Shown here: positions 1-64,000 of the stretch, piece after piece
Layout of the letters: the number at the start of each line of letters is the position of its first letter
Position numbering within the stretch: the first letter of the stretch is position 1
Sequence record: NC_070980.1
DNA: 64,000 nucleotides
Source of the DNA: Escherichia phage vB_EcoP_SU7
Strand: one strand, 5' to 3'
Program-made: the position numbers and the translations under genes
The notes under the pieces: model-generated
Databases searched by the model: none
The model's input: the letters and a program-made list of their open reading frames with translations, nothing else
What the model was told of the DNA's origin: nothing

Positions 1-2024
1 AATATCTACAAAAGTCTGATGCTGAAGCAACATATCAAACGAAAGCAGAAGGGGCTACTAAGCAATATGTAACCGATGCTATTAACCCTATTATGACAAA
101 TGCTCTGTTTAAAGATGACCCTTTTGTCAATAATGATACACCTATCCGCTCTGGTGGTGGTAACGGTGTTGAATCGGTAGACATGATTAAAGTCACTCCT
201 GAGAATAATATCAAACTGGGGAGCTATGCTTCTTCTGTTCAGGGGGTTGAGATTCATTCTGCTGGTCGTCTTCAGGTTGTTGATCAGAACGATTCTGGAG
301 TCGAAACTAAATACCCGATATACTCCAAAAGGTATCGCCCGGAAGTTGAGGATTTACCTTTCGCTTCAATCGGTTCCTACGTCAAAGATTCCAAAGGACG
401 CACTATTGGTGTAACTCGTACTGGTATCAACTCTGATATCAAACAACTTACCCAGAAGGTAACTTTCACTCAACCCGTTACTGTTCCTGATGCAGTTGGT
501 GATTATGATGCGGTTACTTTGAGACAGCTTCGAAACAGCGGTGGTGGTTCTGGTGGTCCTACAATGAGTGGAATTTCTAACTTTGGGATTGGGGATTTTC
601 ATTTACGTGACAGCCGTGCTTTCATCCCAGCTTTTGAGGTAGTGTCTGATGGTCAGCTTTTGAATCGTGCTGATTATCCAGATTTGTGGGCTTATGCTCA
701 ACTGCTATCTCCAATCGAGGATTCTCTTTGGTTATCTAACATCTACCAGAGGGGTAAATACTCTACGGGTAACGGTACAACGACTTTCCGTGTTCCTGAC
801 CGAAATGGTATTCAAGAAGGGTCTCTGAAAGCTCTGTATGGTCGTGGTGATGGTGGAGATTCGGCTGCTAATGGTCAAATATTTGATTCTGCTGCTCCTA
901 ACATTTATGGAGATATTGGTGGTGTTGTTGCTTATGGCCAGACTGGAGCTATTCTACGAGGTCAAGAGGAACAACCTCTCGCCCCTCAACCTTCAACTGG
1001 AAATGGTGTCTTGAGAGTTAGTTTAGACGCCTCAAAAGCAAGTCCTGTATATGGTCGTTCCACCGATGAAATCCTAACCCGTAACTTTGTCGGTGTGTGG
1101 ACTATTCGTGCGCATGGTGGTTTTACTGCTGCTAATACTTCTTGGTCAGTTATTAACAGTGATGCAAACCGTCCTGCTGGTGGAACTAGGGTAACTAGCG
1201 GTTCAGTTGTTTCTGAATATAAAATAGGTTCAGAAGTAGAAGCCTCTACTACGCTCCAAACTGATGCTTATATCGACGGAGCTTATTATGGGATTATCAA
1301 TGTTTATAATAAAACCAAAGGAGTTACCAAGCAATTAGCTTTTGACGATTCTGGAACCCTGAACTCTGATAGATATGTTGCTCGGTCTAGAACATTGATG
1401 TCTTGGAGTGAAACAGGAAGTCGCAGAGGGACGTTTTCTATAGACAACCAAGGGGTTGGTGCTAACTACTCTTTTAACTCTATACTGAGTGCTTCCCAAG
1501 CATCCCAAGGTGGATACAAAACTACTACCCATGTAGGGATGATTCACAATGATGCTGGATCTTTTGCTGATTCCTGTTGGCATGTTTCGGGAGATGAAGA
1601 CAACAAATATGGTTGTCGTTTAACTCTCCGACCAAACAGGAACGAGATTTACTACTACACTTGGCAGCCAAGTTCAACCGGAACTTATACTCTTGCTATG
1701 AATCCTGTATCTGATGAAAAGTTGAAACATAACATCCAAGATATCTCTCCTGATGAAGCAATTCGTGCGATAAAAGGTTTGGATTTCAAATCGTTTGTGT
1801 ACAACAATGATAATCAAGGAAGAACTCGTCGTGGTATCATTGCACAGCAGGCAGAGAAAGTTGAACCTCTTTATGTTAAAACTCGTAAATTCCATGACAA
1901 CGATGGGGTAGAGCAGGAACAGAAAGAGTTGGATGCAACTCCAATGCTTTTAGATACCATGCAGGTTGTTCAAGATCTGCTGAAGCGTATTGAAGTTCTA
2001 GAAGCGAAGTTAGCAGAGAAGTGA
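1..2024 (+). CDS. tail fibre protein with collar-like domain and C-terminal intramolecular chaperone (peptidase S74-like) domain; 5' partial
   Basis: Frame stays open from nt 3 to the window edge (…DAINPIMTNALFK), so the true start lies upstream; FRVPDRNG collar-like motif; the last ~110 aa (…DFKSFVYNNDNQG…LEAKLAEK) look like an auto-cleaving chaperone; terminator follows. Confidence 0.75.
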   Translation, partial: YLQKSDAEATYQTKAEGATKQYVTDAINPIMTNALFKDDPFVNNDTPIRSGGGNGVESVDMIKVTPENNIKLGSYASSVQGVEIHSAGRLQVVDQNDSGVETKYPIYSKRYRPEVEDLPFASIGSYVKDSKGRTIGVTRTGINSDIKQLTQKVTFTQPVTVPDAVGDYDAVTLRQLRNSGGGSGGPTMSGISNFGIGDFHLRDSRAFIPAFEVVSDGQLLNRADYPDLWAYAQLLSPIEDSLWLSNIYQRGKYSTGNGTTTFRVPDRNGIQEGSLKALYGRGDGGDSAANGQIFDSAAPNIYGDIGGVVAYGQTGAILRGQEEQPLAPQPSTGNGVLRVSLDASKASPVYGRSTDEILTRNFVGVWTIRAHGGFTAANTSWSVINSDANRPAGGTRVTSGSVVSEYKIGSEVEASTTLQTDAYIDGAYYGIINVYNKTKGVTKQLAFDDSGTLNSDRYVARSRTLMSWSETGSRRGTFSIDNQGVGANYSFNSILSASQASQGGYKTTTHVGMIHNDAGSFADSCWHVSGDEDNKYGCRLTLRPNRNEIYYYTWQPSSTGTYTLAMNPVSDEKLKHNIQDISPDEAIRAIKGLDFKSFVYNNDNQGRTRRGIIAQQAEKVEPLYVKTRKFHDNDGVEQEQKELDATPMLLDTMQVVQDLLKRIEVLEAKLAEK

Positions 2025-2027
2025 GAT

Positions 2028-2049
2028 AAGCCCCTTCGGGGGCTTTTAG
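2028..2049 (+). terminator. rho-independent terminator
   Basis: AGCCCC-TTCG-GGGGCT hairpin followed by TTTT directly after the tail-fibre stop. Confidence 0.6.
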
Positions 2050-2113
2050 GAGTGAAACTTGTGAATAAGTAATGAAACTACTATATCCAAAAGGAAAATG
2101 AAAGGAGAAGAAA

Positions 2114-2332
2114 ATGAAAATGATGAAACAGGTAACTTATGGTCTAGCTTGCTTAGGGACAGGTTTTGTGATTTCCACAGCAGTACCTGTAAATGCAGTA
2201 GGCTCTCATTCTATTATAGAAGCTCCTGTAGAGAAGCTTAGTTCTCAATGTAAACAAAGGACCATTCAAAATAATTTGGTTGTTATTTGCCCAGACGCTC
2301 AATCTTCAGCTCTGAGAAAAATTCTTCCTTAA
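2114..2332 (+). CDS. small exported/membrane protein (possible lysis accessory protein)
   Basis: 72 aa with N-terminal hydrophobic segment; RBS AAAGGAG; sits immediately upstream of the lysozyme. Confidence 0.45.
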   Translation: MKMMKQVTYGLACLGTGFVISTAVPVNAVGSHSIIEAPVEKLSSQCKQRTIQNNLVVICPDAQSSALRKILP

Positions 2333-2365
2333 TTGACCTAAAATAACAACAAAAGGAGGTCAAAG

Positions 2366-2857
2366 ATGGACGCTATCGCATTGCCGCCTGTACAGATGAG
2401 CCTAAGTCCGGCTGGTATGGAGTTTATCATGAAGCATGAAGGCATGAGAACTAAAGCCTATAAAGACTCCGCTGGAATCTGGACTATATGTGTAGGGGCT
2501 ACGCGCGATATGAATGGGTATCCAGTAAGACAAGGATTAACGTATTCTATAGAGGATTGTCTAGCTCTGCTAGATAGAGACACACAAGACTCTGTTCGTG
2601 CTACTCAGAAAAACATAAGAGTTCCTATGCTAGCTCATGAATTTGATGCTGTCACTTCTTTCAACTTTAATGTTGGTGGTGGTGCTTTGTCAGCTTCAAA
2701 ACTTAGGAAAGTGATCAACGGAGATGTGAAGGGTGATGTTTACTCAGAGTTCTTACGTTGGGATAAGATAACTGTTAAAGGTGTAAAGCAGCGGAGTCCG
2801 GGACTTCACAATCGCAGGGTTGCAGAAGCAAATCTATACACTACAGGAAAATATTAA
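2366..2857 (+). CDS. GH24 lysozyme (T4/lambda R-type muramidase), probable endolysin
   Basis: HEG…AYKD…G.WTICVG catalytic region; RBS AAAGGAGG; 163 aa. Confidence 0.85.
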   Translation: MDAIALPPVQMSLSPAGMEFIMKHEGMRTKAYKDSAGIWTICVGATRDMNGYPVRQGLTYSIEDCLALLDRDTQDSVRATQKNIRVPMLAHEFDAVTSFNFNVGGGALSASKLRKVINGDVKGDVYSEFLRWDKITVKGVKQRSPGLHNRRVAEANLYTTGKY

Positions 2858-2869
2858 TGGAGGTGCCTT

Positions 2870-3673
2870 TTGGCTATCGAAACAACTGCGGTAGTTACTA
2901 CCGATTTAAACCCCCTATACCCACGGGACAGGGATTATCTTTATGAAGGGGCTGCCCAGATACGACTGGTCAAACAAGTATTAATTAACACCTTTCCTAA
3001 CATCACAGAGCCAGTTCAACTTGACTCAGATTCTTTCAACATCTTAGCAAACAAGGTTTCCTTTACTGGAGATTCTATGGATGTTGGAGGTTTGATGATC
3101 AAAAACTTAACTCCGGGAACTGGTGATAAAGATGCTGTAACCAAAGGTCAGATGGAAGCTTTCATGTTAAACTGGATGCAGAATAAACTCTATCGTATTG
3201 GGGCTTACTATATCACTGAAGAAGATATCAACCCCGGAGATTCTAGCTCTCTTGGTTTTGGTTCTTGGGCTAAAGTAACTGGTGTTGTTATGGGTACTGG
3301 TGTTGTTAACCCTGATGGCTCTGTTCCTAATGCTCAGCGTGTAGAGTTCCAAGCAGGTGGTACTGGTGGTCGTGTATTTAACACAATTCGTGCTGACAAC
3401 ATGCCTCTGACTACAATCAATGGTTCTAGTTTTCAAGTTAGTTCTTATTCTCACTCACATAATATCACAATGGGTCGTGGAGATGCTAGTGGTCACAACA
3501 GCAGTCCTAATTGGTATAGTCCGGGTGGTGGTTATACTCAGGTAACTGACACTAACACCCACTCTCACTCAATTACAGGTTCTGTTAGTTTTGGACGTGA
3601 TGATGTATCAAGACAACCTATTAACACTTTGCCGCCTTTCAGAGCAGCGCATATCTGGAGACGTATTAGCTAA
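2870..3673 (+). CDS. virion structural protein, tail-fibre-like
   Basis: TTG start 7 nt after GGAGG; Gly/Thr/Ser-rich with SHSHNIT and THSHSIT repeats. Confidence 0.5.
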   Translation: MAIETTAVVTTDLNPLYPRDRDYLYEGAAQIRLVKQVLINTFPNITEPVQLDSDSFNILANKVSFTGDSMDVGGLMIKNLTPGTGDKDAVTKGQMEAFMLNWMQNKLYRIGAYYITEEDINPGDSSSLGFGSWAKVTGVVMGTGVVNPDGSVPNAQRVEFQAGGTGGRVFNTIRADNMPLTTINGSSFQVSSYSHSHNITMGRGDASGHNSSPNWYSPGGGYTQVTDTNTHSHSITGSVSFGRDDVSRQPINTLPPFRAAHIWRRIS

Positions 3674-3682
3674 GGAGGAATT

Positions 3683-6600
3683 ATGGCGCTTTATCCAATA
3701 AAATCTTTAGGGGCTGTAGGGGTTATTGCTGACCAAGCTCCGACTGATTTAGCACCTAATGCTTTCACTAATGCTATCAATGCCCGCTTTGTAGAGCAAA
3801 GAGTTTTTAAGACGGGGGGCAATGCCCCTCTTTCTTATGTAGAAGAAGATAAAGAGATTACACCACTTTCTTTTATATCAATGCCTTTTGACTACTACAG
3901 TGCAGGTAATAGCTTTCTGATTGTTGGTACAGACAAAAAGCTATACAAGCTAACAGATGAAAGTTTGACAGATATTAGCCGAAAGGTTGCTACTGTCACA
4001 AAAAGAGCTTCCGCTTCTATTAAGATATATCCAGTTGTTTCTCAGATTGTTCCTAAAGAAACTTCTATTTCAATGAATTTCAATCAAACTAAAACCTTGG
4101 AAGTTTCTATTCTTCCTGAAGATGCTAACAACACAGCTTTAGTTTGGGAGGTTAGTAATTCTTCTTATGGTAAAGTAGAAGCTGACACCGAGAACCCTAA
4201 AACTGCAACCTTGACGTCTTATGAAAAAGAAGGGAATTTAGTAGTTACTGTATCAACAGCTGATAAATCTATTAGTGCTCAGATTGCAGTAAACATCATA
4301 GACGGTGATTCTGGTATCTTCTTAAGTCAGGATACAATAACTGTCCGCAAAGGTGGTAACACAACGCTAACTGCTGTTACTGGAAAAACTCCTGTAACTT
4401 GGGTCTCTAGTAATGCTTCTGTTGTGTCTGTAACACCTAATGCTAATACACTGACAGCTACTTTGTCTGCTAATGGTGAGGGTACTGTAACAATAACTGC
4501 TGATAACGGAACTAAGAGTGCTTCTTGTCAAATTACTGTTATATCTCAGATAGACAGTATCACTCTGAGTCAGACAAGCGTTCAAATGAGCAGGGGTACT
4601 CAGTATGTTTTAACTGCTACGGTTAATCCTTCAGATGCTCCCAATAAAAACATAACTTGGACTTCCTCTAATCCTGCCATTGCCACAGTTTCTGGAAATA
4701 GTACAGAAGCGGTAATAACAGGGTTACTAGCTGGGTTTACTGAAATCACAGCTGTTACTCAAGAGGGTGATAGATCAGCAACCTGTACAGTGAGAGTTGA
4801 TTTAGCTGGGAGAATGATGCGAACTTCTGCAATGTCTTTATCAGAACCTGTTGTAGATTCTATACAAGAAGAAGAAACCAATAATACTCCTATCGAATCA
4901 GAAGAGGTTTTATATTTTGTTAATGAGCCATCTGGAGTTGATACCTCAGGGATGTATGAAGGTAACAACTTCTATGATTACTCAAACGTCAATGATATGG
5001 AAGGTTTTGCACGAGCTGCACTTATGTCCAGCGATACTCCGTTGCAATCTTTATCACTAGATATCATCGATGCCTCTCTTGATGTTGGGGAAGATATTGT
5101 AATTACAGCCAATGCTTTGCCTGAGGGAGAGTATTTCTATCAGTGGACAGTGGACAAAGCAGGATATGTTTCAACCACATCTACTACCGGGAAATCTCTA
5201 AAACTGACAGCTATTCGTAAAGGTGAGATCAAAGTTACTTGTACTGCTAGTCAAATGACTCAGAAAGATTATGATGCTTTTGACGACTATCCTTGGTATC
5301 ACACCATAATCTCTAACTGTGCAGTGGCTACCACTCACTATGAAACACCACAGGTCAAAGAATTTGAATCTGAGTATTTCGTAGATCTTCCGGGATGGGG
5401 TGAGCAAACAGTCGTTGATAATGATGGCAACCCTTCTGTTAAGAAATTTAACTGGAAGTGTGAGCGTATTCGTGCATTCAACAACAGACTTTTTGCTCTG
5501 AATATGAGGGAATCTAATGCATCTGGTGTAACTACTCACTACCCTCTAAGACTTCGGTGGTCGAATTTCGCTAACGAAAACAAAGCTCCATCTCTTTGGG
5601 ATGATTATGCTTATGATCGTTTAACAACTTCAGACCTATCAGCAAACATTGTTGGTCAAACTGAGGCTTTGGAAAATGGGTACGCTGGGTATATAGATTT
5701 AGCAGATTCTAACGGAAGCTTGATTGATGTACTTCCTCTGAAAGATTACCTTTTTGTTTACACGGAGTTCGAAACCTACATTGGTTCTCCAACCAATAAC
5801 ACATATCAGCCTCTTATGTTTAAGAAGCTGTTTAATGACTCTGGCATACTTGCTCCTGAGTGTGCAGTTGAAGTCGAAGGTGGACACTTCGTAGTAACTC
5901 AAAATGATGTGATCTTACACAATGGTGCATCTAAAAAATCTATAGCATCTAACCGAGTCAAGAATCTTCTCATTAATGAGATCTGTCTAGTAAACCCTCT
6001 AGCTACTAGAGTTCACCTACACCAAGACAAGAAAGAGGTTTGGGTTTTATATGTAGGTCCGGGAGAGCCTAAAGAGAGTTTTGCTTGTAATAAAGCCGCT
6101 GTTTGGAATTATGAGTTTGACACTTGGTCTTTCCGTACAATACCATATGCTCAGTGTATTGGGTTAGTCGATCCACCAGTTCTTGAGAGAGGTCCAATCT
6201 GGGCAGATTTTCAAGAGATCACTTGGGATGATCCCTCTATTAACCAATTAGTCTGGAGAAAGGATGCTAATAATTTCCGTCAAAGGATTACAATAGTTGG
6301 CTCTTTCCTGAAGGGATTCTATCAAGTGGATGTTGGTGCTCTGGACTACATCTATGACAGAACCAATGATAGGATTATAGAAAAACCTTTAGAAATGAGG
6401 CTAGAAAGAACTGGTATTGATTTTGATAGTGTCACTAACGAGTGGAATCAAAAACATATTAATAGATTTAGACCTCAAGTCACTGGTACGGGTACTTATA
6501 CTTTTGAAGTCGGTGGAAGTCAATTCTCAAACGAGTATGGACACAATCACTCAACTAAAGAGTTTAGGGTAGGCTCAGATCGTCATGTATCCGTGAGACT

Positions 6601-6703
6601 GAACCATCCATACCTATTCTATAATGTTATAGATAATGATGTTAACAGTAATGCTTCTATGAATGGTTTAACCATAGAGTTTAGTGTTGGCGGTCGAAGA
6701 TAA
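3683..6703 (+). CDS. large virion structural protein with bacterial Ig-like (Big_2) domains
   Basis: 1,006 aa; repeated Big_2-type segments (e.g. ITVRKGGNTTLTAVTG…VTITADNGTKSASCQITV); strong RBS; terminator follows. Confidence 0.7.
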   Translation: MALYPIKSLGAVGVIADQAPTDLAPNAFTNAINARFVEQRVFKTGGNAPLSYVEEDKEITPLSFISMPFDYYSAGNSFLIVGTDKKLYKLTDESLTDISRKVATVTKRASASIKIYPVVSQIVPKETSISMNFNQTKTLEVSILPEDANNTALVWEVSNSSYGKVEADTENPKTATLTSYEKEGNLVVTVSTADKSISAQIAVNIIDGDSGIFLSQDTITVRKGGNTTLTAVTGKTPVTWVSSNASVVSVTPNANTLTATLSANGEGTVTITADNGTKSASCQITVISQIDSITLSQTSVQMSRGTQYVLTATVNPSDAPNKNITWTSSNPAIATVSGNSTEAVITGLLAGFTEITAVTQEGDRSATCTVRVDLAGRMMRTSAMSLSEPVVDSIQEEETNNTPIESEEVLYFVNEPSGVDTSGMYEGNNFYDYSNVNDMEGFARAALMSSDTPLQSLSLDIIDASLDVGEDIVITANALPEGEYFYQWTVDKAGYVSTTSTTGKSLKLTAIRKGEIKVTCTASQMTQKDYDAFDDYPWYHTIISNCAVATTHYETPQVKEFESEYFVDLPGWGEQTVVDNDGNPSVKKFNWKCERIRAFNNRLFALNMRESNASGVTTHYPLRLRWSNFANENKAPSLWDDYAYDRLTTSDLSANIVGQTEALENGYAGYIDLADSNGSLIDVLPLKDYLFVYTEFETYIGSPTNNTYQPLMFKKLFNDSGILAPECAVEVEGGHFVVTQNDVILHNGASKKSIASNRVKNLLINEICLVNPLATRVHLHQDKKEVWVLYVGPGEPKESFACNKAAVWNYEFDTWSFRTIPYAQCIGLVDPPVLERGPIWADFQEITWDDPSINQLVWRKDANNFRQRITIVGSFLKGFYQVDVGALDYIYDRTNDRIIEKPLEMRLERTGIDFDSVTNEWNQKHINRFRPQVTGTGTYTFEVGGSQFSNEYGHNHSTKEFRVGSDRHVSVRLNHPYLFYNVIDNDVNSNASMNGLTIEFSVGGRR

Positions 6704-6707
6704 CAAA

Positions 6708-6731
6708 TAGGGGCTTCGGCCCCTTTTATTG
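6708..6731 (+). terminator. rho-independent terminator
   Basis: GGGGC-TTCG-GCCCC hairpin followed by a T-run. Confidence 0.6.
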
Positions 6732-6750
6732 TTTTTAATTGGAGGTACTT

Positions 6751-7719
6751 ATGGGTGCTGGAGGTTTTCGAAAGAATACTGGTAGAAACAACACCACACT
6801 TCCGTACAATGTTGGTTTTCTAAACAATGTGCAGGATACAGAAACTTACAACGTTGCCGTCTATGATGAACTACAAAAAGTTAGTACAGCAACTAATCAG
6901 ATGTTTCAAGCCATTGATGAAATACATGAAGAAATTGATGTTAGGATTAAAGCTCTTAATGCAATGAATCTTCAATTTGATGAACTTGAAAACAGAATTA
7001 CTACAGAGATCGAAACAGCTATTGCTGATATTCAAACACAGATGGGCAATCTGTCCACTGAAGATATTTGGGATAATTCAGTACAACCGCCAGTTAAGCT
7101 AGAAAGTTCTATGGCAGGGTTTAAAACTTCTATAGAAGGTAATGAGGTTAAGATACAGTCTGTTGAGGGAATCGTAAACCAGCAGGGAGAGGAAATTGGC
7201 TTAGTTCAAACAGAGATCTCCAACATTAACAGCAGTCTATCTTCTTATATGAAGCTATCTGACTACGAAGCTACGTGGGGAATTAACTCAAACGTCAACG
7301 GCAGGTATGCTGGTGTCAAACTAACTAACAACGGCACGAATAGTCAGTTCCAAGTTACAGCTGATAAGTTTGTTGTAGGTGATGGTAACTCGGGTAATAC
7401 ACCTTTTGTGTTTGAAGGAGGTCGAGCTAAGATAGAGTTTGCTGATATTAAGAACGTCAATATCACAACTGCTCAAATTGCTAATGCTCGTATTCAGTTT
7501 GCTCAAATAGATAACGTGTGGATTACTGATGGTCAGATTGCCAATCTTACAGCTAACAAGATCACTGCTGGCTCTATGAGTGGTTCAAACTGGAGACTTA
7601 CTGTTGGTGGGGATTTTGTGATGGGTGGCACAGGTGGAGCACAGCTCTGGATGAATGGTAATAGAATTGATTTCTATGATGGGAGCGGTGCACTGAGAAT
7701 CAGAATAGGGAGTTGGTAA
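6751..7719 (+). CDS. tail fibre / tail spike-like protein
   Basis: ATG at 6751 preceded by GGAGG (the track start at 6739 is TTG); N-terminal coiled coil, C-terminal repetitive region (…QIANLTANKITAGS…). Confidence 0.6.
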   Translation: MGAGGFRKNTGRNNTTLPYNVGFLNNVQDTETYNVAVYDELQKVSTATNQMFQAIDEIHEEIDVRIKALNAMNLQFDELENRITTEIETAIADIQTQMGNLSTEDIWDNSVQPPVKLESSMAGFKTSIEGNEVKIQSVEGIVNQQGEEIGLVQTEISNINSSLSSYMKLSDYEATWGINSNVNGRYAGVKLTNNGTNSQFQVTADKFVVGDGNSGNTPFVFEGGRAKIEFADIKNVNITTAQIANARIQFAQIDNVWITDGQIANLTANKITAGSMSGSNWRLTVGGDFVMGGTGGAQLWMNGNRIDFYDGSGALRIRIGSW

Positions 7720-7720
7720 T

Positions 7721-8752
7721 ATGGCTTATGGAATATGGTGTCAACCTGTAGGACCGGGACCAGCTTCCCCAGCTCCTCTCTTTATTGATAGCGGAAGCAC
7801 TTTTCCTCAAATAAAAAATTCAATAAGTGGGAGTTTCAACTTTAACGGGGCTGGAAGATCTTTTCCTATTAGTGGGTGGGATGGGAGTGGTCAAATAGTG
7901 ATTGTACCAACAGGCTCTCTTTGTTGGCAATGGGAGGTTCCTCCTAATTTAGTTCCTGATGTATATTGTGTCAACAATATCTATGTAGAGAATAACACAT
8001 CATTCAGGGTTACATTAAACCAAAACCCGGGAAGCAACCCCTTGTTTGACTGTGGTTTCAATGTATATCAAATCTACCCAAGAGCTGATAGGAACTATGG
8101 AATAACCTTCTCTAATACAGCTGATTACTTCTCTATCTCAGATGCTGGGATTGTGGGTCAATGTATCTGGGCTTGGCAAGGAACTATAAACAACGCTCTA
8201 CAGATACCTGATATTGGTGGTTTCTATATGCCTAATGCTGTAGTTTTTGCTAACTGGTCTGATGGTGGTGTTGGTTTATCTTATACGTCAGGAGATAGGG
8301 TGATTCGAGTTTATCAAAACAGGTCTTATAACAATGGCAACACTAATGAAGGTGGTTCTGTGTTTGCTAGGGTTGCTGTATTTTGTAATGGTGCTGGGGT
8401 TCCTGAACACAACGGCGGTTTAAATATATACTCTCCCGGAACTACTCAGTGCGTATTCTCTACTTATAGGTCTCCTTTTACAGTAGACACTTTCGTAGGC
8501 TCAGCAGGTGGAAATACTGGCTTAGCTTATCCTATGATTCCTCTGTCTTCTGGAGTTGGAGCTATCAGAGGAAGTGGGAGTGGTTGGTATTATCAACAAA
8601 TGCGTTCTCATACCATGTCAGGGTCTTCAATAGGAACTGGATATGGTAGATATATGTTCCAATGGTCTAACAGTTATGACTTAGGTTCTAATGCTGCTGT
8701 TAATATCTCCATCCCTGTAATCAACGCTGCTAAGATTTTTGCAGGTTTATGA
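7721..8752 (+). CDS. virion structural protein (function unknown)
   Basis: 343-aa ORF tightly coupled to neighbours; Gly/Ser/Asn-rich. Confidence 0.55.
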   Translation: MAYGIWCQPVGPGPASPAPLFIDSGSTFPQIKNSISGSFNFNGAGRSFPISGWDGSGQIVIVPTGSLCWQWEVPPNLVPDVYCVNNIYVENNTSFRVTLNQNPGSNPLFDCGFNVYQIYPRADRNYGITFSNTADYFSISDAGIVGQCIWAWQGTINNALQIPDIGGFYMPNAVVFANWSDGGVGLSYTSGDRVIRVYQNRSYNNGNTNEGGSVFARVAVFCNGAGVPEHNGGLNIYSPGTTQCVFSTYRSPFTVDTFVGSAGGNTGLAYPMIPLSSGVGAIRGSGSGWYYQQMRSHTMSGSSIGTGYGRYMFQWSNSYDLGSNAAVNISIPVINAAKIFAGL

Positions 8753-8764
8753 TAAGGAGTTTTT

Positions 8765-9562
8765 ATGACAAAAATAATGGGAGTGTCAGAGCTTGACCCT
8801 TTGGTCCAACAAGCTTCTAAGAAATATGGCATTCCTGCTGCTCTTATACATGCAGTGATTCAGAGAGAGTCTAATGGAAGACCTTCTGTTGAATCTGGTA
8901 CAGGACCAGTAGGTTTAATGCAAATCAGTAAGGGGTTGGCTAAAGATTATGGATATAAACTTGAAGATAGGTTAGACCCTGCAAAGAATATTGACATGGG
9001 TGCTAGATATTTAAGAGATAACCTGAAAGCTTTTGATGGTGATGTGAGGAAGGCTTTGGTGGGGTATTCAGAAGGAACTGGTGGTGCTAAGCAAATGTTT
9101 GCTGGTAAGAGAGGGTTTACACCTCAAGCTTTAGATTCAATGAATAATAAGCTGTTCCTACCATTCTTTGATAAGAACACAGCAGCGGCACAAGTGGCTA
9201 ATCCTGTAGGTGCTTTGAAAGCAGTTCAGCCTGTGGACCAGTTTGATTCTAATACGCTGACTAGAGAAGGTGCTGCAAACGCTCCTACTCAAGCAGAGAT
9301 AGCTGCAAGCAAGGCTGGAGCTTTAGGTGGTCGTCCTGTAGAGTTTTACTCTGATGAACAACCTACTGGGGAAAATCAAAAACCTCAACAGAACTTTGGA
9401 AATGCTGTATTGGCAGCTGCTTCTATGCTTGCAGGAAAACAGCCTAACTCTCAAACCGTACAGAGAGCACATGCCCCTACTCAAGCAGGTTCTCGATACA
9501 GTCCACAAACACAAGCCGTGCTGAGACGTTTGTCTAGCATAGGTACTGATATTTACAGATAA
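8765..9562 (+). CDS. virion-associated lytic transglycosylase (SLT domain)
   Basis: IQRESNGRP…GLMQIS…VGYSEGTGG, the SLT catalytic Glu-Ser and GLMQ motifs. Confidence 0.75.
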   Translation: MTKIMGVSELDPLVQQASKKYGIPAALIHAVIQRESNGRPSVESGTGPVGLMQISKGLAKDYGYKLEDRLDPAKNIDMGARYLRDNLKAFDGDVRKALVGYSEGTGGAKQMFAGKRGFTPQALDSMNNKLFLPFFDKNTAAAQVANPVGALKAVQPVDQFDSNTLTREGAANAPTQAEIAASKAGALGGRPVEFYSDEQPTGENQKPQQNFGNAVLAAASMLAGKQPNSQTVQRAHAPTQAGSRYSPQTQAVLRRLSSIGTDIYR

Positions 9563-9571
9563 GGAGGACGT

Positions 9572-10624
9572 ATGTCTCTTTTCGGTTCTGCTCCTAAATC
9601 TAAGACTACGGTAGCTCCGTCTTCTCAGGTTGATGCTCTTCTGAAACAGATTGTAGCAAATGCTCAGGCTATGAATCAAAACGATCAAGGTTTTATTGGT
9701 CGTAACGTAGCGGGTTTTAATGAAAACCAAACAGCAGCTCTTTCTAATTTAGCAAATTCTAACACACTCAACCAACTCAGTCAGATGTACACCCCTAGAA
9801 CTCAACAAGGGTTGGACCAGATGAATGAGTTGGCTCAGAAATATCAAAACCTAGTTAATAAAGGTGGTATCACTGCTCAGGTTGTTAATAATTTTAGCTC
9901 TGGATTGAATAGCTCTGCTTTAGCTAAGTCTACAGGTAAAGCTGCTGCTAATGTATCTCTTGGTAATGGTTCTGATTCAGGTTCTCTTAGACGTGCTGCT
10001 GCTCAAGGTGCTGCTCTCTCTTCAGCGAATACAAACCTTTCTCGTTCTATTCAAGGTAAAAACATGGGTGTTAGCAATCTTATGAATAACAACTCCTATC
10101 AGCAAGGTTTGCTCAATGCTCAATCGGGTCTAGCAAATCAGAATTTGAATCTAGGAGCTGCTGGGGTACAAGCTGGTCAACAGGCAATACAGAATCAGCT
10201 CACTGCTGGGAATCTTCAACAACAGCAAGATCAACTCCAAGCTAACAACAATTGGGAGAATGCTATTGGCAATCAGCAGTATGGTTGGAATCGGCTTAAC
10301 AACCAGCTTAATGTATTAAACTCAGTAAGCCCAATGGCTGGGTACACCATTACTAACAAAGGTGCTGCCCCTAATGTTTCACAACAAATCCTTGGTGCTG
10401 GGGTTACTGGTCTTGGTATTGCTGGACGTCTAGGTGCTTTTACCCCTAATCAGCAAACTACTAATGCTTGGAACTCATACAATGCTTCTGGAGGTCAAGC
10501 TGGGATGGCTGGTCCTATGATTGGTGGCTCAAACCTGTCTCAACAGAATGGTCAGAGCAACTGGTTATCTACCGCAGGAAGTAATATCTTAGGTGGTGTT
10601 CTAGGAGCCTTTGGAGCAAATTAA
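9572..10624 (+). CDS. Gln/Asn/Gly-rich low-complexity virion protein (paralog A)
   Basis: Starts MSLFGS…KTT; GFNENQTAALSNL; paralogous to the next ORF. Confidence 0.6.
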   Translation: MSLFGSAPKSKTTVAPSSQVDALLKQIVANAQAMNQNDQGFIGRNVAGFNENQTAALSNLANSNTLNQLSQMYTPRTQQGLDQMNELAQKYQNLVNKGGITAQVVNNFSSGLNSSALAKSTGKAAANVSLGNGSDSGSLRRAAAQGAALSSANTNLSRSIQGKNMGVSNLMNNNSYQQGLLNAQSGLANQNLNLGAAGVQAGQQAIQNQLTAGNLQQQQDQLQANNNWENAIGNQQYGWNRLNNQLNVLNSVSPMAGYTITNKGAAPNVSQQILGAGVTGLGIAGRLGAFTPNQQTTNAWNSYNASGGQAGMAGPMIGGSNLSQQNGQSNWLSTAGSNILGGVLGAFGAN

Positions 10625-10633
10625 GGAGGAGCT

Positions 10634-11602
10634 ATGGCTTTATTCGGTGGTGGGAGTAGCAAGACTACTTCTAAAATGACAAGACCTGACTACATTCAGT
10701 CCTATATTGATCAGTTGGTCAATCAGGTTAATAGCACTAGTTCAGGCGATTATGTGTATCGAGAAAATGTTGGACTTAATCAAAACCAGCAAGAAGCTCT
10801 GAACAATCTATCACAATCTGGTGCATTAGGTGCACTTTCTTCTCAGTATATGGATGCTGCTCAATCTGGCTTAGGTTATCTAGATAATGCATACTCTGGA
10901 TATAACAACCTGTCTAACTCTGGTCAAATCACTGGGGAACAGATTGGTGCTCTTGCAGGCCAGCTCTATGACGATGAGGCTGTGCAAGCAGCTATTGCAG
11001 CGAATAATGAACAAACCCAACAGAGTTTGGCTAGGAATGCACTTCCTCAAATCTCTCAGCAGTTTGCTGGTCAGCAAGGTTCTGGTGCACGTATGGCTAA
11101 ATCTTTTGCTCAAGGTGATGCTCTGAACCAGATGCAGAACACAGCAACCAATATTACTAATAGTGCTTATGACTCCGCTCTAACTCAAGCACAGAACATT
11201 CTTTCTGGTAATAGACAAACACAAGCATCTGCTTTGGGTGGTTTATCTAACATTGGCTCCAATCTTGCTAATCTAGGAAACCAAGCTGGTCAGTTATCAC
11301 AACAGCAAATGATGAATCAGTGGAATGCAGGACTGCAACAGCAGCAACAACAGCAGTCTGATTTGAACAATGCTTATGAGAATGCTCAGAATGCCGCTAA
11401 TTGGGGTTGGCAGGATATTAACAATCAACTAGGTGCTGCCGGGGTTCTTAATGGAGCTTTAGGGACAACCACAACTACTAAAACATCTGGTGGTAGTGGA
11501 GGCTTCCTAGGTGGTGCTGCTAGCGGTGCTGCTGCTGGCTCAGCTTTTGGCCCTTGGGGTGCTTTAGCTGGCGGTGTTATCGGTGGCTTAGCTAGCTCTT
11601 AA
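10634..11602 (+). CDS. Gln/Asn/Gly-rich low-complexity virion protein (paralog B)
   Basis: Starts MALFGG…KTT; GLNQNQQEALNNL; poly-Q stretch; Gly/Ala-rich tail. Confidence 0.6.
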   Translation: MALFGGGSSKTTSKMTRPDYIQSYIDQLVNQVNSTSSGDYVYRENVGLNQNQQEALNNLSQSGALGALSSQYMDAAQSGLGYLDNAYSGYNNLSNSGQITGEQIGALAGQLYDDEAVQAAIAANNEQTQQSLARNALPQISQQFAGQQGSGARMAKSFAQGDALNQMQNTATNITNSAYDSALTQAQNILSGNRQTQASALGGLSNIGSNLANLGNQAGQLSQQQMMNQWNAGLQQQQQQQSDLNNAYENAQNAANWGWQDINNQLGAAGVLNGALGTTTTTKTSGGSGGFLGGAASGAAAGSAFGPWGALAGGVIGGLASS

Positions 11603-11616
11603 TTAGGAGAATAATT

Positions 11617-13284
11617 ATGCAACAAACTTCTTATGCGTATCTTCGCAGTCAAGACCCAAGAAATCAGATTTATGGTGTTAAACAAGGGGCCGCTTCGGCC
11701 TCTCCATACATGGCAAGACCTGCTTACCCAGCTGCTGATGTTTCAATGTATAGTCAGAGACCTCCTGCCTCTCCTGTAGGTTTATCCTCTCTTGTTGCTA
11801 CTGCTCAAGAAGACCAAGAAGCTATGTTAAATCCGGGATTTAGGCAGCGCCTTATGGAAGCAGAGAATCAAGGGACTCCTACAAGCCTTCAGGGTATTGA
11901 TATTGGCGAACCAGCTCCTGCTATGAATAACCCAGATCTATCCTCTGATGAGGGTCTACAAGCTGCTGGGTTGATGCCTAGTGACCCACTTCCTGTTACT
12001 CCTCCTCGTAAACCTCTGGAAGAAACAGATAAAGAGTTCTCTCCAGTTCAGGTGGAACAGGCTCAGAATGTTATTAACACTTTAGCTAATAGTAATCCAG
12101 CTCCTGAAGGTATGGCTGGTGCAACTCGTGCTAAAGACCAAGAACGTATTAATAATGATATTATGGAAGTAGCTAAAGCTAAAGATCCAGCACAAGCTTG
12201 GAATGAGCTTCAGAAGCAACCGTTCTACCAGAAGTCTAGTTTCTATACTGGCTTAATGGGTGTTGGTCTTTCTATCATGTCAGGTAAATCCCCTATTGAA
12301 GCTTTCCAGATTGGTTCTGGCTTAGCTGCTCAGGATGAAACTAAACAACAACTAGAAGCCAACCGTGATGCTCTGTTAGAACAAGGCTATTCTCAAGATT
12401 CAGTTGCTGCTGCAATTGCTTCGGGAGATCCCTCCCTTCTCAAAATGCGTCAGATTAGTCCTCAGGAGAAGATGGCTCTTGCTGCTCAGGATGAAGAACG
12501 TGCTAATCGTGAGTGGGATAGACGTCAACAGATTCAAGAGAATTCGATGCGGGAACGTGCTGCTGAAACTCGTCGTGCTGCTGAAGAACGTGCTAATGCT
12601 CAGTTCGAGAAACAGAAAGAACTTATTGGATATCGTGATCAAGTTAAAGCAGAGCGTGCAGAGAAGGCTGCTCAGAGCTTTACTTTCAACCCTAAAGAAG
12701 TTCGTCTGGCTCAGAACACAGCAGAAGGTACAGTTGCTAAGCAGTGGGCAGAGAAAGCAGGTCTGTTCAACCAGTCTCATAAGGACTTGGATTTAGCAGA
12801 CAAAGCTGTTAAGGATAAGGATTACCAAACTGCTCGTTCTGCTTACATGCAGGCTATTATGAACTCCGCAAGGGCAGAAATTGGTGCTAACCGTTCTCTC
12901 CAAGCTGATGACTTGGCTCACTTTGCAGAAGACCCGTCAATCTTCGTTAAGGTTGGTAATACTTGGTCCCTTAAAGCAGGCTATCGTCCTTCTGATGCTG
13001 CTCTGTCATATGCTCGTAAGCAGGCAACTGTTGGTGCTACTTCCGCTGAGAAAGGTGTGAAGGATGCTAAGAAAGCAACAATTGAGGCATATATCGGTTC
13101 TGGTATGGATAAGAAAAGAGCTACAGCTCTTGTCAACCGTGCTATCCCATCTGCTGGTTTCTATGACCCATTCGGTACGTTTGAGAGTGAAGCTGAAGCA
13201 GCTGTTGGTGGAGATACTACAAATCCTCGCTTAACAGGTGCTCTTTCTTCTTCAGCGGCAGATACGAGTTGGATGTTCCAGTAA
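11617..13284 (+). CDS. internal virion / ejection protein (unknown)
   Basis: 555-aa ORF with RBS; charged coiled-coil middle. Confidence 0.6.
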   Translation: MQQTSYAYLRSQDPRNQIYGVKQGAASASPYMARPAYPAADVSMYSQRPPASPVGLSSLVATAQEDQEAMLNPGFRQRLMEAENQGTPTSLQGIDIGEPAPAMNNPDLSSDEGLQAAGLMPSDPLPVTPPRKPLEETDKEFSPVQVEQAQNVINTLANSNPAPEGMAGATRAKDQERINNDIMEVAKAKDPAQAWNELQKQPFYQKSSFYTGLMGVGLSIMSGKSPIEAFQIGSGLAAQDETKQQLEANRDALLEQGYSQDSVAAAIASGDPSLLKMRQISPQEKMALAAQDEERANREWDRRQQIQENSMRERAAETRRAAEERANAQFEKQKELIGYRDQVKAERAEKAAQSFTFNPKEVRLAQNTAEGTVAKQWAEKAGLFNQSHKDLDLADKAVKDKDYQTARSAYMQAIMNSARAEIGANRSLQADDLAHFAEDPSIFVKVGNTWSLKAGYRPSDAALSYARKQATVGATSAEKGVKDAKKATIEAYIGSGMDKKRATALVNRAIPSAGFYDPFGTFESEAEAAVGGDTTNPRLTGALSSSAADTSWMFQ

Positions 13285-13304
13285 TCTAAGACCTAAGTCC
13301 TATC

Positions 13305-13322
13305 TCTTATAATGTATATAGG
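13305..13322 (+). promoter_or_regulatory. candidate promoter with TAATGTATATAGG motif
   Basis: TTATAATGTATATAGG about 35 nt upstream of the 13355 start; the same core recurs at 23084-23096 (-), 23157-23171 (+) and 35528-35543 (-). Confidence 0.35.
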
Positions 13323-13354
13323 AGGTAGGACATTTTTATTTATAAGGAGACGTT

Positions 13355-16300
13355 ATGGCTAATTTAAAATCGTGGGAAGAAGCTTCCAAAGCTCCTGCGT
13401 ATCTGAATGCCTCTCCAGAGCAACAGGCTCAAATGAGAGAACAATACAAGGCAGCAGGGGGCACTATTCCTGAGACTCAACCACAAGAGCAACCACAACA
13501 AGAAGAACGAGGTGTTATTGGGGAGTTTGCTCAAGGTGTGTCTAACGCTCTTCAATCAGGTGGTGCTAACATTGCAGCTAGTGCTGCTAAAGGTTTAGGT
13601 GGGCTGGTAGAGATTGGTGAAAACCTAACTGGTTCGGAAACAAGCTATGGTAAGCGCATTCAAGAGAACTCTAAGCAATTGCTGGAAGAACGCTTATCCA
13701 AGATAGGAGATGGTTTTGGTAAAACAGCTGGTCAGTATGCTGGTGTTGCTGCTGATATTGGTTTGACAGTTGCAAACCCTGCTGTTGCTGCTGCTGTTAT
13801 CACAGCTCGTGAAACAGGTCGTGCTTATGCTGATCAAACTCCTAAAGAAGATGAAGATAAGTCAATCTTAGATGCTGCTCTTGTTGGTGGTGCTAACTAC
13901 GCTGCTCAGAAGATACTTCCGGGCATGACTGGTACAGCTTCTACTACTCTAGGTCGTGTAGGACAAAGCGTAGCCTCTAACGCGGTTGCTGGTGCTAAGG
14001 GTGGTGCTATTGTTGGTGCTGCTGAAGCTCAGAACAAATATGGAGATGATACTACTCTAGCTAATGTCTTAGAAGGGGCTATTGAAGAAGGTGCACTCGG
14101 TGCCGCTTATGGTGGGGCGATTGGTGGGGTTCATGGGTTAATAAGTCGTCCTAGTCCTCAAGTGTTTGATCGTACTCCTGAGCATGTTAAGACTGACATT
14201 GCTGCTGAAGATGAGGCTATTCGTAAAGCTGCTAACGCTGATGAACTTCGTGAAGCCTATGCTAAAGCTGAGAATGCTAATGCTGCCTCTGCTTTAAACC
14301 TTCTGGATGAAAATGGTTTCCGAATCACAGATGCAGTTGCTATGGACTCTCCTGCTGTTCAACGTATATTAAATACAGATCAAAGTCGTGCAGAGAAGGC
14401 TGCTACGGTTCAGAAAGATAGTTCTAACGTTCCCGGTCTTAATCCTTTAGCTTCTCCTAAGAAGACTCAAGGTAAAGCTTTTGCTGACAATGAGTACAAC
14501 CAGAAACAAGCTGTGGCAATGAAAGATGCAATGGCTGACTACACTAAAGATAACACCAAAGCCCTTACTGATGTTCTAGACAATCTAGACCGAGAGTTAG
14601 TAGCTCTGAGAGCAAGTGGTGATTTTACTGGTAGTGCTATTGACATTAAAAACCGTACTCAAGCTGATCGTGATTTTATTGATGCTTATAAAACTTTTTA
14701 CAGTGAAGCTAATCGTTTCAAAGCTCGTGATGGTGAAGACCTAAACAACTTCATTGATAAAGCTACTCAGTTGCAGAAGCTCTCTGAAAATGTTTCTCCA
14801 GAAATGAAGAAGGCCATTGGTGGATTAAAGAAACTAAAAGGTATGCCTGAAGGTTTTAACCCTATCCAAGATGCTTTCACTCTGAATAATACAGCTAAGT
14901 TCATGAGTAACCAAGACCGTGGTTGGACCTCTCTGACTGATGACGGTTTTCGTGAAGCTCCGGCTCCTGTGTTAGTTAAGAACCCCCTCGGTGCAGCCAA
15001 GTATGTACTTAACCGCTTTACTTCCGATCGTGCTCGTGCTCAACGTGAGAAGCAACAGTCAGCTAATAGTGAAGCTATCCGCTCTTTGGCTAGGGCTGAT
15101 TTAGAAGTACAACGAGCTAGGACTCAGGCTGAAGAAGCAAGAGCAAAAATGGAAGAAGAACCAACCACAGAAGACATCAAATTCCGTACTCAAAATGATG
15201 CACCTTCCGAACCGGTTCGTGAGGAGCCTTCTGCTACTACTGTGACGGAAGAAATTCCTTCCTCTCCAGCTCCAACTGAAACACCTCTTACTGCGAGGGA
15301 TTTGGTTGCTCAAAGACGTGCTCTACAACAAGCAGAACTTAGACGTCAAGAAGCGGAAGCTGCTCAGGCTCAAGAAAGCACTACTCCAGAACCTGAACCA
15401 CAGCAAGAAGCATTGACAGCGAGAGAGCTAGTAGCTCAGCGCAGGGCTGTAGCAGAAGCGAAGAAACGTCAAGAAGCAGAGGAGGCAGAACGTGCCAAAG
15501 AAGCTCCTGAGAAGACCGTAGAGGAACCTCAAGAGAAACCTGAGCCATTACCTGCTCGTGCGCCTAAAGCTCCTGAGAAGGCTCCTGAGCCTGTTAAACC
15601 ATCACTCGGTGTAGAGCGTCTGGCTTCCATGTCAACTGCTGCCCGTCAGGCAACAAAAGATCGTGCTGACCGATTTGCTCGTTCTTTGTATTCGGCTGCT
15701 GCTAAAGCTAAAGCTACTGCGGAAAACTTCCTTTCTTATAAAGGAGACCCTAAAGAGCTTATGCGTCGTATCCGTCAGGAAGACCAAGCAAACAACACAC
15801 AGCGTCATGAAGAGATGGCTAGAAACCAGCTAGCTTCACAGCAAGGTATTGCTTCTGCTAAGTCTCAACATGTTCGTTCTTCTTTTGCTGATTGGGTAAA
15901 AGAGCGTGGATTGCCTTCTGATATTGCTACTAAGGCTTTACGTGCTGAAGAGAAGGGTTTGGGTGGAAACGTCACAAGTCTAGACTCACTGAAACGAAGA
16001 GCTGAGCGTTTATATCAGAAACAGAGAGATGATGAATTTGACCGTCTCTATCGAGAGGCTCTGGAAGAGAATAAAGCTTTTGACAAGAAAGATGCTCCTA
16101 AACTGGTAGATCAGAAGAAAGAGCTTCAGGATGAAATTGGTACACTGCTTGATGCAGAACCGTTACGTCCTGCTCAGAAAGATGCTATGCGTAGGATTAT
16201 GGAAGACTTCGTGGAGAGTAAGTTTAAATCTTCAGAGAGAGCTGGAAGGGTTGAGGCTTTGGAAGTTGGTCAGATGAAGGATGTGTGGGATGGGTTTATT

Positions 16301-17800
16301 AATACCTATAACCGAGAAGTTAACATGTTCAACAAGGCTAACAAGAATTCTCAATACGAAGCAGCAGCTAAACACTTGCAAGCACGTCAAGAACGTCTTG
16401 AGACGCTCCGTAACAGAGCTAAAGCTCGCAGTGATGCTAAGGCAGCCATGGAGGCTGAGAAGCAGTCCTTGGAGGCTATAGCGGCTCAGAAATCCGAGAT
16501 GGAGAAGATGTTCAAAGAGTTGCCTGAAAGTGTCAGAGAAGCTCAGGAAGGTCGTACTTTGAAGCAGCTTGCTGCTCACCACGATAAAAACTCTCCAGTA
16601 CCACCAGAGCGTTTCCGTAGTATTATTGAACGTATTCACAACGCTGAGAGTGATTACCTCGATCGCAAACGTCGTTTGACCGAAGCAGAGGAAGATGCTC
16701 GTGAGGCTAAGTGGAACAGGATGTATGAACAGGCTGAGGAAATGAACCGTAGGTTTGATATTGATTCTAGAGTGAAGAGAGATAAGGCTCTGAAAGAAGC
16801 TCAGGAACGGGAGAATGACCTAATGGCAGTTCAACGTCAACGTGACGACATTCATAAGCGTTTAGTCAACACTCTGGAAGAGAAGGGGGTTTCTAGGGAG
16901 GATGCTGAAGCGTATGCTGGTTCTTATATGGACAATCGGTATGCTTTGTTAGAGAAACCTATGACTCCAGTGGAACATCAGAATGCTCGTGCTCGTATCG
17001 AATCTGACGTAGAGAAGTTTGTTAAGAAGTATGAAACAGCTACTCCAATCGAAAGAGAGATTGCTAAGGCAACTGGTGATGCAGATGGGAAAGCTTCTGA
17101 CCTTGATGCAGAAACAGCAAAAGCTATCGAAGATGCTCGTAAAGTTGATTCTGATTTTAAGAAACTTTTAGATGAAGAGAAAGAAATGGAGAAGATTCGT
17201 TCGGCTCTACCTGAGGATGAAAGATCTCAGGCTAACTCTGATATTCTTGAAAGTATTAAGAAGCAGGAAGATGACTTTGCTAACAAAGCAGAGAAAGCTT
17301 TTATTGAAGGGAAAGACTTGCAGGAGTTGGCGAGTGTTGCAGAGGTTCTAGATAGGGTTCATGGTGCAGATAAGGCTGGTAACAACCGTCGATTTGTGCG
17401 TGCTCTACAGACTGCTGCTGAGAACAAGAAACGTTATGGAGATAATCCAGTGGCTTGGTTTAGTGCTGATGATTATTCTGCTATTGCGAAACTTGGTGCT
17501 GCTTCGGCAGGTGGTAACAAATCTCGAGCACTTGAGAAGATCTTTGGTTCTACAGCAGAACAAGCTAAAGGGAAACTTTTAGGGAGGGATGATGTAGCTA
17601 AGATTAGACGTGTGATTGAAGCGAATCCTAATGCTAAGATTCCTTCTTACAAGACAACTACTCGACAAGAGTATTTACAGTTCTTGGAGAAGTATAATGA
17701 CGAGGGAGAGTTGAAAGTCAAACGTGGTTCTCTGTCTGACAAGTTGGAGAGAAGTAAGCGTCAAGCTAAACTTCGTGTTAGAGTTCGAGCTAAGGAGTAA
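13355..17800 (+). CDS. very large charged coiled-coil protein (internal virion / ejection or tape-measure-like)
   Basis: 1,481 aa, Ala/Glu/Lys/Arg-rich with long helical repeats; last gene of the + module; terminator follows. Confidence 0.7.
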   Translation: MANLKSWEEASKAPAYLNASPEQQAQMREQYKAAGGTIPETQPQEQPQQEERGVIGEFAQGVSNALQSGGANIAASAAKGLGGLVEIGENLTGSETSYGKRIQENSKQLLEERLSKIGDGFGKTAGQYAGVAADIGLTVANPAVAAAVITARETGRAYADQTPKEDEDKSILDAALVGGANYAAQKILPGMTGTASTTLGRVGQSVASNAVAGAKGGAIVGAAEAQNKYGDDTTLANVLEGAIEEGALGAAYGGAIGGVHGLISRPSPQVFDRTPEHVKTDIAAEDEAIRKAANADELREAYAKAENANAASALNLLDENGFRITDAVAMDSPAVQRILNTDQSRAEKAATVQKDSSNVPGLNPLASPKKTQGKAFADNEYNQKQAVAMKDAMADYTKDNTKALTDVLDNLDRELVALRASGDFTGSAIDIKNRTQADRDFIDAYKTFYSEANRFKARDGEDLNNFIDKATQLQKLSENVSPEMKKAIGGLKKLKGMPEGFNPIQDAFTLNNTAKFMSNQDRGWTSLTDDGFREAPAPVLVKNPLGAAKYVLNRFTSDRARAQREKQQSANSEAIRSLARADLEVQRARTQAEEARAKMEEEPTTEDIKFRTQNDAPSEPVREEPSATTVTEEIPSSPAPTETPLTARDLVAQRRALQQAELRRQEAEAAQAQESTTPEPEPQQEALTARELVAQRRAVAEAKKRQEAEEAERAKEAPEKTVEEPQEKPEPLPARAPKAPEKAPEPVKPSLGVERLASMSTAARQATKDRADRFARSLYSAAAKAKATAENFLSYKGDPKELMRRIRQEDQANNTQRHEEMARNQLASQQGIASAKSQHVRSSFADWVKERGLPSDIATKALRAEEKGLGGNVTSLDSLKRRAERLYQKQRDDEFDRLYREALEENKAFDKKDAPKLVDQKKELQDEIGTLLDAEPLRPAQKDAMRRIMEDFVESKFKSSERAGRVEALEVGQMKDVWDGFINTYNREVNMFNKANKNSQYEAAAKHLQARQERLETLRNRAKARSDAKAAMEAEKQSLEAIAAQKSEMEKMFKELPESVREAQEGRTLKQLAAHHDKNSPVPPERFRSIIERIHNAESDYLDRKRRLTEAEEDAREAKWNRMYEQAEEMNRRFDIDSRVKRDKALKEAQERENDLMAVQRQRDDIHKRLVNTLEEKGVSREDAEAYAGSYMDNRYALLEKPMTPVEHQNARARIESDVEKFVKKYETATPIEREIAKATGDADGKASDLDAETAKAIEDARKVDSDFKKLLDEEKEMEKIRSALPEDERSQANSDILESIKKQEDDFANKAEKAFIEGKDLQELASVAEVLDRVHGADKAGNNRRFVRALQTAAENKKRYGDNPVAWFSADDYSAIAKLGAASAGGNKSRALEKIFGSTAEQAKGKLLGRDDVAKIRRVIEANPNAKIPSYKTTTRQEYLQFLEKYNDEGELKVKRGSLSDKLERSKRQAKLRVRVRAKE

Positions 17801-17807
17801 ACAAGAA

Positions 17808-17848
17808 AAGCCCCCAACCTGTAAAAAGGAAGGGGGCTTCTTTATTTC
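17808..17848 (+). terminator. rho-independent terminator
   Basis: AAGCCCCC…GGGGGCTT stem followed by CTTTATTT. Confidence 0.55.
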
Positions 17849-18028
17849 TAGATACAGGTTCGACGTTTTATATCAAACCTTTATCACTTCTCTTGCCATA
17901 TCTACTGTACAGTAGGGGTGTGTCCTTACTCTTAATAGGAACTATTAGAACAAAGAGAAAACCCAAGGCTACTAGAATCCATCAAATTCGTCATACATCC
18001 CAATTTTATTCTTCAATCATAAAATCTC

Positions 18029-18328
18029 CTAGATTAAATCATAATACTTAATAATATCAGAGAGTTTGAACTCTCGAATGTCGTTCTTGTCGTTGTCCCA
18101 AGCGGTCATTATCCAACAAGGTTTGCCCCCATTATGATAACGGGAAGAAGCAACTGAGGTTCGTAAAGGAATAACGGAGCGGTCTGCAATCTCGCCTCTC
18201 CAATTACGATAGCTAAAGCGAAGAACTTGTTTCGTAGATACTTGATCATGTGTGTTTTCCTTATTCATAGATTCAAAGACTTCCTTCTCTTCAGGAGTCT
18301 CTAGATTTTTTAAATTCGCGTCTTGCAT
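18029..18328 (-). CDS. hypothetical protein
   Basis: ORF on the replication strand; start placed at the internal ATG (MQDANL…); start uncertain. Confidence 0.4.
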   Translation of the reverse strand: MQDANLKNLETPEEKEVFESMNKENTHDQVSTKQVLRFSYRNWRGEIADRSVIPLRTSVASSRYHNGGKPCWIMTAWDNDKNDIREFKLSDIIKYYDLI

Positions 18329-18695
18329 CGTTTTCCTCTTTAGTCTTAATCTTATGGCAAGACTCTTTACATAAGACTTGAAAACCATCTTTCTCAACTA
18401 AAGCCCTCTCGATGATTTCATCCCAAGTAGCTTCATGGTCCACTGGAACAATAGGCTCGATGTGGTCGACAGCCACCTCTTTCAGAGGAGAGTCATTACC
18501 GCACATGGCACACTTGTAGTGCATTGCCAGCTTGCCAGTCTTAGGGTTGATTTTACGTTCTGTCTGAGCTTCTTTGAGAGCATCAAACATAGGCTTCCAC
18601 TTTCTAGTCAGAGAACGAATCCCTGACTTAATGAAGGAGTTATAACGTGCTTCAGTCCACTGACCAGAGCATCTTGTCTTCTCAGCTTTCGCCAT
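18291..18695 (-). CDS. HNH endonuclease
   Basis: CAMCGND…VDHIEPIV…CH, an HNH zinc-finger nuclease motif. Confidence 0.55.
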   Translation of the reverse strand: MAKAEKTRCSGQWTEARYNSFIKSGIRSLTRKWKPMFDALKEAQTERKINPKTGKLAMHYKCAMCGNDSPLKEVAVDHIEPIVPVDHEATWDEIIERALVEKDGFQVLCKESCHKIKTKEENDARREFKKSRDS

Positions 18696-18873
18696 AACCT
18701 ACATCCATATCAGCGTCTTCCCAAATGCGTTTATTGACTCGGTGTGATTCTTTATCAGCACGAGGGATACGACCTGTGCGACGATCAAATGCTTGGTGCT
18801 TAATCTTTTGATCTTTACGAGATTCACGAGTAGAGGAGTTTTCATCATACGAACGATAGTCAAATTTACCCAT
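18682..18873 (-). CDS. small basic hypothetical protein
   Basis: 63-aa Arg/Lys-rich ORF tightly packed between neighbours. Confidence 0.35.
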   Translation of the reverse strand: MGKFDYRSYDENSSTRESRKDQKIKHQAFDRRTGRIPRADKESHRVNKRIWEDADMDVGYGES

Positions 18874-18886
18874 TATAATATCCTTA

Positions 18887-19705
18887 TTACCAAGTTTTAT
18901 CTAACCATGACCAATCAAAGAGGTCACCTTCAGCTTGTCCAACGAAGAGCAATCGAGCATTTTCTAACATCTTAGCTTCTGCTTCTTCCTCGAACCTTTT
19001 ATAGTATTCCATTCGTATAATATGATAAAGAGTCCACTTATCGAATACCTTCTCAATAAGTTTGATTGCAGCCTTACTACCAATGCCTTTACGACGCATT
19101 ACTAGATTGCCACCCCACATCATTTCAACCTTCTCACCACATCCGGGAATGTTATCTGTGCTATCCCCGATCAGCATTTGGTAGAAGAAGTTCTGCCATG
19201 CTACTTCCTCTGATACATAATGAGGGGGTACTTCTTTCTGTCTCTCCCCGCAAGCCCAACGGTAATGCCATCCGGGGGTGATTAACAAATCTTTATCACG
19301 GGTGCAAATGATAGTGTTCTTATCACGTCTCTGTCTTTCAGCTAAGGCATCATCTGCCTCTCTCCCAAAAACTTCTACGTATTCGTAATTCTCTTTAATG
19401 TAGTCACTAACATTTTGCCAGTGGTGAGGTCTTTCTCCCGGTGGTCGATTAGCTTTATAGCCTTGCTGCTTAGCAATATCAAACCGAAAATTACCACCTT
19501 CGCTGAAGTAAAAGATTGTTTTCTCGCAACCAGACCTTGCAATGATTACATCTATTTTATGTTGAAGTCGTTCAATCAAGAATCCATAATCAACTGGAAC
19601 ACGACCTGTGTCTAGAAAAGGATGCTCTTGTGTAAGAGCACCGACTTCATATCGCAGAACATCTCCGTCCACAATTGCTACTTCAGGATAGATTACATCA
19701 GACAT
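18887..19705 (-). CDS. 5'-3' exonuclease / flap endonuclease (FEN, T5 D15 / T4 RNase H family)
   Basis: H3TH motif LIGDSTDNIPGCGEK…KGIGSKAA; ATG at 19705 lies 2 nt after the upstream gene stop. Confidence 0.8.
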   Translation of the reverse strand: MSDVIYPEVAIVDGDVLRYEVGALTQEHPFLDTGRVPVDYGFLIERLQHKIDVIIARSGCEKTIFYFSEGGNFRFDIAKQQGYKANRPPGERPHHWQNVSDYIKENYEYVEVFGREADDALAERQRRDKNTIICTRDKDLLITPGWHYRWACGERQKEVPPHYVSEEVAWQNFFYQMLIGDSTDNIPGCGEKVEMMWGGNLVMRRKGIGSKAAIKLIEKVFDKWTLYHIIRMEYYKRFEEEAEAKMLENARLLFVGQAEGDLFDWSWLDKTW

Positions 19706-20294
19706 AGAGACCTCTCCGTGTCTCTTCAATAATCCACTCTAAATCCTCAACTGCCTCTTCTACAGAACGGTCATTAAAGAGGAGGTAGGTTGGTAGGTTT
19801 GTTCCTTCAATATAAGAACGGGAGTCCCCTTCAAAGGAGCAGCCATCGCGGAGAACCTGAACCACTCGAACATGGAAGTGTTTCTCTAGTTCTTCAACTT
19901 CTGCTTTAAAACCACCATCAGAGAAGACGATAACATCATTCTGTGATGGGATATGTTGTTGGATACTGCTAACAGCAAGTTTACCCATGCAGGTCTCACC
20001 AAACATAGGCTTCAGGTAATTCTCGCTAGTTGCAATCATCAAGTCTCGAACTGACTTACCGCCCCATTCAGGACGGACAAGTTCTTTCCACTCACGGTCG
20101 TTGTACAGCTCCATGAACTCGTAAAGAGGTAGACCTAATGCAGCAGCAGCCACTCGATACATAGGCTCCTTAAAAGCCCTTACATGCGGCCTAAACTCAG
20201 TGTTACCAGTGGTCTTCTCTAACCAAGCACTGGCGATTGTATCTTTACCGCAACCCGGAGGTCCATTTAGAATTACTACTAATGGTTTACTCAT
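19698..20294 (-). CDS. P-loop kinase, deoxynucleoside monophosphate kinase-like
   Basis: Walker A NGPPGCGKDT; size and layout resemble phage dNMP kinases (recalled, not searched). Confidence 0.45.
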   Translation of the reverse strand: MSKPLVVILNGPPGCGKDTIASAWLEKTTGNTEFRPHVRAFKEPMYRVAAAALGLPLYEFMELYNDREWKELVRPEWGGKSVRDLMIATSENYLKPMFGETCMGKLAVSSIQQHIPSQNDVIVFSDGGFKAEVEELEKHFHVRVVQVLRDGCSFEGDSRSYIEGTNLPTYLLFNDRSVEEAVEDLEWIIEETRRGLYV

Positions 20295-20944
20295 TATTGA
20301 ATCATCCCTTGAAGATCTTCTTTATCAAAGTGCTTCTCTACTACCGCTTCATACAGATCACGATTCTCCGAATAACGGCGATAGAAGGTTCCGTGTGAAA
20401 TTCCCAGCTCTTGCTGGATGTGATCATGAGGTATACCGAGGAAGAGCATTGAGAACATACTTGCCATCTTGCGGTTTTCCATAATATCACTTAGGTCCTG
20501 GAAGAAGAAAAAGATTCTAGATTCCAAGAATGGGTCTCCAGTAGAATCATGCTTATCCATAGCAATCTCTAAAGGACTTTCCCATGAATTCATCTCGGGA
20601 GGTCTAAACATATCAGCCTCTGGAATAGAATAGATACGTCTGTCTCCAACTGTCTGACGATTAGAACGAATCGACCAGATGATATTCTTCACACGATAAG
20701 TCATGTGTTCAATATCTTTTTCATCGGTAAGCAATAGTTCTTCTTGCTTTGCAAATACAAAACGCCAAGAGTTCAGTAACACTTCCTGAGCAACATCCTC
20801 TGCTTCGTGATAATCTTTAATGTCGTACATAAAATACTTATGCACAACTTTCCAATTCTCTCGATAGAATTCATCGAAGGTTGGGTAGTACTTAATAGGT
20901 ATGCCATGAATACGATAGCGTGTGGGTGTTGTCTTTTTCTTCAT
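20294..20944 (-). CDS. phage-encoded sigma factor-like protein
   Basis: Region 2-like [13 protein letters not shown] and region 4-like [15 protein letters not shown]. Confidence 0.5.
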
Positions 20945-20968
20945 AAGTCATCCTTAACTTACTTTACA

Positions 20969-21193
20969 TTAAACTACACAGAATAAATACATTGCTGTTT
21001 CAGGGGAAGGTATGTGGTCACTAGGATATCTAACCCTAATCCACTCATCATCTTCTGCTACATAATAAGCCCAATAAGACCCATTTTCATTAATAAAGAA
21101 CTTGAAGGTACAACCAAAGATTTGGTTATTGTGTTCCCATACTGCATGAAACTGAGTAACACCTTCTGGTATTGTAAGTTCCGCTCTGATCAT
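20969..21193 (-). CDS. hypothetical protein
   Basis: 74-aa ORF in operon context. Confidence 0.4.
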   Translation of the reverse strand: MIRAELTIPEGVTQFHAVWEHNNQIFGCTFKFFINENGSYWAYYVAEDDEWIRVRYPSDHIPSPETAMYLFCVV

Positions 21194-21456
21194 TGTATTC
21201 CTCTCTCCTTTAGAGCTTTAAGCAAACCGTTGTGGTTAGCGGCACAGGTTGTATAAGTGTCCTGATACCACTCGAGTGTTGTTGCAAGTGCTACTCCCTG
21301 TCCACTCTGAAGTAAAGGGAGGTCTACATCACATTCAGCTTTTAGGTTTGTTGGTAAGGGCATTAGCTGCCTGCTGTTGTCGCTCGTTGAACAAGCCATC
21401 AAACTAGAAGCGAGAAAAATCACCAAACAACTCTTTTGCTTTTTCTTTGTAAGCAT
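21190..21456 (-). CDS. lipoprotein, candidate outer-membrane spanin
   Basis: Signal peptide with lipobox LMAC; short mature part with Pro and Cys; lies downstream of the candidate inner-membrane spanin. Confidence 0.4.
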   Translation of the reverse strand: MLTKKKQKSCLVIFLASSLMACSTSDNSRQLMPLPTNLKAECDVDLPLLQSGQGVALATTLEWYQDTYTTCAANHNGLLKALKERGIQ

Positions 21457-21790
21457 TTTCTGCACCCTCTTGAGTGCTGTGATAACCAAGCCAAATTACT
21501 TTGTTTTGATATCCGATGCGAGCACTCCATTTGTTAATATCCGACCTGTACCCTACACCTTTTATTCCAGTTAAAGAGTTCTTTTGAACTATTTTGTTGG
21601 CATTATTAAGGACAGGTGTTGCTCTTCTTAGATTGCTCCAAGAATTATTAGATTTGTCTAAATCTTTATGGTCTATTTGAAAATCAGGAATCTCTCCAGT
21701 TTTGATATACCAAGCAATTCTATGAGCTTTGTACTGTTTATATTGATAGGTAATCACTGTATAGCCATCTGTGGCTTTACAACCTGCCAC
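21404..21790 (-). CDS. HNH homing endonuclease with AP2-like DNA-binding domain
   Basis: IDHKDLDKSNNSWSNLR (HNH) and GIKGVGYRSDINKWSARIGY…GYHSTQEGAENAY (AP2-like). Confidence 0.6.
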   Translation of the reverse strand: MAGCKATDGYTVITYQYKQYKAHRIAWYIKTGEIPDFQIDHKDLDKSNNSWSNLRRATPVLNNANKIVQKNSLTGIKGVGYRSDINKWSARIGYQNKVIWLGYHSTQEGAENAYKEKAKELFGDFSRF

Positions 21791-21885
21791 CTTTCCAGCG
21801 AATCTTGAATTCCACTGAGCGCTCTTATCCTCAGAATGTTTCCAGTAGAGAAGACCAGAAACCTCATCGTAAGATAGATATTTAA

Positions 21886-22227
21886 CTAATTCTTTAATTT
21901 CAGTGCCTCCGCTGCTTGTTGCTGTCGTTCATTGAAAAGTCCTACATACTCATCACTAGCACACACATTGTAAAAAACTGGCTTAGTCTTTTCATAATGC
22001 ATCTCTTTGTAAATAGTTTCCGTGTTCTTCTTCCAGTTAGATAAACCAGTCAGAACTTTCTGAGCCACTTCATCAGCAGCCTTAGCTCTCTCAACCTCAA
22101 TCTCTTGCTGTTTCTTCTCATGGTCAAGAGCATTACTATTACTTCTGTATTGCTCAAACTTGACACCACCAAAGAAAATAATAGCTGTGAAAATAAGAAA
22201 GCCTATATTGTTTTGAAGCTTTTCCAT
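21886..22227 (-). CDS. type II membrane coiled-coil protein, candidate inner-membrane spanin
   Basis: N-terminal TM (IGFLIFTAIIFFGGV) then charged coiled coil; ATG at 22227. Confidence 0.4.
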   Translation of the reverse strand: MEKLQNNIGFLIFTAIIFFGGVKFEQYRSNSNALDHEKKQQEIEVERAKAADEVAQKVLTGLSNWKKNTETIYKEMHYEKTKPVFYNVCASDEYVGLFNERQQQAAEALKLKN

Positions 22228-22240
22228 TTTAACTCCAACG

Positions 22241-22264
22241 AAAAAAGCCACCCGAAGGTGGCTA
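22241..22264 (-). terminator. rho-independent terminator (minus strand)
   Basis: GCCACC-CGAA-GGTGGC stem with U-run on the minus-strand transcript, after the 22287 gene end. Confidence 0.5.
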
Positions 22265-22286
22265 AGCTATTACAAGGAGAGATTCA

Positions 22287-23027
22287 TTAGAAAGGGCTGT
22301 CATCTTCTTCAAAGGTAGACTGCGGCTCTTCGTTAATAGTAGGGATACTTGGAGTAGCATCTTTCTGTTCAATATCAGAAGCTTTAGTAACTTCACGACC
22401 AGCCAGAGGGATGTTCTTAGCATCATTAGCTTGGGTCAGAAGATTACGTTGGAATGGGAAGATTGCTTGATAAGCAGCCAAGTTAGCATCAGTCTCAGCA
22501 TATGGTTCGAAGAAGATCAACTCACTACGAGGGGCACCTACAGAATCACGATATTTGGTAGGGATTGGAGTGATACTCTTAATGGAGTTTTTCTTCTCAC
22601 CAGCTTTGTTTACATAGGAATTAACCAGAATGTTAACAGGCTGACCTAGCAGCATATCTTTAAACCAACCCAAATCACCTTTCAGTGCTTGAACACTTGG
22701 GTCGATCATTTTGATCAGATTCAGAATACCAGAGTTCTTAGCTCGTGGGTTTACGTCGAAAGTTTTAAACTGGCAAGCAGGACGAGGGTCCAGAGGTTTG
22801 CCTTCATTATCAGTCCCTGTTGCATCCACGCCAATCAGTTCAAAAGCCAAGTCCATACGGAAAGCTGGGTTCTTAGGAGTAACTGCTTTAGTCTTAGGGT
22901 CAATCCAAGGGTCACGATTGTGAACACCTAAACCTACAACACGAACAATACGTGCTTCGTACTCACCATCAGGGATTACATCGTAGTTGGATTTACGGGA
23001 TACAGACAGTTCAGGGATCATAGACAT
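22287..23027 (-). CDS. putative single-stranded DNA-binding protein
   Basis: 246 aa ending in an acidic tail …TFEEDDSPF, as in SSB and T7 gp2.5 C-termini; first gene after a 415-bp intergenic region. Confidence 0.35.
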   Translation of the reverse strand: MSMIPELSVSRKSNYDVIPDGEYEARIVRVVGLGVHNRDPWIDPKTKAVTPKNPAFRMDLAFELIGVDATGTDNEGKPLDPRPACQFKTFDVNPRAKNSGILNLIKMIDPSVQALKGDLGWFKDMLLGQPVNILVNSYVNKAGEKKNSIKSITPIPTKYRDSVGAPRSELIFFEPYAETDANLAAYQAIFPFQRNLLTQANDAKNIPLAGREVTKASDIEQKDATPSIPTINEEPQSTFEEDDSPF

Positions 23028-23083
23028 ATTAATATTTCCTTATATAAATTTAAGATTGTTGCTCTCTTTGAGCGGTTTGTATA

Positions 23084-23096
23084 CTATATACATTAC
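23084..23096 (-). promoter_or_regulatory. candidate promoter motif GTAATGTATATAG (minus strand)
   Basis: About 57 nt upstream of the 23027 start; same core as 13310. Confidence 0.35.
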
Positions 23097-23156
23097 ACTT
23101 ATACAGATAAGGTTCTATTATACTATAACCTTTTTGGTAGTAGATAATGACAAGTA

Positions 23157-23171
23157 GTAATGTATATATGG
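23157..23171 (+). promoter_or_regulatory. second copy of the TAATGTATATA motif, opposite orientation
   Basis: GTAATGTATATATGG on the plus strand inside the 23028-23442 intergenic region. Confidence 0.25.
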
Positions 23172-23442
23172 TATAGCTAGTAAAGCTATTGCAGGCTTGT
23201 ATATTGGGCAATCATTGTAACCCTTGCAAGTACCGAAGGGCAGGAGACACCTGCGAGATAAAAATAGAGAATTAAGGAAATCCTTGATTTAGGTTGTAGG
23301 GACTCCTAGGGACTTTGATTCTCTATTTAAAAGAATATTAATTACTTACTACCTAAATAATTAACTAACTTACTTAAACCAAACTCAAGAATAATAGATA
23401 AAAAGATTATTCCTAAGAAAGCTAAAAAGTAAAGGATATAAG

Positions 23443-23607
23443 TTACCATTCAAGTAAACCTTTAAAGTTAGTTTGTTCTACTATCCTCTGATAACGAAGA
23501 TTAGAATCAGCTTGTTTCTTTAACATCTCATTATATTTATCTCTGATAGGGTCTTTATAAACTACAGGTTCTTTAAATAACGAGATCTTGTTCTTTTCTT
23601 CTTTCAT
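23443..23607 (-). CDS. small hypothetical protein
   Basis: ORF 23443-23691 trimmed to an internal ATG to reduce overlap with the phosphatase gene; start uncertain. Confidence 0.35.
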   Translation of the reverse strand: MKEEKNKISLFKEPVVYKDPIRDKYNEMLKKQADSNLRYQRIVEQTNFKGLLEW

Positions 23608-24076
23608 CGAAAACCTTCCTAATCTCTTGCAGAGAAACAGCTTTATAATTAATTTGCTCCATTGATGTACAGAAATATCTCCAATCATCAATTACATGAT
23701 TATGGGTATGAGCATAAATATTAAACTTCCCTCTCATTTCATCAGTGTGAATAGGAATATGAGTTACCCAAAACTCTTTATATTTATAATCACCAGAGAT
23801 TCTACGGAAGACTTTCATCATATCAGGGAGAAGTTCTAACCTGTCATGGTTTCCTAAGACTAGATGCTTCTCTCCTTTTACTTCAGCGATGATATCAAGG
23901 GCATACTTTTCAAACACCCAATCACCGGTAAAGAAAGTTTTATCACGTTTAGTAACATGGTCAAACGCTGCTAAGATAGCTTTGTCGTGTTCTTCAATAC
24001 TACTAAACCTCTTCCTAAAGCTACAGATGTTACGATGGCCTAGGTGACCATCACCTGCAAAATAAACTTCAGCCAT
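23573..24076 (-). CDS. calcineurin-like metallophosphoesterase (Ser/Thr phosphatase-like)
   Basis: GDGHLGH…GDWV…GNHD…HTHNH metallophosphatase motifs. Confidence 0.7.
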   Translation of the reverse strand: MAEVYFAGDGHLGHRNICSFRKRFSSIEEHDKAILAAFDHVTKRDKTFFTGDWVFEKYALDIIAEVKGEKHLVLGNHDRLELLPDMMKVFRRISGDYKYKEFWVTHIPIHTDEMRGKFNIYAHTHNHVIDDWRYFCTSMEQINYKAVSLQEIRKVFDERRKEQDLVI

Positions 24077-24219
24077 TCTCGTATGTGTCCTCATAATATG
24101 AGTAGTTGAAGGATTCAGCTTTCGTTTCAGCCTCCTCCATATCGTCTGTTTCCAGAATCACTCTCCAGCCAGAACCGTTAGGATATTCAGCTCCCTCATC
24201 TAGCCAGACTTTGTATCGT

Positions 24220-24423
24220 TTAGATTGTGCAACCATCGCAGATGTAATCTCCGCTTAGAGACTCTTGCAAGAGCCGGGATTGTTCATCTGATACCAACTT
24301 GTCAACCTCTTCTTTCAGAGCCATAAGATCAACAAAGGTTAGTAGCTCGTGTCGGTCAGCAATCACTTGGTATTTGTAGTCATTAATATGTGGTGCGCTT
24401 TGTACGACGTAAATATTAGACAT
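24220..24423 (-). CDS. small hypothetical protein
   Basis: 67-aa ORF, stop-start coupled. Confidence 0.4.
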   Translation of the reverse strand: MSNIYVVQSAPHINDYKYQVIADRHELLTFVDLMALKEEVDKLVSDEQSRLLQESLSGDYICDGCTI

Positions 24424-24647
24424 TATAAGATCTCCCTTTGTTTAGCGTTAATGACTGACATTGCTGTGATTGGGTTGTTTGTTCCAAGATATTCCAGAAC
24501 AGGGACACCCTTAGTCGGTTTATCAGCCTCTGTGTAATTCTTAACCTTGCCACCAAGAACCGCTAGAGAAGCCTGAGCTTCCGCTTCATCATAGTGAATT
24601 CGGTCAACTGTTTTCTTTCCAATCCTATAAGTGTGAACGTAAATCAT
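24423..24647 (-). CDS. small hypothetical protein
   Basis: 74-aa ORF, coupled to neighbours. Confidence 0.4.
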   Translation of the reverse strand: MIYVHTYRIGKKTVDRIHYDEAEAQASLAVLGGKVKNYTEADKPTKGVPVLEYLGTNNPITAMSVINAKQREIL

Positions 24648-24850
24648 TTAACTTCCTCAATATCAACTAATTCAAAACTTCCTATTTCTTCAAGCTTAAT
24701 AATCTCTTTAACCTTCTCAACAGCTTTAATAGGGTTTTCTTCTTCTACAACTTTACACCCTGATACTTCAAGACTGCCTGTTCCACGAAGGTATAAATTC
24801 AACTTATAAACTACTTTGTAGTATTTCATCGTGCTCCCAATTTCTTTCAT
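24644..24850 (-). CDS. small hypothetical protein
   Basis: 68-aa ORF. Confidence 0.4.
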   Translation of the reverse strand: MKEIGSTMKYYKVVYKLNLYLRGTGSLEVSGCKVVEEENPIKAVEKVKEIIKLEEIGSFELVDIEEVK

Positions 24851-25019
24851 AATATCCAGAGTTGTAGTTTAGGGCGCATTTCTCGGCCTCTTCTATGTCG
24901 TCTGTGTTTAGGATATTAACCCAACCACCAACTTCATCAAAACCCTCTTCTACCTCATTGAACCACACGCTGTATTTCTTCATCTTGATAAGACCCTTCC
25001 CCAATCCTTGATGTAACAT
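24804..25019 (-). CDS. small acidic hypothetical protein
   Basis: 71-aa ORF. Confidence 0.35.
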   Translation of the reverse strand: MLHQGLGKGLIKMKKYSVWFNEVEEGFDEVGGWVNILNTDDIEEAEKCALNYNSGYYERNWEHDEILQSSL

Positions 25020-25155
25020 CGACCATCAACCCACTTGGTCTCTGATTTAAACTCTTGAGAGATTCTTGTTTCACAGTCTTCTTTACTGTAATCACCAAGA
25101 GCATCCATCACCCAAAGAAACAGAGCAATTACAATAGACCAGATTAGAAACTTCT

Positions 25156-25548
25156 TCATCGTATCACCAGAGGCTCTTCAGAGTACACAGGAGAGGTTAT
25201 TTCTACCGGAGGTGCTGCTCTAAGGTCATTAAGCCTTACGCCCTTCAGCATACCATCTAGGTGGTCCATTTTAGGGATACCTACAGGGAAGTCATCAATC
25301 CAAACATCCACAAAGAAACCCAAGCTCTGAGTGACGGAATCCTTCTGAACACCATTGCAAAAGATAACAGGAATATCTAGACTTGCTGCATCTGCTAGAA
25401 GCTCCTCATTTGAATACCCATTAGGTTGAGCAAAACGATAGGTGACAATACGTACATCATGTCCACGAGATTTCATAAGACCTACAATGTGGGTCCACAT
25501 CTCTTTGTCCACTGTAAAAGTGTCATCATAATCTAAACCAATATTCAT
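25156..25548 (-). CDS. HAD-superfamily phosphatase-like protein
   Basis: N-terminal IGLDYDDTFT resembles HAD motif I (DxDxT). Confidence 0.4.
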   Translation of the reverse strand: MNIGLDYDDTFTVDKEMWTHIVGLMKSRGHDVRIVTYRFAQPNGYSNEELLADAASLDIPVIFCNGVQKDSVTQSLGFFVDVWIDDFPVGIPKMDHLDGMLKGVRLNDLRAAPPVEITSPVYSEEPLVIR

Positions 25549-25565
25549 ATTAGCCTCTTAGACAA

Positions 25566-25590
25566 GAAAAGCCACCCGAAGGTAGCTTAT
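25566..25590 (-). terminator. rho-independent terminator (minus strand)
   Basis: Hairpin plus U-run on the minus transcript right after the 25587 gene end. Confidence 0.45.
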
Positions 25591-25832
25591 TTATTCTGTG
25601 TTTCCAGTTCGCTGATACGAACTTTCAAACCGTTAATCTCAGCCTGAGCAGCTTCTAGTTTAATTAGAGCTTCTTCAGCGTCAGCTTCTGTTTGAAGAAC
25701 CGCAGTGGTTAGTTCGTATAAAGCTTGGCGGAGAGAATCTTTTCCCATAGCATGAATCTGTGCAACAAAGAATTGCTTACCTTCCGTGGTTTCCAAAGTC
25801 TCTTTTAATTCTTTAGATGTTAAAGTCATCAT
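25587..25832 (-). CDS. small coiled-coil protein
   Basis: 81 aa, heptad-like (…LEAAQAEINGLKVRISELETQNK). Confidence 0.45.
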   Translation of the reverse strand: MMTLTSKELKETLETTEGKQFFVAQIHAMGKDSLRQALYELTTAVLQTEADAEEALIKLEAAQAEINGLKVRISELETQNK

Positions 25833-26212
25833 TACTCCCTTTCATAAATTTTAAGAACTGTACCGCCATCTGCTTCAATCTGAGCAACTACTTCATCGCG
25901 CTCTTCATCAGAATAAACCAGTTGGTTGTGAAATTTGCCTGTACTATCTTGGAAATACACATTCCATTTTGGAGCAGGTTTACGAATCAAATCCATCATT
26001 GATCTCTCTCCTCTCGTTCAACCCATGTATGGAAAAGCTCCCCATACACTTTGGCATCATCAAAACGTCCTTCTTCCTGTGCGAGTTTTTGTTGCTTCAA
26101 GCACCATTCAGAACTTTTTACTTCTTCCACTTCCTTGTCTCCTTAAAAAAGAACTAATCAATAAGACTAGTTCATTTCATAATACGATTCAGCTCTTCCA
26201 CTGAACTAATCA

Positions 26213-26524
26213 CTACTTCTCCACCACAAAGAGGTTAACTTCAATGAAAGTTTCGTATTGTGTTGACTCCTGCTTACGGGTGTAGTAGAAATGACGACCT
26301 TCTAATGCACCTCCGTACTGAGTGGCACATCTTTTAACCATCTCTTTTATCACATCTACAACTGATTCGCCTTTCCACGGACGTAACCCCTGAGTTGGGA
26401 CTTTTGCTGTACAGGTTACTTGTGTGTAACCTACATCTTGTAGAGATATCTCAAGAATCAGCTTTGCCCAAGCATCAAAATTAAGCTTGGGGTTATATTT
26501 AACTTCAGTTTTGATATCAATCAT
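26213..26524 (-). CDS. hypothetical protein
   Basis: ATG overlaps the polymerase stop (TAATGA). Confidence 0.5.
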   Translation of the reverse strand: MIDIKTEVKYNPKLNFDAWAKLILEISLQDVGYTQVTCTAKVPTQGLRPWKGESVVDVIKEMVKRCATQYGGALEGRHFYYTRKQESTQYETFIEVNLFVVEK

Positions 26525-26676
26525 TAGTGAGTATGATTCCAGTTTAATCCAATCTTACAATCTGATGCAAGAGGACATTCCATCTTGAGGTATTCCCCTG
26601 CTTTACGAACACATTCTTCAGTGAGGGTACGAAGTTTGTTAACATCATCACGATGTACAGTGAACTGACCTTCATC
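26524..26676 (-). CDS. DNA polymerase (family A), exon 2 (C-terminal 50 codons)
   Basis: Encodes DEGQFTVHRDD…KIGLNWNHTH, matching the extreme C-terminus of T7-type Pol A (HDE…G.NW..H). Confidence 0.7.
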   Translation of the reverse strand, partial: DEGQFTVHRDDVNKLRTLTEECVRKAGEYLKMECPLASDCKIGLNWNHTH

Positions 26677-27283
26677 CATTCAGTTATTCCCAAATTACTT
26701 CGGGTGTCGGACTATATCATAACAGCATAGCTAATTTGCTGTTGTTGGCGCTTCGAGGGTTTCCCTGTTAACCCCCTACTCCCTTAGGATAGTCTCTACA
26801 CTTTCCACTTCCGAATCCATCTACAACCGATTCCGAAGCTCACACCAAACTTCTCTGCAAGATGTACACCAGAGCATTCTGTTTCTAGCCAATAAAGCCT
26901 TGCAGCTTCTTGTCTATCTCCATTTCTTCCAGTGTTTGATTCTATTGCATGTTCTGAACCTTCAAGCATTTCTAAGTGCTCAAGATTGGAACAAGCCCTA
27001 TTCTTGCATTTGTGATTTATTTCATAACCATCAGGAATAGAACCAAAAGATTCTTCCCAAACATATCTATGATACATGACCCATTTGCCATCTATTACTT
27101 TTCTGAAATAACCATCTTTGTTAAGTTTGTGTGAGATAGGGATGATACACCCTGTTTCGGTTGTTTCCAAAACAAGAGTTTTCTTAGCCATATCATCTCC
27201 TAATAGCTTAGCTCGGTATTGCCCCCAACTTAATGGTAGGGTTTCACCGAGTTCACCAACTTTTACATGCACAATGAAAGTTT
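26677..27283 (-). mobile_element. group I self-splicing intron with HNH homing endonuclease ORF, inserted in DNA polymerase motif C
   Basis: P1: exon end CAUGCAU pairs with intron GUGCAUG (U.G at splice site); R-like AGAGACUA (26790-26797) and S-like GAUAUAGUCC (26709-26718) form P7; P9 hairpin with GUAA loop; terminal G at 26677; splicing restores …VIDMH|DEGQ…. Confidence 0.7.
26796..27191 (-). CDS. intron-encoded HNH endonuclease
   Basis: YEINHKCKNRACSNLEHLE HNH motif; ATG at 27191 preceded by AGGAG (track start 27272 is GTG inside P1). Confidence 0.65.
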   Translation of the reverse strand: MAKKTLVLETTETGCIIPISHKLNKDGYFRKVIDGKWVMYHRYVWEESFGSIPDGYEINHKCKNRACSNLEHLEMLEGSEHAIESNTGRNGDRQEAARLYWLETECSGVHLAEKFGVSFGIGCRWIRKWKV

Positions 27284-28978
27284 ATGCATGTCAATAACCT
27301 TCGCACAACGAACACCATCCCGCTCAATCCATTTATTGAGGAATAGCATTGCATACTTCATAACAATCGCCCCAGCGCTCTGTAAGAGTGTATTTAAGGC
27401 TTTATGGACCATAACCTTTCCAGTTGCATCTCTTCTCATTGTAATACGACGTCCATCCACACCGTAGATATATCCACTTTGCGCTTTCTCTGTCATACGT
27501 TCAATAAGGATTGCAATACAAGGGTTCTCTGCTAAGAATCTTGCTCTCATGATAGCCCCTTCGTCAGAGCCACCACCTACAATACTTCCTAACTTAGCGT
27601 CACCTGCCCCATAGTTAAAGGCATAGATAAACGTTTTAGCATTATCACGAGTAGGAAGGCCAGCAAGTTTTTGGTTATGTGAGTGAATATCTCCTTCTAA
27701 AAGAATATCTCTATACATAACAGCAGAAGCTAGACCACGTTCAGCTTCTCGTTTCTTAGCCGGGTTGTTTTCTCGCTCTGCTTCAGCGAGCATCTCACGA
27801 CATTCTTTAATAAGGTAGTGAGCTAGCATCCTCAGCTCAAGACCAGAGCCATCGTAACCTAAGAAGATTTCACGACCAGCAGGAACATAGAACTTATAGG
27901 CACCTACAGGTTTGTCTTTCTTGCCCGGTTTTCCCACTTCGTAGATAATGTTAGTACCCTTTCGTACGTAACACCCATCAGGGATATGGTTGGTAATGAT
28001 GAAAGGATGGTTATGACTATCGTCTGAGGAATAGTCAGATTGAAAAAGACTGCGGCACTCGTGACCAAACAAACCGCGAGAAGGAATATTAACAACAATG
28101 CGATGTTTAAAACGAAATGTCGGAGTAGCGCAGCTATTAGCTTCGGCGGACAACTTACCATCTTTACGTTCCTTGTCGATAAGCCCGCTAATCAAACCTA
28201 GCCTGTGAGCCGCTACAACGCGTCTCTTAAGCAAACTTCCTACACCCCCTAGCTCACCCCCAAGCCCCTCTTCAAGAGTCTCCTCAAGGTTTGTAGGGGC
28301 TGTGGGCCACTTGTTTGATGTAGCCAAAGCTTTTTTGATTTCATCAAAGGTTACAGGTTTCTTCCTATTCGGATTAAGACCTAAACCACTGACGTAGGCT
28401 TTCATGTAGTTGACAGTGTGATAACGGAAATGTTTATCCAAAAATCTTCGGATATCAGCATCTATCATCTCCGCTGTCTGTTTCTCTTTAGCATTACCTC
28501 GAATCCAAGCAGAATACCATGCAGAGTATGTACCATACTTCTTCATAGCTCTACGGATTTCAAATGTATTCCAAGGTTTCTTAGAATAATTCCACTCTGG
28601 AGGTATGAAGCCTTCGTCCATCAAGGCTTCTTTGATACGTGCATCTTTCGATGGGTCGAAGTCTACATACTCAACGCAAGTAAACGCCCCACCGATATCT
28701 TCTCTTTTAAGACCAACTCTGTCACAATAGAGCTGAGGCCACTTCTGTAAAGCACCTGACTTCTTAAAAGGTTTCGAATAAGTTGAACCATCCACCCGCA
28801 TTTTGGGGAGGAGAGGAATCAGTTCTTTATCAATATTGACAATAATCTCTTTGAGAAGGTGAACAAACCACCGAGCGTTTCTTCTGTTGAAGTTGACTCC
28901 ATGCTTCGCTTGTTTTGAGATTATATCAGCGACTGTCATCTCCGTTATGAAAGGTAACTTATCAGGGTTATCCATCAC
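27284..28978 (-). CDS. DNA polymerase (family A, T7-like), exon 1, polymerase domain
   Basis: Motif A GYDGSGLELRMLAH; motif B RDNAKTFIYAFNYGAGDAKLG; …LNTLLQSAGA…; ORF stops six codons past the splice point. Confidence 0.85.
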
Positions 28979-28991
28979 CCACTCCTTATAG

Positions 28992-29345
28992 TTATTGGTA
29001 TATTAAGTCTGTGAATGCTTGGTTGTCTTCAACAATATCTAAAGCTTCATATGAATCAGCCAATTCATCCACATAAAAGACTGCTGGAATATCTTCTGCT
29101 CGCTGTCTACGAGATTCCCTTTGTTCATTGATATTTCTTTGAACCTGTGCAAGTTTCATACCCCACACCTGCTCATACAACTCTGGATATTTGTCACTAA
29201 CCACTACATAATTTCGAGCTGGTTGGTTTCTATTAATCTTCGCTGTCAACTCAATAAACTGGCGAAACTCTTGAATAGAGAGGTTGTCATGAATATTATC
29301 CCATTTGAGAACGCAGTGACGTTCTAGGCGTTGAGGTACTGGCAT
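28992..29345 (-). CDS. hypothetical protein
   Basis: 117-aa ORF immediately upstream of the polymerase. Confidence 0.5.
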   Translation of the reverse strand: MPVPQRLERHCVLKWDNIHDNLSIQEFRQFIELTAKINRNQPARNYVVVSDKYPELYEQVWGMKLAQVQRNINEQRESRRQRAEDIPAVFYVDELADSYEALDIVEDNQAFTDLIYQ

Positions 29346-29348
29346 AAC

Positions 29349-29618
29349 TTACTCCACTGTCGGGAATGGTTTTAGGTTGTTCATGGCTGTACGAACATCA
29401 GCACAGATTTCAGGATCACGATAAGAGAGGAATTTACCATCCTTACCACGAATCATTACATTAGTCCGTGCTGTTTTATTAGGCAATAAAGAAATCCCTC
29501 CAATAAGATGGTTGGTAGGGTGTTGTCCTTGATTAACCTTGTAGTCATGAGTCTGAGCGTCACCATTAAAGAGATGATCACGAATTTGGATTAAGCTAAT
29601 CTTCATATTATGCACCAA
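29349..29618 (-). CDS. small hypothetical protein (tandem paralog 1)
   Basis: Shares TARTNVMIRGKDGKFLSYRD…NLKPFP with the next ORF. Confidence 0.5.
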   Translation of the reverse strand: MVHNMKISLIQIRDHLFNGDAQTHDYKVNQGQHPTNHLIGGISLLPNKTARTNVMIRGKDGKFLSYRDPEICADVRTAMNNLKPFPTVE

Positions 29619-29895
29619 AATTAGGGAAAGGTTTCAGATTTTCAATAGACTTAGCAATACGCTTAGGAACAGCCTTATCACGGAAGGAGATGAACTTTCC
29701 ATCAGGACCACGAAGGGCTACATTAGTACGAGCTGTTGTTTTGTTAAACTGAATCATCTCAACAGAGCTTGTAACATTTTCTACAGGAAAAGTATAGCTC
29801 TCAGTTGTGTTCAGAGAAGGGAGGAAATCAGTTACAGTGATGTAAGTTACTTTAGACATATTTATTACCTTAGGTTCTATAAAAGAAAAGGCCAC
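29608..29895 (-). CDS. small hypothetical protein (tandem paralog 2)
   Basis: TARTNVALRGPDGKFISFRD…NLKPFP. Confidence 0.5.
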   Translation of the reverse strand: MAFSFIEPKVINMSKVTYITVTDFLPSLNTTESYTFPVENVTSSVEMIQFNKTTARTNVALRGPDGKFISFRDKAVPKRIAKSIENLKPFPNFGA

Positions 29896-29909
29896 CCGAA
29901 ATGGGTAGC
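29881..29909 (-). terminator. rho-independent terminator (minus strand)
   Basis: GGCCACCC…GGGTAGCC hairpin followed by U-run on the minus transcript. Confidence 0.45.
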
Positions 29910-29915
29910 CTTATA

Positions 29916-30233
29916 TCAACTTGAGCTTAAAGCTCCTTTGCGACCGCCTGCTGATTTTCCAGCACGATCTCCACTTTTGCCGCCGTTCGAGCGATTTCGA
30001 GAGACTGATTCAACACGTAAGTTACTTGACGCATTAGAACCTCCCGACTTGATTGATCGTTTGTGTCCAACATCTTTACCTCGGACAGCAGCTTTTCCAT
30101 CGCGCTTTTCAACGATGCGACGTGCACGGTGGCGCTGAGCATCTCCGCTCTTGCTCCCAATTCCCGTTTCACCGCGCTTGATCGCAGTCCTTCTTTCTTG
30201 AGCATAGTCTCTTTTTCCTACATGATCTGCCAT
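29916..30233 (-). CDS. highly basic low-complexity protein
   Basis: 105 aa, Arg/Lys/Gly/Ser-rich; codon choice fits this frame better than two overlapping alternatives. Confidence 0.4.
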   Translation of the reverse strand: MADHVGKRDYAQERRTAIKRGETGIGSKSGDAQRHRARRIVEKRDGKAAVRGKDVGHKRSIKSGGSNASSNLRVESVSRNRSNGGKSGDRAGKSAGGRKGALSSS

Positions 30234-30562
30234 TAGATTTCTCCTGATTCTCTTTGGTTAAAGGTGTGGATGGCGTGGCAATTAGCACACAATATCCTGC
30301 ACTTCCTCATCTCTTCTTTTATTTGAGATAAAGATCTGGTGTGCCCTTTGGAGAGTTCGAATGACTTAGTTAATGGATTTAAATGATCAAACTGAAGAGC
30401 AGATGCGTGGCCTTTAAAACCACATTCAGAGCACCCGTAGAATGTTTTAACTCTACGAATAAAAGCTAGTTGCCTAAACCTTCTTCTCTCATTGTCTGCT
30501 TTTCTCTTATCTCTATTTCCTGGGTCGGCCCATCTACACGAGTCATTGCAAAACCTCTGCAT
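30233..30562 (-). CDS. HNH endonuclease
   Basis: CSECGFKGHASALQFDHLNP…CANCHAIH. Confidence 0.55.
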   Translation of the reverse strand: MQRFCNDSCRWADPGNRDKRKADNERRRFRQLAFIRRVKTFYGCSECGFKGHASALQFDHLNPLTKSFELSKGHTRSLSQIKEEMRKCRILCANCHAIHTFNQRESGEI

Positions 30563-30795
30563 TATATACTTCGTTACAAATGGTACCTTACAGGTTTCAC
30601 ATTCCTTGTGGTATGTTGCTATTTTGACCCCCTACTCAGTGTAAACAAAACCTTCTTTATCGGCTGACTCTTTTGCAAAAGTTTTTGCATCTTCAAGAGT
30701 GTCAAAAGTCTCAGTGATATAAACTTCTCGAGGCCCGTTTTTGTATACTACAGAAAACTTACCACCCTTAAGTTCTATTGGTTTCACAACAGTAC

Positions 30796-31536
30796 TCATT
30801 GAGACCCCTTCTCCATTGCTTTAACAATCGCCTTACAGAAACCAGAACGAACAATGTCATCTGATTCACCATCTACAATCTCAGCGAACTCATACAGATC
30901 ATGTTCATCAATAAAGTTAGTAGCCCAAGTAAGACCACTCTCACGACCACGCATATCATGCTGGTTAGTATCACCCATGCAGAACAGCTGAGAGGTTTCT
31001 CCCAATCGGGTCATGATTGAGAAGGCTTCATCCTTAGTTGTGTTCTGGAACTCATCTACGATAACAATAGCATCATTGAAAGAACGACCACGGAGATATT
31101 CCAGAGGTACGAACTCAATGTTACTGTTACCGAGCTGGCATTCATAGAACCCCTTACCATATCGCTGAGTAATAACATCAATGATGGGCATCAGGTAAGG
31201 TTCAAACTTCTCACGCATTCCTCCCGGAAGTAACCCAAGAGAGTTGCCCATGCCAACTGAAGGTCGACTCAGAATGATCTTCTGAATCTTACCGCTCTTC
31301 AGTGCATCAATAACTGTGGAAGTGATTACAAAGGTCTTACCACAGCCCGCAGGAGCGTCTGTGAACACAACTTGTTTAGTCTTAATAGCATTGAGTAGCT
31401 CAGACTGAAACTGGTTCTGAGGGACTACAGGCTTTGCTAAAACCACCTCTTCATACTCTCGCTTACCCTTATGAGTAACAAGTGCTTCCCGACGAAGGTC
31501 TTTCCGTGATTCTTTCCGTGATTGACGACGACTCAT
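30796..31536 (-). CDS. phoH: PhoH-like ATPase
   Basis: Walker A APAGCGKT; LGLLPGGMREKFEPYLMPIIDV; DEFQNTT. Confidence 0.75.
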   Translation of the reverse strand: MSRRQSRKESRKDLRREALVTHKGKREYEEVVLAKPVVPQNQFQSELLNAIKTKQVVFTDAPAGCGKTFVITSTVIDALKSGKIQKIILSRPSVGMGNSLGLLPGGMREKFEPYLMPIIDVITQRYGKGFYECQLGNSNIEFVPLEYLRGRSFNDAIVIVDEFQNTTKDEAFSIMTRLGETSQLFCMGDTNQHDMRGRESGLTWATNFIDEHDLYEFAEIVDGESDDIVRSGFCKAIVKAMEKGSQ

Positions 31537-31718
31537 TTACGCTCTCCAATTTCTTCGTAATGACACTCAGTAGTTAAGCAATCTTTACAGATTGCTGTAT
31601 AAACCCTGACGTTAGTAAATCGTTTGTTCTTCCCTTTGGTTGGAGAGCCTTTAGCAAGCTCTCTGATAACCTTGTTACTTAAATGAAGGTTTGTTCCTTC
31701 ACATCTAGAGCACTTCAT
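31533..31718 (-). CDS. small zinc-ribbon protein
   Basis: CSRCEG…CKDCLTTEC cysteine pairs. Confidence 0.4.
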   Translation of the reverse strand: MKCSRCEGTNLHLSNKVIRELAKGSPTKGKNKRFTNVRVYTAICKDCLTTECHYEEIGERK

Positions 31719-32034
31719 GGTTCATGTCTTTATGAATCCTGTAAACAGCTGTCGCCATACAAGCAACAGCCTCGTTGTGTGGGAGATGCATTCCTGTAGA
31801 ACCATCCCAATCTTTGAACTCAGCGTCAAAGACTCCGGTAGGCTCTGGATACAGAGCTTGCAGCTCCACTAGATCATTAGCAACTTGTTGCCATTTATCA
31901 TCAGACCAGATAGGGTCATCCAACCAGTAATACAAATAGGAATGGATGATCAATTGCCTTCTGTGCCGATTTATTACTTCAGCGGGACTTATCTCACTTC
32001 CATTTGAAGTCCTAAATGTATTACTGTCAATCAT
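31705..32034 (-). CDS. stand-alone protein resembling the N-terminal Ia domain of NAD-dependent DNA ligase
   Basis: RQLIIHSYLYYWLDDPIWSDDKWQQVANDLVELQALYPE resembles LigA domain Ia (YY..D.P.ISD..YD.L…L..L..P). Confidence 0.4.
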   Translation of the reverse strand: MIDSNTFRTSNGSEISPAEVINRHRRQLIIHSYLYYWLDDPIWSDDKWQQVANDLVELQALYPEPTGVFDAEFKDWDGSTGMHLPHNEAVACMATAVYRIHKDMNHEVL

Positions 32035-32216
32035 TTCACAACCTTAAATTTGAATGTTGTTGGGTGATAATAGTGCAACCTGTTAATGGTGTGCTTTGTT
32101 TCAAGGTATAACCTGCAAGAGTGACACATGACATGAGTCAAACCGGTTACAGGATTAGGTTTAAAGTTGGCGACAGTCTTCTCTTTCTTACAGAAGCTAC
32201 AGACTTTCTTTTCCAT
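32031..32216 (-). CDS. small zinc-binding protein
   Basis: CSFCKK…MCHSC; internal ATG chosen; overlaps the next ORF. Confidence 0.35.
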   Translation of the reverse strand: MEKKVCSFCKKEKTVANFKPNPVTGLTHVMCHSCRLYLETKHTINRLHYYHPTTFKFKVVK

Positions 32217-32430
32217 CTTTTCTCCAGTGGTCAACGAATTGCTGAAACACTTTATGGTCGAAGGTGAAACCGCGAGCAATCCCACACTCTACGAAAGTAG
32301 AAGGCATATAATCTACATCACCTTCAGATGTATGACCATAGATTTGAATAAGCTTCTTAATCTTATCCTTCTCTCTTCGAGGAAGCATTCTAAATGCCTC
32401 CTGAATATCTGTAATATGTTTTATCTTCAT
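32197..32430 (-). CDS. small hypothetical protein
   Basis: 77-aa ORF. Confidence 0.35.
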   Translation of the reverse strand: MKIKHITDIQEAFRMLPRREKDKIKKLIQIYGHTSEGDVDYMPSTFVECGIARGFTFDHKVFQQFVDHWRKDGKESL

Positions 32431-32576
32431 AAGAAATTCCTGCTAATCCTCTGAGTTGTGGGAACAGCAATATTCACATACTCCACAACAAGGGCAGATT
32501 TCTACACTTGGGTCATATGCATCATCAACTGTCATCCCACACTTGGTGCAGAACACGTCATCATCTTCTTCCAATA

Positions 32577-33224
32577 TTAACTCTCCAAAGTTTTCTTCAG
32601 GGCTGCCCACGAGATTGGGTAGAGTTTAGCCATCTCTTCGTCTAGAGATTGGGCAAACACTCGAACTTCATATTGAGCGTGAGATGAGAGTCGCTGACGA
32701 CACAACTCAAACCAGCCATACAAAGAACCAGTCCAGTACCAAGTAGTTATCATACCTTGAGGCAAAACAAATCTAGCCTGTTCCGGAGCAATAAATTTAA
32801 TCAATTCATCATAACTAGCAAGAGATGCTTCATACGCAGAGTTAAACAAAGCCAAAGCTTTTGCCTCCTCTTCCCCTTCAAGAAGCGCTCCAGAACCAGA
32901 GTGTAAATCATCTGGACGAGAGAAAATTTCTTTAGGTATGAAAATATCCACTGCTCCGTCTTTGTATCTACGACTCATCTCATTCCAAGAGAATCCAACT
33001 TGATGTTTTTGTAGCTGTCGTGCGATTGCTATCGGGGCTTCACACCGGAAGCTTGCTTGTGGGTGACGAAAAGGGCTTACATGGCGTTCTCGAGCTAAGA
33101 AGTTAATAAGCCGAGTATCATTTTCTTTCAGCTCCTCCCTTTCTACTCCCATAGTTACACGAGCGGCATTTACCACAGTAAGGTCTGATCCGAAGTTATC
33201 AATTAGTGAAGCTTTGATTGTCAT
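32577..33224 (-). CDS. thyX: flavin-dependent thymidylate synthase (ThyX family), divergent motif
   Basis: Aligns by eye to ThyX across AARV, SPF.H, F..APIA.ARQ, SWNEMSRRY, SHAQ.E, but the canonical RHR is KHQ here. Confidence 0.65.
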   Translation of the reverse strand: MTIKASLIDNFGSDLTVVNAARVTMGVEREELKENDTRLINFLARERHVSPFRHPQASFRCEAPIAIARQLQKHQVGFSWNEMSRRYKDGAVDIFIPKEIFSRPDDLHSGSGALLEGEEEAKALALFNSAYEASLASYDELIKFIAPEQARFVLPQGMITTWYWTGSLYGWFELCRQRLSSHAQYEVRVFAQSLDEEMAKLYPISWAALKKTLES

Positions 33225-33690
33225 TTATATAAATCTCCTTGACTTTATTATATTCCCTAGAGGCCTCTTCTACGGTTGAGAAGAGTCCTATATGCTTAGA
33301 TTTAAATACAGCCCGATAAGCAATAGAACCACTTTTCCTTTTATGAACAGTTACTCCAATTACTCCAGTGGATAAGTTATTACTCTGTGCTACCCTATTA
33401 AGACTGTTTCCTGCTTTAGTAGTCCCTCTAAGATTCTCTCTTTTGTTGTTCAACCTGTTGCGGTCCAAGTGGTCTACCTCTTCAGGAAGCGAACCAGTGT
33501 CCCACCAGTAAGCAAGACGGTGAGCGTAATACTTAACACCTTTATAGATGATTCTCAAATACCCATTGGTATTTACAGAACCAGCTATAGATCCTTTGTG
33601 TCCTTTTCCATAAGTTTTAACCCATCGGAAATCTCCAGTCAAAGGGTCGTAATCAAGAGCTTCTTTTATTGATAGGTCAATGTCATTCAT
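33199..33690 (-). CDS. HNH homing endonuclease with AP2-like domain
   Basis: VDHLDRNRLNNKRENLR (HNH) and GVIGVTVHKRKSGSIAYRAVF (AP2-like); directly upstream of thyX. Confidence 0.65.
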   Translation of the reverse strand: MNDIDLSIKEALDYDPLTGDFRWVKTYGKGHKGSIAGSVNTNGYLRIIYKGVKYYAHRLAYWWDTGSLPEEVDHLDRNRLNNKRENLRGTTKAGNSLNRVAQSNNLSTGVIGVTVHKRKSGSIAYRAVFKSKHIGLFSTVEEASREYNKVKEIYINDNQSFTN

Positions 33691-33705
33691 CCGTGAACTT
33701 CCTTA

Positions 33706-33981
33706 TTACTTTTTGTTCAGAGCTGTATCCAAAAAGGCTTTCAGGTTTGCTTCAGTTTGCATACCGGACAAGCTGTAATGAGCACCACTGTTCTTATCAG
33801 GGATGACAAAGGCTGGGATACTGCGAACACCATATTCAATGGCTCGCTCTCGACCATCACCTTCGGTGATATTTACTTCTTCAACTTCTACGTTGTAATC
33901 ATCTACAACCTTCTTAAACACAGGAGCCATAGCTGCACAAGGTGCACATGAATTACTATAAAACTTAATCACTTTACTCAT
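33706..33981 (-). CDS. thioredoxin
   Basis: …KFYSNSCAPCAAMAPVF… CxxC active site; ATG at 33981. Confidence 0.6.
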   Translation of the reverse strand: MSKVIKFYSNSCAPCAAMAPVFKKVVDDYNVEVEEVNITEGDGRERAIEYGVRSIPAFVIPDKNSGAHYSLSGMQTEANLKAFLDTALNKK

Positions 33982-34171
33982 TCTATTCCTTGTTAATAAA
34001 CAGGTTGATATGACGCTGGGTAGCAGGAACAACAATAAAAGATTTATACTGACCTTTTGCTAAGTCATGAGCAATCTTCTTTGTCTGACCAAGACCCATC
34101 ACACAGCCACTAACGATAATGGCATGTGCTTGTAATTCTTCAGGTAGGTTTAGTTTCACTCTTTGGGTTCC

Positions 34172-34357
34172 TTATAGCATACAAAGAATAATAACAAGAG
34201 GTAGTGTTATAGCAAAATGTACCAGAACAACACTACCTAGCTTGATAGCTTTAACATCCTCTTCTGCTGGGTTTTCTTTAATTGCTAAATTTCGAGCTTT
34301 ATATATAACAGTACCAACTATTAACGACCACACGGCCCACACAATCAGTGAAATCAT
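34172..34357 (-). CDS. small two-TM membrane protein (tandem paralog)
   Basis: Two hydrophobic helices flanking …KENPAEEDVKAIKLGS…. Confidence 0.45.
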   Translation of the reverse strand: MISLIVWAVWSLIVGTVIYKARNLAIKENPAEEDVKAIKLGSVVLVHFAITLPLVIILCML

Positions 34358-34366
34358 ATCAAACCC

Positions 34367-34588
34367 TTATGCAGTCAACAGGTGGAGAAGGAAAGGAATC
34401 ACAATAGTACAAACTACCAGAGCGATGCTGCCATGTTTAATAGCTTTAGCTTCACTTGGATTTTCTTTAAGCATCTGCTTCTGGGCCAGATAGACGATAC
34501 CACCAATAATGATTGCCCAAAAAGACCATACGATTGCTGAAAACATATTCACATCCTTATAAAGAAGTTCGCCCCACCTCTTAAACAA
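34367..34588 (-). CDS. small two-TM membrane protein (tandem paralog)
   Basis: Same layout as the previous ORF (…KENPSEAKAIKHGS…). Confidence 0.45.
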   Translation of the reverse strand: MFKRWGELLYKDVNMFSAIVWSFWAIIIGGIVYLAQKQMLKENPSEAKAIKHGSIALVVCTIVIPFLLHLLTA

Positions 34589-34609
34589 AGAGACAGGGCG
34601 GAGGTTTGA

Positions 34610-35185
34610 TTAGTAAGACACATCACCACTAGAGTGGGACATGTTGCTCTTGACGAAGTAACAGAACTTGCCAAGACCTTCATTAATTTCTTGAAGCATA
34701 CTCTGGTCCACTGGATAGGTGCACAAGTCTGAATCAAACTCATCCATCTTCTCAATGATACACATAAGAGTCATGCACATGTCGGAAAGCATACCGTCCA
34801 TGTCAAGATCAGCGTTACCTTCTCGGAACCAAGCATGACCTAAATAATTACTAGCAGTAGCATCCACCTTAACACAATGAAAGCGCATACGCTCTGCTAT
34901 TCGGTCGCCTGCCTCACGAGCATAATCTTCTAGTTCATCGAACATACCATGAACACCTTGGAAACCAGCTCCAGAGACGTTCCAGTGGTAGTTCTTTGCT
35001 TTGATGTGTAGAAGTTCAAGGTTAGCTTGCACACCACACAAGATGTGTTCTAAGCTGTTACCGCTAATCAGTTTATTCATTCCCTCAAGACGAGAGATAG
35101 AAGAGTCAGTAGTAGAGAATGGGTTGCTAGAACCCACTCGTGTTAGTTCTGGTAAGTCGAAGACATTATTATGCATTAGGTGCAT
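34610..35185 (-). CDS. Dps / ferritin-like protein
   Basis: …ANLELLHIKAKNYHWNVSGAGFQGVHGMFDELEDYAREAGDRIAERM matches the Dps di-iron helix pattern. Confidence 0.5.
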   Translation of the reverse strand: MHLMHNNVFDLPELTRVGSSNPFSTTDSSISRLEGMNKLISGNSLEHILCGVQANLELLHIKAKNYHWNVSGAGFQGVHGMFDELEDYAREAGDRIAERMRFHCVKVDATASNYLGHAWFREGNADLDMDGMLSDMCMTLMCIIEKMDEFDSDLCTYPVDQSMLQEINEGLGKFCYFVKSNMSHSSGDVSY

Positions 35186-35516
35186 CCCCTTCTAAGTTAG
35201 TTGAATTAGCTACATTACGAGCAATGTTATCCATGACCTGCTGTGTAATAACAATGCAATTCTGAGGGTCTACTGATTTAGAACGCCCCATCTCAGGGTC
35301 ATAGACTTTGACTCGCTTGGCTGTTGAGCCAGTAACTTGCAACACTTTGAGAAGATAGCCTTGGTTTCCAATAGACCATGCAACAACATCACGATTCTTG
35401 ATATAACGACCAAGCATGTCACGATGATAGAACTGCTGCATAACTTTAGCTTTGCTAATCTCTTCAGATGGCGGGGCCACTTTACTCAAATCTAACATAA
35501 CTCTCTCCTGTTTCAT
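35169..35516 (-). CDS. hypothetical protein
   Basis: 115-aa ORF preceded by an intergenic promoter-like motif. Confidence 0.45.
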   Translation of the reverse strand: MKQERVMLDLSKVAPPSEEISKAKVMQQFYHRDMLGRYIKNRDVVAWSIGNQGYLLKVLQVTGSTAKRVKVYDPEMGRSKSVDPQNCIVITQQVMDNIARNVANSTNLEGDAPNA

Positions 35517-35527
35517 ACAATATTCTT

Positions 35528-35543
35528 ATACTGTATATACATT
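35528..35543 (-). promoter_or_regulatory. candidate promoter motif AATGTATATACAG (minus strand)
   Basis: In the 35517-35568 intergenic gap; same TGTATATA core as 13310 and 23084. Confidence 0.3.
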
Positions 35544-35568
35544 TGAGAGTTATCATATCTACTACCAA

Positions 35569-35775
35569 CTAGTAATAAACCTTGCTGGATATGAATCCAG
35601 CACTGTTATGGATATTTTCAATCCAACGATGAATCTCCACCTTTTCAGCGAGACCTAAAGCTTTTGTAGCTTTCTTAGCAAGACGAGCTTCTTGTCGAGT
35701 GTCGAATAATTTAAGACAATCACCACCAAGGTCTTTGTTAGCCCATTTAACGCGAACTGCCCATAATTTAGCCAT
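35569..35775 (-). CDS. small hypothetical protein (tandem paralog)
   Basis: W.VR.KW…TRQEAR..KK shared with the next ORF. Confidence 0.45.
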   Translation of the reverse strand: MAKLWAVRVKWANKDLGGDCLKLFDTRQEARLAKKATKALGLAEKVEIHRWIENIHNSAGFISSKVYY

Positions 35776-35987
35776 TAGTAATGTACCTTTCCGCTGATAT
35801 AGAAACGACCTGATTTAAAGTCTTGAGCTTTGTGGATAGTGATCTTATTAATTGTGCTTTCACAACTTAACAAGAACTTCTTATGAGCGCGAGCTTCTTG
35901 ACGGGTGTTTCTAATACCCATCGACTCTGCACCACTACTCCAGCGAATACGAACTACCCAACGTCTTTTCATTGTTCCAAACTCCAT
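35775..35987 (-). CDS. small hypothetical protein (tandem paralog)
   Basis: W.VRIRW…TRQEARAHKK. Confidence 0.45.
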   Translation of the reverse strand: MEFGTMKRRWVVRIRWSSGAESMGIRNTRQEARAHKKFLLSCESTINKITIHKAQDFKSGRFYISGKVHY

Positions 35988-35990
35988 CAG

Positions 35991-36524
35991 TTATACGCCT
36001 TTAGAAGCAACTACACCATTACTACCGTTATAACGACCCTTCACTGCATAGGAATCATCACCAGCGTGAGAGTGTTCAAACATAACCATTTGACCAACAC
36101 GCATCCCAGCACGAACTCGTAAGCTGTGATTGTGGGTAACGTTATGGAACTCAAAGGTTAGCTTACTGCTATTAAACCCTGCATCAGCCCAACCAGCATG
36201 TAAGTGGTTCAAACCACAACGAGCCATAGAGGAGCGAAGTACAAACAGACTTGAGATGTTATCTGGAAGGTTAAACTCTTCCATTGAGTGAGCTAAGAAG
36301 AACTGTCCCGGAGTGATGACAATGCCATCTTCAGGGATTTTCACTTCTTTCCACTTGAGGTTTTCTTTAGCATCAATGTCAACAATACCATCAGCCTGTT
36401 CTTCAACAAGGATAGTATCACCAATACGGATATCCACGCTAGCAGCGTTAACATATTTATGCTCCGCATCTAAAAAGCCATTATCAATAACGCTGTGTAA
36501 TTCTTGAGAACCTAAAAGACTCAT
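35991..36524 (-). CDS. dCTP deaminase / dUTPase-superfamily enzyme
   Basis: NAASVDIRIGD… and C-terminal …GMRVGQMVMFE fit the dCTP deaminase family. Confidence 0.6.
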   Translation of the reverse strand: MSLLGSQELHSVIDNGFLDAEHKYVNAASVDIRIGDTILVEEQADGIVDIDAKENLKWKEVKIPEDGIVITPGQFFLAHSMEEFNLPDNISSLFVLRSSMARCGLNHLHAGWADAGFNSSKLTFEFHNVTHNHSLRVRAGMRVGQMVMFEHSHAGDDSYAVKGRYNGSNGVVASKGV

Positions 36525-38008
36525 GAGTTTCTGTTTCCTTGTACAGATGATGCCAAATTATTAATCATATTACGAGCTGTTTCACGAGATAGTGTAACAC
36601 CTGCTAGGTTGTTGTGAAGCTCACCAGATAGCTCACGAGCTGCTGCTCGTAGTTCTGCACCAAGTGCAGTGTCAGAGTGAGCTAGACCATTACGACGACC
36701 AACAGGTCGAGGAGCTTCGTTAGCGTCATTAGCTAATGATGCAAAACCAATATGAGCAGCTTCACGAGCCGCTATAGCTGATACTCGATCTTCTGTAGGG
36801 GTTGGCAAATCACCAACTTCTACACGTTCAATATCACTAGCACGTAGACCCTGAACAACAGAGCTTACTGTTTCCCATGAACGACGAGAACGCTGCAAAT
36901 CATCCATTGACGGAGATGGAATAGGACGAGCAGTTCCTCCTTGGACATGCCATGTACGAGTATCCATTCCAGAAGAGTGTGCACTACCAAAACTACCAGT
37001 GAAAGTATCACGAGGTCTTTCATGAGGTTGTACGTTATACCCTACAACACCCCCTCGAACAGTTCGAGAAGTTTCTTCATTAAAAGCTTGAAGATCTCGT
37101 CTGTTAGTTCCCGGAGTCCAAGGTCGTGTAATTGCTTCAGCACCTATAGTGGTTAATCCACTAGACCATTCTGTCTGTAGGTTAACTTCCTCGTCCAGAT
37201 AACTACGACCCCTTTCCTGAGGAATGTTTAATGTAGTTTCCATCATCTTCAGGGTATAATGACGACGCTGATTCTGATATAAATTTACACCAGCCATAGG
37301 CCCAACTAAATCACTGATCAGATGAACTTCTGGTTCACCAAAAGCTCCCATTGCAAGGTGCATGTACTCAGTAGAACTGCTGTAAACTGCAACTGTTGCT
37401 TCAGGCCACTTTTTGTGGACATACTTCATGTCACGACTTGTCACCACAGGGATATCATTAGTATATGCCATTGCAAACATACCTTCGTTCGACACATACA
37501 TATCATCGAGAGTCATAAACCCTTGACAAATCATAGGGAAGCGACCGCTCAGAGTATCCATATCCAGAGGGAGGTTAATCATCATCTGAATCTTCACTTC
37601 GTCAATCTCCACTTCCAAAATCTCTTGGAAAGTGAAAAGTGCTTCAGCGTAGGTTGTTCCACTGATAGGCTGAACTAGTCGAGATGTAACTTGAAGCCCC
37701 TTACTCTCTGTCCAAGACAAGAAGTTGTCAAGGAACAGTGCAGCATTACTTACGTTAGCAGGGCTGTTTTCCTGACGAGTGTTCCAACGGAATCCTCCTT
37801 GAACTAGGAAGATATCAACATCATTCGGAGTTCGATTTTGGAAGAACGTATCACGGATAGCACCACCTGCAATGACAGGATAGATACCATCAGGGACTAC
37901 GTTATCTCTGATCAGATTGCGAATCAGATCAAGCCCTACGCTGAGGGCTTCTCCTTCTTGAAGGTTTAATTCAGACAATGGAATCTTAATCATTTCTACA
38001 TTTTCCAA
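36521..38008 (-). CDS. nucleotidyltransferase-domain protein (tRNA-NT / poly(A) polymerase-like head) with long C-terminal extension
   Basis: [24 protein letters not shown] matches the GG.[VI]RD…D.D head motif; C-terminal ~250 aa Ala/Arg/Ser-rich. Confidence 0.4.
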
Positions 38009-38544
38009 TTTAGAGATGGGGGATTCTTATAATCAAATCCAGCCATTTGACAAAGACACATGTAAACTTTAACTGTCAAGTTAACGTCTTGCTCACAATA
38101 GGTGAACATGTCTTCAGTGAATGCGTCCCATGCCTCCTCCTGTTCTCCATAATCTCCTTTCAGCTCCCCAAGAAACTCGCCCCATTGTTTGAGGCCGTGA
38201 CCACGAGGGCCATGTCTAGGGTCGCCTTTGGGGTATTCTGGACTATCACCAATACGGTCAGGCTTGAGATATCTACTCAGGCACAAAGTATCGAAGACGT
38301 TAAAGCGAAAAGGTATCACATGAGAATAAAACTTAAACAAAGCAGGAAGGTCAAAATCAATAATATTGTGACCTATTACTACATCAGCTTCTTTCAGTTT
38401 GTGTAGTGCTTCTTCAATTTGGTGAGGGCGATACCCCCACCGCTCTCCAGATAATACATCAAATATCCAGATACACCAGACATTCTGAATACCATCATAG
38501 AGATTATCCCCCTCGATATCAAACGCATACAGTTTCTTTACCAC
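37996..38544 (-). CDS. stand-alone 3'-5' proofreading exonuclease (T7 DNA polymerase exo-domain-like)
   Basis: Exo [12 protein letters not shown], Exo [16 protein letters not shown], Exo [12 protein letters not shown]; 182 aa; encoded ~9 kb from the polymerase domain. Confidence 0.75.
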
Positions 38545-40328
38545 GGACGTGCCTCCCCTTCTTGTGCAAGTAAGGAAGCTGCATCCTCTCCATTGGTAAC
38601 GGTAAAAGGATGCTCTTCATCAACTTCATGATCTTCTCGTTCTACAAGACGACCTGTTTCATTGATGTATTTGGTATAGCAAACCCCTGTCTGTCCATAG
38701 TTACGCTCTTTGAGCAGTCGTATGATTGACAAGTTTTTACCTAACCCATCCGCTTGTTTGTTACGTTCAAAACCAATAATACACTGACACCAGCGCATCA
38801 ATGAACGTGAACCAGTAAACTGTACTTCTTTAACCTGACCACCTTCTTCGTGGGGTGCACCACCTGCCGGAGCGTTCAAGTGAGATAATACAAAAGCAGT
38901 GAAGTCTAATTCCTTACACATACCAGCAAGCTCTGAAGCAATCTTGCTGATTTCTGTGTTTACCTCAGATGGGGTTAAGTGAGATACCAATGCAGTGATG
39001 TTATCAAGAATGATAAATTTACACTGATTCTCAACTACCCAAAAGCGAATACACTGCTTAATGTCTTCCCACTCGTTCTGCCCAAAGTTGTCATACAAGA
39101 AAAACTTATCAGCGTATCGAAGTGCTTCATCTCGTAGCTGGCTTTCTTCGTACTCAACATCTGGTCGGTGGAATGGAATAGATGCAGATTTACCTGCAAT
39201 GTTCTTAACAGACATGCCTACCTTCTCTTCCAAGAAGAAGCCACCACCATTAAAACCATGCTCAAGGCAAAGCCATGCTACTAGTTCGTGTGCGATTAAG
39301 GTTTTACCTGAACCAACACCACCGCCGATTGCAACCATCTCTCCCCAACGAATACCAAAGGTCATGTCGTTAAGAGTTTTCCACGGATAAGGAATACCCC
39401 ATTCCGCTTTCTTCAGAGCATCTTCGAGGCAATCAAAAACTGTAACAGCTCCAGCAGGAGATTCCCGCTTAGCTGAATATTTCAGATTGTTGAAAAGCTC
39501 TTGACCTCTCCCTGCAAGTAACATGTCGTTTGCATCTTTGATTTCCTTTTCTTGTCCGTTATAAGTGAACGTACCTTTTGGAATCCTTGCAAACTTAACA
39601 TGCGGGTACAGAGAACGACCCTTAGTTAAAGCAATCTCACCTGCATCATCATTGTCCATGCAGAGTACAATCTCCTCGAAACCATTAATAAAATCACGGT
39701 TTCTTGATAATACAGAAGAGATTGAACCTGCACCGAACGGAAGAGAGACGCAAGCAGGTTTGATGTTAGTTGCGTTTGTAAACGCGGTAAGTACGTGGAA
39801 CCCAGACATACAAGAGAGAGGGTCTTCAAAGATGAAGAGTTTCTTGTTGTATACGTCACCACGTTGTGCTTGAGCCATACCAAACAAGTCGGCTTCTTTC
39901 ACATTACCTACATAATAGAACTTCTTGCTGTCTAGAAGTTTTACTTCATATCCAACAATGTTCCCATCACGTTCACGAGGGAAGAAGTAGCTGTCAGGAG
40001 TTTGACCATCTGTTTGGCTTAAACCGATACGGCATCCATAACGTTCAGATACAGCTTTAGGAATTAAGCGACGAGTCAACTCTCCCTGAGGAAGCTCTAA
40101 GCAATCGTCTAAGACTTCTCGGAGTTCTTCAGGGGACAGCTCTTTCTTTTCATTAGGAGTGGGCGTCGTTCCTTTCTCGAAGATTTCATACGCACCACAT
40201 CTGTTACATGAACCCCACTCCTCACCGGACTCTTCATTTCGGAAGAGAATCATGTGATTGCGGGTCTTATCACGACCATGAGAGATACACTCTTTACAGC
40301 CCGTGTCTCCCAAAATGATCTTTGACAT
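38538..40328 (-). CDS. DNA primase-helicase (T7 gp4-like)
   Basis: N-terminal zinc ribbon; [15 protein letters not shown]; Walker [10 protein letters not shown]; Walker B FIILDNI. Confidence 0.85.
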
Positions 40329-40363
40329 GCTCTATCCTCCTTGGAATTCCTTGAGCAATCTTC

Positions 40364-40570
40364 TTAGTAAAACGATCGTATTTCTTCCCACACATCATCT
40401 TGCAAGTTTCTAAAACCCTGCAAGGTTTGCTTTGTTCTGTGAATAAATTCTTCAGAGTGCTTATCAGGTGTGAGCATACTGACAAACTTTTCATAGCGAT
40501 TAATCTTCCACCGCATCTTTAAGTAGTCAGATTCAAGCTTTCTTAACTTCTGCCTGTCAGTTACTGTCAT
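40364..40570 (-). CDS. small hypothetical protein
   Basis: ORF 40364-40666 trimmed to an internal ATG; start uncertain. Confidence 0.3.
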   Translation of the reverse strand: MTVTDRQKLRKLESDYLKMRWKINRYEKFVSMLTPDKHSEEFIHRTKQTLQGFRNLQDDVWEEIRSFY

Positions 40571-40988
40571 CCTTCTCACCTGCCAGATATGCTGTCCAGT
40601 CACCCGATTCAACCAGAACATCTTGTTCTTCGTCGATGTGATAAATCCACGCTTCCACAGTTTCACCGCTGTCCAATAATACTGGAATCAGCGTACGCTT
40701 GTAAAAGGTGTATGGGTTATCATTACCACGATGACCTTCCAGACCGTCATACGGACCTTCCAGACCAGCTTGGGTTGTTTCAAAGACTTCTACACGAACA
40801 GGCTTACCATTGCTGTCATGCTCCAAAGATACACTTGGGAAGTATGCTGTGCAATATTGATACAGGTTACAGTTGTTTACTGTCCACCCTTCACCAATAG
40901 ACACACCACCGGCACGAGCATTGATAGCGTGGTTGTGTTGACCTTTTCTCAAGCTTCCGTAAGTTGCAACTAGTACTTTATCAGACAT
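40557..40988 (-). CDS. gamma-glutamyl cyclotransferase-fold protein (AIG2 / GGACT-like)
   Basis: N-terminal VATYGSLRKGQHNH matches the YG[ST]L[KR]KG..NH motif of AIG2/GGACT enzymes. Confidence 0.6.
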   Translation of the reverse strand: MSDKVLVATYGSLRKGQHNHAINARAGGVSIGEGWTVNNCNLYQYCTAYFPSVSLEHDSNGKPVRVEVFETTQAGLEGPYDGLEGHRGNDNPYTFYKRTLIPVLLDSGETVEAWIYHIDEEQDVLVESGDWTAYLAGEKDDSN

Positions 40989-41054
40989 TATATTACCTTT
41001 TAGTGTTTCAGTTAAATTCGAACTAGCCTCCTCTTTCGAAGAGGCTAAAGCAAA

Positions 41055-41240
41055 TTATTCTACTTCGAAGTGTTTGATCACACCAGTCAGTACATCAGAT
41101 TGGAATGTACCCACTAGCTCTGTACCTCGGAAGAAGTTGACATTTGTTCCAAGTGATTCAAAGCGATCTGCTTGAATGTCCAGAGATTGAATATTTCCTT
41201 CTGCTGACATTGTACGAAACATGATTGTGTATTTATTCAC
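41055..41240 (-). CDS. small hypothetical protein
   Basis: 61-aa ORF. Confidence 0.35.
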   Translation of the reverse strand: MNKYTIMFRTMSAEGNIQSLDIQADRFESLGTNVNFFRGTELVGTFQSDVLTGVIKHFEVE

Positions 41241-41479
41241 AGACTTGTTACTCCCTTATCTGCTTGTGCAATTGCGATGATACGCTCAGCACATTCCATT
41301 GAATATTTATCACCTCGTTTGAGGAAGGTGATGATTGCAGAGAACTGATTACCAATCATTCTCTTATTTGTGATACCGAACTCTTCACAGAGTTGGTTGA
41401 TAGCTTTACGAGAGCCTACAATAAGAGGCTCTTTTTCTTCGGTCATTCCACGGCTGATCAAATCTTCGATAGACAACAT
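41237..41479 (-). CDS. small hypothetical protein
   Basis: 80-aa ORF coupled to neighbours. Confidence 0.4.
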   Translation of the reverse strand: MLSIEDLISRGMTEEKEPLIVGSRKAINQLCEEFGITNKRMIGNQFSAIITFLKRGDKYSMECAERIIAIAQADKGVTSL

Positions 41480-41505
41480 TACAAATTCCTTTTTGTTTAA
41501 TTTAA

Positions 41506-42741
41506 TTACAGAGTTACTGCTACTTCGCTACCTTCAACATTGACAGACTCTAACTTGCGAGGGTTATGAATCTGGACTGGATTGACCGGAACGTTCCAAC
41601 CACTGCGGTAGAAGTTACGACCATCACAGAACAGGATGACATTGGCAGACATTGCATTCGGTTGCAGGTTGTTGTGGACATGACGGATATTTGCAATCCA
41701 GTAGCCACGAGACAAAGTGTAGCCAGTAGGTGCATTACGAATAGTTTGAGTATTCATCTGACCTTCCAGTTGCATTTCTTCAGGAACCACATCAACTGAA
41801 TCAATCGGCTGTGCTACTTGTCCTTCCAGTGCAAAGTTTTCATCATCAGCACTTTCACTGTCAGCAACCAATTCACCGTCCCCGTCTTCAATCGGAGTCT
41901 GGTAAACCACTTTATACTGAGGGGTATAGAGAGGGTTCTGAGCTTTAACAAACTCAAGAATGTTGTGACGATAAGTATCCAGAGTCGTACCAGTCAGTCC
42001 CGGTGCTGTGTTAACTTCCAGTACCCATGCTTCTTGACCTTTGGTGATAATATCAACTGCACCGAAATCCAGACCCATTGATTCAACAGCTTTCACCGCA
42101 TTGATCAGAGAGGCATCATTCGGAGCATCTGTGAAGGAGCTTGAGTAAACCCAGCCAGTGTGGTGATTACGAATATCTTCACGATAGTTAGGGTCTTCGC
42201 GATAACCATTGCGACGAATCTTCTTCTGAACATAGGTGATTACACCTTTGAACACATGGACACGCCATTCACGACGTGGGCCTTGAATACCTTTAGTGTA
42301 CAGCTCAGCCTGATCAACTGTAGTGTTAGGCTCTACAACAACAATACCTGAACCAGAGTGACCAGTCAGCTCGTGACGCTCATACACAATGTTGCCAGCG
42401 TTTGACCACTCCTGAGCAGTCTCTTGAACATCTGTGTATTCCACAGTTTTAACACCTGCTTGGTCCATCACACTGAAAGCACGACGTTTGTTCGCTGCCA
42501 TATGTAAGGCTGCGGTACGGTTAAGGACGGTTGCAGAACCAAAGAATGATTCAGGATAGCGACGGTTCCCGTAGTTAACAACCACATCATCTTCACGAGA
42601 ACGCCAGCGGCTATTCTCTGAAAGAAGCCCCATCACGTTAGCATTGATGCGTTCATCACGGATAGTATCACTGATAGCAGATACCAGAGCGTTAACAGAA
42701 TCAGACGGGCCATACGGAAGAACACGGATACGAGTAGTCAT
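41506..42741 (-). CDS. ATP-grasp ligase
   Basis: AWVLEVNTAPGLTG is the ATP-grasp Mg-ATP E-x-N motif; 411 aa. Confidence 0.65.
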   Translation of the reverse strand: MTTRIRVLPYGPSDSVNALVSAISDTIRDERINANVMGLLSENSRWRSREDDVVVNYGNRRYPESFFGSATVLNRTAALHMAANKRRAFSVMDQAGVKTVEYTDVQETAQEWSNAGNIVYERHELTGHSGSGIVVVEPNTTVDQAELYTKGIQGPRREWRVHVFKGVITYVQKKIRRNGYREDPNYREDIRNHHTGWVYSSSFTDAPNDASLINAVKAVESMGLDFGAVDIITKGQEAWVLEVNTAPGLTGTTLDTYRHNILEFVKAQNPLYTPQYKVVYQTPIEDGDGELVADSESADDENFALEGQVAQPIDSVDVVPEEMQLEGQMNTQTIRNAPTGYTLSRGYWIANIRHVHNNLQPNAMSANVILFCDGRNFYRSGWNVPVNPVQIHNPRKLESVNVEGSEVAVTL

Positions 42742-42743
42742 TT

Positions 42744-42974
42744 TTAGATACCTTTTAGTTTAAGAATTTCGTTACGACAGGATTGAATTTTAGCTTCGAT
42801 TGCCCAATACTCAGCGAACATTTCGTCTTCTTGGGCATCGCTTGGAGAGTCGATTAAGTTAAAAGCAAACGGATACAGCTTTCGCTGCTCCGTTACCAGT
42901 TGTTGAAGTCGGAGTTGTTGATACTCCAGCATTGTCAGGTGAGGCTTAGCTCCCTTGCTTGACATGAGGCTCAA
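42744..42974 (-). CDS. small hypothetical protein
   Basis: 76-aa ORF directly downstream of the ATP-grasp gene. Confidence 0.4.
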   Translation of the reverse strand: MSLMSSKGAKPHLTMLEYQQLRLQQLVTEQRKLYPFAFNLIDSPSDAQEDEMFAEYWAIEAKIQSCRNEILKLKGI

Positions 42975-43179
42975 CTTTAATCCCCTTCATTTTAACATAG
43001 TCAGCCAACACGTTGTTGATAACGGTTGGAAAAGGGATTTCTACTGGAGAATCAACCAGCTTCCCAATACCTTCTTGCATCCACTTCTGAATTGCTCGGA
43101 GGTTATCACATCCTGTGCTTGTCATCGGAATACGGCGGGTAGTTACCACGTTATCCAACATCAGTTTACGAACTTCCAT
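42946..43179 (-). CDS. small hypothetical protein
   Basis: 77-aa ORF. Confidence 0.4.
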   Translation of the reverse strand: MEVRKLMLDNVVTTRRIPMTSTGCDNLRAIQKWMQEGIGKLVDSPVEIPFPTVINNVLADYVKMKGIKVEPHVKQGS

Positions 43180-43190
43180 AACTATACCTC

Positions 43191-45224
43191 TTAGTGTTTA
43201 CCTTTACAGTAATCTGAATTACAGATCACCCTGTTTTCTTTGTTCAGTGAGCAAGTTTCTGCATCACGCCACGGAATTTGTTTATAACAGACTGCACAAA
43301 ACCCAATTGAAGTCCAGAGGGCTTTTGTGAACTCGGCTGTTCGTTGTCCATCATAGCTGACAACTGTTTTTCGGAGAGAGGTTGACTTTTTTGGAAATGT
43401 CTCCGCTTTCTCAGCGGGTACCTCCTTTGGGGAATTCTTTGGACCATAAACAGAGATGGCATAAGTATCACCACCACGTTTTTCCAAATACGAATTAGGA
43501 ACATCTGCAAGTGTAATATCCCCTGAACGTTTTGCTGAGCTAACCATTACGATCATACGGCTAAGCATACGTTCATCAACACGAACAGCTACTTCAGGAC
43601 GACGTGGGTTGGTTGTGTCTACTGCTTTAGTCCAAATATAACCCTCAGATAGAGTAACATTCTTTACTTTATCTTTGATTTCTTTGGAGCAGATATAACA
43701 AACATCTTCACCACGAAGTTTACTCATTTCGTTGTCAAACTCGAAATCAGTCTTGACTTCACCACAGACAGCACATACGCCCAAAGGCACATCTTCTTCA
43801 TCTTCAGAGATTTTAGATAACGCTTCGAAGCATTCTGGATGCCAGTATGCTTGATAAGCAAACACAGCCTTACGAGCATCTTTCCAGTCAATGTGCTTAT
43901 CACAACCACCACAATCACCATGAGAGTGAGATTCCCAGAACTTACGAGTGACTTCTACACCATTTTTAGTGATGAAGGAGTCCTCTGCATCAAAAGGGAT
44001 GTCATCATCAAAATCAGCAGTAGTGCTTTGAGGCTCCTTATCTGTAGCATCAACAAACAGCCCTGAAGTTAGTACGAGGCGAATCATACTGTCCACTTCG
44101 GAGATACAAGCAATCGTCCCGCGATATACTACCTTTGGGTTTTCAAGAGCCTTAAGATATTCATCTTTGGCTACGTTGTGAACATCCCCTTCGACATACT
44201 CTTGGGCTTTATCGTCGTAGATGTAACCAATCATCTTACCACGATCTGTGTTGTTATAAGCATGGAACTCGTGAGGAATAATATCCACACGACCATCACG
44301 ACGATAAGGAAGACCACGATCGGCAGCCAGTTTGTTCTGGTCTTCAATCGCTTTACGACGACGAATGTCTCCGCTTGTCACGCCGGGCTTGTCGTCTTTG
44401 TTTCCGTAAATGTCGCTTGTGCTGCTGCTTGATTTGTTTGTCTGTTGGTTCTGATATAGAGAGGAGTTCGAGTAATAGCCGCCCCAGCGACTCGTTATCG
44501 TAAAAACCGGAAGCTTGTGCTCCACCTCTTGAACCAGAGTCATACGACTGTTAGACACATCAAAGATATACTCAGTTCCCACTTTACATTCGAAGTGGTC
44601 ATTGATACGGTTCTTGTGGGATTTAGAACGCTCTAAAATCCACATAAGCATAGCTTCTTCAGAAGCCCCAAACCAATCTAAACCACAACGGGCTAGGTGG
44701 AAAGGACGCTCATCATTACGGATAATGTGAAGCGTGTTGTCTTTAGCATCATGCCAAATCAAAGTGAATGCACCATCCAGTTTTTGGATAGTCTCTGCTG
44801 CTCCAATGGTATTAATTGAGTGGCAGATGTTTTCACTATCAACTTCGAAACGCTTACTGTCAGGAAGGAGATCTTGATCTAACAGGGTTCCATTATGAAC
44901 CAGAGTAATATCCCCGTGAGTAAATGGGTGAGCATTTCGAGCATTGACAGCCCCACGAGTGGCATGTCGGCTGTGACCAACAATCCACGAAGGAGGAACT
45001 ACGTAGTTCGTAAGCCCTTTGGTAATATTTGTATATTCTGTCTGGAGCATAAAAGCATAAGAAGGAAGAGCTTCTTTATAAGAGAAGACTTGCTTTTCAC
45101 CTTTACGCTGACCAAACACACCAGTTGAGTGCTGTCCACGGAAAACACCAGCATACAGAAGTTGGTTGAAAATATCCAAATCTGTTGAGGTCATGTTGCC
45201 GCCAGCTAATACGATACCACAAAT
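43191..45224 (-). CDS. class II glutamine amidotransferase-like (Ntn hydrolase) protein with C-terminal Cys-rich zinc-binding region
   Basis: In-frame CGIVLAGG sits just 5' of the track ATG and is preceded by AGGTGG plus an ATT codon 8 nt downstream; GVFRGQHSTG; C-terminal CxxC clusters. Confidence 0.5.
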   Translation of the reverse strand: MCGIVLAGGNMTSTDLDIFNQLLYAGVFRGQHSTGVFGQRKGEKQVFSYKEALPSYAFMLQTEYTNITKGLTNYVVPPSWIVGHSRHATRGAVNARNAHPFTHGDITLVHNGTLLDQDLLPDSKRFEVDSENICHSINTIGAAETIQKLDGAFTLIWHDAKDNTLHIIRNDERPFHLARCGLDWFGASEEAMLMWILERSKSHKNRINDHFECKVGTEYIFDVSNSRMTLVQEVEHKLPVFTITSRWGGYYSNSSLYQNQQTNKSSSSTSDIYGNKDDKPGVTSGDIRRRKAIEDQNKLAADRGLPYRRDGRVDIIPHEFHAYNNTDRGKMIGYIYDDKAQEYVEGDVHNVAKDEYLKALENPKVVYRGTIACISEVDSMIRLVLTSGLFVDATDKEPQSTTADFDDDIPFDAEDSFITKNGVEVTRKFWESHSHGDCGGCDKHIDWKDARKAVFAYQAYWHPECFEALSKISEDEEDVPLGVCAVCGEVKTDFEFDNEMSKLRGEDVCYICSKEIKDKVKNVTLSEGYIWTKAVDTTNPRRPEVAVRVDERMLSRMIVMVSSAKRSGDITLADVPNSYLEKRGGDTYAISVYGPKNSPKEVPAEKAETFPKKSTSLRKTVVSYDGQRTAEFTKALWTSIGFCAVCYKQIPWRDAETCSLNKENRVICNSDYCKGKH

Positions 45225-45301
45225 TTTCTAATCCACCTGAAGGGTAAACCCTTTCATCTAATTAACCTTTAAATGCGCCCTTTATCAGAGCGCCCATTGT
45301 G

Positions 45302-46402
45302 TTACAGCAGTCGTTCTAATTGCATTTCCAGATGGTCTGGAATGTAATCAGTGATGTTATTATCACTGCTACCTGATTCACGCATCAGAGCAAACATGTG
45401 ACGAATTTCACGAACCGTTGCGATTCGAGTGCTTTCAATCTGAGGGGTGTAGTAGGTCATGATCTCTTCATAGACAGTGTTGGCATTACCGCGCACATAT
45501 CCCAAGAAACCATAGAAGTCATTCATATCACGTAAGTTGATAAGGACTTCACCATCAGGGCCAGTCTGTTGCACACGAACACGACCAACCAAAGTTACAG
45601 ATTGCTCACGACAGAACAGAATATCACGAGCAAGACGATACCCTTCAGTGAGATCACTGTCTCTTGGAGTATAGTCTAGGGGTAGATGTTGAATCATAGG
45701 AGCGAAGCGCAGCTCATTCAACTTCTCAACATAAGCTTCATTGTCTAAATCTGCATATTCAACAGCCAGTTTCTTGAGAACCAAGAAGCGGTTGACCAGA
45801 TTCAGAAGTTGGCTCTTTTTCCACTTCGGCTCTGAGATACGGAACTCAACAGAACCAAATTGAGATAGAGGCAAAAGATTAAGGGAGGTATATTTATCCC
45901 AGCTATTAACAAGAGAGTGGAAGAAAGCTTCCCCGTCTCGGTTGAACGCTGACGAAGCATTCATAACTTGTGCTTGAACGACAGCAAAAGCTGGACAGAA
46001 GTTGCTACGATAGCGATGGTATCCAGAACATTTGAACATCATCTTTTCATAGAACGTCCATCCAAGAATAACTTTCTTAAGGATATTACTATCAGCGTCA
46101 CGCATATCCATATGAACGTGAGTGGAACAGCGCCAAGTTCCCTCGGCTCCAGAATCCTGTACTGCTTCACTCAGATTGTTAATAGCACGAAGTAATTCTT
46201 CACCGTTGTAAGGTCGTGCACATACTAATTCACAACCATCACGAAGAGAGCCATCTTCAGTACAAACCCACATATCAGCGTCAATGTTAGTTGTACCTTC
46301 GACTTCTAACTCAATACCAACACCACACTGAAAAGCAATACTTGGATGCGGTTCAGATAAGCGAGGGTTACGGTATCCAAAAACTTGTGCTACGGTTGTC
46401 AT
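45302..46402 (-). CDS. glutamine-synthetase-like amidoligase (putative carboxylate-amine ligase)
   Basis: GIELEVEG and STHVHMD metal-binding-type motifs; sits next to GATase II-like and AIG2-like genes. Confidence 0.4.
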   Translation of the reverse strand: MTTVAQVFGYRNPRLSEPHPSIAFQCGVGIELEVEGTTNIDADMWVCTEDGSLRDGCELVCARPYNGEELLRAINNLSEAVQDSGAEGTWRCSTHVHMDMRDADSNILKKVILGWTFYEKMMFKCSGYHRYRSNFCPAFAVVQAQVMNASSAFNRDGEAFFHSLVNSWDKYTSLNLLPLSQFGSVEFRISEPKWKKSQLLNLVNRFLVLKKLAVEYADLDNEAYVEKLNELRFAPMIQHLPLDYTPRDSDLTEGYRLARDILFCREQSVTLVGRVRVQQTGPDGEVLINLRDMNDFYGFLGYVRGNANTVYEEIMTYYTPQIESTRIATVREIRHMFALMRESGSSDNNITDYIPDHLEMQLERLL

Positions 46403-47025
46403 AATGATTCCACCAACTCTACATTATATGATGACAGGTCTGAAGAAATATGCTTGAACTTCTCCAGAAGGTTTAAAGATTGACGACCATTGTCGCCATA
46501 ACCAGCTTCAAGAAGCACGTTTCCAACGTAAGCTCCTTTGTAATAAACTTTTCCATCGACAGGATTGATATAGATGAAACGAGTAACCAACCCTTCAAAC
46601 TCTGGATTAAACAGGTTGTACACCAAATCACCCGGAATCGAACGTCCGAGAGAAGGTGGAGTACCACGAAGTTTATTCCCCATCAATCCTTTAGCTCGCT
46701 GACGAACAGGGTTGATATGGGTCCAGCTCACCATGTTATTACCATGCTGAAGGTATCCTACATCTGGAGACTCCAGAATGAGGCTGTGATCAAACACTGG
46801 GATATTACTAACAATCTGACGCTCAAACTGACCTTCGGAGTTTTTAGTCCAGCGTTCCGCCTCAAACACTAAAGACATTTCAGCGTCGTGTGAGTAGTCG
46901 TCGATATCAAAGTTACCTTGCTGACGAACATCAAGCACATATAGAGGGAGGTTTTTACCATCAGGTGATCGCTGAGCAATCCATGTTCCACAATAATAGT
47001 GTTGAAAATCTCTTAACAAGCTCAC
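46399..47025 (-). CDS. hypothetical protein (cluster member)
   Basis: 208-aa ORF, stop-start overlap with the amidoligase. Confidence 0.5.
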   Translation of the reverse strand: MSLLRDFQHYYCGTWIAQRSPDGKNLPLYVLDVRQQGNFDIDDYSHDAEMSLVFEAERWTKNSEGQFERQIVSNIPVFDHSLILESPDVGYLQHGNNMVSWTHINPVRQRAKGLMGNKLRGTPPSLGRSIPGDLVYNLFNPEFEGLVTRFIYINPVDGKVYYKGAYVGNVLLEAGYGDNGRQSLNLLEKFKHISSDLSSYNVELVESL

Positions 47026-47034
47026 AATATCACC

Positions 47035-47844
47035 TTATACAATCTGGAGTTTAGAGGAGAATTTATCCGCTTCTTTAACATCGTTACTGTTGATGATGTT
47101 GTGAAGCTTTTCAATTGGAAGGCGAGAGTGAAGTGACATCAATACTTCCATATCACAGCCTTGAACAACCTTATCAACTTGCTCATAAACAAACTTGCGG
47201 GTTGACTTCTCGCCAATCCAGAAGTTAGAAAGAGAACGATATTCAATACCGTAATCTTTGTAGCGAATGGCAGAAGCCTTTCCGTATAACTCTTTACGAC
47301 GAGTATCTTTATCCATGATCACAGCTGGCAAGGACAGGAAGTAATCACACAACACACCTAACATCATTTGAGTCTGACGACTAATTTCCAGCGTACCAGT
47401 GACGCCAAGGTGAACATGACCACCAGCAGTACGCAGACCTTTGTCTGTCGCTACTGGAGATGGGTTTTTCTGACCAGTGAAGGCGTTGAAATCAGGAGTA
47501 CAACCAAATACAAAGGCTGACGGATGGAAAGATTCCATCTCTTCTGAAGTGAACACATGAGAGCTAATCCCAAGTGCTGCCTCCATGCCACGTTCATTGA
47601 GAACTTTGTTAGTCAGATCAATACCACGCTGAATGTTATCATTAAACGCTTCAAACCCTTTCTGTGGGTTAATATCGAACTCGGCCAGAACGTTGTCTTC
47701 TTGAAGACGAACATCAGGGGCCAGATCAATTTTGTTGTCTTTAGAGCAGCCCAGCTTACCAGCCACAGAGGTGATAATACCAGAAGCAGTACGAACAAAC
47801 ATTTCCGGATCCGACCCTATTAAGAATTTACGTTTAGTAGTCAT
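47035..47844 (-). CDS. hypothetical protein, possibly a second carboxylate-amine ligase-like enzyme
   Basis: IGSDPEMFV and GGHVHLG motifs; assignment weak. Confidence 0.3.
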   Translation of the reverse strand: MTTKRKFLIGSDPEMFVRTASGIITSVAGKLGCSKDNKIDLAPDVRLQEDNVLAEFDINPQKGFEAFNDNIQRGIDLTNKVLNERGMEAALGISSHVFTSEEMESFHPSAFVFGCTPDFNAFTGQKNPSPVATDKGLRTAGGHVHLGVTGTLEISRQTQMMLGVLCDYFLSLPAVIMDKDTRRKELYGKASAIRYKDYGIEYRSLSNFWIGEKSTRKFVYEQVDKVVQGCDMEVLMSLHSRLPIEKLHNIINSNDVKEADKFSSKLQIV

Positions 47845-48311
47845 GCTTTAGTCCAACCTTTATGAGATAGATAGTTTTTAAATCTGCCACTGTGCACAGC
47901 GCCCATGTGGCCTTGATGTAAGTCGTTGCTTCTACAGAAGTCTTTAAGATTGTATATTGTTACAACCTCGCCATCTGGAGATCTAAACTTCCAAAATCTA
48001 GCATTCCCTTTCACAGCGTTTTCTTCACTGGTCAGAAGTTGGAAATTACTTGGGTGGTTATTAAGTTTATCGCCATCGATGTGATCAACAGTCATACCAT
48101 CCGGAATAGGCCCAATAAACAATTCATACATAAGTCTATGTAATAAAAAGTTCCTTGTTATCTTTTCAGGAGCCTGAACTGTTGTAAACTTAAGATAACC
48201 ATCTTTATCAGGAAACAGTTTCCTCTGTTTCCCTGTTCTTGCATGGAATATACTACCGTCTTCGAACACCAAGAAGGTAGCAACTCCGACTACTAACTCC
48301 CTAAATTCCAT
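47841..48311 (-). CDS. HNH homing endonuclease
   Basis: VDHIDGDKLNNHPSNFQLLTSEENAVKG. Confidence 0.6.
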   Translation of the reverse strand: MEFRELVVGVATFLVFEDGSIFHARTGKQRKLFPDKDGYLKFTTVQAPEKITRNFLLHRLMYELFIGPIPDGMTVDHIDGDKLNNHPSNFQLLTSEENAVKGNARFWKFRSPDGEVVTIYNLKDFCRSNDLHQGHMGAVHSGRFKNYLSHKGWTKA

Positions 48312-48335
48312 AGAGAACCAATAAGGAAAGCACGC

Positions 48336-49286
48336 TTAGTCATTGTAATACTCCACGAGTTCATCAAAAAGGGAAACAACACGAGCACCAGCTTCTTCTG
48401 GTGTCATTGAGGAAGGTACTGCTTGCATCAGACGTTCGATAAAACTTCGAACAGTAATTCTGTCCATACGCTGATCTAATACTTCTCGCTTGTGACCTGC
48501 ACAAGTTGACCAGAGACGTAACCACTCACTCATACTCTCATAATGGTCAGGGTCTTGGTCACGACGACGTGCCATACGACGGAGAACTCCATCATTATGG
48601 TTTCGTACATAACCATCTCGGTTGTCATCAACACCGAATACATTCTGAACCCATACGTTTTCAGAAAATTCATCAGTGGTGCAAATTAATGGCAGAAATG
48701 CAATTGCACTCATGTCGCCATCAAAATAAGTCGCTGCTGACTCATCGGTTGAGTCTACGTCATTACTATAACACCAGCGACCAAAGAAGTTACGACTTAA
48801 ACCAGCTAAGCGTAGAGCTAAACCGATTCGTTGTCGCTTAAGCAACTCTTCCTTGTCTTGTACGCCTTCCTGAAGGAACTCCATTCCATTAAAATCACCA
48901 TCCAAATAGCTACGGATGGTCATTAGTCCAGTAAACACCTTGTCTGCTGGATGGTTTCGAAGGTTCACGGCAATGGAGTTCACCGAAGTGACAGAGAACA
49001 TATCTTTATAGCAAGACATTGAGTTAAAAATATCTGTTGCTTCAACTAAAGCTCTTTCGATATCTTTAGCTGGCACGCCATAAAAATTGTGAGGCCAGAA
49101 GTTAATAACTTCAATTTCTGAAGTTCTATCACGAAGGCTTGTTCGGTTACGACTTTCACCGTTAATGTCTGTAACAGAATACATGTGCATACAGTTAAAA
49201 GTACCAAAGCAAGCTCTTCCTTTGAACACTGACTCACCGAAATCCTCTGCCGGTGTTACCGGAGCAATCGATGCGGAGATTGACAT
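48336..49286 (-). CDS. hypothetical protein (cluster member)
   Basis: 316-aa ORF, no motif recognised. Confidence 0.5.
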   Translation of the reverse strand: MSISASIAPVTPAEDFGESVFKGRACFGTFNCMHMYSVTDINGESRNRTSLRDRTSEIEVINFWPHNFYGVPAKDIERALVEATDIFNSMSCYKDMFSVTSVNSIAVNLRNHPADKVFTGLMTIRSYLDGDFNGMEFLQEGVQDKEELLKRQRIGLALRLAGLSRNFFGRWCYSNDVDSTDESAATYFDGDMSAIAFLPLICTTDEFSENVWVQNVFGVDDNRDGYVRNHNDGVLRRMARRRDQDPDHYESMSEWLRLWSTCAGHKREVLDQRMDRITVRSFIERLMQAVPSSMTPEEAGARVVSLFDELVEYYND

Positions 49287-49294
49287 ATTCGCCT

Positions 49295-50512
49295 CTATTT
49301 ATTAAAGAATAGTTTTTCCATAATGGTTTCCCACTCTTCTGAGGGGAGGGTTGAGAACCCGTTTCCGTGAAGCCTGTTTGTCATGCAACTAATAATATTG
49401 TACATGTTGTAGCTTCGGGTGGATTCTGTTCCATTGTTCCAGTTGTAACCGAAAACAATTTTATCGAAGGAGGTTTTATCCGTAGTTACTTCTCGGATAA
49501 ACTCAACCAAGAGCGATTTCTCTGTGATGACCGCACGTTCACCATCTGGCAGATTGCAATACTGAGGAAGAAGGATTGGTAAGAACATCGAATTGTTCAC
49601 TCGACAATCACGAACACCTTCACTGCGATAGATTAGGCTTGAGAAGTCTTCATCACGCAGGTGTCCTTCACCTTCAGTGTATTCACACTGTCGCCACTTG
49701 GTCTGGCGAGGCTCAATCATTGTACTACCAACGCCTACTGTATACAGAGACGCTTGGAAAATACATGAATCGTAATCATTCCCTGTTAAAGCAACACGTT
49801 CGTTACCGAACACATCCACTGAAGAGTTGATCAGTCGGCTGAATGCAAGAGAGGCTAGTGGAGACCAACCTTTCTTATACATCTTGTTCAGCATTTCATA
49901 CACAGCAGATTTTTCATCATCTGTATAGAATGTACGATTCAGCATCAGATAGAACAGAGCGCGATCAGCAGGACAACCATCAGTACAAACACCCATGAAT
50001 CCTACTTCATGCCATACCAGACATGAGTCAGAATCTTTATCCATGAATGCTTCAAAGGCTTCCATTACAGCCCTGTCAGTAACATCAGGACGGTTGTTTT
50101 CTTCTGCCCATGTTTCTACATGAGAAGGGGGACGAGGGTCTCCATTCTCCACCCCTTCGCGGAAATATTGAGTGGTAATAGGCTTTTTATCACCATAACG
50201 TTTTACACCATAAGCGGGAAGGTGTGTACCAGAGTTCCAGATGTACTTGATTTCGGACATAGGCATCATGTTTTCGAGAACATTCTCTTCAGCAGTGCCT
50301 TGACGAACCATCATACCCTCACTCCACACCTTAATACGGATATTCCAGCCAAAATTGCTGTCATATGCGTTGTAGTAGTCAGGATAACCATCTTCATCTT
50401 CATCATAATCACCACCCTGATAGTAACCTGCTTTCAGGAAACCATAACAAGGAGGCCAGACGGTTACAACATCATCTGATTCTTTCCAGCTTTGAAGTGT
50501 TACAGGGAACAT
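49295..50512 (-). CDS. hypothetical protein (cluster member)
   Basis: 405-aa ORF, acidic Tyr-rich N-terminus, no motif recognised. Confidence 0.5.
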   Translation of the reverse strand: MFPVTLQSWKESDDVVTVWPPCYGFLKAGYYQGGDYDEDEDGYPDYYNAYDSNFGWNIRIKVWSEGMMVRQGTAEENVLENMMPMSEIKYIWNSGTHLPAYGVKRYGDKKPITTQYFREGVENGDPRPPSHVETWAEENNRPDVTDRAVMEAFEAFMDKDSDSCLVWHEVGFMGVCTDGCPADRALFYLMLNRTFYTDDEKSAVYEMLNKMYKKGWSPLASLAFSRLINSSVDVFGNERVALTGNDYDSCIFQASLYTVGVGSTMIEPRQTKWRQCEYTEGEGHLRDEDFSSLIYRSEGVRDCRVNNSMFLPILLPQYCNLPDGERAVITEKSLLVEFIREVTTDKTSFDKIVFGYNWNNGTESTRSYNMYNIISCMTNRLHGNGFSTLPSEEWETIMEKLFFNK

Positions 50513-50523
50513 CTTTTACCTCT

Positions 50524-50886
50524 TTACTCTGCTACCAAAAGGCTCAGAGATTTGCGAATGTAGTCAATACTACGGAAGTTTCGATAGTTCTCTTGGAAGC
50601 GCATTTTTTCAAACTCTGCTTCCTGAAGCTCTACCTCTGCTGCTTTATATCCTGATAAAGCTAAACTTACCACATCCTGAGGTAAGGTATTACGACGGCG
50701 AATAAGATATTTATTCGCTTTTAGTTTACCTTGTGCACGAGCCATTTTGGCCTTTGCCGCCTTGATACCATGAGAAATCCAAAGCAGTTGCTGTTTCAGA
50801 TCTTCCTCATCCATACCACCTAAATCATTTGCTACTTTATGAAGCGTAGACAGGTTCACATGGCCTTTAATGGGGCGTAGGTTCAT
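50524..50886 (-). CDS. hypothetical protein
   Basis: 120-aa ORF, helical. Confidence 0.45.
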   Translation of the reverse strand: MNLRPIKGHVNLSTLHKVANDLGGMDEEDLKQQLLWISHGIKAAKAKMARAQGKLKANKYLIRRRNTLPQDVVSLALSGYKAAEVELQEAEFEKMRFQENYRNFRSIDYIRKSLSLLVAE

Positions 50887-51253
50887 AACTTCTCCTGTTT
50901 ATCACATTGATTGGTCAGCCAGTTGTAAGCCCCTCTGTTGTTCTTGCTTAACTCACAAGATGCAAAAGAATAGGTTCTGACAAACCCTACGGTGGCTAAG
51001 CAAATAAAGATTGCTGCCAATAAGAACTTAACTTTCAACTTATTATCCATACAACCTCTTCTTTGAACTTAAAAAAGGACTCTCCTAAGAGAGCCAAGCT
51101 TTAAGGCCAATTAAATAGATATCACCCAATATCTGTGGATAACCTGCTCTTAAAATATTCTATCCGACGGATGTTCGAGGATTACTCCTCTCCCTAGCAT
51201 CGGCCCCATACGGGTAAGATTAAATTAAGATTAGGTTAGTTGAGCCAGAATAG

Positions 51254-51287
51254 CTCACATAGCCCTCTGATACTCACAAGGGCTATA
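51254..51287 (-). repeat. conserved hairpin element (copy 1) just 3' of a paralog gene
   Basis: CTCAC-ATAGCCCT-12 nt-AGGGCTAT; 8-bp stem 51259-51266 / 51279-51286; no U-run. Confidence 0.5.
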
Positions 51288-51291
51288 GATG

Positions 51292-51540
51292 TTACTCTGT
51301 GGCTCCGTCGAAGCGGAGGATTGCTGCTGGGGCAGGGTATACTTCCAGATCTTCATCCAGTCGGTACAGGTGCCCTGTGCTTAAATTTACAGCTGTTACT
51401 GGCTTAGAGTGACCTCCAGCCTGTATGGAAGGGACTCTGATAAAGAACTCTTCCGGATATTCAACAGCGTGGAACACACTCCCTGAATAGAGATTCTTTA
51501 TTTTGGAAGTTTGTTTAGGAGTTTTATCGGCAATTTGCAT
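51292..51540 (-). CDS. small protein, multi-copy early paralog family
   Basis: Shares …LS.G.VF……H..V.L..G.L..L.ED.EV.P.P with 52661-52924, 52928-53182, 55147-55398, 56112-56342. Confidence 0.5.
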   Translation of the reverse strand: MQIADKTPKQTSKIKNLYSGSVFHAVEYPEEFFIRVPSIQAGGHSKPVTAVNLSTGHLYRLDEDLEVYPAPAAILRFDGATE

Positions 51541-51773
51541 TACAGACCTTTCTTAGCACGATCTTTGGCAGTTTTGCCAGTGCGAATACGGTGGGAAACA
51601 TTAACCAGTTCGCCGCCTTCGACGATGGTTACGCTTTTGTTTTTCGCAATATCAAACACAGTCTTCTCTGTACCGCCCAGACGGATCTGTTTAGGTTCGC
51701 TGTGGGTCTGAGTTGATTTAGACTGGAACTGGAACGGCTGACGGATGGCATCAATTGCGCTAACTTTAGACAT
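51540..51773 (-). CDS. small hypothetical protein
   Basis: 77-aa ORF coupled to neighbours. Confidence 0.45.
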   Translation of the reverse strand: MSKVSAIDAIRQPFQFQSKSTQTHSEPKQIRLGGTEKTVFDIAKNKSVTIVEGGELVNVSHRIRTGKTAKDRAKKGL

Positions 51774-51800
51774 GTTTTATTACCTTATTTTAAAGAGAGA

Positions 51801-52229
51801 TTAAACAACAAATTGGAACGCTTCGTATCCAAACTTGTAAGAGAAGTCATGCTTGAATTTCACTACACGACCACAATCACGGAAAGATTTCAAACGGCTA
51901 CTGAACCCAGCCATCGGCTCAGGGTCGATAGGGCTACGAATCTTCATAGCTACAGAGTGCAGCTTGAAGCGTTTACCAGTGCTACAGGCCATCATCACAT
52001 ACTCCATACGAGTAGTCCAGATGTTGAGCACCATGCTTGTTTTCTCCGCTGACCAACCAGTCTTGCGGGCGATTTCCTTGTGGACATTAAGCTCCAAAGG
52101 AAGAGGGAATTGCTTGTTGAATGAAGCCGGATATAGCTTGACCAGAAGATCAATGTTTTCTTTATACGTGAGGTAAGCCAATTTCTTGCTTACGTTGGGG
52201 AATTTCCCAGCCATTTTTTGAAGCTCCAA
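51801..52229 (-). CDS. ProQ/FinO-domain-like RNA-binding protein
   Basis: …LYPASFNKQFPLPLELNVHKEIARKTGWSAEKTSMVLNIWTTR… resembles the ProQ N-terminal domain. Confidence 0.4.
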   Translation of the reverse strand: MELQKMAGKFPNVSKKLAYLTYKENIDLLVKLYPASFNKQFPLPLELNVHKEIARKTGWSAEKTSMVLNIWTTRMEYVMMACSTGKRFKLHSVAMKIRSPIDPEPMAGFSSRLKSFRDCGRVVKFKHDFSYKFGYEAFQFVV

Positions 52230-52413
52230 AACAGCGCCGAAAAGAGAGGCGTCATAGTAGTTAAAAGGAGGAGAGAAGAGAGCTTATTTACTTGCCTTTT
52301 TCTGTCCGTTAATGTACCAGATAACTGAGCCGTCAGGCTGTCGTTGACCGAAACCTTTCAGGTTAACCATTTCTTCTTCAGAGTAGGCACGTTTTCTCAC
52401 TGATTTTCTCCTG

Positions 52414-52671
52414 TCAATAGAAGGTGTGTGTAGAGTCGTCGTTCATAGATAACCAAACGAAGAAGACAATCACACAGAAAGCAATAACACCGAGAATTGC
52501 AAGGATTATAGTGTTAGCTAATGTGATATCTAACACGCTTTGCAGATACATAAAGAACTGTACGACACCACATATCATTAGCACAACCCCAATAATAATA
52601 AGGAGCCAGTACGTGCAGAGAAGGGCTGCATCCAATAGCGATACATACTTTGGATGGTCTTTATGTTTCAC
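52414..52671 (-). CDS. small polytopic membrane protein
   Basis: 85 aa with 2-3 hydrophobic helices. Confidence 0.45.
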   Translation of the reverse strand: MKHKDHPKYVSLLDAALLCTYWLLIIIGVVLMICGVVQFFMYLQSVLDITLANTIILAILGVIAFCVIVFFVWLSMNDDSTHTFY

Positions 52672-52924
52672 TGATCTTCTCCACTAAATCCAGAGTTGCT
52701 GATTCAAACACAATACCAACTGGCATATTGGATGCCATATTACGAACGTATCCACTCTGCATAGACACAGCTCGGTGGTATTCACAACCATTAGAGCTTT
52801 TGTTCACTTTCATGTAAATGGTTTGTTCTTTATCTTCTTTCAAAGTAAAGAAAGAACCGATAGAAACACCTGCCACCATTAGAGGAATATCCGCAATACG
52901 AGTTTTGTTAATGGTCAGAGCCAT
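52661..52924 (-). CDS. small protein, early paralog family
   Basis: Family pattern as for 51292-51540. Confidence 0.45.
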   Translation of the reverse strand: MALTINKTRIADIPLMVAGVSIGSFFTLKEDKEQTIYMKVNKSSNGCEYHRAVSMQSGYVRNMASNMPVGIVFESATLDLVEKISET

Positions 52925-52927
52925 TGC

Positions 52928-53182
52928 TTACTCCTTAATAGTTGCTTCAGCTTTAATAGGAATAACAGCAACATCTTTACGAGGAGCTGTCGCTCGGCCT
53001 GTGTTAAGACAGGCTACAAGTCTATGCTCATCCGCACCCTTAATGCAGAGTCGAGTTGAGAACTCTGTAGATAGTAAGATGTACAAATCACCATCTTCAC
53101 TGTTAGGGTACATGAAGCAATCCCCAAGACGCAGAGCGCTGAGTGGTATTGCGTTCTTACTGGCTGGTTTGTTGACTTTCAT
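52928..53182 (-). CDS. small protein, early paralog family
   Basis: LSALRLGDCF…HRLVACLNTG…DVAVIPI. Confidence 0.45.
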   Translation of the reverse strand: MKVNKPASKNAIPLSALRLGDCFMYPNSEDGDLYILLSTEFSTRLCIKGADEHRLVACLNTGRATAPRKDVAVIPIKAEATIKE

Positions 53183-53458
53183 TTTACCACCTTTAGTTAT
53201 GGACCAATTTATGAGAGAACTCTCGGAAGAATGCTTTCATAAATAGGGGGAGGGGACGAATCCTCCCATATCCTATTAATTAATGTTGCATGTAAGACCT
53301 AACAATCCGATGCTGTAGTGGATAGCGTAAAACGCTTACCGGCATTAAACCCAGCCCATGAGGGGCTTATGTGAATAAAATGCTCAACATTGAGCGGTTA
53401 GTTGATAGGAGATCTGAAGTCCTATCTCAAAGGACTCTCGTAAGAATCCTTCACGATA

Positions 53459-53725
53459 TTACTTAGTAACAAAGATTGTCACCTTATCCATTACCCAACC
53501 TATCAACATAAGTAAAGGTAAGAAGAGGATAAAGATCAGCATAAAAGGCCAGAAGAATATCACCGTCCAAATAGAGTATTCATCAGGCTTACCACTCCAT
53601 GAGGAATGGAAGAAGTTGTAGAGTGTATTGGTTTTGAAGCACCATTTAACTACAATGGCTGCCAACCACCAACCAATAACATAAATCAGGAGGACATACG
53701 CTGCTGTAACCATTGACCGTTCCAT
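53459..53725 (-). CDS. small polytopic membrane protein
   Basis: 88 aa with 3 hydrophobic helices. Confidence 0.45.
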   Translation of the reverse strand: MERSMVTAAYVLLIYVIGWWLAAIVVKWCFKTNTLYNFFHSSWSGKPDEYSIWTVIFFWPFMLIFILFLPLLMLIGWVMDKVTIFVTK

Positions 53726-53940
53726 TGATAGTTGCGAGTGACCACGTTTCCGTGGATAAGAAAGTGCTGTCGGCGAAGTATATCTTTAACGTTGTAATAA
53801 GCAGCGTTTCCAAGATGACCTTCTTTGACAAGCCAACGCAGGTTTTGAATATCAACCAACAACATTTTTACTTGCTGTTGGCATGAAGTCTTAGCCGCTG
53901 TTTCAAGTAAAGCTTTTGTATCAGAATAATGACCAGACAT
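53686..53940 (-). CDS. hypothetical protein
   Basis: 84-aa ORF. Confidence 0.4.
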   Translation of the reverse strand: MSGHYSDTKALLETAAKTSCQQQVKMLLVDIQNLRWLVKEGHLGNAAYYNVKDILRRQHFLIHGNVVTRNYQWNGQWLQQRMSS

Positions 53941-53941
53941 A

Positions 53942-54268
53942 TCACCACTCCTTACCCTTTGTTGTCACAGAGCCACTACATTGCACACCACGGGAGATAA
54001 AGTCGTATCGTGACCAATCACCTTGTGTTTCCATGTCACGTTTTGCATAAGCTTTCTCGTCAACAGCACCGCCATTAGAACAAGAAGCGCCAGCATAACG
54101 CATATCAATTTCACCGCTAGGAACCTTCTCCCCACTATGCCAACGGGAAACACAGACACCTTCTACAGATAATGCACACCACCCATCAGGACGATGCTGT
54201 ACACAGCCTGTAAGAGCTACACAGGCGATAAAGATACAGGTTAAGGTAATTACACCACCCCAGCTCAT
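53942..54268 (-). CDS. lipoprotein (candidate superinfection-exclusion / receptor-blocking)
   Basis: Signal peptide with lipobox LTGC; 108 aa. Confidence 0.45.
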   Translation of the reverse strand: MSWGGVITLTCIFIACVALTGCVQHRPDGWCALSVEGVCVSRWHSGEKVPSGEIDMRYAGASCSNGGAVDEKAYAKRDMETQGDWSRYDFISRGVQCSGSVTTKGKEW

Positions 54269-54422
54269 GATCCCTCCTGAAGCGCCTTACGGCGGCTATC
54301 TCGCCAAGCCATCCATAGGTAGGTTTTAAGTTCTTCTCTTTCTTCTTCGCTGAACAAAGGAGAAGTAAAGATATCATCGAACCACTCATTAAACTCAGGG
54401 GTCATAAACCCTCCTACGTTGA

Positions 54423-54498
54423 TTGGTGCACCCTACAGGATTCGAACCTGTAACCAACGACTTAGAAGGTCGCTGCTCTGTCCATTGAGCTAAGGGTG
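54423..54498 (-). tRNA. tRNA-Arg (anticodon UCU)
   Basis: Minus-strand read GCACCCT-TA-GCTC…GAGC-A-GCGAC-CUUCUAA-GUCGU…ACAGG-UUCGAAU-CCUGU-AGGGUGC-A-CCA folds as a canonical cloverleaf with encoded CCA. Confidence 0.85.
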
Positions 54499-54508
54499 CT
54501 GGATTTGT

Positions 54509-54760
54509 TTAACTGAAAATACGCAAGGCCACATCATGACCGATATGACCGGGAACTTTATGCTGTTCTATTTTCAAACAGTGTTTACAGATACGAGATA
54601 CCCGAGATTCTTTTCTCTCTACTGGAGTATCTTTAGCGTGAGTGATGTGTAGGTTTTCAGTGATCACCCACTCGTGTTTACATCCAGAATCTTCGGGCTT
54701 TTTCTTACGAAAGAACATAACACCCCTTAGATCAGATCTGTTTTCTTGTGCAGACCACAC
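54509..54760 (-). CDS. small zinc-finger protein
   Basis: CKHEW…CKHCLK. Confidence 0.4.
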   Translation of the reverse strand: MWSAQENRSDLRGVMFFRKKKPEDSGCKHEWVITENLHITHAKDTPVERKESRVSRICKHCLKIEQHKVPGHIGHDVALRIFS

Positions 54761-54915
54761 ACTTTACAGCGAGAGTAGATACGCAACCCTTGTCGCTCTC
54801 TGTCAGTAAGTTTATTTGTGATCGTCAGTTCATAAGTAGAAAGATCTTCCCACTCATGGAAATGAAAGAGACGCTTGAACCATTTAATCATACTAAGCAC
54901 ACGCCGGTAGTTCAA
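54727..54915 (-). CDS. small zinc-ribbon protein
   Basis: 62 aa; …CKVCGLH…. Confidence 0.35.
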   Translation of the reverse strand: MNYRRVLSMIKWFKRLFHFHEWEDLSTYELTITNKLTDRERQGLRIYSRCKVCGLHKKTDLI

Positions 54916-55150
54916 TTAACTGAGGAGTACGACAAGGACCGTCTTCATACACACCAACCAACGTTGGCATGTAAGGCCCAGCGCACTGGTATTCGTCGAA
55001 CAGTTCATTGTAAGTAGGCTTCCACTTCCAAGCCCACACACAACCCATTCGGTCAATGGCAATGTAACGAGTGTTCAGAGGAACTTGCATCATTACATCA
55101 CCAACTGCTATTACTTTAGTAATAACTGCTGCTCGGAAGTTTGTCTTCAT
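54893..55150 (-). CDS. small hypothetical protein
   Basis: 85-aa ORF. Confidence 0.4.
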   Translation of the reverse strand: MKTNFRAAVITKVIAVGDVMMQVPLNTRYIAIDRMGCVWAWKWKPTYNELFDEYQCAGPYMPTLVGVYEDGPCRTPQLIELPACA

Positions 55151-55398
55151 GGTGATTTAATCTCAATCTGAACACTGACAACAAATACAGTATGGTTTGC
55201 ACTGTACACCGAAGTGCCGATGATTGGCTTATCATCACTGAGGATTTCAACAGCGTGATCGAGGTTGATCTTCAGATGAAGACGACCTGATTCCATGAAG
55301 AAATCACCAGCACGTATCTCACCGAACTTAGCTGGCACACCGATAGAAGGTATCAGTATGTCAGTGCGACCTTTACGGTCAAATAAACGATTGAACAT
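55147..55398 (-). CDS. small protein, early paralog family
   Basis: FGEIRAGDFF…LHLKINLDHAV; start set at internal ATG 55398. Confidence 0.45.
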   Translation of the reverse strand: MFNRLFDRKGRTDILIPSIGVPAKFGEIRAGDFFMESGRLHLKINLDHAVEILSDDKPIIGTSVYSANHTVFVVSVQIEIKSP

Positions 55399-55448
55399 AT
55401 CAACCTCTCTTGTTAGTTTAAGTAAGAGTTGTCCCTTAATTAAAACAA

Positions 55449-55478
55449 CAAAGGCCACCCCGAAGGGCAGCCTCTTAT
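55449..55478 (-). terminator. rho-independent terminator (minus strand)
   Basis: GC-rich imperfect hairpin plus U-rich tract on the minus transcript after the 55478 stop. Confidence 0.4.
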
Positions 55479-55687
55479 TAAGCACTACGCAACTTGTTGT
55501 TCAAGAAGCGATCCTCTGCATTATATAGGAATGCATAGAACAATTCTTTTGCTACATCCCGATCGCAATTGAGACATTTAGAAACCTGTAACAACAGGCC
55601 ATCGCGACTGTTAGGGTGGTCAATTATCGCAAGACGAATAATCTCAAGAATACCAACATCATGCTCAGCCGCCATAGAACCAATCAC
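55478..55687 (-). CDS. small hypothetical protein
   Basis: 69-aa ORF. Confidence 0.4.
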   Translation of the reverse strand: MIGSMAAEHDVGILEIIRLAIIDHPNSRDGLLLQVSKCLNCDRDVAKELFYAFLYNAEDRFLNNKLRSA

Positions 55688-56065
55688 CTTGACGCTTACG
55701 GATGTTAGTTGTCAGACGAAGCATGGCAGACTCAATCTTCAGAGCACCATTTGCTACTGCATCCATACGTTCAGGACGGTTCATACGCTTGGTTGACTTC
55801 TTCATAACGTTCTCTCTTTGTTAATGGAGGCAGGATTGCCAGTTAATATAAAGGGAAGCCCTACACGTTAAGGCTTCCGCTTGTACAAACTGTCGAGAAC
55901 TCTCTACCCCTAGATTGTTCTCTATCCCAAACCGATACATACCCCTACATATCGGAAAGCTGTTCGAAAATTAACAGGTTTTAGTCTATCACCGGATGTT
56001 TGAGACAAGTCTCGCCCTAGCGGTGAGCCATATGGCGTTGAGATTATAGTTAATTGAGGAACACC

Positions 56066-56099
56066 CTCACATAGCCCTCTGATAAACACAAGGGCTATA
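56066..56099 (-). repeat. conserved hairpin element (copy 2) just 3' of a paralog gene
   Basis: CTCAC-ATAGCCCT-12 nt-AGGGCTAT, near-identical to 51254-51287. Confidence 0.5.
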
Positions 56100-56111
56100 A
56101 GTCGATGTTAC

Positions 56112-56342
56112 TTAACCATTGATATGAGTTACTTGAACATCAGGTACAGGGATAACTTCATGGTCTTCCTGTAATTGGAACAGTGTCCCCTGACTAAGAC
56201 CAACCACACGATGCATATCGTTAAGGCTAGTGTCTGTCTTTAGGTAGACATTTTCAGAGTTAGTTGGTAAACGGAACACATCGCCCGGACGTAACTCACT
56301 GAGCTTTTTAGTAACAACTACAGAGAAGAGATTAATTTTCAT
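56112..56342 (-). CDS. small protein, early paralog family
   Basis: LSELRPGDVF…HRVVGLSQGTLFQLQEDHEVIPVP. Confidence 0.5.
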   Translation of the reverse strand: MKINLFSVVVTKKLSELRPGDVFRLPTNSENVYLKTDTSLNDMHRVVGLSQGTLFQLQEDHEVIPVPDVQVTHING

Positions 56343-56515
56343 TTGATTAACACCAAATCAGTACGACGTTCGAAGGAAGGAGAAGATTCACCATTCCACT
56401 GAACAAGATAACAGAGAACACCATCAATCGTTGTTCTCCGACGAATAACACCTGTTTGAGTACCGCCAACAAGGCGAACAGTGTTACCAGTGGTAAACTT
56501 AACCTTTGAGCGCAT
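56339..56515 (-). CDS. small hypothetical protein
   Basis: Start set at ATG 56515 with upstream AGGAAACAGAGG. Confidence 0.4.
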   Translation of the reverse strand: MRSKVKFTTGNTVRLVGGTQTGVIRRRTTIDGVLCYLVQWNGESSPSFERRTDLVLIK

Positions 56516-56804
56516 CCTCTGTTTCCTCATTCTGGCGTTTAATTTCTTCAGTGAGTTGCTTGTTGAGATCTTGAATACGTTTAATCTCCCAACCCAAAGA
56601 AGCCAAACGATCATTACGTGCTTCAATTTGCTCCTGCATCTTGAGCAGTTTGGAACGAACATCAGCATTAAAGACTTCCTCTTGCTTAAGAAGGAACTCA
56701 TAACGACGCTTCCAGCTTGCTGACTTATTACTTAACGCAATAAATCCTAGAACAGAAATCGTTACAGTGAGTACGAGAAGGAATCTATAAACCTCTAAAG
56801 TCAT
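56499..56804 (-). CDS. membrane-anchored coiled-coil protein
   Basis: N-terminal TM (FLLVLTVTISVLGFIAL) then charged coiled coil. Confidence 0.45.
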   Translation of the reverse strand: MTLEVYRFLLVLTVTISVLGFIALSNKSASWKRRYEFLLKQEEVFNADVRSKLLKMQEQIEARNDRLASLGWEIKRIQDLNKQLTEEIKRQNEETEDALKG

Positions 56805-57005
56805 ATCTTTATCCTCTTAAAGTAAGATATTATAAGAAATGTTATTTAGAATTTATTATTTCTAAACTTAATTTCTATCAATAATTTTCAGAGGTCTATA
56901 TACAGTCATTACCTCTGGTCCCAAATCACTTCCACTTTTTGCAGAGAAAATCATAAGTGTGTGATTTATAAGGAAATTTAGTTTGTCAATCTTGGCACCT
57001 ATGAA

Positions 57006-57392
57006 TCAATCACGGGCACTATTATTGAACACTAAATCACCACAATACATTGGATTGGTATACCACTTTGGCACCCCTTCGCTCTTACTCTGAAAGTATG
57101 TACCGCTGTATAAAGGCACATAACCTCTCTTCAGTGCACGTCTCGCAAGCTCCTCGCTCTCTCTGATTGCTTTCTTTATCAGAGGATTATCATCACGAAT
57201 TAGCTTTACATAACGCTTAAAAGGTTTCTCCTTCTTTAGTAGGACGGGTATCCACTCGAACTGGTTTCGTTGGTTTATAACCTGCTCGGCAGTCAGTTTT
57301 CGTTGTGACATTCTGTTTATTACGGTATCCGCTACTAATGCTTTGCAAGCGGTTGGCTGATTCCCTGCCTCATAATAAATAGTCAATGTCAA
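57006..57392 (-). CDS. cell-wall hydrolase, SleB-like
   Basis: …IYYEAGNQPTACKALVADTVINRM…NQFEW… matches the SleB-type pattern. Confidence 0.55.
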   Translation of the reverse strand: MTLTIYYEAGNQPTACKALVADTVINRMSQRKLTAEQVINQRNQFEWIPVLLKKEKPFKRYVKLIRDDNPLIKKAIRESEELARRALKRGYVPLYSGTYFQSKSEGVPKWYTNPMYCGDLVFNNSARD

Positions 57393-57443
57393 AAGTAGCT
57401 GTGCTGTCGTTATCAGAACTTACTACCCCCTGTTTTACGGGCA

Positions 57444-57471
57444 TAAAAAAGCCCCATCCGAAGACGGGGCG
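57444..57471 (-). terminator. rho-independent terminator (minus strand)
   Basis: GCCCC-ATCCGAAGAC-GGGGC hairpin with U-run on the minus transcript. Confidence 0.5.
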
Positions 57472-57706
57472 ACCTGAAAAGTGAACATGACCTCACTCAT
57501 TTAAAAATCCTCGCAAAGACTCTTAAAAAGCGGCCTCGTTAAAGGCCCGGTCAAATGACCATCCAATAGGGATTGAACCATGCCAATGATTCACAAAGGG
57601 AGTTCCCTTTAGGCATCACTAGCTACGCAAAAAGCCGCACAGAGGCGGCAGACAAAAGACGCTCAAGAAGAGCGTCATAGTAGTTGACCACTGGTACAGA
57701 AGGGGC

Positions 57707-58150
57707 TTACTTAACTCTTGCTGTTTTGATTGGGTCAATATATTTTTCAACTCCCCACTTATGTTTACTGTCAGCGTAGAAAACATCAGGTGCACATTGA
57801 CTAGTAGTAGGAAATGCTTTCGGTGGCTTAGTGCTACCTTTATTCTTCTGCTTACCTTTAGTGCGACCGTTACAAAAGATTTCTAAACGTTTTTCTTGTT
57901 CTGTTTTCGCCGCCCCGTTGGTTAACAAGGAACGCTTGTGATCAGCAAGAAGAAGCGCATCAGCACGATGAACACGACGACCTAGCACCTTTGGTACAGG
58001 TGATTCTTTATGTGCTTGAGCGGCCTGTTTCATAGCTCTTCGTTTAAGGCTACGTTTGCTAATATGACTAACAGCGGCTGGCTTTTCTTTTTCCAGCTCA
58101 CTCATAGAGAACACTCGTCCGCCTTTCATGCTGATTTTAGATTTAGCCAT
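57707..58150 (-). CDS. basic hypothetical protein
   Basis: 147 aa, Lys/Arg-rich. Confidence 0.45.
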   Translation of the reverse strand: MAKSKISMKGGRVFSMSELEKEKPAAVSHISKRSLKRRAMKQAAQAHKESPVPKVLGRRVHRADALLLADHKRSLLTNGAAKTEQEKRLEIFCNGRTKGKQKNKGSTKPPKAFPTTSQCAPDVFYADSKHKWGVEKYIDPIKTARVK

Positions 58151-58220
58151 TGCTTTATTCCTTTCGCTGATAAATTATATCGTGCAAGCCTTACCACACA
58201 GCAAGGCTTAACCAAATAAC

Positions 58221-58430
58221 TTAATCAATTAAACTAAATGATTTCCAACTACGTGTAATTGCTACACGTTCGCCATCAAAGAGAACACTTACGGAGATTA
58301 GCTTACCGCAGCGACTTGATACCGTGGTAATACGTCCAGTTAATGCCTTACCTTTATTCAGGTAGTGGTAGCGAACACGACGCCCTAACAGTCGAGTCGC
58401 TTTCTTCTCTAACGTGCTTAAACTAGTCAT
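58221..58430 (-). CDS. small hypothetical protein
   Basis: 69-aa ORF. Confidence 0.4.
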   Translation of the reverse strand: MTSLSTLEKKATRLLGRRVRYHYLNKGKALTGRITTVSSRCGKLISVSVLFDGERVAITRSWKSFSLID

Positions 58431-58652
58431 TTAAACAACCTCTTTATATTGGAGTGCTCTTACACGACGATACATTACAGAAGATGCACTAATCGCCGCT
58501 TGTTTTCTTTCGTGCTCATGCTGATTCTTTCGAATCTTATCCATTTCGGCATCATTACGACGACGCTGTAGTATTCTGCTACATTTGCGATGGTTGTTAT
58601 TAGCACGTGCTTTCTTACAGATAGGGCACAAATGGGATTGAGTTAAGATCAT
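58431..58652 (-). CDS. small basic zinc-binding protein
   Basis: CPICKK…; stop-start coupled. Confidence 0.4.
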   Translation of the reverse strand: MILTQSHLCPICKKARANNNHRKCSRILQRRRNDAEMDKIRKNQHEHERKQAAISASSVMYRRVRALQYKEVV

Positions 58653-58873
58653 TTGCGTAACCCCAGCTTACGAAGGAATCGGCCTAGCTTAGTTTCCTGC
58701 GTGATAGTGTAAGTAACAGAGTTTTCAATCAATGCTTGTTCTTGAATCGGCGACGGATACCACTCGCCAGTAAGAATGCATTTGCATTCGATTCCGTATT
58801 TATCGGTTTTACGATAGGTCATGTTGTTGAGAATGTTACGATACATCTTAACTTCTGTTTTCAGTTTTGGCAT
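58649..58873 (-). CDS. small hypothetical protein
   Basis: 74-aa ORF. Confidence 0.4.
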   Translation of the reverse strand: MPKLKTEVKMYRNILNNMTYRKTDKYGIECKCILTGEWYPSPIQEQALIENSVTYTITQETKLGRFLRKLGLRK

Positions 58874-58981
58874 GGTGTTTATCTCTTTTTAGTTTCTTTG
58901 ATTAGTACACTGAATCAATGCACTAGTAAAAGAAAAGGCGCTACCCTTTCGAATAGCGCCTTATGTGTTCTTTATTGTTGG

Positions 58982-59893
58982 TTATGCTGCCTGTTGGCGT
59001 GCTGCCATGATTTCGGCAGCTTTGCGCAACACTTCTTCTTCTTCCTGCGCAGCTTTCTCGTTCGCTTTGATAGTTGAAGCATTTGAGATGCGACCACGAA
59101 GGTTAGACAATTTTTCAGTCATTTCGTTGATCGCTTTTTCCATTTCATCAGCGTATGAGTCCAGAGATTCAAGCTCTTTAGTCGAGGCATTAATCAGGTA
59201 GTCATCGCTGATAGATACAGTTGATGCGGTCACTTTCTTAAGGAGTGAATCGAAAGTTTTCTTAACTTTGCCTACTTCTTCACTCAGTGCGATAGTGTTA
59301 TCAGAAGATGCGCCGTTGCGTTCATCTGCCAGTAGTGCCGCTTCAATACGGATTGCAGCCAGACGGTCAACCAGTGCATAAATATCCTGATTAAAGTTTT
59401 CGTTAACCTTCTGGTTGATCTGGTTTGCTACCGGAACATTGTCGTTGCAACCTTTGTAGAATGCTGGGTTATCAACCTGCACGTCTTCACCTTTAGCAAA
59501 GCGTTCAAAGGAGTTCGACCAGCGGGCGCGGTTTTGTTCCATTTTAGATTTAACTTGTTCCGGTTTAGCATCTTCTTTAGCTTTCGCTTCACCTTCCAGA
59601 TTAATCCATTTCTTCTTACCGTTCGCCCCGTCAGTGTTATATTTGATAGGAGTCAGGAAAGAGATTGCAACCGAAATCACATCTAAATCACGATAACGTT
59701 CAATTAACAGGAAATCAACCGCCGCCTGTAATACATCAAGTTTCTTACCGTTAGTGCGGAAGTGCTGCAAATGGCCTAACAGGAAGTTAGAAACATCTTG
59801 TTTGATCGCCGCGTTGTTGCTACGAATGTTGTTAGCCAGTGCATTAAAACCAGATTCGTTAACCAGATTAAAGATTTTAGCCATGATATTCAC
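58982..59893 (-). CDS. hypothetical protein (first gene downstream of the large non-coding region)
   Basis: 303-aa helical ORF. Confidence 0.5.
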   Translation of the reverse strand: MNIMAKIFNLVNESGFNALANNIRSNNAAIKQDVSNFLLGHLQHFRTNGKKLDVLQAAVDFLLIERYRDLDVISVAISFLTPIKYNTDGANGKKKWINLEGEAKAKEDAKPEQVKSKMEQNRARWSNSFERFAKGEDVQVDNPAFYKGCNDNVPVANQINQKVNENFNQDIYALVDRLAAIRIEAALLADERNGASSDNTIALSEEVGKVKKTFDSLLKKVTASTVSISDDYLINASTKELESLDSYADEMEKAINEMTEKLSNLRGRISNASTIKANEKAAQEEEEVLRKAAEIMAARQQAA

Positions 59894-60703
59894 CTTTCAA
59901 TTGTAAGGGCGCTATTGCCCCGCTCTCTATGAGCTTTTTAAGTCACTATTAACTTAACTATAAACGCTCACTACTAAACGCTTATAGGTAAGTGGGGCGG
60001 TCTTATCAGGAGTTAACCTTGCCGCCCCCTTATCCGTGATGTTTCATCTGGTATCTTTAATTAGTCGCTATAAACGAAGCCGACCTGATAGCGATGATCA
60101 ATCATCACAATAAGGCAGTGCGTCCGACACTATTTAATTACTTTATCGTAACCGTCGGCAATATCGTCTACTTTGCTTTCGCTCCCGCCTATCCTTTTGT
60201 ACTAACTCTCAATCGCTAACCATCGCCCACTACGGGAGGTTATTGCGAAAGAGTCATTAGCCGTCTAATACATTGACGTTTTATATCTTTCAGCAGGTTT
60301 ACTACATAAACTGATTATGTACGCCATCAATAGTGGCCTCAAATCATTCACATCGTAAACGTTCACACTAAACCTTATTGTTAAATAGCAATTTGCCACT
60401 TTTTAACCACTCCCCGCCGCTCGCAATTGAGCGTTAATTCTTCGGACTTGTCTACCCTGATTAACTTCTTTCACTGTAGCGCCTTGTTAGCGATGACCGC
60501 CGCTACCCTTAACCGTGGGCGATTAGCTTAAGTCTTTGCGTGCACTCAATGAATCCGTCTATCAGTGGTGACGTTTCCAGTAAGGGATTGTAAGATTGTT
60601 TTCTCTGATAGTTTAGAGAATCTCACACCGTTTTATCTGGTATGCTTTCCGATGGTTATTATCATCAAGCATATTCAACCGATATAGGAGAATGTTTAAA
60701 TTA

Positions 60704-61489
60704 TTAAAGAGCGGTAAATCTATCAGTGTGCTTTCTCACACTATGCAACTGTTAGCCGTTGTTACGCTTTTCTTAAGCGGTGATTTGCTTAAGTGATGTG
60801 CTCATTATGAATCATGCTGTTTTAGCTGTCAACCACTTTTTTAAATCTTTTCTCATCTATTCTTTCGAATGACTAGTTAATCACGCATTGGATTAACAAG
60901 ATTGTAAGCGGTTGCGCTTAACTTTCTGATTCATATTTTTAAAGAGCGGTGTTTCTTACTGCTTAGTGAACATTCTAACAGAACGTTTCACCTTGTCAAC
61001 TCTTTTTATCGTCTTCTTTTTATTCTCTTCCCTTATCTCGCGTGAATCTTTGCGAAAGGGCAAGACGATAAATTGTTAAAGAGCGGGGCACTAAGTGCCG
61101 GATGTTTTATGTCATCACTGACCGTGTGAACATCTTATCATAATGATTCGATGTGTCAACAACTATTTTTCGATTAATGCATCTTGATAAACTAGCGACC
61201 GTTAAGGCCGCTAACCTTACCTTAGTTCATACGTTTAAAGGTTAAATCTTTATCCGTACTTACCAGCGATAACACCGCAATAGCTTTGCCTTTATCGGCA
61301 TCGGCTACCATCTCTTTTGCCTGCTGTAATGTACTACCGACTATTCTCATAATCATGTTAGTAACGTTAATGCTAGTGCAAGTGATTTGCGTGTCTTTGC
61401 TTGAGAAGGTATACACGTTCATTGATAAATCCTCATTATGGCATGGTTGGGAGTTTATCAAGATACACTAATCGAATTATTAAAGAGCA
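60704..61489. repeat. array of four TTAAAGAGC(G/A)(G/A) motifs, each followed by a short hairpin
   Basis: TTAAAGAGCGG at 60704, 60949 and 61076; TTAAAGAGCAA at 61479; each preceded by AT-rich sequence; lies within and just past an ORF-free region. Confidence 0.5.
61222..61461 (-). CDS. small hypothetical protein
   Basis: 79-aa ORF. Confidence 0.35.
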   Translation of the reverse strand: MINSQPCHNEDLSMNVYTFSSKDTQITCTSINVTNMIMRIVGSTLQQAKEMVADADKGKAIAVLSLVSTDKDLTFKRMN

Positions 61490-61782
61490 AGGCTAAACAT
61501 CTAGCCTATCAGGAGGTAACTTACTGCATCACGTCCTGACAAGATTCAATATACACTATCCTAAAACCGTTGCAAGCCTTTTTCTAAAAATAATTTCACT
61601 TTCTTTTGTGTACAGAGGAACGCGCACACGAATAACATCAAGGGAGGAAGAAAACAAGCCTTATAATCGAAAATAAGGCATACAGGAGGTGTTCTAACGA
61701 GCTAAACAAGGGCAAGATGTGCAATCACCTTAGAAATGAAAAAAGCGCCTCAAAAGGGCGCTTAGAAAGTCTTACGGATTGG

Positions 61783-62109
61783 TTACGGATTGGTGCAAGT
61801 GCCGTTGCCTGATGCTATTTCGTTCATCGACTCATCGAACAACGTCATGCTAGATCGCATCATGTGATCTATGGTGACTTGTTTGCCTGTTGTCTGATTG
61901 ACCAGCATTGCAGACTTACTATCAACTATCTTGCTGTCGTAGTCGTTAAGGTCAACCAATATTGCCTTGCTGGACTTCTTGCCAGTGTCGTAGTTTTCCA
62001 TAAGATAGGTGCATTGCAGACCATCTAAACTGGCCTCGTTGAATACGGCAGCATGTGACACGGAAGAAATAGCGAACAAAGCAGAACATACAGCTAATTT
62101 AATTTTCAT
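61783..62109 (-). CDS. secreted/periplasmic protein
   Basis: ATG at 62109; signal peptide MKIKLAVCSALFAISSVSHA. Confidence 0.45.
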   Translation of the reverse strand: MKIKLAVCSALFAISSVSHAAVFNEASLDGLQCTYLMENYDTGKKSSKAILVDLNDYDSKIVDSKSAMLVNQTTGKQVTIDHMMRSSMTLFDESMNEIASGNGTCTNP

Positions 62110-62201
62110 GATCCAACCCTTAAGCGGAACGTGCAACAAAGAAAAACATGTCATAGATAAATAACATGATACAGAAAGCAATAAGGCAATGCAAAAAGTA
62201 T

Positions 62202-62474
62202 TTATGAATCACCACTTACAACCTTATCTAGATGATCATCGAACGTTTCACAAATGGATTGCACTTCGTCAATGTCCAGTAGTATCCCATTACGGGCAAA
62301 GAACTGGGCTAGCTCAAGATAATCCACACCAATGAGCATGACACCATTGAAAGGAGCAATTTTAGCATCACTAGGGGTGACTAATAACAAATTACCAATA
62401 TCAGCCATAGCGTCATAATTCAGTGTAATGCCTACACCGTAATTATGTGTTTCAATAATGGCAATAGTTTCCAT
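62202..62474 (-). CDS. small hypothetical protein
   Basis: 90-aa ORF. Confidence 0.4.
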   Translation of the reverse strand: METIAIIETHNYGVGITLNYDAMADIGNLLLVTPSDAKIAPFNGVMLIGVDYLELAQFFARNGILLDIDEVQSICETFDDHLDKVVSGDS

Positions 62475-62476
62475 CG

Positions 62477-62725
62477 TTAATTATCCTCGACGGTTAGTAG
62501 TTCTTCCAGTGACAAACCGGATTTAACCAGCAAGTCACGATACTCGTTAGCATCCATCGGATCAAGGCCGGACAATTGAGCGATGGTCATGCGTGCACGT
62601 AATGAAGACAAGGAAGCCAACGCACGGATAGGGATCAGTACAAGGCCATACTTGCCACTGATAACTAAATCACCGTGCTGGATGCACATATAGGCATTTA
62701 TTACAGTTGCGTATGACTCATTCAT
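62477..62725 (-). CDS. small hypothetical protein
   Basis: 82-aa ORF. Confidence 0.4.
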   Translation of the reverse strand: MNESYATVINAYMCIQHGDLVISGKYGLVLIPIRALASLSSLRARMTIAQLSGLDPMDANEYRDLLVKSGLSLEELLTVEDN

Positions 62726-63222
62726 TGGATAGCCTCACAATTAGCAAAGTTAATAAAGGTTGTATAAACTGCTACACCGTCATGATATGCAGTAGTAGCG
62801 AGTACGGTTTCACTCACATCACCATAACTAACGAGATTAGTTACAAACTGTAATTTCTCTTTCTCAACCTTCTGATACAGAGAATAAGTAACCATGTCAT
62901 GATCACTATCAGCACGTTTCAATTTAATGACTGACTGAGTGCCAGATTTCTCGTCCAACGGGGTAAGAGTGACACGCACATCTTTTACGGTTACAGAGTT
63001 AAAATGCACCTTCCAGAAGTCATCATTACCATCACTACCAACGTCACGGCAGACCATATCAGGAGCATTCTTAAACGTGCTAACAAAGGATTGCAGACCA
63101 GTAAGAGCGGATAACGCTTTATCATCTTTAGCCTGAACATTGGTAGCGATAGCACTAACACCGATAGCTGCAACCAGTGCATAAGACGCTAGATTGATAG
63201 CCTGCATTGCTTTGATAGCCAT
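62722..63222 (-). CDS. secreted/periplasmic protein
   Basis: ATG at 63222; signal-peptide-like N-terminus ending …NVQA|KDD. Confidence 0.45.
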   Translation of the reverse strand: MAIKAMQAINLASYALVAAIGVSAIATNVQAKDDKALSALTGLQSFVSTFKNAPDMVCRDVGSDGNDDFWKVHFNSVTVKDVRVTLTPLDEKSGTQSVIKLKRADSDHDMVTYSLYQKVEKEKLQFVTNLVSYGDVSETVLATTAYHDGVAVYTTFINFANCEAIQ

Positions 63223-63499
63223 TATTACTACTCCTGATAAATGAAAGATTGTTTGTCGTGTGTGGTTACTTAGGCTGATCAACCTTCACTACTCACTATC
63301 ACCGCTAACTACTTTACATCACTGCTTCATTAACGATAATTCAAACTACGATTGCAACTATATATTAAAGGAAAAACTTGTCAACCACTTATTTTCAAAC
63401 TGTTTAGATTTCTAATCACAACTCATTGAATCTAAAAGAAATTTAATTTACTAAACTTTCTTGTTCAGAGATATAGCTTACTACTTAATAACACTTATA

Positions 63500-63610
63500 G
63501 AACGGGTAGCAGACCAACGGGATAGATGCATGGGTAAGACGTGCCGCATAGGTTAGCCAATGGGTAAGAAGCCTAACGGGGAAGGGGAAACGGGTAGGGT
63601 ATAATGTAAG
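63500..63610. repeat. cluster of about six degenerate A(C/T)GGGTA(A)G repeats ending in a TATAAT-containing motif
   Basis: ACGGGTAG, ACGGGATAG, ATGGGTAAG (x2), ACGGGGAAGG, ACGGGTAGGGTATAATGTAAG at 11-28 bp spacing in an ORF-free region. Confidence 0.4.
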
Positions 63611-64000
63611 TTAGTTACAGGTAACAGGTCAGACCATGCGGTAATAAATTACCAGTCAAAAATCTACTCATCAAAAGAAAAAAGAAACGCTGAAAAAGAA
63701 AAGAATAAAAGAAAGAATAAAAATAATAACTAAAGTAAACAACTACCAATTCTCATTGCTACGCAATGGACTAAAACCAGTCTAATGATACATACATCAA
63801 TAATCCACTCATGAAACATTAACATAAGTTATTACATTCAAACGTGGGGAAGTGTTAGCAACAGTATAGTTTACATAGGTTATCATTAATGTTCTTACTA
63901 TTAATACCGGTTAGTTATAGTCACTATCAGTATGCCTGTACAGTGCTAGCCTTTCATCCCTTCTCAACATGAGTAAGAGAAATACGGGTAGGAAATCACT

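Follow-up and report, generated by a model that had tools for sequence, protein, structure and literature searches.

The 64,000-nt stretch of Escherichia phage vB_EcoP_SU7 (NC_070980.1) that was analysed here, called the window in the following, carries a gene whose product almost certainly belongs to the Dps family. Taken as a whole, the observations are best explained by a Dps-type mini-ferritin of the phage's own, a cage that would oxidise and store iron and shield the replicating phage DNA; this account is held with moderate confidence. The identification as such is already present in the annotation of the phiEco32 record and in the literature. To the known annotation, a corrected start, an argument against DNA binding, lineage-specific extensions, a coupled partner gene and a conserved gene module are added here.

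Gene structure and start site

The list of open reading frames gives an unbroken frame of 191 codons at 34610..35185. It lies on the minus strand, which the sequence-only reading of this DNA had not specified. This mechanical frame reaches up to an ATG at 35185; translation most likely starts at the second ATG (35176) instead, which would give a protein of 188 aa. The assignment is based on the spacing of the Shine-Dalgarno-like GAAGGGG, which touches the first ATG without any gap and stands 9 nt upstream of the second, on the database homologues, all of which begin at the Met of the second ATG, and on the invariance of this Met in the alignment of homologues (A1). With this start, the gene and the stop of its upstream neighbour share 8 nt, as is typical of translational coupling. 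The features of the region are compiled in Table 1.

Table 1. Positions of the Dps gene, its elements and further genes in the window
Feature	Position	Strand	Basis and remarks
Dps-family (mini-ferritin) gene, most likely extent	34610..35176	(-)	188 aa plus stop codon; Pfam, PHROG and PDB matches, AF2 model, start-site argument
Lineage-specific N-terminal extension, 41 residues from the proposed real start	35054..35176	(-)	Alignment A1, charge table, AF2
Ferroxidase-centre codons H67-W68...H79...D83...D94...E98 (end of helix A and helix B)	34892..34987	(-)	Alignment with E. coli and Listeria Dps
C-terminal tail NMSHSSGDVSY	34613..34645	(-)	Alignment A1, tail listing; pLDDT <50
Shine-Dalgarno-like GAAGGGG	35186..35192	(-)	Within the end of the upstream gene; read from the sequence
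13-bp stem-loop	34570..34600	(-)	10 nt past the Dps stop codon; terminator scan, folding
Upstream partner, phiEco32 gp68 homologue, PHROG 10984, 109 aa	35169..35498	(-)	Synteny in four lineages
dCTP deaminase	35991..36524	(-)	Pfam DCD, E=1.6e-34; synteny
Thioredoxin	33706..33981	(-)	Pfam PF00085, E=3e-13; synteny
ThyX, flavin-dependent thymidylate synthase	32577..33224	(-)	Pfam Thy1, E=5e-43; synteny
PhoH	30796..31536	(-)	Same strand as Dps
phiEco32 gp79 homologue, 76% identity	41240..41479	(-)	
Phage sigma factor, PHROG 1740	20294..20944	(-)	

The hairpin behind the stop codon was calculated to fold with -18.6 kcal/mol (z=-2.7) and is followed by only a weak T-run. Both arms of the stem, but not its loop, are conserved in phiEco32 and Bas86. 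The hairpin may terminate transcription, attenuate it or stabilise the mRNA, and in one of the latter two functions it may set the expression of Dps apart from that of the downstream genes for small membrane proteins. A dedicated promoter was found neither by the sigma-70 scan, which gave fewer sites near the Dps gene than in shuffled sequence, nor by the scan for the gp36-type motif TAATGTAT, which is absent near the gene.

Family membership and predicted fold

The Pfam family Ferritin (PF00210) was matched with 32.9 bits, above the cut-off of 24.5, but with the single sequence the match spans residues 59-102 only. The sequence diverges in its second half. PHROG 3636 was matched over residues 40-184 with E=1e-52. 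When solved structures were searched with the single sequence, the best-ranked matches were all Dps. A profile of the family with 29 members matched Dps chains in the PDB end to end, with E=3.5e-27 for Dlp-2 of B. anthracis. Each of the profile matches listed is a Dps-family protein or a Dps-based chimera, among them one chain deposited as 'putative bacterioferritin' and one engineered Dps-bacterioferritin fusion.

An AF2 model built on the family alignment reached a mean pLDDT of 83 with values above 90 in the core. It consists of the helices A (residues 45-69), B (75-102), C (129-149) and D (158-180) with a short BC helix (111-116). This is the architecture of Dps, namely, a four-helix bundle with a helix in the BC loop and without a fifth (E) helix. 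Compared to the PDB with Foldseek, the model gave Dps in 50 of the 50 matches listed, with an rmsd of 1.2-1.6 A over 134-142 residues and target-normalised TM-scores of up to 0.92. A Dps/ferritin-like protein had been proposed from the sequence alone, to be checked by a profile search and a structure prediction. Both bore it out: the Pfam score is above threshold, the PHROG and PDB profile matches agree with it, the predicted bundle is confident, and the ferritin-like fold as well as the ligands, either of which might have been missing, were found.

Two other assignments were discarded. A 24-subunit ferritin or bacterioferritin does not fit, as no maxi-ferritin occurred among the listed sequence and fold matches and the model shows four long helices plus the BC helix. 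The DNA-binding Dps of the E. coli type (NCBIfam equivalog NF006975) was matched with 34.7 bits against a cut-off of 114, and the protein has no lysine-rich N-terminal tail. Its score stayed under every other NCBIfam equivalog cut-off as well.

Conservation of the ferroxidase centre

The protein shows the pattern Y-H67-W68-N-V...H79-G-M-F-D83...D94-R-I-A-E98, and thus all six residues of the Dps ferroxidase helix pattern that the sequence-only reading had recognised. They align column by column with H51/W52/H63/D67/D78/E82 of E. coli Dps and with H31/W32/H43/D47/D58/E62 of Listeria Dps, both reference sequences having been checked only via the published ligand numbering. H67, W68, H79, D94 and E98 are invariant in all 29 homologues and D83 is kept in 28, and the full HWHDDE pattern occurs in 28 of the 29 at identities from 26 to 98%. 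Conservation over such a range argues for selection on the metal site and not on the fold alone. Ferroxidase function is likely to have been retained.

Charge, terminal extensions and DNA binding

The phage protein is strongly acidic with a pI of 4.9 and a net charge of -14 per subunit, compared to -4 for E. coli Dps. With three K/R against four D/E, its N-terminal extension has a net charge of -1 and shows no clustering of lysines; basic residues are absent from the C-terminal tail, which does include acidic ones. Given these values, the label 'DNA-binding protein' is doubtful for this acidic form without a basic tail, and the phage Dps is unlikely to bind DNA as E. coli Dps does.

These features also bear on the alternative that the protein is a nucleoid-type DNA binder or condenser, which would coat the phage DNA or compact the host chromosome. 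Such a role is implied by the name inherited with the family. Many cellular Dps bind DNA, and short, basic N-terminal tails (MLGARPKRP, net charge +3) are present in the short forms of the related phages 7-11 and Privateer. However, several Dps without such tails, e.g. from Listeria and Agrobacterium, are not known to bind DNA, and the coating of DNA would not need invariant ferroxidase ligands. Together with the charge of the window's protein and of its two tails, this makes a DNA-condensing role rather unlikely.

The extensions themselves are conserved. Across the long forms, the N-terminal extension keeps the motif MHNNxFDLP at its very start and the motif S-x-x-R-L-[ED]-x-M. It is a low-confidence region of the AF2 model with a single predicted helix at residues 29-41, which covers the second motif. 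The final residue is Tyr in 16 of the 17 homologues aligned to the last column, a count that omits one further long form truncated before this column; the exception has His. The long forms are furthermore rich in Cys and Met, with 6 Cys and 13 Met in the phage Dps compared to 0 and 4 in E. coli Dps.

The conservation of the termini suggests a function beyond plain detoxification. Detoxification alone accounts for neither the extensions nor the coupled gp68-like gene. It is conceivable, if unlikely, that Kuravirus-type Dps is a specialised cage with a non-basic N-terminal extension and an acidic, Tyr-ended C-terminal tail that dock to a partner. This partner could be the coupled gp68-like beta-barrel protein, the replisome or the capsid. 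In case of the capsid, Dps would be carried in virions, as a phage counterpart of the ferritin-like cargo in HK97-fold encapsulins.

Gene neighbourhood and iron-dependent enzymes

The sequence-only reading had placed the gene next to nucleotide-metabolism genes, which agrees with the genes for dCTP deaminase, thioredoxin, ThyX and PhoH found nearby, all on the same strand (Table 1). The module of dCTP deaminase, thioredoxin, gp68-like protein, Dps, ThyX and PhoH recurs in Kuravirus-like phages, Grimontviridae, Lahexavirus phages and one uncultured contig. The gp68-like gene stands directly upstream of Dps in Kuravirus-like phages, Privateer and vB_CsaP_009, LAh_8 and one uncultured contig, and it adjoins thioredoxin in 7-11. 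Its product had no match in Pfam or NCBIfam. The AF2 model (pLDDT 64) gave only generic SH3/Tudor/KOW-like barrels with Foldseek (E>0.01), so that a small SH3/Tudor-like beta-barrel is predicted with low confidence.

Alternatively, Dps could serve as a store or donor of iron for enzymes of the phage or the host that need this metal in nucleotide synthesis, for instance ribonucleotide reductase or Fe-S activases. In line with this, Dps is always found among nucleotide-metabolism genes. In LAh_8, genes annotated as large and small subunits of an anaerobic ribonucleotide reductase lie within about 2.5 kb, and a protein of about 95 residues encoded directly downstream of Dps in Privateer, 7-11 and LAh_8 is among other names annotated as ribonucleotide reductase. 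In the window, however, no iron-dependent enzyme such as ribonucleotide reductase was annotated in the 25 ORFs of the Dps strand that were scanned (18 of at least 150 aa and seven shorter neighbours; PHROG scans, with Pfam in addition for the ten nearest), and the small downstream protein is missing. Anaerobic ribonucleotide reductase genes were seen near Dps only in the distant relative LAh_8, an Aeromonas phage. ThyX is a flavoenzyme, and neither ThyX nor dCTP deaminase nor thioredoxin is known to be an iron enzyme. Dps are moreover poor iron donors compared to ferritin or bacterioferritin. An iron-donor role is therefore unlikely, and the suggestion from the sequence-only reading that the protein might support the iron-dependent chemistry of nearby enzymes found no footing in these ORFs.

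The small protein that follows Dps in the distant relatives has about 90-99 residues and is encoded in Privateer (L083 3398..3694), 7-11 (L084 3408..3707) and LAh_8 (L085 3429..3701). The three proteins are homologous to one another and are variously annotated as ribonucleotide reductase (by similarity to NrdD), as hypothetical protein or as regulator of the Zn-ribbon/ATP-cone family. A tblastn search gave no counterpart in the window.

Some further features of the surrounding minus strand were recorded. Tandem pairs of small paralogous genes are located at 34172..34357 and 34367..34588 as well as at 35569..35775 and 35775..35987; one pair belongs to PHROG 9296 (hydrophobic, membrane-like) and the other to PHROG 4939. 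phiEco32 carries a single copy of the first tandem gene, and at the site of the second pair it has three small genes. The pairs point to duplication or loss, on a local scale, of the small accessory genes on either side of the Dps pair. Three genes for HNH homing endonucleases are present (33199..33690, 26796..27272 and 47841..48311). The first of them lies between thyX and the thioredoxin gene and shares 26 nt with the start of thyX; Bas86 has it and phiEco32 does not. The region 41506..47844 contains genes for an ATP-grasp/S6-glutaminyl-transferase-like protein, a glutamine amidotransferase, an amidoligase and a COOH-NH2 ligase, which are typical of phiEco32-like phages.

Distribution and origin

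The same-strand genes of the surrounding block are 89-96% identical at the DNA level to those of phiEco32-like E. coli podophages (Gordonclarkvirinae). Annotated proteins of HC-25922, Bas86 and Bas87 match the Dps of the window at 100% identity, several others at 99.5% and phiEco32 gp67 (ABY52868) at 84%; the latter is named 'DNA-binding protein, member of the Dps family' in GenBank EU330206. With tblastn, relatives were detected in 145 out of 50,697 phage records, and full-length copies are present in 96 of the approximately 98 phiEco32-like genomes, i.e. those detected with the surrounding 10 kb. The earlier statement that Dps homologues are not routine phage cargo thus holds for phages overall, but not for the phiEco32-like lineage, in which the gene is nearly universal. 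Dps is a core gene of a phage group used in therapy-oriented collections. More distantly related copies, at 33-43% identity, were seen in Aeromonas Lahexavirus and in the prolate podophages Privateer, 7-11, GAP52 and vB_CsaP_009; some Streptomyces and Synechococcus phages gave tblastn matches that were weaker yet. Among 1.84 billion cluster representatives, only 12 clusters were matched at E<=1e-10 and only two at 1e-30, and the phage Dps clade is small and isolated.

In a scan of 185,579 species genomes, which is biased by its search patterns, the best match had 43% identity and was located on a scaffold of 568 bp; the others were cellular Dps with 27-34% over comparable lengths. The GC content of the gene equals that of its neighbours. 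Since no copy above 43% identity was found in these genomes and the composition matches, the gene must be regarded as old and specific to this phage lineage rather than as the host's dps captured recently. Against solved structures, the single sequence gave E-values of about 0.04-0.09 for E. coli Dps and 1e-9 for MsDps2, and E. coli Dps was matched less well than Dps of Gram-positive bacteria. The signal for the origin is split, with the single sequence favouring Dps of Actinomycetota and the family profile those of Firmicutes, and no donor could be named from the single-sequence, profile and species-genome comparisons.

The gene is labelled 'integrase' in dozens of deposited genomes, including IME267, ES17, MLP3, E20-1, 172-1 and PAS59, and the database cluster P0003 carries the same name. 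This is a propagated misannotation, which could flag strictly lytic phages as temperate in screenings for therapy.

Expression and detection in phage preparations

The Dps gene is common to all five C3 podophages sequenced by 2014, and the SU10 paper places it among the middle genes (PMC4281155). Expression is documented for the SU10 protein CDS67, which is 82% identical to the window's Dps: it was detected with 6 peptides and 35.8% coverage, the top peptide count among the products of middle genes, and the gp68-like CDS68 was detected with 2 peptides (PMC4281155). A homologue was also found by mass spectrometry in CsCl-purified particles of Privateer, in which ten proteins predicted to be virion-associated were verified; the authors call the function of the homologue unverified (PMC7881722). 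No biochemical or genetic study of any phage member of this Dps clade was found in the literature searched.

These detections could mean that Dps is packaged in or attached to the capsid and perhaps delivered to, or active in, the next cell, in parallel to encapsulin cargo; the conserved terminal extensions could then be targeting signals, and some Dps-fold domains of uncultured phages are part of proteins annotated as prohead proteases. On the other hand, the SU10 sample also contained DNA polymerase, thioredoxin, PhoH, a sigma factor and early enzymes and was therefore not a preparation of pure virions (PMC4281155). The gene belongs to the middle (replication) block and not to the structural block, and the one Dps fusion protein that was examined (L104) is encoded outside any head module. 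Being dense, a Dps cage loaded with iron could simply band together with phage in CsCl. A virion-associated role is accordingly unlikely.

The Dps-fold domains in question are found in BFVD within much larger proteins of uncultured phages (A0A6J7XDU5, A0A6J7WPK9 and A0A6J7WIS1), of which some are annotated 'prohead protease'. Real fusions of this kind would put a Dps domain inside proheads. They were rejected, as the long Dps-containing representatives P0124 (777 aa, two Dps domains), P0112, P0141 and P0074 show the Ferritin domain only and the context of L104 is not a head module.

Proposed role

For the favoured account, a mini-ferritin that protects the phage DNA, the mechanism would follow that of the cellular enzymes. 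By analogy with all characterised Dps, twelve subunits, each a four-helix bundle, would assemble into a hollow cage. Each two-fold interface would hold two ferroxidase centres to which one subunit contributes H67, H79 and D83 and the other D94 and E98, and W68 would act as a radical trap. Fe(II) would be oxidised at these centres, preferably with H2O2, and the ferric mineral would be stored inside the cage. Both Fenton reagents would thus be removed during the heavy DNA synthesis of the phage. Iron sequestration and protection against oxidative stress, the roles considered in the sequence-only reading, are plausible. ThyX has an oxidase side reaction that yields H2O2, and the neighbouring ThyX may itself be such a source in air.

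A rationale for a phage-borne copy may be provided by the gp79 homologue, which presumably shuts off sigma-70 transcription in the infected cell. The host could then presumably not induce its own Dps, catalase or AhpCF. An inhibition of sigma-70 transcription by gp79 is described in two papers (PMC12276001; PMC8948821).

A virulent phage would in this case bring its own predicted defence against iron and peroxide, which has been kept in at least three lineages within one nucleotide-synthesis module. This retention suggests that oxidative damage limits the DNA synthesis of these phages.

Comparison with known systems

The closest counterparts are phiEco32 gp67, SU10 CDS67 and the other members of PHROG 3636. 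They are orthologues with 82-84% identity, the same length and the same terminal extensions. In phiEco32 and SU10, Dps follows the gp68 gene and precedes the genes for thioredoxin and ThyX, as it does in the window, which adds small genes and an HNH endonuclease between Dps and thyX. Otherwise, there is essentially no difference.

The short forms of Grimontviridae and Lahexavirus, namely, Privateer gp068, 7-11 AEK81988 and LAh_8 gp125, share the ligands, the module and the gp68-like neighbour at 33-43% identity. At 144-156 aa, they are without the long extension at the N-terminus and without the tail that ends in Tyr at the C-terminus. Several have the short basic N-termini described above for 7-11-type phages and Privateer, and Dps is followed by the small protein that is absent in the window.

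Cellular Dps from E. coli, Listeria innocua, B. anthracis (Dlp-2) and M. smegmatis (Dps2) have the same four-helix bundle with BC helix and an identical inter-subunit ligand set (H, H, D / D, E) with the conserved Trp. The identity to the phage protein is only about 20-33%, and the host's Dps is no closer than those of Gram-positive bacteria. The phage form differs in being far more acidic, in the absence of a basic DNA-binding tail, and in its 41-residue N-terminal extension and acidic tail ending in Tyr.

Dps-family genes are also carried by 'Gratiaviridae' of the gut and by Lactobacillus phages. These are unrelated lineages with anaerobic or Gram-positive hosts, and the Dps of Lactobacillus phages match the window's protein at the level of the fold only, without being detectably close in sequence. 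A gut-phage survey from 2021 proposed an anti-oxidative role for these genes, i.e. a limitation of oxidative damage, and stated that Dps-like enzymes were until then known from seven Lactobacillus phages only (PMC8008677). This statement overlooks the phiEco32 group.

Follow-up and report, generated by a model that had tools for sequence, protein, structure and literature searches.

What is the task of the nucleotidyltransferase (NTase) that Escherichia phage vB_EcoP_SU7 encodes among its replication genes? The question is raised by a stretch of 64,000 nucleotides from this ECBP2-like coliphage of the Gordonclarkvirinae (NC_070980.1), which was analysed as a whole and is referred to below as the window. 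The gene is already labelled "nucleotidyltransferase" in public records, and phrog_12715, which bears the same name, matches its product with E 9e-160; the identity as an NTase is not new. An initial annotation, made from the letters of the DNA, had considered that the enzyme could repair tRNA 3' ends, tail RNAs, or act on another substrate.

The extent of the gene had to be corrected. The ORF list gives one unbroken open reading frame on the minus strand at 36521..38008, as had been annotated initially; the frame holds, but its start at 38008 does not. This TTG codon falls within the upstream exonuclease gene, whereas the ATG at 37993 is placed 2 nt past the TAG stop of that gene. The N-termini of the orthologues all read M-I-x-[IV]-P, and the GenBank annotations, including that of Bas88, share the start at ATG 37993. 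Given the position of this ATG, the orthologue N-termini and the GenBank starts, the coding sequence most likely spans 36521..37993 on the minus strand, comprising 490 aa and the stop codon.

Residues 1-268 (37190..37993, minus strand) form a folded catalytic domain, with a pLDDT of 88 in the AlphaFold model, consisting of a pol-beta head and a truncated neck of the class II tRNA-NT/PAP type. Motif A, IAGGAIRD...NDVDIF (residues 41-62; 37808..37873, minus strand), contains invariant columns and the metal-binding Asp pair D58 and D60. In a regular-expression check, GGAIRD occupies residues 43-48 and DVD residues 58-60, which bears out the earlier reading of an N-terminal head motif typical of CCA-adding enzymes and poly(A) polymerases. 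No variation occurs at G43, G44, R47, D48, D58 and D60 among 56 relatives, some with as little as 16% identity. In a profile search of the PDB, motif A was the sole stretch that matched solved CCA-adding enzymes by sequence (6ibp and 7otr; 21 residues, E 2e-3).

Beyond motif A, the catalytic domain departs from the canonical design. In the K134-I135-Q136 strand (37586..37594, minus strand), a near-invariant Gln is found where canonical class II enzymes carry the next-strand acidic residue. Q136 is kept in at least 90% of the 56 sequences and aligns, in an hhalign comparison of the family (probability 95.7%), with an Asp of canonical class II units, which we take from general knowledge of the pol-beta fold to be their third catalytic carboxylate. 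At the motif B position, alignments, hhalign and regular expressions agree on R151-F-P-M154 (37532..37543, minus strand) in place of the canonical RRDF. This site reads FD in the wider family and FP in the window clade, so that the clade retains neither the Asp nor the two Arg residues; the sole RRD tripeptide of the protein, at residues 298-300, is a chance occurrence in a hypervariable linker. The region of motif D (EDxxR) is replaced by a clade-invariant neck-helix motif, Y191-V-H-K-K-W-P197 (37403..37423, minus strand). A motif of the YVHKKWP type is present in 27 of 30 clade members, its counterpart in minimal relatives is HHxPKLQKKYP according to the alignment, and ED..R is absent from the entire NTase sequence. 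The domain is also acidic (net charge -14; the clade has a median pI of 4.9, and the whole protein a pI of 5.2).

Structure comparison points to the origin of this domain. Each of the top 45 Foldseek matches in the PDB is a class II tRNA-NT or a PAP I, with alignments that cover only 139-171 residues of enzymes with 340-520 residues, and Pfam PolyA_pol matches 33 of 64 relatives. Similarity to pol-beta-type nucleotidyltransferases is thus seen in both structure and profile searches, and the proposed class II head is confirmed. The window NTase itself had no match in Pfam or NCBIfam at E up to 1 or 10, where the PF01743 and CCA/PcnB models were not reached, none in a PADLOC scan, and none in a PDB search with the single sequence. 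Kuravirus orthologues reach 20-21.5 bits, below a cut-off of 23, and the distant relatives P0031 and P0032 pass. When the window clade was compared with canonical class II units by hhalign, only the head was aligned. Membership in the phage NTases of the decoy-cyclic-nucleotide kind was considered and ruled out, as their motif differs (GS...SDxD).

Together, sequence and model suggest that the protein is a phage-specific offshoot of class II tRNA-NT and PAP I, built of the head and a remodelled neck only. In class II enzymes, the RRD of motif B recognises the ribose 2'-OH, the EDxxR of motif D serves as a protein template for C and A, and the neck, body and tail domains of CCA-adding enzymes bind the tRNA acceptor and T-arm. 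The parts that give CCA enzymes their specificity for tRNA, ribose, C and A are lost in the window NTase. It is not a normal CCA-adding enzyme.

This bears directly on whether the protein acts on RNA 3' ends, either by repairing the CCA of tRNAs damaged by host defence systems or by tailing host or phage RNAs like PAP I. Such a role has its attractions, since PAP I and CCA-adding enzymes are the nearest solved folds, motif A carries the class II signature, the tails are rich in Arg and Ser, and the phage has a tRNA of its own. Moreover, relatives are toxic when overexpressed (Gad2 of SPbetaL7 and Emajogi gp22), as would be expected if host RNA were altered. The phage tRNA-Arg(UCU) does exist and has a templated CCA end, just as the initial annotation had it; it is, however, not near the NTase gene, lying at 54424-54499 on the minus strand, 16.4 kb away and in a different gene block. 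A functional tie between the two genes is accordingly ruled out. Repair of tRNA 3' ends is further disfavoured by the missing body and tail domains, by the absence of RRD and EDxxR, by the lock-in of the gene to a DNA-replication operon, and by the templated CCA of E. coli tRNAs. In addition, neither Pfam PolyA_pol nor PolyA_pol_RNAbd matches the window NTase, its acidic domain and net-neutral tail are unlike the basic PAP I, and no RNA ligase, kinase-phosphatase or other RNA-repair genes lie nearby. Action on RNA 3' ends is therefore considered rather unlikely, and the part of the earlier reading that survives is its fall-back that the enzyme might act on another substrate. For annotation, this means that the gene should receive neither a CCA-adding label nor a link to the phage tRNA.

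The remainder of the protein is a tail of about 220 residues, disordered according to AlphaFold (pLDDT <50 over residues 268-490). A long Ala/Arg-rich tail had been noted before, with some 250 residues of low complexity. Arg and Ala are indeed its top two residues, and residues 291-490 contain 11.5% R, 11% A, 10% S and 9% G; the length was overestimated, and the tail is neither repetitive nor strongly low-complexity, as shown by a Shannon entropy of 3.3-3.7 bits (40-aa windows). Its pI is 6.35, its net charge is about 0, and it contains no Lys. A basic RNA-binding region was considered for the tail and is ruled out by this charge and pI. A frameshift or annotation artefact was likewise ruled out, as 21 phage records and 22 protein clusters all show the tail as part of a single ORF, and the only indels are in frame.

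Two parts of the tail can be distinguished. Residues 269-360 (36914..37189, minus strand) form a disordered, hypervariable linker (pLDDT <50) with in-frame indels, the chance RRD and an RGG; in close relatives, residues 291-360 have a mean identity of 73% and about 14 gap columns, compared to 95% identity in the domain. Residues 361-490 (36524..36913, minus strand) are Lys-free, have a net charge of -2, and contain helices predicted at low confidence. This segment is 91-95% conserved among ECBP2-like phages, on a level with the catalytic domain, and it is probably a partner-binding region; a comparison with the PDB gave no similarity to solved structures. Tails cannot be aligned even across Gordonclarkvirinae genera. 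Among 145 relatives, 28 end in F or W where 9.6 would be expected (p 3e-7), and these aromatic ends resemble the tails of T7 gp2.5 and gp4. The window NTase has no aromatic C-terminal tip.

A long tail with a conserved C-terminal segment, combined with the Gln at the canonical third acidic position and the loss of motifs B and D, also fits a catalytically dead scaffold, in which fold and tail would only bind partners, for instance as a replisome organiser or as a steric inhibitor of a host protein. Binding is the mode of many anti-defence proteins. Nevertheless, GGxxRD and DxD are invariant over about 1000 cluster representatives, including those with 16% identity, which is hard to explain without catalysis, and a Gln conserved family-wide suggests that the active site works, with an altered design. 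A purely structural role is thus very improbable.

The genomic setting of the gene provides another line of evidence, as the NTase holds a fixed place in a tightly packed DNA-replication operon. The four-gene block, all on the minus strand, opens with a T7 gp4-like primase-helicase (38538..40328; phrog_239 with E 6e-175, DnaB_C), followed by the 3'-5' exonuclease subunit of a split family A DNA polymerase (37996..38544; PF01612, phrog_38876/403), the NTase, and a dCTP deaminase (35991..36524; PF22769 with E 1.6e-34). The primase-helicase and exonuclease genes overlap by 7 nt, the stop of the NTase gene overlaps the start of the dCTP deaminase gene by 4 nt, and no strong terminator was found within the block. 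In a distant relative, the exonuclease and NTase genes overlap by 4 nt. The order of helicase, exonuclease, NTase and dCTP deaminase is kept in contigs where the NTase is only 26-35% identical. A locus scan of IMG/VR gave confirmation for only 8 loci. Replication modules of unrelated podoviruses also house minimal relatives, for instance Emajogi gp22 (10.64898/2026.09.15.751885).

Translational coupling to the polymerase exonuclease subunit and the dCTP deaminase, together with this strict synteny, speaks for a DNA-directed accessory of the replisome, which could act like a terminal transferase on phage DNA 3' ends or carry out a step of covalent DNA modification. The resistance of Gordonclarkvirinae to restriction and to the majority of tested defences is unusually high and has no known cause; for the restriction resistance, the BASEL authors suggested covalent DNA modification (PMC11990801). 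Relatives in Autographiviridae lie between the primase-helicase and the DNA polymerase, the loss of the ribose-sensing RRD could allow the use of dNTPs, and the C-terminal tips of relatives are like the tails by which T7 gp2.5 and gp4 dock on DNA polymerase. On the other hand, the window NTase is without such a tip, its domain is acidic, no known DNA base-modification pathway includes an NTase of class II type, and dCTP deaminase and ThyX amount to ordinary dTTP supply. T7-like phages also intersperse anti-host genes among their replication genes, so the position of the gene is weak evidence. A role on phage DNA itself is therefore regarded as possible, though unlikely.

A different perspective is opened by the wider family. 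A word-indexed homologue search gave only relatives with >90% identity, and the profile was therefore built with orthologues from GenBank phage records. An exhaustive profile search then yielded 1034 cluster representatives, mostly of 190-250 aa. The window-clade profile matches this minimal family with a probability of 99.4% (E 2.6e-21, hhalign), and the minimal-family HMM finds this ORF as its sole match in the window (58 bits, E 5e-14). The minimal family, in turn, matches the N-domain of Gad2 with a probability of 97.2% (E 3.5e-11, hhalign). Compared directly by hhalign, Gad2 and the window clade align in the head motif only, with a probability of 72-77%, and the alignment with the window-clade profile does not reach past Gad2 residue 56; an HMM built from Gad2 alone does not find the window NTase, which it scores at 8 bits. 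The Kuravirus orthologues P0023 and P0024 carry a recorded match to PF26128, named "Gad2", as do P0031 and P0032 and almost all of the Gad2 homologues listed; the close relatives of the window NTase (P0001-P0022) have no recorded Pfam match. A tblastn search of phages with P0122 gave no match. These profile links suggest that the NTase belongs, as a divergent member, to a family of small "PolyA_pol-head" proteins that is spread across phages and known in Pfam as Gad2 (PF26128), a kinship with an anti-defence family that the initial annotation had missed.

Gad2 is the only studied member of PF26128 and blocks Gabija defence. It is needed by SPbetaL7 for resistance to Gabija (10.1101/2023.05.01.538930). 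The mechanism of Gad2 is unknown (PMC12904381), and to say that the NTase "works like Gad2" therefore predicts little; a literature search on PF26128, the mechanism of Gad2 and phage enzymes with a "polymerase head domain" found nothing mechanistic.

The best explanation, to which a probability of roughly 0.35 is given, is that the protein is a catalytically competent, template-independent NTase of the Gad2 family that neutralises a host nuclease or defence and has no part in tRNA upkeep. Its function would probably be a host- or defence-directed nucleotidyl transfer rather than CCA repair. According to this proposal, the enzyme would be co-produced with the replisome proteins and would use D58 and D60 to move a nucleotide from an NTP or dNTP onto a hydroxyl acceptor; judging by ancestry, this acceptor is most likely a nucleic-acid 3' end. 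The purpose may be to counter a host nuclease or defence aimed at replicating or linear phage DNA, as Gad2 does against Gabija, which would accord with the unusual resistance of the Gordonclarkvirinae. The Lys-free tail would be a flexible tether whose last 130 residues might dock on a partner, as seems to be the case for the C-terminal aromatic tips of many relatives.

Several observations stand against parts of this picture. The NTase is a fixed core gene of the whole subfamily and its outgroups, which is more typical of a function in replication or metabolism than of anti-defence. The similarity to Gad2 is remote, with the direct profile match limited to the head motif, and an acidic domain with a net-neutral tail is ill-suited to a free-standing nucleic-acid binder. 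With Gln where a third carboxylate is usual, the chemistry could be altered or lacking altogether. The literature search found no experiment on any Gordonclarkvirinae orthologue, and no deletion or plating data against Gabija.

Transfer to a small molecule or a protein was weighed as well. The product would then be a nucleotide compound, for instance one that holds a nucleotide-sensing nuclease such as GajA off or a decoy signal, or else a nucleotidylated host protein. This appears distinctly improbable, as the fold is closest to RNA 3'-end enzymes and not to CD-NTases, motif A is likewise of the former type, the decoy family has its own motif, and matches to PADLOC or other signalling families are absent. 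A bolder proposal, a long shot even by comparison, joins several of these threads. It holds that a template-independent NTase tethered to the replisome, with its tail attached to the split polymerase or the helicase, might mark or extend the 3' ends of linear or nascent phage DNA or make a nucleotide product, and might thereby block host nuclease-helicase systems that inspect the ends of DNA (Gabija, OLD-like, RecBCD-linked, possibly restriction). If true, this would supply the missing cause of the broad RM and defence resistance in Gordonclarkvirinae and, for the Gad2 family as a whole, a first mechanism.

The significance of the gene extends beyond a single phage. It is a core gene across a subfamily of coliphages that are candidates for therapy and withstand restriction as well as most tested defences, and about 1000 sequence clusters of related small enzymes occur in replication modules of many podoviruses. 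The substrate of any one member would explain the family. Orthologues are present in the BASEL phages Bas86-94, for which E. coli K-12 with restored O16-type O-antigen serves as a host, and the window clade is thus a tractable entry point.

Compared with known systems, the best structural matches are class II tRNA-NT (CCA-, CC- and A-adding) and E. coli PcnB, which have the pol-beta head fold and GGxVRD...DxD in common with the window NTase. Unlike them, the window NTase has no body or tail domains, carries RFP for the RRD of motif B, lacks the EDxxR of motif D, has Gln at the third acidic position, and has an acidic domain. Bacterial PcnB, moreover, is a basic protein with a basic C-terminal RNA-binding region (PF12627), whereas the window NTase has no PF12627 match and a pI of 5.2. 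NTase toxins of the MenT/AbiEii type belong to another NTase family without GGxVRD and score far below the class II enzymes; they are host-encoded components of toxin-antitoxin or defence systems, unlike the window NTase.

The small NTases of podoviruses are of the same family as the window NTase, with Foldseek TM scores of 0.5-0.6 on the target in BFVD. Their genes, too, lie among replication genes of the T7 type; examples occur in LKD16 (Pseudomonas), phiAS7 (Aeromonas), PS3 (Providencia), BOESR1 (Ralstonia), BB8 (Bordetella), Ab22 (Bruynoghevirus) and, as gp22, in Emajogi, a phage of P. putida. These proteins have 167-250 aa, little or no tail and mostly FD at motif B, and many have an acidic-aromatic tip; the window clade differs in having about 35 aa added at the N-terminus and a tail that ranges from 40 to 260 aa.

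Gad2 of SPbetaL7 is likewise phage-encoded, and its N-terminal domain of about 170-230 aa, like that of the window NTase, derives from a PolyA_pol head. Both have IAGG...NDVDI[FY], a conserved (L/I)Q(M/I) strand, an FD.x.C region and a neck helix, and they are linked through the minimal family with hhalign probabilities of 97-99%. They differ in that Gad2 carries GGAITS where the window NTase has GGAIRD, and the C-terminal half of Gad2, about 200 aa and very acidic, is unrelated to the Lys-free disordered tail. Finally, Gad2 is encoded in a hotspot for anti-defence genes in a temperate Bacillus phage, the window NTase in a replication operon.

The window phage belongs to the ECBP2-like coliphages of the Gordonclarkvirinae. 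Its nucleotidyltransferase gene, which already carries that name in public records, encodes a protein that shares 96% identity with its counterpart in phage vB_EcoP_PAS59 and 83-93% with those of 20 further records. The open reading frame initially annotated at 36521..38008 on the minus strand is present in the ORF list of the window. Its TTG start falls within the preceding gene, and an ATG at 37993 lies 2 nt past the TAG stop of that gene. Because of this position, the N-terminus M-I-x-[IV]-P found in every orthologue, and the Bas88 annotation, which starts at the same ATG, the protein is taken as 490 aa, encoded at 36521..37993 (-).

The product belongs to the Gad2-like minimal nucleotidyltransferases derived from class II enzymes; its metal-binding motif is intact and its tail disordered. 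Direct scans of the protein with Pfam, NCBIfam and PADLOC gave no match, and the family profile matched CCA-adding enzymes among PDB sequences only across motif A (21 residues). Structure prediction from a 56-sequence alignment yielded a pol-beta/class II fold for residues 1-268 (mean pLDDT 88, pTM 0.86), class II enzymes formed 45 consecutive Foldseek matches of the full-length model, and 33 of 64 sequence relatives matched Pfam PolyA_pol. Thus, the tRNA nucleotidyltransferase-like head motif of the initial annotation and the pol-beta/class II assignment are correct; of the checks it had proposed, structure prediction agreed, while the profile search succeeded with relatives and was empty for the protein itself.

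Identification as a CCA-adding enzyme, in turn, is rejected. Only 139-171 residues are superposable on class II enzymes of 340-520 residues, and structural superposition revealed no body or tail domain of these enzymes. Motifs were compared by combining the alignment of the window clade to the family (probability 99.4%) with an hhalign alignment of the family to canonical class II reference units (95.7%, 170 columns), taken from P0063, a representative-library protein found in the search. P0063 (1455 aa) consists of four tandem class II nucleotidyltransferase-like units, each with GGCVRD...DIDI. In this chain of alignments, a near-invariant Gln (Q136 here) occupies the canonical acidic-residue position of the strand after DxD, and it would stand in place of the catalytic third carboxylate. 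From motif B (RRDF), the wider family retains only "FD" and the window clade "FP" (R151-F-P153); by regex, the sole RRD tripeptide lies in a hypervariable linker. A different 11-residue stretch takes the place of the EDxxR helix; its YVxKKWP part does not vary among Gordonclarkvirinae, and ED..R has zero occurrences in the whole protein. In class II enzymes, RRD recognises the ribose and EDxxR serves as the protein template for C and A. A non-catalytic scaffold is the lowest-ranked reading and very improbable; nucleotidylation of small molecules or proteins ranks fourth and is improbable.

The only tRNA gene in the window, tRNA-Arg(UCU) at 54424-54499 (-), does have a templated CCA, as the initial annotation had stated, and this CCA follows discriminator A, but the nucleotidyltransferase is not near it: the distance is 16.4 kb and the gene block is another one. 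No RNA-repair genes were found in the neighbourhood of the nucleotidyltransferase. Tailing or repair of RNA or tRNA 3' ends ranks third and is doubtful.

Residues 268-490 have pLDDT below 50. The description of this tail as Ala/Arg-rich holds for residues 291-490 (R 11.5%, A 11%, S 10%, G 9%), while its low complexity is limited to moderately lowered entropy, with no repeats found. Residues 269-490 (222 residues) contain 24 R and 0 K (binomial p ~5e-6); the whole protein has 1.4% K vs 5.6% in other long window ORFs, and pooled tails of 27 clade members (2747 residues) have 0.5% K and 9.9% R, yet these tails are not basic either. Lys-poor ORFs also occur in the structural module, at 7721-8752 (+) with 0.6% K and 10634-11602 (+) with 1.2% K (pooled 5.6%). 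The tail is net-neutral (pI 6.35) and the catalytic domain acidic (net -14; clade median pI 4.9), which speaks against a tail that is simply basic and binds nucleic acids. Within the ECBP2 group, residues 361-490 are 91-95% conserved, matching the catalytic domain (95%), whereas in-frame indels and an identity of 73% mark residues 291-360 as hypervariable; the tail thus comprises a linker and a constrained C-terminal segment. Tails of different genera, ~40 to 260 residues long, are unalignable. The lysine-free tail, its neutrality beside an acidic domain, and its conserved end were absent from the initial annotation.

In the replication operon, the nucleotidyltransferase is a core gene. It is preceded by genes for a primase-helicase (38538-40328 (-)) and for the 3'-5' exonuclease subunit of a family A polymerase that is split (37996-38544 (-)), and followed by a dCTP deaminase gene (35991-36524 (-)). 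The first two genes overlap by 7 nt, a 2-nt gap separates the exonuclease and nucleotidyltransferase genes, and the latter overlaps the dCTP deaminase gene by 4 nt; no strong terminator was found between the four genes. Phage contigs from metagenomes and IMG/VR preserve this order with a nucleotidyltransferase just 26-35% identical, but all of these are collinear relatives, so the conservation is partly inheritance. Minimal relatives in other podovirus lineages, which likewise lie in replication modules, are more telling. In the Autographiviridae BOESR1 and BB8, the gene is placed between those for primase-helicase and DNA polymerase; in Bruynoghevirus Ab22, it comes after the exonuclease; and in P. 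putida phage Emajogi, in which its overexpression is toxic (10.64898/2026.09.15.751885), it adjoins the primase/helicase. The BASEL authors pointed out the pair of dCTP deaminase and nucleotidyltransferase, and speculated that a DNA modification may underlie the marked RM resistance of these phages (PMC11990801). A role at DNA ends or in DNA modification at the replisome is the second-ranked reading, although an unlikely one.

The polymerase-domain gene (27263-28978 (-)) lies ~9 kb from the exonuclease gene, with many small genes in between, and is abutted by an HNH endonuclease gene (26796-27272 (-)). Just upstream of the operon, 40557-47844 (-) encodes phiEco32-type GGACT (gamma-glutamyl cyclotransferase-like), RimK-like ATP-grasp, class II glutamine amidotransferase, Amidoligase_2 and COOH-NH2 ligase proteins; this cluster is kept in distant relatives, and no link between it and the nucleotidyltransferase tail was found. 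Downstream of the dCTP deaminase gene, the stretch 32577-35185 (-) carries ferritin/Dps-like (34610-35185), thioredoxin-like (within 33706-34035) and ThyX (32577-33224) genes. Among the terminator-like hairpins of this region, the strongest (34570-34600) comes after the Dps-like gene. GC skew changes sign at ~17800-18900, the boundary of the plus-strand structural and minus-strand early/replication blocks.

A C-terminal F or W is present in 28 of 145 family proteins (relatives P0026-P0176; expected 9.6, p 3e-7), often after acidic residues or Pro (...DDDF, ...YDNF, ...IIPF, ...WVPF). Such ends resemble those of T7 gp2.5 (...EDGDF) and gp4 (...NDTDF), whose C-terminal tails dock on DNA polymerase, and also the C-terminal tip of E. 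coli SSB. This excess and likeness suggest that the tips dock on a replisome protein. The window protein, ending in ...QGNRNS, has no aromatic tip; the primase-helicase C-terminus (...QEGEARPW, 38538-38630 (-)) is like that of T7 gp4 in that an acidic stretch leads to an aromatic last residue.

When 1.84 billion representatives were searched exhaustively with the profile, 1034 proteins scored an E of 1e-3 or lower. About 30 (274-453 aa) share the whole 1-230 region and a tail; the remainder are mostly stand-alone proteins of 190-250 aa. PF26128, named "Gad2", is recorded on Kuravirus orthologues (P0023, P0024), on minimal relatives (P0031, P0032), and on all but one of 120 listed Gad2 homologues, the exception being a 226-aa fragment (P0228). 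Using the Gad2 sequence of Bacillus phage SPbetaL7 (supplement of 10.1101/2023.05.01.538930), profile comparison aligned the minimal family with the Gad2 N-domain (probability 97.2%, E 3.5e-11, 141 columns), and a minimal-family HMM detected the nucleotidyltransferase alone among 288 window ORFs (58 bits). Direct comparison of the window clade with Gad2 reached the head motif only (probability 72-77%), and a Gad2-only HMM did not detect the window protein (8 bits). The protein therefore seems to lie at the periphery of the Gad2-like family and not to be a close homologue of Gad2.

SPbetaL7 needs Gad2 to resist Gabija, and Gad2 is toxic on expression and a predicted nucleotidyltransferase (10.1101/2023.05.01.538930); its mechanism was still given as unknown in February 2026 (PMC12904381). 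The highest-ranked reading, with a probability of about 0.35, is that the nucleotidyltransferase would perform host- or defence-directed nucleotidyl transfer, being made together with the replisome. Against this reading stand its remoteness from Gad2, its behaviour as a core gene and its acidic catalytic domain.

The annotation "nucleotidyltransferase with class II CCA head" and the Pfam filing of Kuravirus orthologues under Gad2 are already public, so the protein is a diverged representative of a type that has been described before. New here are the explicit failure of tests for CCA-enzyme membership, the position on the margin of the Gad2 family, the net-neutral lysine-free tail whose end is conserved, the Gln that the family shares at the presumed third-carboxylate position, and the pattern of aromatic tips. 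In relation to Gad2 itself, the window protein may have N-domain kinship through the minimal family, while direct alignment is confined to the head motif.

Follow-up and report, generated by a model that had tools for sequence, protein, structure and literature searches.

The T7-type family A replicase of the phiEco32-like podophage vB_EcoP_SU7 is very probably encoded in pieces: an exonuclease gene at 37996..38544 and a polymerase gene 9 kb downstream, whose products would assemble non-covalently into an enzyme resembling T7 gp5. This reading was drawn from a 64,000-nt stretch of the phage genome (sequence record NC_070980.1), referred to below as the window, and the features that bear on it are collected in Table 1. 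A layout in which the exonuclease and the polymerase are split is already known from GenBank annotations, from PHROGs and from the literature (PMC9965538; PMC3517423). Among phiEco32-like and LUZ24-like phages the split is a curiosity of textbook level, and by itself it adds little.

Table 1. Features of the split replicase and its surroundings in the window, and alignments of its two parts to the closest fused relative
Feature	Position	Strand	Basis
5'-3' exonuclease, separate gene	18887..19729	-	phrog_107 "exonuclease", 5.5e-62; weak Pfam 5_3_exonuc_N
DNA polymerase exon 2, 50 codons plus stop	26524..26676	-	Begins with DE of motif C; Pfam DNA_pol_A positions 335-380
Probable group I intron, 607 nt	26677..27283	-	Presence/absence against IME267 and Bas86; lies between H and DE of motif C
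HNH homing endonuclease ORF, 158 aa, inside the intron	26796..27272	-	Pfam HNH_3, 2.4e-12
DNA polymerase exon 1, 564 codons from ATG 28975	27284..28975	-	Pfam DNA_pol_A; ends at His of motif C
Phage thioredoxin	33706..33981	-	Pfam Thioredoxin, 3e-13
Nucleotidyltransferase gene, 490 aa	starts at ATG 37993, directly downstream of the exonuclease	-	phrog_12715
Exonuclease gene, 182 aa, stand-alone, T7 gp5 exonuclease-domain type	37996..38544	-	ORF list, Pfam, PHROG, T7 gp5 match, AlphaFold2 model
Exo III, Y149-x3-D153 (T7 Y170, D174)	38086..38100	-	BLASTP register and MAFFT alignment
Exo II, H59-N60-x4-D65 (T7 H59, N60, D65)	38350..38370	-	Alignment to T7 gp5
Exo I, D9-I-E11 (T7 D5, E7)	38512..38520	-	Alignment to T7 gp5
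Primase/helicase gene, 596 aa	38538..40328	-	Pfam DnaB_C and Toprim_2
Exonuclease against fused P0086	exonuclease residues 4-164, P0086 residues 2-148		41% identity
Polymerase against fused P0086, N-terminal part	polymerase residues 12-132, P0086 residues 164-281		38% identity
Polymerase against fused P0086, C-terminal part	polymerase residues 245-614, P0086 residues 304-611		43% identity

The exonuclease gene and its product

Translation of the exonuclease begins at a GTG codon with GGAGG 7 nt upstream. The first 7 nt of the gene (GTGGTAA) are shared with the end of the primase/helicase gene, stop codon included, an arrangement that suggests translational coupling of the exonuclease to the primase/helicase. 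At the other end the reading frame closes with TAG, and the ATG of the nucleotidyltransferase gene follows 2 nt later. The primase/helicase also adjoins the exonuclease in phages Bas86, IME267 and UFV-P2, and in phage LAh_9 one small ORF lies between them. The nucleotidyltransferase was considered as a conserved partner of the exonuclease and was discarded because it is missing after the exonuclease gene in both UFV-P2 and LAh_9.

The original prediction, made from the letters of the window, had ascribed T7-type Exo I, II and III motifs to the 182-codon ORF, and this was borne out by alignment to T7 gp5 and by the conservation of the residues concerned. Pairwise BLASTP placed exonuclease residues 9–157 against gp5 residues 5–178, and D9, E11, N60, D65, Y149 and D153 were unchanged across 25 aligned homologues with identities down to 35%. 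The protein passed the Pfam gathering score for DNA_pol_A_exo1 (PF01612) narrowly, at 24.2 bits against 23.6, and also matched RNase_H_2 and DNApol_Exo. Its matches among PHROGs named "DNA polymerase exonuclease subunit" were phrog_38876 (2.6e-67) and phrog_403 (3.1e-37), and it matched phrog_17 ("DNA polymerase") at 7e-21. Among proteins of solved structure in the PDB, sequence matches were to T7 gp5 chains only (residues 4–142, E = 4e-8).

An AlphaFold2 model built on the homologue alignment had a pLDDT of 91.7 and a pTM of 0.88. When the model was compared with the PDB using Foldseek, ranks 1–27 were all T7 gp5 chains, the top one at E = 1.2e-9 and TMq 0.73. The first matches to other DEDD nucleases came at E = 5e-5, with the Rhodococcus diDNase and RNase T among the weaker matches. 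Judged by its Exo I–III motifs, a Pfam score marginally above the cut-off and the predicted fold, the 182-residue product is a complete T7-type DEDDy 3'–5' proofreading exonuclease domain of Pol A; it would be expected to have 3'–5' proofreading activity.

All 36 close homologues of the exonuclease are 105–208 residues long (163–208 in 35 of them, the other being a 105-residue fragment), and at no more than 208 residues they are too short to hold any polymerase domain. Related genomes were compared for a fusion of exonuclease and polymerase, as had been proposed at the outset, and the exonuclease is annotated as a CDS of its own in Bas86, IME267, UFV-P2 and LAh_9. The window gene also has the attributes of the stand-alone subunits grouped in PHROGs 403 and 38876, namely the profile match, an ORF of its own and a partner Pol A that starts at the linker.

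The exonuclease alignment was used as a profile in an exhaustive search that gathered 4,445 family members, of which the best 150 representatives were examined. In 93 of these the protein is long and the exonuclease domain stands in front of a Pol A that matches the polymerase of the window. Another 44 are at most 260 residues long and have no polymerase match, a stand-alone share that is an upper estimate, as some short metagenome representatives may be truncated gene calls. The split had been described as an unusual layout for a T7-like Pol A. That was an overstatement: phiEco32-like, LUZ24-like and Lahexavirus phages have it as a rule, and stand-alone forms make up as many as 44 of the best 150 representatives.

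The polymerase gene and its intron

The exonuclease stop and the polymerase start are 9.0 kb apart, with the polymerase downstream, in agreement with the distance of about 9 kb first given. The polymerase ORF opens at GTG 28978, as had been noted; a start at ATG 28975 fits the 1845-nt gene of its relatives. The statement that the polymerase carries no exonuclease motifs likewise stands, because DNA_pol_A (residues 363–565) is the sole Pfam match of its ORF, with no exonuclease domain found by Pfam, and because residue 12 already aligns with T7 gp5 residue 217, past the T7 exonuclease domain. The spliced product has 614 residues and matches T7 gp5 at 289–354, 405–484 and 491–696.

The interval between the two genes is fuller than first thought. 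It holds about 24 ORFs rather than about a dozen (Bas86 annotates 22 there), and the five genes that had been named in it, encoding dCTP deaminase, a ferritin/Dps-like protein, thioredoxin, ThyX and PhoH, were all recovered by Pfam. The phage thioredoxin may be a processivity factor of the polymerase, a role put forward as a hypothesis in PMC7881722. In support of it, polymerase residues 53–134 match T7 gp5 residues 283–362, at the end of the T7 thioredoxin-binding loop.

On T7 gp5, the C terminus of the exonuclease falls near residue 209 and the N terminus of the polymerase near residue 206. Both also align collinearly, in the same manner, with P0086, a protein of 611 residues that is their closest fused relative. 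These alignments place the cut in the inter-domain linker, and the pair has the appearance of one T7-like Pol A severed at gp5 residues 206–209 with nothing lost or duplicated. Beyond the homologous domains, about 18 residues remain at the C terminus of the exonuclease and about 11 at the N terminus of the polymerase; their sum is that of the natural linker of T7 and P0086. Identities to the split proteins of LAh_9, to those of UFV-P2 and to fused P0086 are all alike, at about 40–50%. The insertion of about 100 residues in the polymerase (residues 133–244) was entertained as a docking module of split enzymes, an idea that found no support, because the split UFV-P2 polymerase is only 546 residues long.

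The polymerase gene is interrupted by a 607-nt insert that is found in nine phage records (97% identity in ECBP2) and is precisely missing from at least 17. Its removal restores the frame exactly, and the resulting ORF corresponds to the intron-less genes of IME267 and Bas86. The splice boundaries read ...ATGCAT/AAAC...GAATG/GATGAA, with a U before the 5' splice site and a G at the end of the intron. The insert sits in motif C at position 881 as numbered in E. coli Pol I, separating H881 from D882. The GAUAUAGUC core and flanking helices of the insert align to Rfam Intron_gpI (RF00028). The Rfam score of its 3' part (26.3 bits, E = 1.4e-4 in a 751-nt search) is below the gathering score of 50, so the core motif, the bases at the splice sites and the point of insertion carry the classification as a group I intron, which is thus in part contextual. 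The clean absence of the insert from relatives, its boundary bases and the group I core together uphold the original prediction of a spliced polymerase message. Such a message would have to be spliced to yield the polymerase, probably by the intron itself.

The HNH ORF within the intron is annotated "homing endonuclease" in ECBP2. GenBank records of relatives annotate two polymerase CDSs instead of an intron. Site 881 of the DNA polymerase gene is also reported to hold HNH-bearing group I introns (I-TslI) in the T7-like phages PhiI and W31 (PMC3428280). Insertion point, intron class and endonuclease family are the same as in the window; PhiI and W31, however, belong to another phage lineage, and for the intron described here splicing and homing are predicted.

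Related phages

The region matches 98 phage records, all from phiEco32-like (Gordonclarkvirinae) coliphages, with identities of 97% in IME267 and 91% in Bas86. Phage EK010 has the same exonuclease protein (100% identity), and the versions in Bas89 and SU10 share 80% identity with it. The Bas86 record calls the gene "DNA polymerase exonuclease subunit", and the IME267 record calls it "DNA polymerase". Exonuclease and polymerase pairs from the phiEco32-like (Kuravirus-like) group include YF01 gp70 and gp49, Bas86_0067 and Bas86_0044, and IME267 gp069 and gp048. In these relatives the same gene follows the primase/helicase, and the polymerase, about 9 kb further downstream, likewise lacks an exonuclease domain. 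They differ from the window by strain-level mosaicism only, many being without the polymerase intron and the extra HNH genes carried here. Separately encoded 5'–3' and 3'–5' exonuclease subunits have been described as common to the whole phiEco32-like group, and as present also in phages 7-11, Privateer, Vp_R1 and BUCT695 (PMC9965538).

The polymerase and the proofreading exonuclease are encoded by separate genes in every phage belonging to the LUZ24 group, and the LUZ24 polymerase gene contains an intron (PMC3517423); a passage of the same paper cites phiEco32 as having been reported with a similar organization. In the LUZ24-like Pseudomonas phages (LUZ24, PaP3, tf and UFV-P2), the primase/helicase is followed directly by a stand-alone T7-type exonuclease, and the Pol A downstream has no exonuclease domain, with identities to the window proteins of 37% for the exonuclease and 41% for the polymerase. 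The UFV-P2 annotation calls the two "DNA polymerase part I" and "part II". The parts in UFV-P2 are separated by about 2.1 kb with 10 small ORFs, whereas 9.0 kb with nucleotide-metabolism genes separate them here, and its polymerase has 546 residues against 614 in the window.

An interval with similar nucleotide-metabolism genes is found in Aeromonas phage LAh_9 (Lahexavirus), in which the exonuclease is followed by genes for dCTP deaminase, PhoH, Dps, ThyX and others and then by the polymerase, across a gap of 9.8 kb. The identities to the window proteins are 42% for the exonuclease and 51% for the polymerase. LAh_9 differs in its 98-kb genome and in its cargo, where anaerobic ribonucleotide reductase genes are present and the nucleotidyltransferase is missing. 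The gene order of primase/helicase, exonuclease, cargo and polymerase is kept in both UFV-P2 and LAh_9.

Comparison with T7 gene 5 revealed the same fold and catalytic residues in both halves, and the order of primase/helicase followed by the polymerase N terminus is retained. A segment resembling the thioredoxin-binding loop is present here as well. The T7 enzyme, however, is one chain of 704 residues that works with host thioredoxin, whereas the window encodes two chains and a phage thioredoxin gene. The window polymerase also has an extra insertion of about 90–110 residues, at residues 133–244.

Assembly of the replicase

We infer that the exonuclease (approximately T7 gp5 residues 1–209) would be translated just behind the primase/helicase and that the 614-residue polymerase (approximately gp5 residues 206–704) would be made after the group I intron has spliced out of motif C. 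In the most likely mechanism, the two proteins would bind non-covalently and so rebuild an enzyme like T7 gp5, in which proofreading would proceed by shuttling of the primer 3' end between the two active sites, polymerase and exonuclease; processivity may come from the phage thioredoxin. The physical association of the two proteins is a prediction. In a targeted literature search, no biochemical work on a split exonuclease/polymerase pair of the T7 type came up.

The exonuclease might instead be a free DEDD nuclease, acting, for example, in recombination or repair, in the processing of ends or in the breakdown of host DNA, and not as a replicase subunit, which would leave the polymerase without proofreading. 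Two genes 9 kb apart, whose products are brought together by inference, would suit such a role, and small free DEDD nucleases do exist, two of them (the Rhodococcus diDNase and RNase T) having appeared among the weaker Foldseek matches. We nevertheless consider this unlikely, because the exonuclease is specifically of the Pol A/T7 type and not of the Orn, RNase T or DnaQ type, and because its collinearity with the exonuclease domain of fused relatives is exact as far as the linker. In each lineage examined, moreover, the gene order is the same and the polymerase that accompanies the exonuclease has no exonuclease domain of its own, and a replicative polymerase free of proofreading would be unexpected for a 77-kb genome. 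A relationship to DnaQ (epsilon) exonucleases, for a protein unrelated to the Pol A exonuclease domains, had been named in the original prediction as a reading that would count against it, as had a concealed fusion; such a protein would have been recruited independently. Exo I–III motifs are common to all DEDD nucleases and do not discriminate by themselves, but the form of Exo III does: YxxxD denotes the DEDDy, polymerase type and HxxxxD the epsilon (DEDDh) type, and the sequence here is YCEQD. No Pfam RNase_T/DnaQ match was found for the exonuclease, its PDB sequence matches are to T7 gp5 only, and the domain is N-terminal to Pol A in 93 of the 150 best profile matches. With sequence and predicted fold both pointing to T7 gp5, an origin from DnaQ is exceedingly improbable.

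The same must be said of a concealed fusion, in which exonuclease and polymerase would be joined into one chain through an unrecognized intron, a frameshift or trans-splicing by a split intein. The polymerase gene already holds one intron, and cyanobacterial DnaE is a precedent for split-intein polymerases with far-apart genes. The exonuclease, however, ends in TAG with the nucleotidyltransferase starting 2 nt on, and about 24 ORFs intervene before the polymerase. Its stand-alone length is kept in 35 of the 36 close homologues (163–208 residues), and there is no sign of a frameshift that joins it to the polymerase. The extensions expected of a split intein (about 100 residues for the N-intein and about 35 for the C-intein) are absent from both proteins, and the extra residues at the two ends, about 18 and 11, amount to the native linker and leave no room for them. 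Stop codon, homologue size and linker length thus exclude a hidden fusion for practical purposes, and a single joined chain has next to no probability.

Returning to the non-covalent assembly of two chains, we doubt that the split is functional rather than the outcome of neutral fission. With the exonuclease probably coupled in translation to the primase/helicase and the polymerase lying beyond the whole nucleotide-metabolism block, a functional split could let gene position or timing set the ratio of exonuclease to polymerase, and hence fidelity, or could let the exonuclease dock on the helicase instead of the polymerase; we hold this to be quite improbable. Were it true, the growth of cargo between the halves (2 kb in LUZ24-like phages, 9–10 kb here and in LAh_9) would mark a favored insertion site. 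The phiEco32-like group, which has culturable members in the BASEL collection, offers a convenient system for T7-type proofreading with the exonuclease supplied in trans. The cut, fixed at the linker of T7 gp5 residues 206–209, could guide experiments or the design of engineered split polymerases.

The third Pol I-type activity is also on a gene of its own in the window, that for the 5'–3' exonuclease (Table 1), the equivalent of which is gp27 in YF01 (PMC9965538).

The interval between the exonuclease and polymerase genes

The gap separating the exonuclease and polymerase genes was compared with those of two other phages with split polymerases, Pseudomonas phage UFV-P2 (region 5977..10231) and Aeromonas phage LAh_9 (region 13992..26179). 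In UFV-P2, which is LUZ24-like, the interval holds small ORFs and spans 2.1 kb, whereas in LAh_9 it comprises 9–10 kb of nucleotide-metabolism genes, as in the window. The gap looks like a spot that gathers cargo genes.

The nucleotidyltransferase gene that follows the exonuclease gene does not adjoin it in either UFV-P2 or LAh_9. Its product resembles Pol-beta-type nucleotidyltransferases (phrog_1614) only within residues 35–79 and gave no Pfam matches; its C-terminal half appears, by eye, to be of low complexity. The product with a LigA-type domain is named 'DNA ligase' in relatives and in PHROGs, yet it lacks adenylation, OB, and other ligase domains.

Features of the window discussed in this part
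Feature	Coordinates	Strand	Remarks
Phage RNA polymerase sigma factor family ORF	20294..20944	-	phrog_1740, 9e-43
Group I intron with HNH gene	26677..27283	-	interrupts polymerase motif C between H and DE
Extra polymerase segment, ~90–110 aa	28245..28579	-	residues ~133–244; relative to T7 gp5 and P0086
Third HNH-type ORF, 109 aa	30233..30562	-	Pfam HNH, 21.9 bits; downstream of PhoH
109-aa protein, solely NAD+-binding domain Ia of LigA-type ligases	31705..32034	-	Pfam Nlig-Ia, 120 bits
Free-standing HNH_3 endonuclease ORF, 163 aa	33199..33690	-	between thioredoxin and ThyX genes
Phage-encoded thioredoxin	33706..33981	-	
'Nucleotidyltransferase', 490 aa	36521..37993	-	phrog_12715; immediately 3' of exonuclease gene

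Polymerase segments and thioredoxin

The extra polymerase segment is absent both from T7 gp5, where residues 354–405 form the corresponding stretch, and from the fused exonuclease-polymerase relative P0086 (residues 281–304); it is apparently also missing from the shorter split polymerase of UFV-P2. Polymerase residues 53–134 (28574..28819) match T7 gp5 residues 283–362, the end of the thioredoxin-binding loop. Together with the phage-encoded thioredoxin, this T7 gp5-like segment fits the published idea that the phage thioredoxin serves as the processivity factor (PMC7881722).

The intron and free-standing HNH genes

The polymerase intron occupies site 881 (E. coli Pol I numbering), a position identical to that in the T7-like phages PhiI and W31 (PMC3428280). 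For the intron-carrying relatives ECBP2, PE006, and pEC-N1203-2Af.1, GenBank gives two 'DNA polymerase' CDSs and a homing endonuclease, with no intron.

The free-standing HNH_3 ORF has a counterpart in Bas86 and none in IME267, and so probably encodes a mobile homing endonuclease residing outside any intron. It overlaps the start of thyX by 26 nt. At the position equivalent to the third HNH-type ORF, an HNH endonuclease is annotated in Bas86, and there is none in IME267.

Sigma factor family ORF and adjoining genes

The ORF matching the sigma factor family is consistent with a phiEco32-type transcription strategy. It is followed by genes for a deoxynucleoside monophosphate kinase (19698..20294) and a 5'-3' exonuclease (18887..19729).

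Follow-up and report, generated by a model that had tools for sequence, protein, structure and literature searches.

A conserved phiEco32-type cluster of predicted amide-bond ligases and glutamyl-processing enzymes beside the primase/helicase of Escherichia phage vB_EcoP_SU7

Ligases of the GCS fold and of the ATP-grasp type, combined with enzymes that remove gamma-glutamyl groups, are the logic of the glutathione, ergothioneine (EgtA/EgtC), butirosin (BtrJ/BtrG) and Puu/Pau polyamine pathways. In butirosin synthesis, BtrJ is the ATP-grasp ligase and BtrG an AIG2-fold cyclotransferase. A phage neighbourhood of amidoligase genes of the phiEco32 type was described computationally by Iyer, Abhiman, Burroughs and Aravind (Mol Biosyst 2009); the cluster analysed here is the type example of that system and is thus already known as a predicted one. 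The initial annotation had pointed to neighbourhoods of amidoligase, GAT-II and AIG2 genes, known from comparative genomics without a defined substrate, which agrees with the naming of PF14395 after phiEco32 and with the later papers that cite the 2009 study for precisely this cluster. A literature search found no experimental work on the cluster, its substrate or its product. New here are the ATT start of the amidotransferase gene, the barrel model and recurrence of protein D, the identity of the gp79 homologue, the HNH insertion and the adjacency to the primase/helicase across lineages.

The window, the whole 64,000-nucleotide stretch of phage SU7 DNA that was analysed (accession: NC_070980.1), is that of a Suseptimavirus/Kuravirus-type E. 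coli podophage with 97% identity to the BASEL phage Bas86. The cluster (40557–50512) comprised 13 co-directional ORFs, all on the minus strand like every feature described below, and was filled by orthologues of phiEco32 gp77–gp88. Its base composition was that of the remaining window. The co-directionality and the coordinates given in the initial annotation were confirmed, but the count of nine genes plus an HNH gene was too low, as the ORFs of 61, 80, 76 and 77 amino acids had been omitted. Genes were separated by gaps of 8–11 nt or overlapped at ATGA in the window, phiEco32, the Privateer-like contigs and the LUZ24-like phage. Three ATP-dependent amide-bond ligases make up this conserved "phiEco32-type" set, together with one enzyme that cleaves glutamine, one that removes gamma-glutamyl groups and several proteins without a recognised fold. 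Because the same gene order was kept in phiEco32, the LUZ24-like phage UFV-P2 and Privateer-like contigs of ~90–100 kb, this arrangement is not due to chance.

Profile searches confirmed every enzyme family that had been named from the raw sequence. Ligase C (47035..47844; phi32_86 homologue), previously listed as a possible second ligase, exceeded the Pfam gathering score for PF14395, 'Phage phiEco32-like COOH.NH2 ligase-type 2' (E 1.6e-8), matched phrog_3815 (E 1e-112) and belongs to the GCS/GS-like fold family; it was present in 310 phage records by tblastn. Ligase E (45302..46402; phi32_84 homologue), the glutamine-synthetase-like amidoligase, exceeded the gathering score for Amidoligase_2 (PF12224, E 2.2e-8), matched phrog_7469 (E 3e-142) and belongs to the GS-like fold family, and a sequence search for solved structures returned no match to it. 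Ligase I (41506..42741; phi32_80 homologue) is the ATP-grasp enzyme, with matches to phrog_2599 (E 4e-169), NCBIfam MptN (1e-9) and rimK_fam (5e-7), both far under their cut-offs, Pfam RimK (7e-4, slightly under gathering) and RimK in the PDB (E 3e-3), as well as weak matches to D-Ala-D-Ala ligases (E 2.5e-5). Inspection revealed the magnesium/ATP motif AVDI...VLEVNTAPGL. An assignment of ligase I as an orthologue of RimK, Ddl, MptN or CofF was rejected, as its scores were far under the equivalog cut-offs; the RimK or Ddl orthology named at the outset as grounds for abandoning the proposed system was not found.

The HNH homing endonuclease gene (47841..48311; HNH_3, E 3e-17) is a mobile insertion in the 5′-end of the ligase C gene. 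The segment 48293..48343 encoded MTKRAFLIGS and was thereafter out of frame until the stop; it matched the intact ligase start of IME267, a phage without the HNH gene, and is the leftover of the original 5′-end of ligase C. The reading frame of ligase C resumed past the HNH gene with its N-terminus recoded as MTTKRKFLIGSDPEM. The HNH gene was missing from IME267 and most relatives, the matches of which covered 95% of the query in two to three pieces, and UFV-P2, Phriendly and RHph_I3_11 carried HNH genes at different cluster positions. Its presence in the cluster stands, but its membership of the pathway was rejected.

Protein F (43191..45224; phi32_83 homologue) is a class-II (Ntn) glutamine amidotransferase (GATase_6, E 2.6e-14 in Pfam) with the amidotransferase domain at residues 1 to ~225 and a tail of ~450 amino acids. 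The C-terminal third contained three Cys-rich zinc-ribbon-like modules, with four CxxC motifs at 438, 484, 509 and 643, and the terminal Cys cluster was also found in the UFV-P2 and TC6 counterparts. Both the family and the Cys-rich C-terminus had been recognised from the raw sequence; the ATG at 45194 taken there as the start was rejected, since a start at the ATT at 45224 restores the catalytic N-terminal Cys. ATT (45224) is the start codon, in the context ..GGTGGATTAGAAA ATT TGT GGT.., and in all other lineages the TGT-GG was immediately preceded by ATG or TTG. From this start, Cys2 aligned to position 2 of GlmS (PRK00331, E 5.7e-11). The amidotransferase domain shared 29–34% identity with its UFV-P2 and TC6 counterparts, and the motifs Cys1, RG.HSTG, H.R.AT.G...NAHPF, HNG and VDSE were kept across lineages.

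Protein J (40557..40988; phi32_77 homologue) scored over the gathering score for GGACT/AIG2 (PF06094, E 9e-16), covering profile positions 2–119 of 120, and matched phrog_2520 (E 4e-41). With the motifs YGSLRKG and ..GLEG.., seen by inspection, J is probably an AIG2/GGACT-like gamma-glutamyl(amine) cyclotransferase, as first proposed. The 80-amino acid ORF at 41237..41479 showed 76% identity to phi32_79 and is the known RNA-polymerase-binding regulator and transcription factor gp79, which sits inside the block yet outside the amide chemistry. Protein G (42946..43179, 77 amino acids; phi32_82 homologue) matched DUF7195 (PF23825, E 3e-19) and came after F in three lineages; contigs L003–L005 had an equivalent in the same position and in UFV-P2 a similar 72-amino acid ORF came after the GATase. 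The helical protein H (42744..42974, 76 amino acids; phi32_81 homologue) had a counterpart of conserved sequence at the same place in L003 and L005, and a family search returned no match to it. The 61-amino acid protein (41055..41240; phi32_78 homologue) had equivalents by position and, weakly, by sequence in contigs L003 and L005, relative to which its C-terminal Glu varied. Between J and the primase/helicase, a 68-amino acid protein (40364..40570) occupied the phi32_76 position, which is annotated in Bas86, IME267 and phiEco32; it had no significant similarity to its L003 equivalent.

Proteins A (49295..50512, 405 amino acids; phi32_88 homologue), B (48336..49286, 316 amino acids; phi32_87 homologue, phrog_13102) and D (46399..47025, 208 amino acids; phi32_85 homologue) were rightly left as uncharacterised, as they had no Pfam, NCBIfam, PADLOC or PDB sequence match; A also had no fold match in the PDB. 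B is a distant paralogue of A: an hhalign comparison gave E 0.067 over 136 columns, both contained the motifs PAD[RK]..LM..R, WxQ and G[HY]xR[DN], and P0102 bridged the two (E 6e-4 library-wide to the A profile, hhalign E 9e-4 to the B profile). Foldseek found that GAP52 and Aeromonas phage LAh_8 each encode two A-like folds. The structure model of D predicted SH3-like barrels of KOW/Tudor-like type, and the invariant residues were R108..K112-G113, in a low-confidence loop of the model, and K163. D was encoded directly 3′ of ligase C in all examined lineages with a D-like ORF, and the order C-D-E was found in most. Beyond A, a basic 120-amino acid protein (50524..50886; phi32_89 homologue, phrog_11370) with a pI of 9.8 and no TM segment shared 32% identity with an ORF of the Privateer-like contig L003 that lies immediately upstream of the A gene there and overlaps it. 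A terminator-like hairpin (51095–51078) lies upstream of the gene for this basic protein, which is possibly the first of the block.

A second architecture, found in TC6, Phriendly, RHph_I3_11 and the crAss-like cr108_1, contained C, a D-like ORF (none in cr108_1), E, GAT-II, ATP-grasp and a ~206-amino acid protein annotated in the records as a class-I glutamine amidotransferase or peptidase C26, which would be another type of gamma-glutamyl-cleaving enzyme. The block adjoined the primase/helicase in every lineage examined, including those of LUZ24-like, Privateer-like, Zobellviridae and Rhizobium phages and a crAss-like phage from another order. Mass spectrometry has detected the SU10 orthologues of the ATP-grasp protein, GAT-II, AIG2 and the 23-kDa D protein.

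Our preferred reading, to which we give a probability of about 40%, is that the genes of the cluster are expressed together as a single pathway of the cytoplasm, which makes a gamma-glutamyl-type amide conjugate and afterwards trims it. We infer each chemical step and the acceptor, and co-function from the conserved order. The phage would turn the block on along with its early and middle genes. C and E (GCS/GS-fold) and I (RimK/MptN-like ATP-grasp) would convert a carboxylate to an acyl-phosphate and then to an amide with an amine, together extending an acceptor step by step with glutamate or another amino acid. F, with intact Cys1 and glutamine-binding residues, would cleave glutamine and amidate one activated carboxylate, or may instead cleave a gamma-glutamyl amide as EgtC does; J would release the gamma-glutamyl unit as 5-oxoproline with a free amine, as BtrG does and GGACT does on gamma-glutamylamines. 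The novel-fold paralogues A and B, with D, may be subunits particular to each lineage, with the role of holding or presenting the acceptor. The acceptor that we favour, and this is the weakest step, is a small molecule of the cytoplasm (an amino acid, polyamine, or cofactor-like amine or carboxylate); the product would then be a short metabolite resembling a peptide, for which glutamate had served as a transient handle. This reading is preferred because the five enzyme families were confirmed and the motifs of F are kept across lineages, because gene order and tight packing are conserved and the second architecture retains the core, because four of the proteins are made in SU10 and no cluster protein contained a TM segment, and because the combination of enzymes follows the logic of the glutathione, ergothioneine, butirosin and polyamine pathways named above. 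Against it, no acceptor-specific domain was recognised in the cluster proteins, no functional homologues were found for A, B and D (half of the conserved proteins), and, of the components usual in metabolite pathways, a carrier protein, a transporter and a tailoring enzyme were all absent from the block. The replication-gene adjacency and the zinc ribbons of F would also fit a macromolecular target.

Peptide tagging, in which a host or phage protein would receive glutamate or a short peptide from the ligases, on a side chain or at a terminus, and would lose it again through F and J, is unlikely. It has precedents in RimK acting on S6, PafA attaching Pup and tubulin polyglutamylation, and GGACT enzymes cut epsilon-(gamma-glutamyl)-lysine. 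The nearest kin of ligase I are the RimK-family alpha-L-glutamate ligases, but with scores far under the family cut-offs; D, directly 3′ of C and modelled as an SH3/Tudor-like barrel, and with an invariant K163, could serve as substrate or adaptor with its invariant, flexible basic loop, but no small protein of the block has a conserved C-terminal Glu/Gln as in Pup or LysW. Iyer et al. (2009) reportedly presented the ligases as peptide-tag systems. Alteration of a cytoplasmic peptidoglycan precursor or other envelope peptide, changing the surface so that superinfecting phages are excluded, is a prediction for phiEco32 that secondary citations credit to the same study. The D-Ala-D-Ala ligase matches fit it, but the block contained no Mur-ligase, lipid-II or export component, its proteins are all soluble, and these phages are strictly lytic with short latent periods. 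Glutamine-dependent stem-peptide amidation (MurT/GatD, AsnB-type enzymes) is known chemistry that counts in its favour. Amidoligase and GATase genes have, however, been reported in viruses of archaeal hosts, which have no murein (host assignment in silico only), and we regard an envelope target as quite unlikely.

In another reading, a nucleotide, or DNA after its replication, would receive a group derived from an amino acid or an amine. This would explain the restriction-modification resistance of Gordonclarkvirinae, which have no known modification pathway, and would suit the primase/helicase adjacency, the zinc ribbons of F, the KOW/Tudor-like barrel of D and the 8 EcoRI, 22 EcoRV and 5 EcoKI sites in the window. 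The adjacency may, however, stem from common descent of the replication module in podophages, the enzymes and uncharacterised proteins of the cluster are acidic, and GAGCTC, CTGCAG, GCATGC, CCWGG and GATC were strongly avoided in the window, as expected of restriction-exposed DNA. The scanned cluster ORFs had no Pfam matches of base-exchange, hydroxymethylase, kinase or aGPT-Pplase type, no such modification gene was annotated in the examined part of the Bas86 record, and the annotation of the phage lists a thymidylate synthase and a dCTP deaminase of the ordinary kind. The DNA of a cluster-carrying phage, tf, was cut with HaeIII, sealed with T4 ligase and directly Sanger-sequenced. DNA modification is improbable, and a link between the cluster and the resistance of these phages to restriction, though possible, is unsupported. 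It is highly improbable that these are unconnected auxiliary metabolic genes boosting host glutamine or nitrogen metabolism, as which amidoligase and GATase are listed in several genome papers: up to a dozen tightly packed genes are co-inherited in fixed order across phage families, which points to one pathway, and no enzyme reached an orthologue-level score to GlmS, PurF, AsnB, RimK or Ddl.

Compared with known systems, the phage block resembles butirosin BtrJ/BtrG, at the level of enzyme class only, in combining an ATP-grasp ligase with an AIG2-fold enzyme, which would take off a gamma-glutamyl group as 5-oxoproline; it differs from butirosin in lacking genes for an acyl-carrier protein, a PLP decarboxylase and aminoglycosides, and in having, in addition, two ligases of the GS/GCS fold and an Ntn amidotransferase. 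In EgtA/EgtC, GshA/GshB and PuuA/PuuD, a GCS/GS-fold ligase forms a gamma-glutamyl amide that a GAT-type amidohydrolase takes off, and the class-I GATase/peptidase C26 annotation in the second phage architecture recalls PuuD. Unlike those pathways, the phage block has no EgtB/D/E, GshB-specific or polyamine-oxidation genes, and its proteins scored far under the cut-offs for EgtC (E 6e-3) and housekeeping enzymes. The RimK/MptN/CofF alpha-L-glutamate ligases were the best ATP-grasp matches of ligase I, with bit scores of 20–38 against curated cut-offs of 143–350, and ligase I has an extra C-terminal domain of ~120 amino acids relative to them. The phiEco32 neighbourhood showed gene-for-gene orthology from phi32_77 through phi32_88, sharing the phiEco32-named ligase family, Amidoligase_2, GAT-II, ATP-grasp and AIG2; apart from the HNH insertion in the 5′-end of its ligase gene, the SU7 copy is essentially the same.

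The window was that of a phiEco32-like E. coli podophage of the subfamily Gordonclarkvirinae. The interval between 40557 and 50512 was matched over its full length, with 97.3% identity, by OliverMaurmann_Bas86 of the BASEL collection, and Suseptimavirus IME267 showed 98% identity across the 95% of the interval that it matched. Kuravirus relatives had 75–89% DNA identity and, in total, 97 phage records matched. All of the ORFs in the cluster were located on the minus strand and were one-to-one syntenic with phi32_77–88; the phiEco32 order was kept for the genes encoding Amidoligase_2, the class-II glutamine amidotransferase (GATase), the ATP-grasp ligase and the AIG2 protein. The cluster is the phiEco32 system, which was previously known as a computational prediction. 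It extends over ~10 kb, or approximately one-eighth of a 76-kb genome, and as the G+C content was uniform along the window the cluster was considered native to this genome. The initial annotation had described nine genes and an HNH gene; each of the enzyme families that it named was confirmed by profile search, but the interval contained 13 ORFs, as four small ORFs had been left uncounted. At the level of enzyme family, its interpretation as an amide-bond ligation and cleavage system is supported.

One co-linear, tightly packed block, conserved across phage families, encodes carboxylate-amine ligases of three ATP-dependent families together with an Ntn amidotransferase and a gamma-glutamyl cyclotransferase. 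The ORF between 47035 and 47844 (minus strand, as for every window feature located below), suspected initially of being a second ligase, proved to encode PF14395, "Phage phiEco32-like COOH.NH2 ligase-type 2" (ligase C; 34.5 bits against a gathering cut-off of 25, E 1.6e-8). The Amidoligase_2 gene (E) was located between 45302 and 46402 (E 2e-8) and the ATP-grasp gene (I) between 41506 and 42741. Identity of the latter with a known RimK or DdlA orthologue, which the initial annotation had named as the finding that would count against it, was not seen. Its matches to MptN (E 1e-9), rimK_fam (E 5e-7) and Ddl (E 2.5e-5) were each far under the curated cut-offs, so it is not an orthologue of any of the three; within the RimK family it scored 29.5 bits against 143 for rimK_fam, 21.6 against 331 for the RimK equivalog and 19.7 against 21 for Pfam RimK. 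The motif tested in this protein was the C-terminal ATP/magnesium-binding D...E-x-N; its sequence AVDI..VLEVNTAPGL aligned with the corresponding region of RimK, Ddl and MptN, while the whole-domain match was weak. The AIG2/GGACT-like cyclotransferase (J) was encoded between 40557 and 40988 (E 9e-16) and contained a full-length domain, with 59 bits for Pfam GGACT against a gathering cut-off of 22.8 and coverage of profile positions 2–119 of 120. Inspection identified the motifs YGSLRKG and GLEG, and we take its catalytic Glu to be the equivalent of Glu82 in human GGACT.

The class-II GATase (F) was encoded between 43191 and 45194, or up to 45224 with an ATT start (GATase_6, E 2.6e-14). A catalytic N-terminal Cys is the defining feature of Ntn amidotransferases, and the start chosen by the ORF caller, the ATG at 45194, drops this residue. 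The in-frame sequence upstream of 45194 reads TAG AAA ATT TGT GGT ATC GTA (stop-K-I-C-G-I-V), with GGTGGA located 8 nt upstream of the ATT. Initiation at the ATT (45224) would give a protein of 677 aa, and only if this codon is the translation start would Cys directly follow the initiator Met. The ATT context was identical in phiEco32, Bas86 and IME267; the Privateer-like, LUZ24-like, TC6, Phriendly, ZRK32 and crAss-like homologues had ATG or TTG directly before TGT-GG. Read from the ATT, F aligned with positions 2–198 of the model of the GlmS N-domain (E 5.7e-11). It contained FRGQHSTG, SRHATRG..NAHPF, HNGT and VDSE, which were mapped by inspection and were conserved in UFV-P2 and TC6; the glutamine-binding and oxyanion residues are presumably, in GlmS numbering, Arg26, Arg73/Thr76, Asn98-Gly99 and Asp123. 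Because the ATT start aligns at GlmS position 2 and the motifs are kept in distant homologues, the glutaminase or gamma-glutamyl-amidase site of F looks intact, judged from sequence. The ~450 aa tail of F carried four CxxC motifs in three zinc-ribbon-like modules, and the terminal Cys cluster was also present in TC6 and UFV-P2. Residues ~230–677 matched no Pfam or NCBIfam family beyond a sub-threshold zinc finger, and no ammonia-accepting synthase domain of a known family was found there. ORF callers limited to ATG, GTG and TTG lose the catalytic Cys of F, and the RefSeq record of IME267 carries the short form.

The three proteins listed initially as unknowns, A (405 aa), B (316 aa) and D (208 aa), did indeed lack a family, with no match in Pfam (to E 10), NCBIfam, PADLOC or PDB sequences by phmmer or profile. 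B is a distant paralogue of A on three lines of evidence. Alignment of A and B with hhalign gave an E of 0.067 and brought the invariant motifs PAD[RK]..LM..R, WxQ and G[HY]xR[DN] into register; a bridging protein, P0102, was matched by both the A and the B profile; and Foldseek against BFVD revealed A-like folds in GAP52 and in Aeromonas phage LAh_8, two in each genome and all of them uncharacterised. At least two conserved proteins of the cluster appear to share one fold without a PDB match. Invariant Asp, Arg and His residues are numerous, and A and B may accordingly be enzymes. Two ORFs of ~290–330 aa occupied the A/B position in the LUZ24-like, TC6, crAss-like and Rhizobium phages, and these showed no similarity to A or B by HMM, hhalign or motif search. 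Structural modelling predicted KOW/Tudor-like barrels in D. The anti-phage defence models of PADLOC gave no family at E ≤0.01 for nine cluster proteins.

Two of the embedded genes, a gp79 homologue and the HNH gene, are outside the chemistry of the cluster. An 80-aa ORF (41237–41479) located between the ATP-grasp and AIG2 genes had 76% identity to phi32_gp79, an experimentally characterised protein described as a middle-gene product, which inhibits sigma70 transcription and activates gp36-dependent transcription (PMC8948821). The HNH homing-endonuclease gene (47841–48311; HNH_3, E 3e-17; 47841–48343 with the ligase remnant) interrupts the original COOH-NH2 ligase gene after ten codons. The 5′-end of the old ligase persists as the remnant MTKRAFLIGS (48343–48314) and, beyond the HNH stop, ligase C begins anew with a recoded N-terminal copy, MTTKRKFLIGSDPEM; the Bas86 annotation presents ligase C as a two-piece join. 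The HNH gene was missing in IME267 and most relatives, and in UFV-P2, Phriendly and RHph_I3_11 HNH genes occurred elsewhere in the cluster. The phiEco32 middle-promoter consensus, TAATGTATA, occurred near the cluster as often as in shuffled sequences, and no site was present at the start of the block. Ahead of the two ORFs (55 and 120 aa) upstream of A was a hairpin resembling a terminator, GGCTCTCTTAGGAGAGTC, with a T-run after it (51078–51095); the transcription unit may begin here. The 55-aa ORF (50883–51050), just upstream of the block, had a strongly hydrophobic N-terminal segment (KD19 2.1) and encoded the sole membrane-like protein near the cluster.

The PF14395 ligase was found in at least 310 phage records, chiefly of Pseudomonas, Escherichia, Vibrio, Aeromonas and Proteus phages. 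The cluster itself, in one version or another, was observed in phages that infect Escherichia, Pseudomonas, Vibrio, Rhizobium and a planctomycete, as well as in metagenomic contigs of the Privateer-like type and a crAss-like phage from the gut. Architecture 1, present in phiEco32, the window and the Privateer-like contigs, had the order A, B, C, D, E, GATase, small ORFs, ATP-grasp, AIG2 and primase/helicase, in which AIG2 followed straight after the ATP-grasp gene or a few more small ORFs later. The LUZ24-like phage UFV-P2 had the same order, but two unrelated ORFs of ~290 aa held the A/B position. Architecture 2 was found in Zobellviridae phage TC6, Vibrio phage Phriendly, Rhizobium phage RHph_I3_11 and crAss-like phage cr108_1. 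It retained the class-II GATase, ligase C, a D-like ORF (absent from cr108_1), Amidoligase_2 and ATP-grasp, gained a protein of ~206 aa annotated in the records as a class-I GATase or peptidase C26, and likewise adjoined primase or primase/helicase genes. In cr108_1, a gut phage of the Steigviridae, the rearranged version (5691–12747 of its sequence) was located between primase and uracil-DNA glycosylase genes and encoded ATP-grasp, two unknowns of ~300 aa, a class-I GATase, the PF14395 ligase, the class-II GATase and Amidoligase_2. The cluster-bearing Privateer-like contigs (L003 and L004, 1–2950; L005, 1–270) also encoded a PRPP-synthetase-like protein paired with a NAPRTase, a combination similar to the NARP1 pathway of NAD reconstitution, and had TerC/TerD/vWA-TerF genes just upstream. 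Mass spectrometry of a PEG-precipitated lysate of SU10 had detected peptides of the ATP-grasp ligase (6), the class-II GATase (9), the AIG2 protein (2) and the 23-kDa orthologue of D (1); the cluster is expressed at the protein level and its products are made in infected cells.

The cluster was reportedly described by Iyer, Abhiman, Burroughs and Aravind in 2009. According to later citing papers, that work predicted either that the cell wall is modified and superinfection excluded or that a secondary metabolite is made; 17 years after the description, no experimental characterisation of the cluster was found in the searchable literature. We consider it probable (about 0.65) that the block constitutes one amide-forming and amide-trimming pathway. 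The ligases would extend an acceptor step by step with glutamate or other amino acids, F would carry out glutamine-driven amidation of an activated carboxylate or hydrolysis of a gamma-glutamyl amide, and a gamma-glutamyl unit would be taken off by J or, in architecture 2, by the C26-like protein. A small, cytoplasmic acceptor would be favoured, although with much less confidence than the single pathway, and the build-and-trim proposal as a whole, this acceptor included, is tentative, at somewhat below even odds. Tagging of a protein, for which D could serve as substrate or adaptor, is rather unlikely, as no Pup- or LysW-like tag was found among the small ORFs of the cluster; a Pup-, LysW- or ubiquitin-like tag was rejected because the C-termini of the 61-, 76-, 77- and 80-aa ORFs were unconserved between the window and L003/L005. 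Modification of an envelope precursor agrees with the published prediction, as it is cited, but is unlikely, given that the cluster has no envelope component and its proteins are all soluble; none contained a transmembrane segment. That these are unrelated auxiliary metabolic genes is contradicted by the conserved gene order and is highly improbable.

Modification of DNA or a nucleotide was judged very unlikely, although several observations favour it. Restriction-modification (RM) resistance is reported despite 8 EcoRI, 22 EcoRV and 5 EcoKI sites in the window, replication genes are always found next to the block, and F has zinc ribbons that, like the barrels predicted in D, could suit such a role. 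Against it, the enzymes and unknown proteins of the cluster are acidic, and DNA of the cluster-bearing phage tf behaved normally when cut with HaeIII, ligated and Sanger-sequenced. The search for a base-modifying or base-exchange enzyme was negative: the Pfam families for hydroxymethylase, 5-HMUDK, aGPT-Pplase, DpdA/QueC and Mom were absent from the cluster ORFs scanned, and the annotation of the matching part of Bas86 lists only a thymidylate synthase, a dCTP deaminase and a dNMP kinase, the first two annotated as ordinary enzymes. Some restriction sites were also strongly avoided across the whole window, with no GAGCTC (15 expected), no CTGCAG (12 expected), no GCATGC, two CCWGG and 134 GATC, about half of the 288 expected. 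For EcoRI, EcoRV and EcoKI, missing sites were rejected as the explanation of RM resistance because sites for all three enzymes are present. To our knowledge, GS-fold and ATP-grasp ligases, an Ntn amidotransferase and novel-fold proteins such as A and B are part of no known phage DNA-modification or anti-restriction pathway. It is a long shot that the cluster accounts for the broad and so far unexplained RM resistance of Gordonclarkvirinae, whether DNA or a nucleotide receives an adduct derived from an amino acid or a polyamine, or restriction is disabled by a small molecule or a protein tag. A 495-aa protein (36521–38008), whose gene is flanked by those for the dCTP deaminase and the exonuclease subunit of the polymerase, had no Pfam or NCBIfam match and is annotated in related phages as a 'nucleotidyltransferase' or as containing a class II CCA-adding enzyme domain. 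The authors of the BASEL paper suspected this nucleotidyltransferase of a role in DNA modification and pointed to it and the dCTP deaminase for RM resistance; the cluster was not discussed.

The presence of the cluster would not in itself surprise a specialist, but it is large, occurs in many phages, is expressed and includes proteins without a PDB fold match. Solving its function would define a new phage-encoded biochemical pathway and perhaps explain the RM resistance of a phage subfamily. As Bas86–89, which bear the cluster, can be propagated on E. coli K-12 in which the O16 antigen has been restored, it is directly testable by genetics and mass spectrometry. For the amide-forming and amide-trimming pathway that we favour, the build-and-trim logic is that of the glutathione, ergothioneine, butirosin and Puu/Pau pathways, and by analogy with these the phage cluster may operate likewise.
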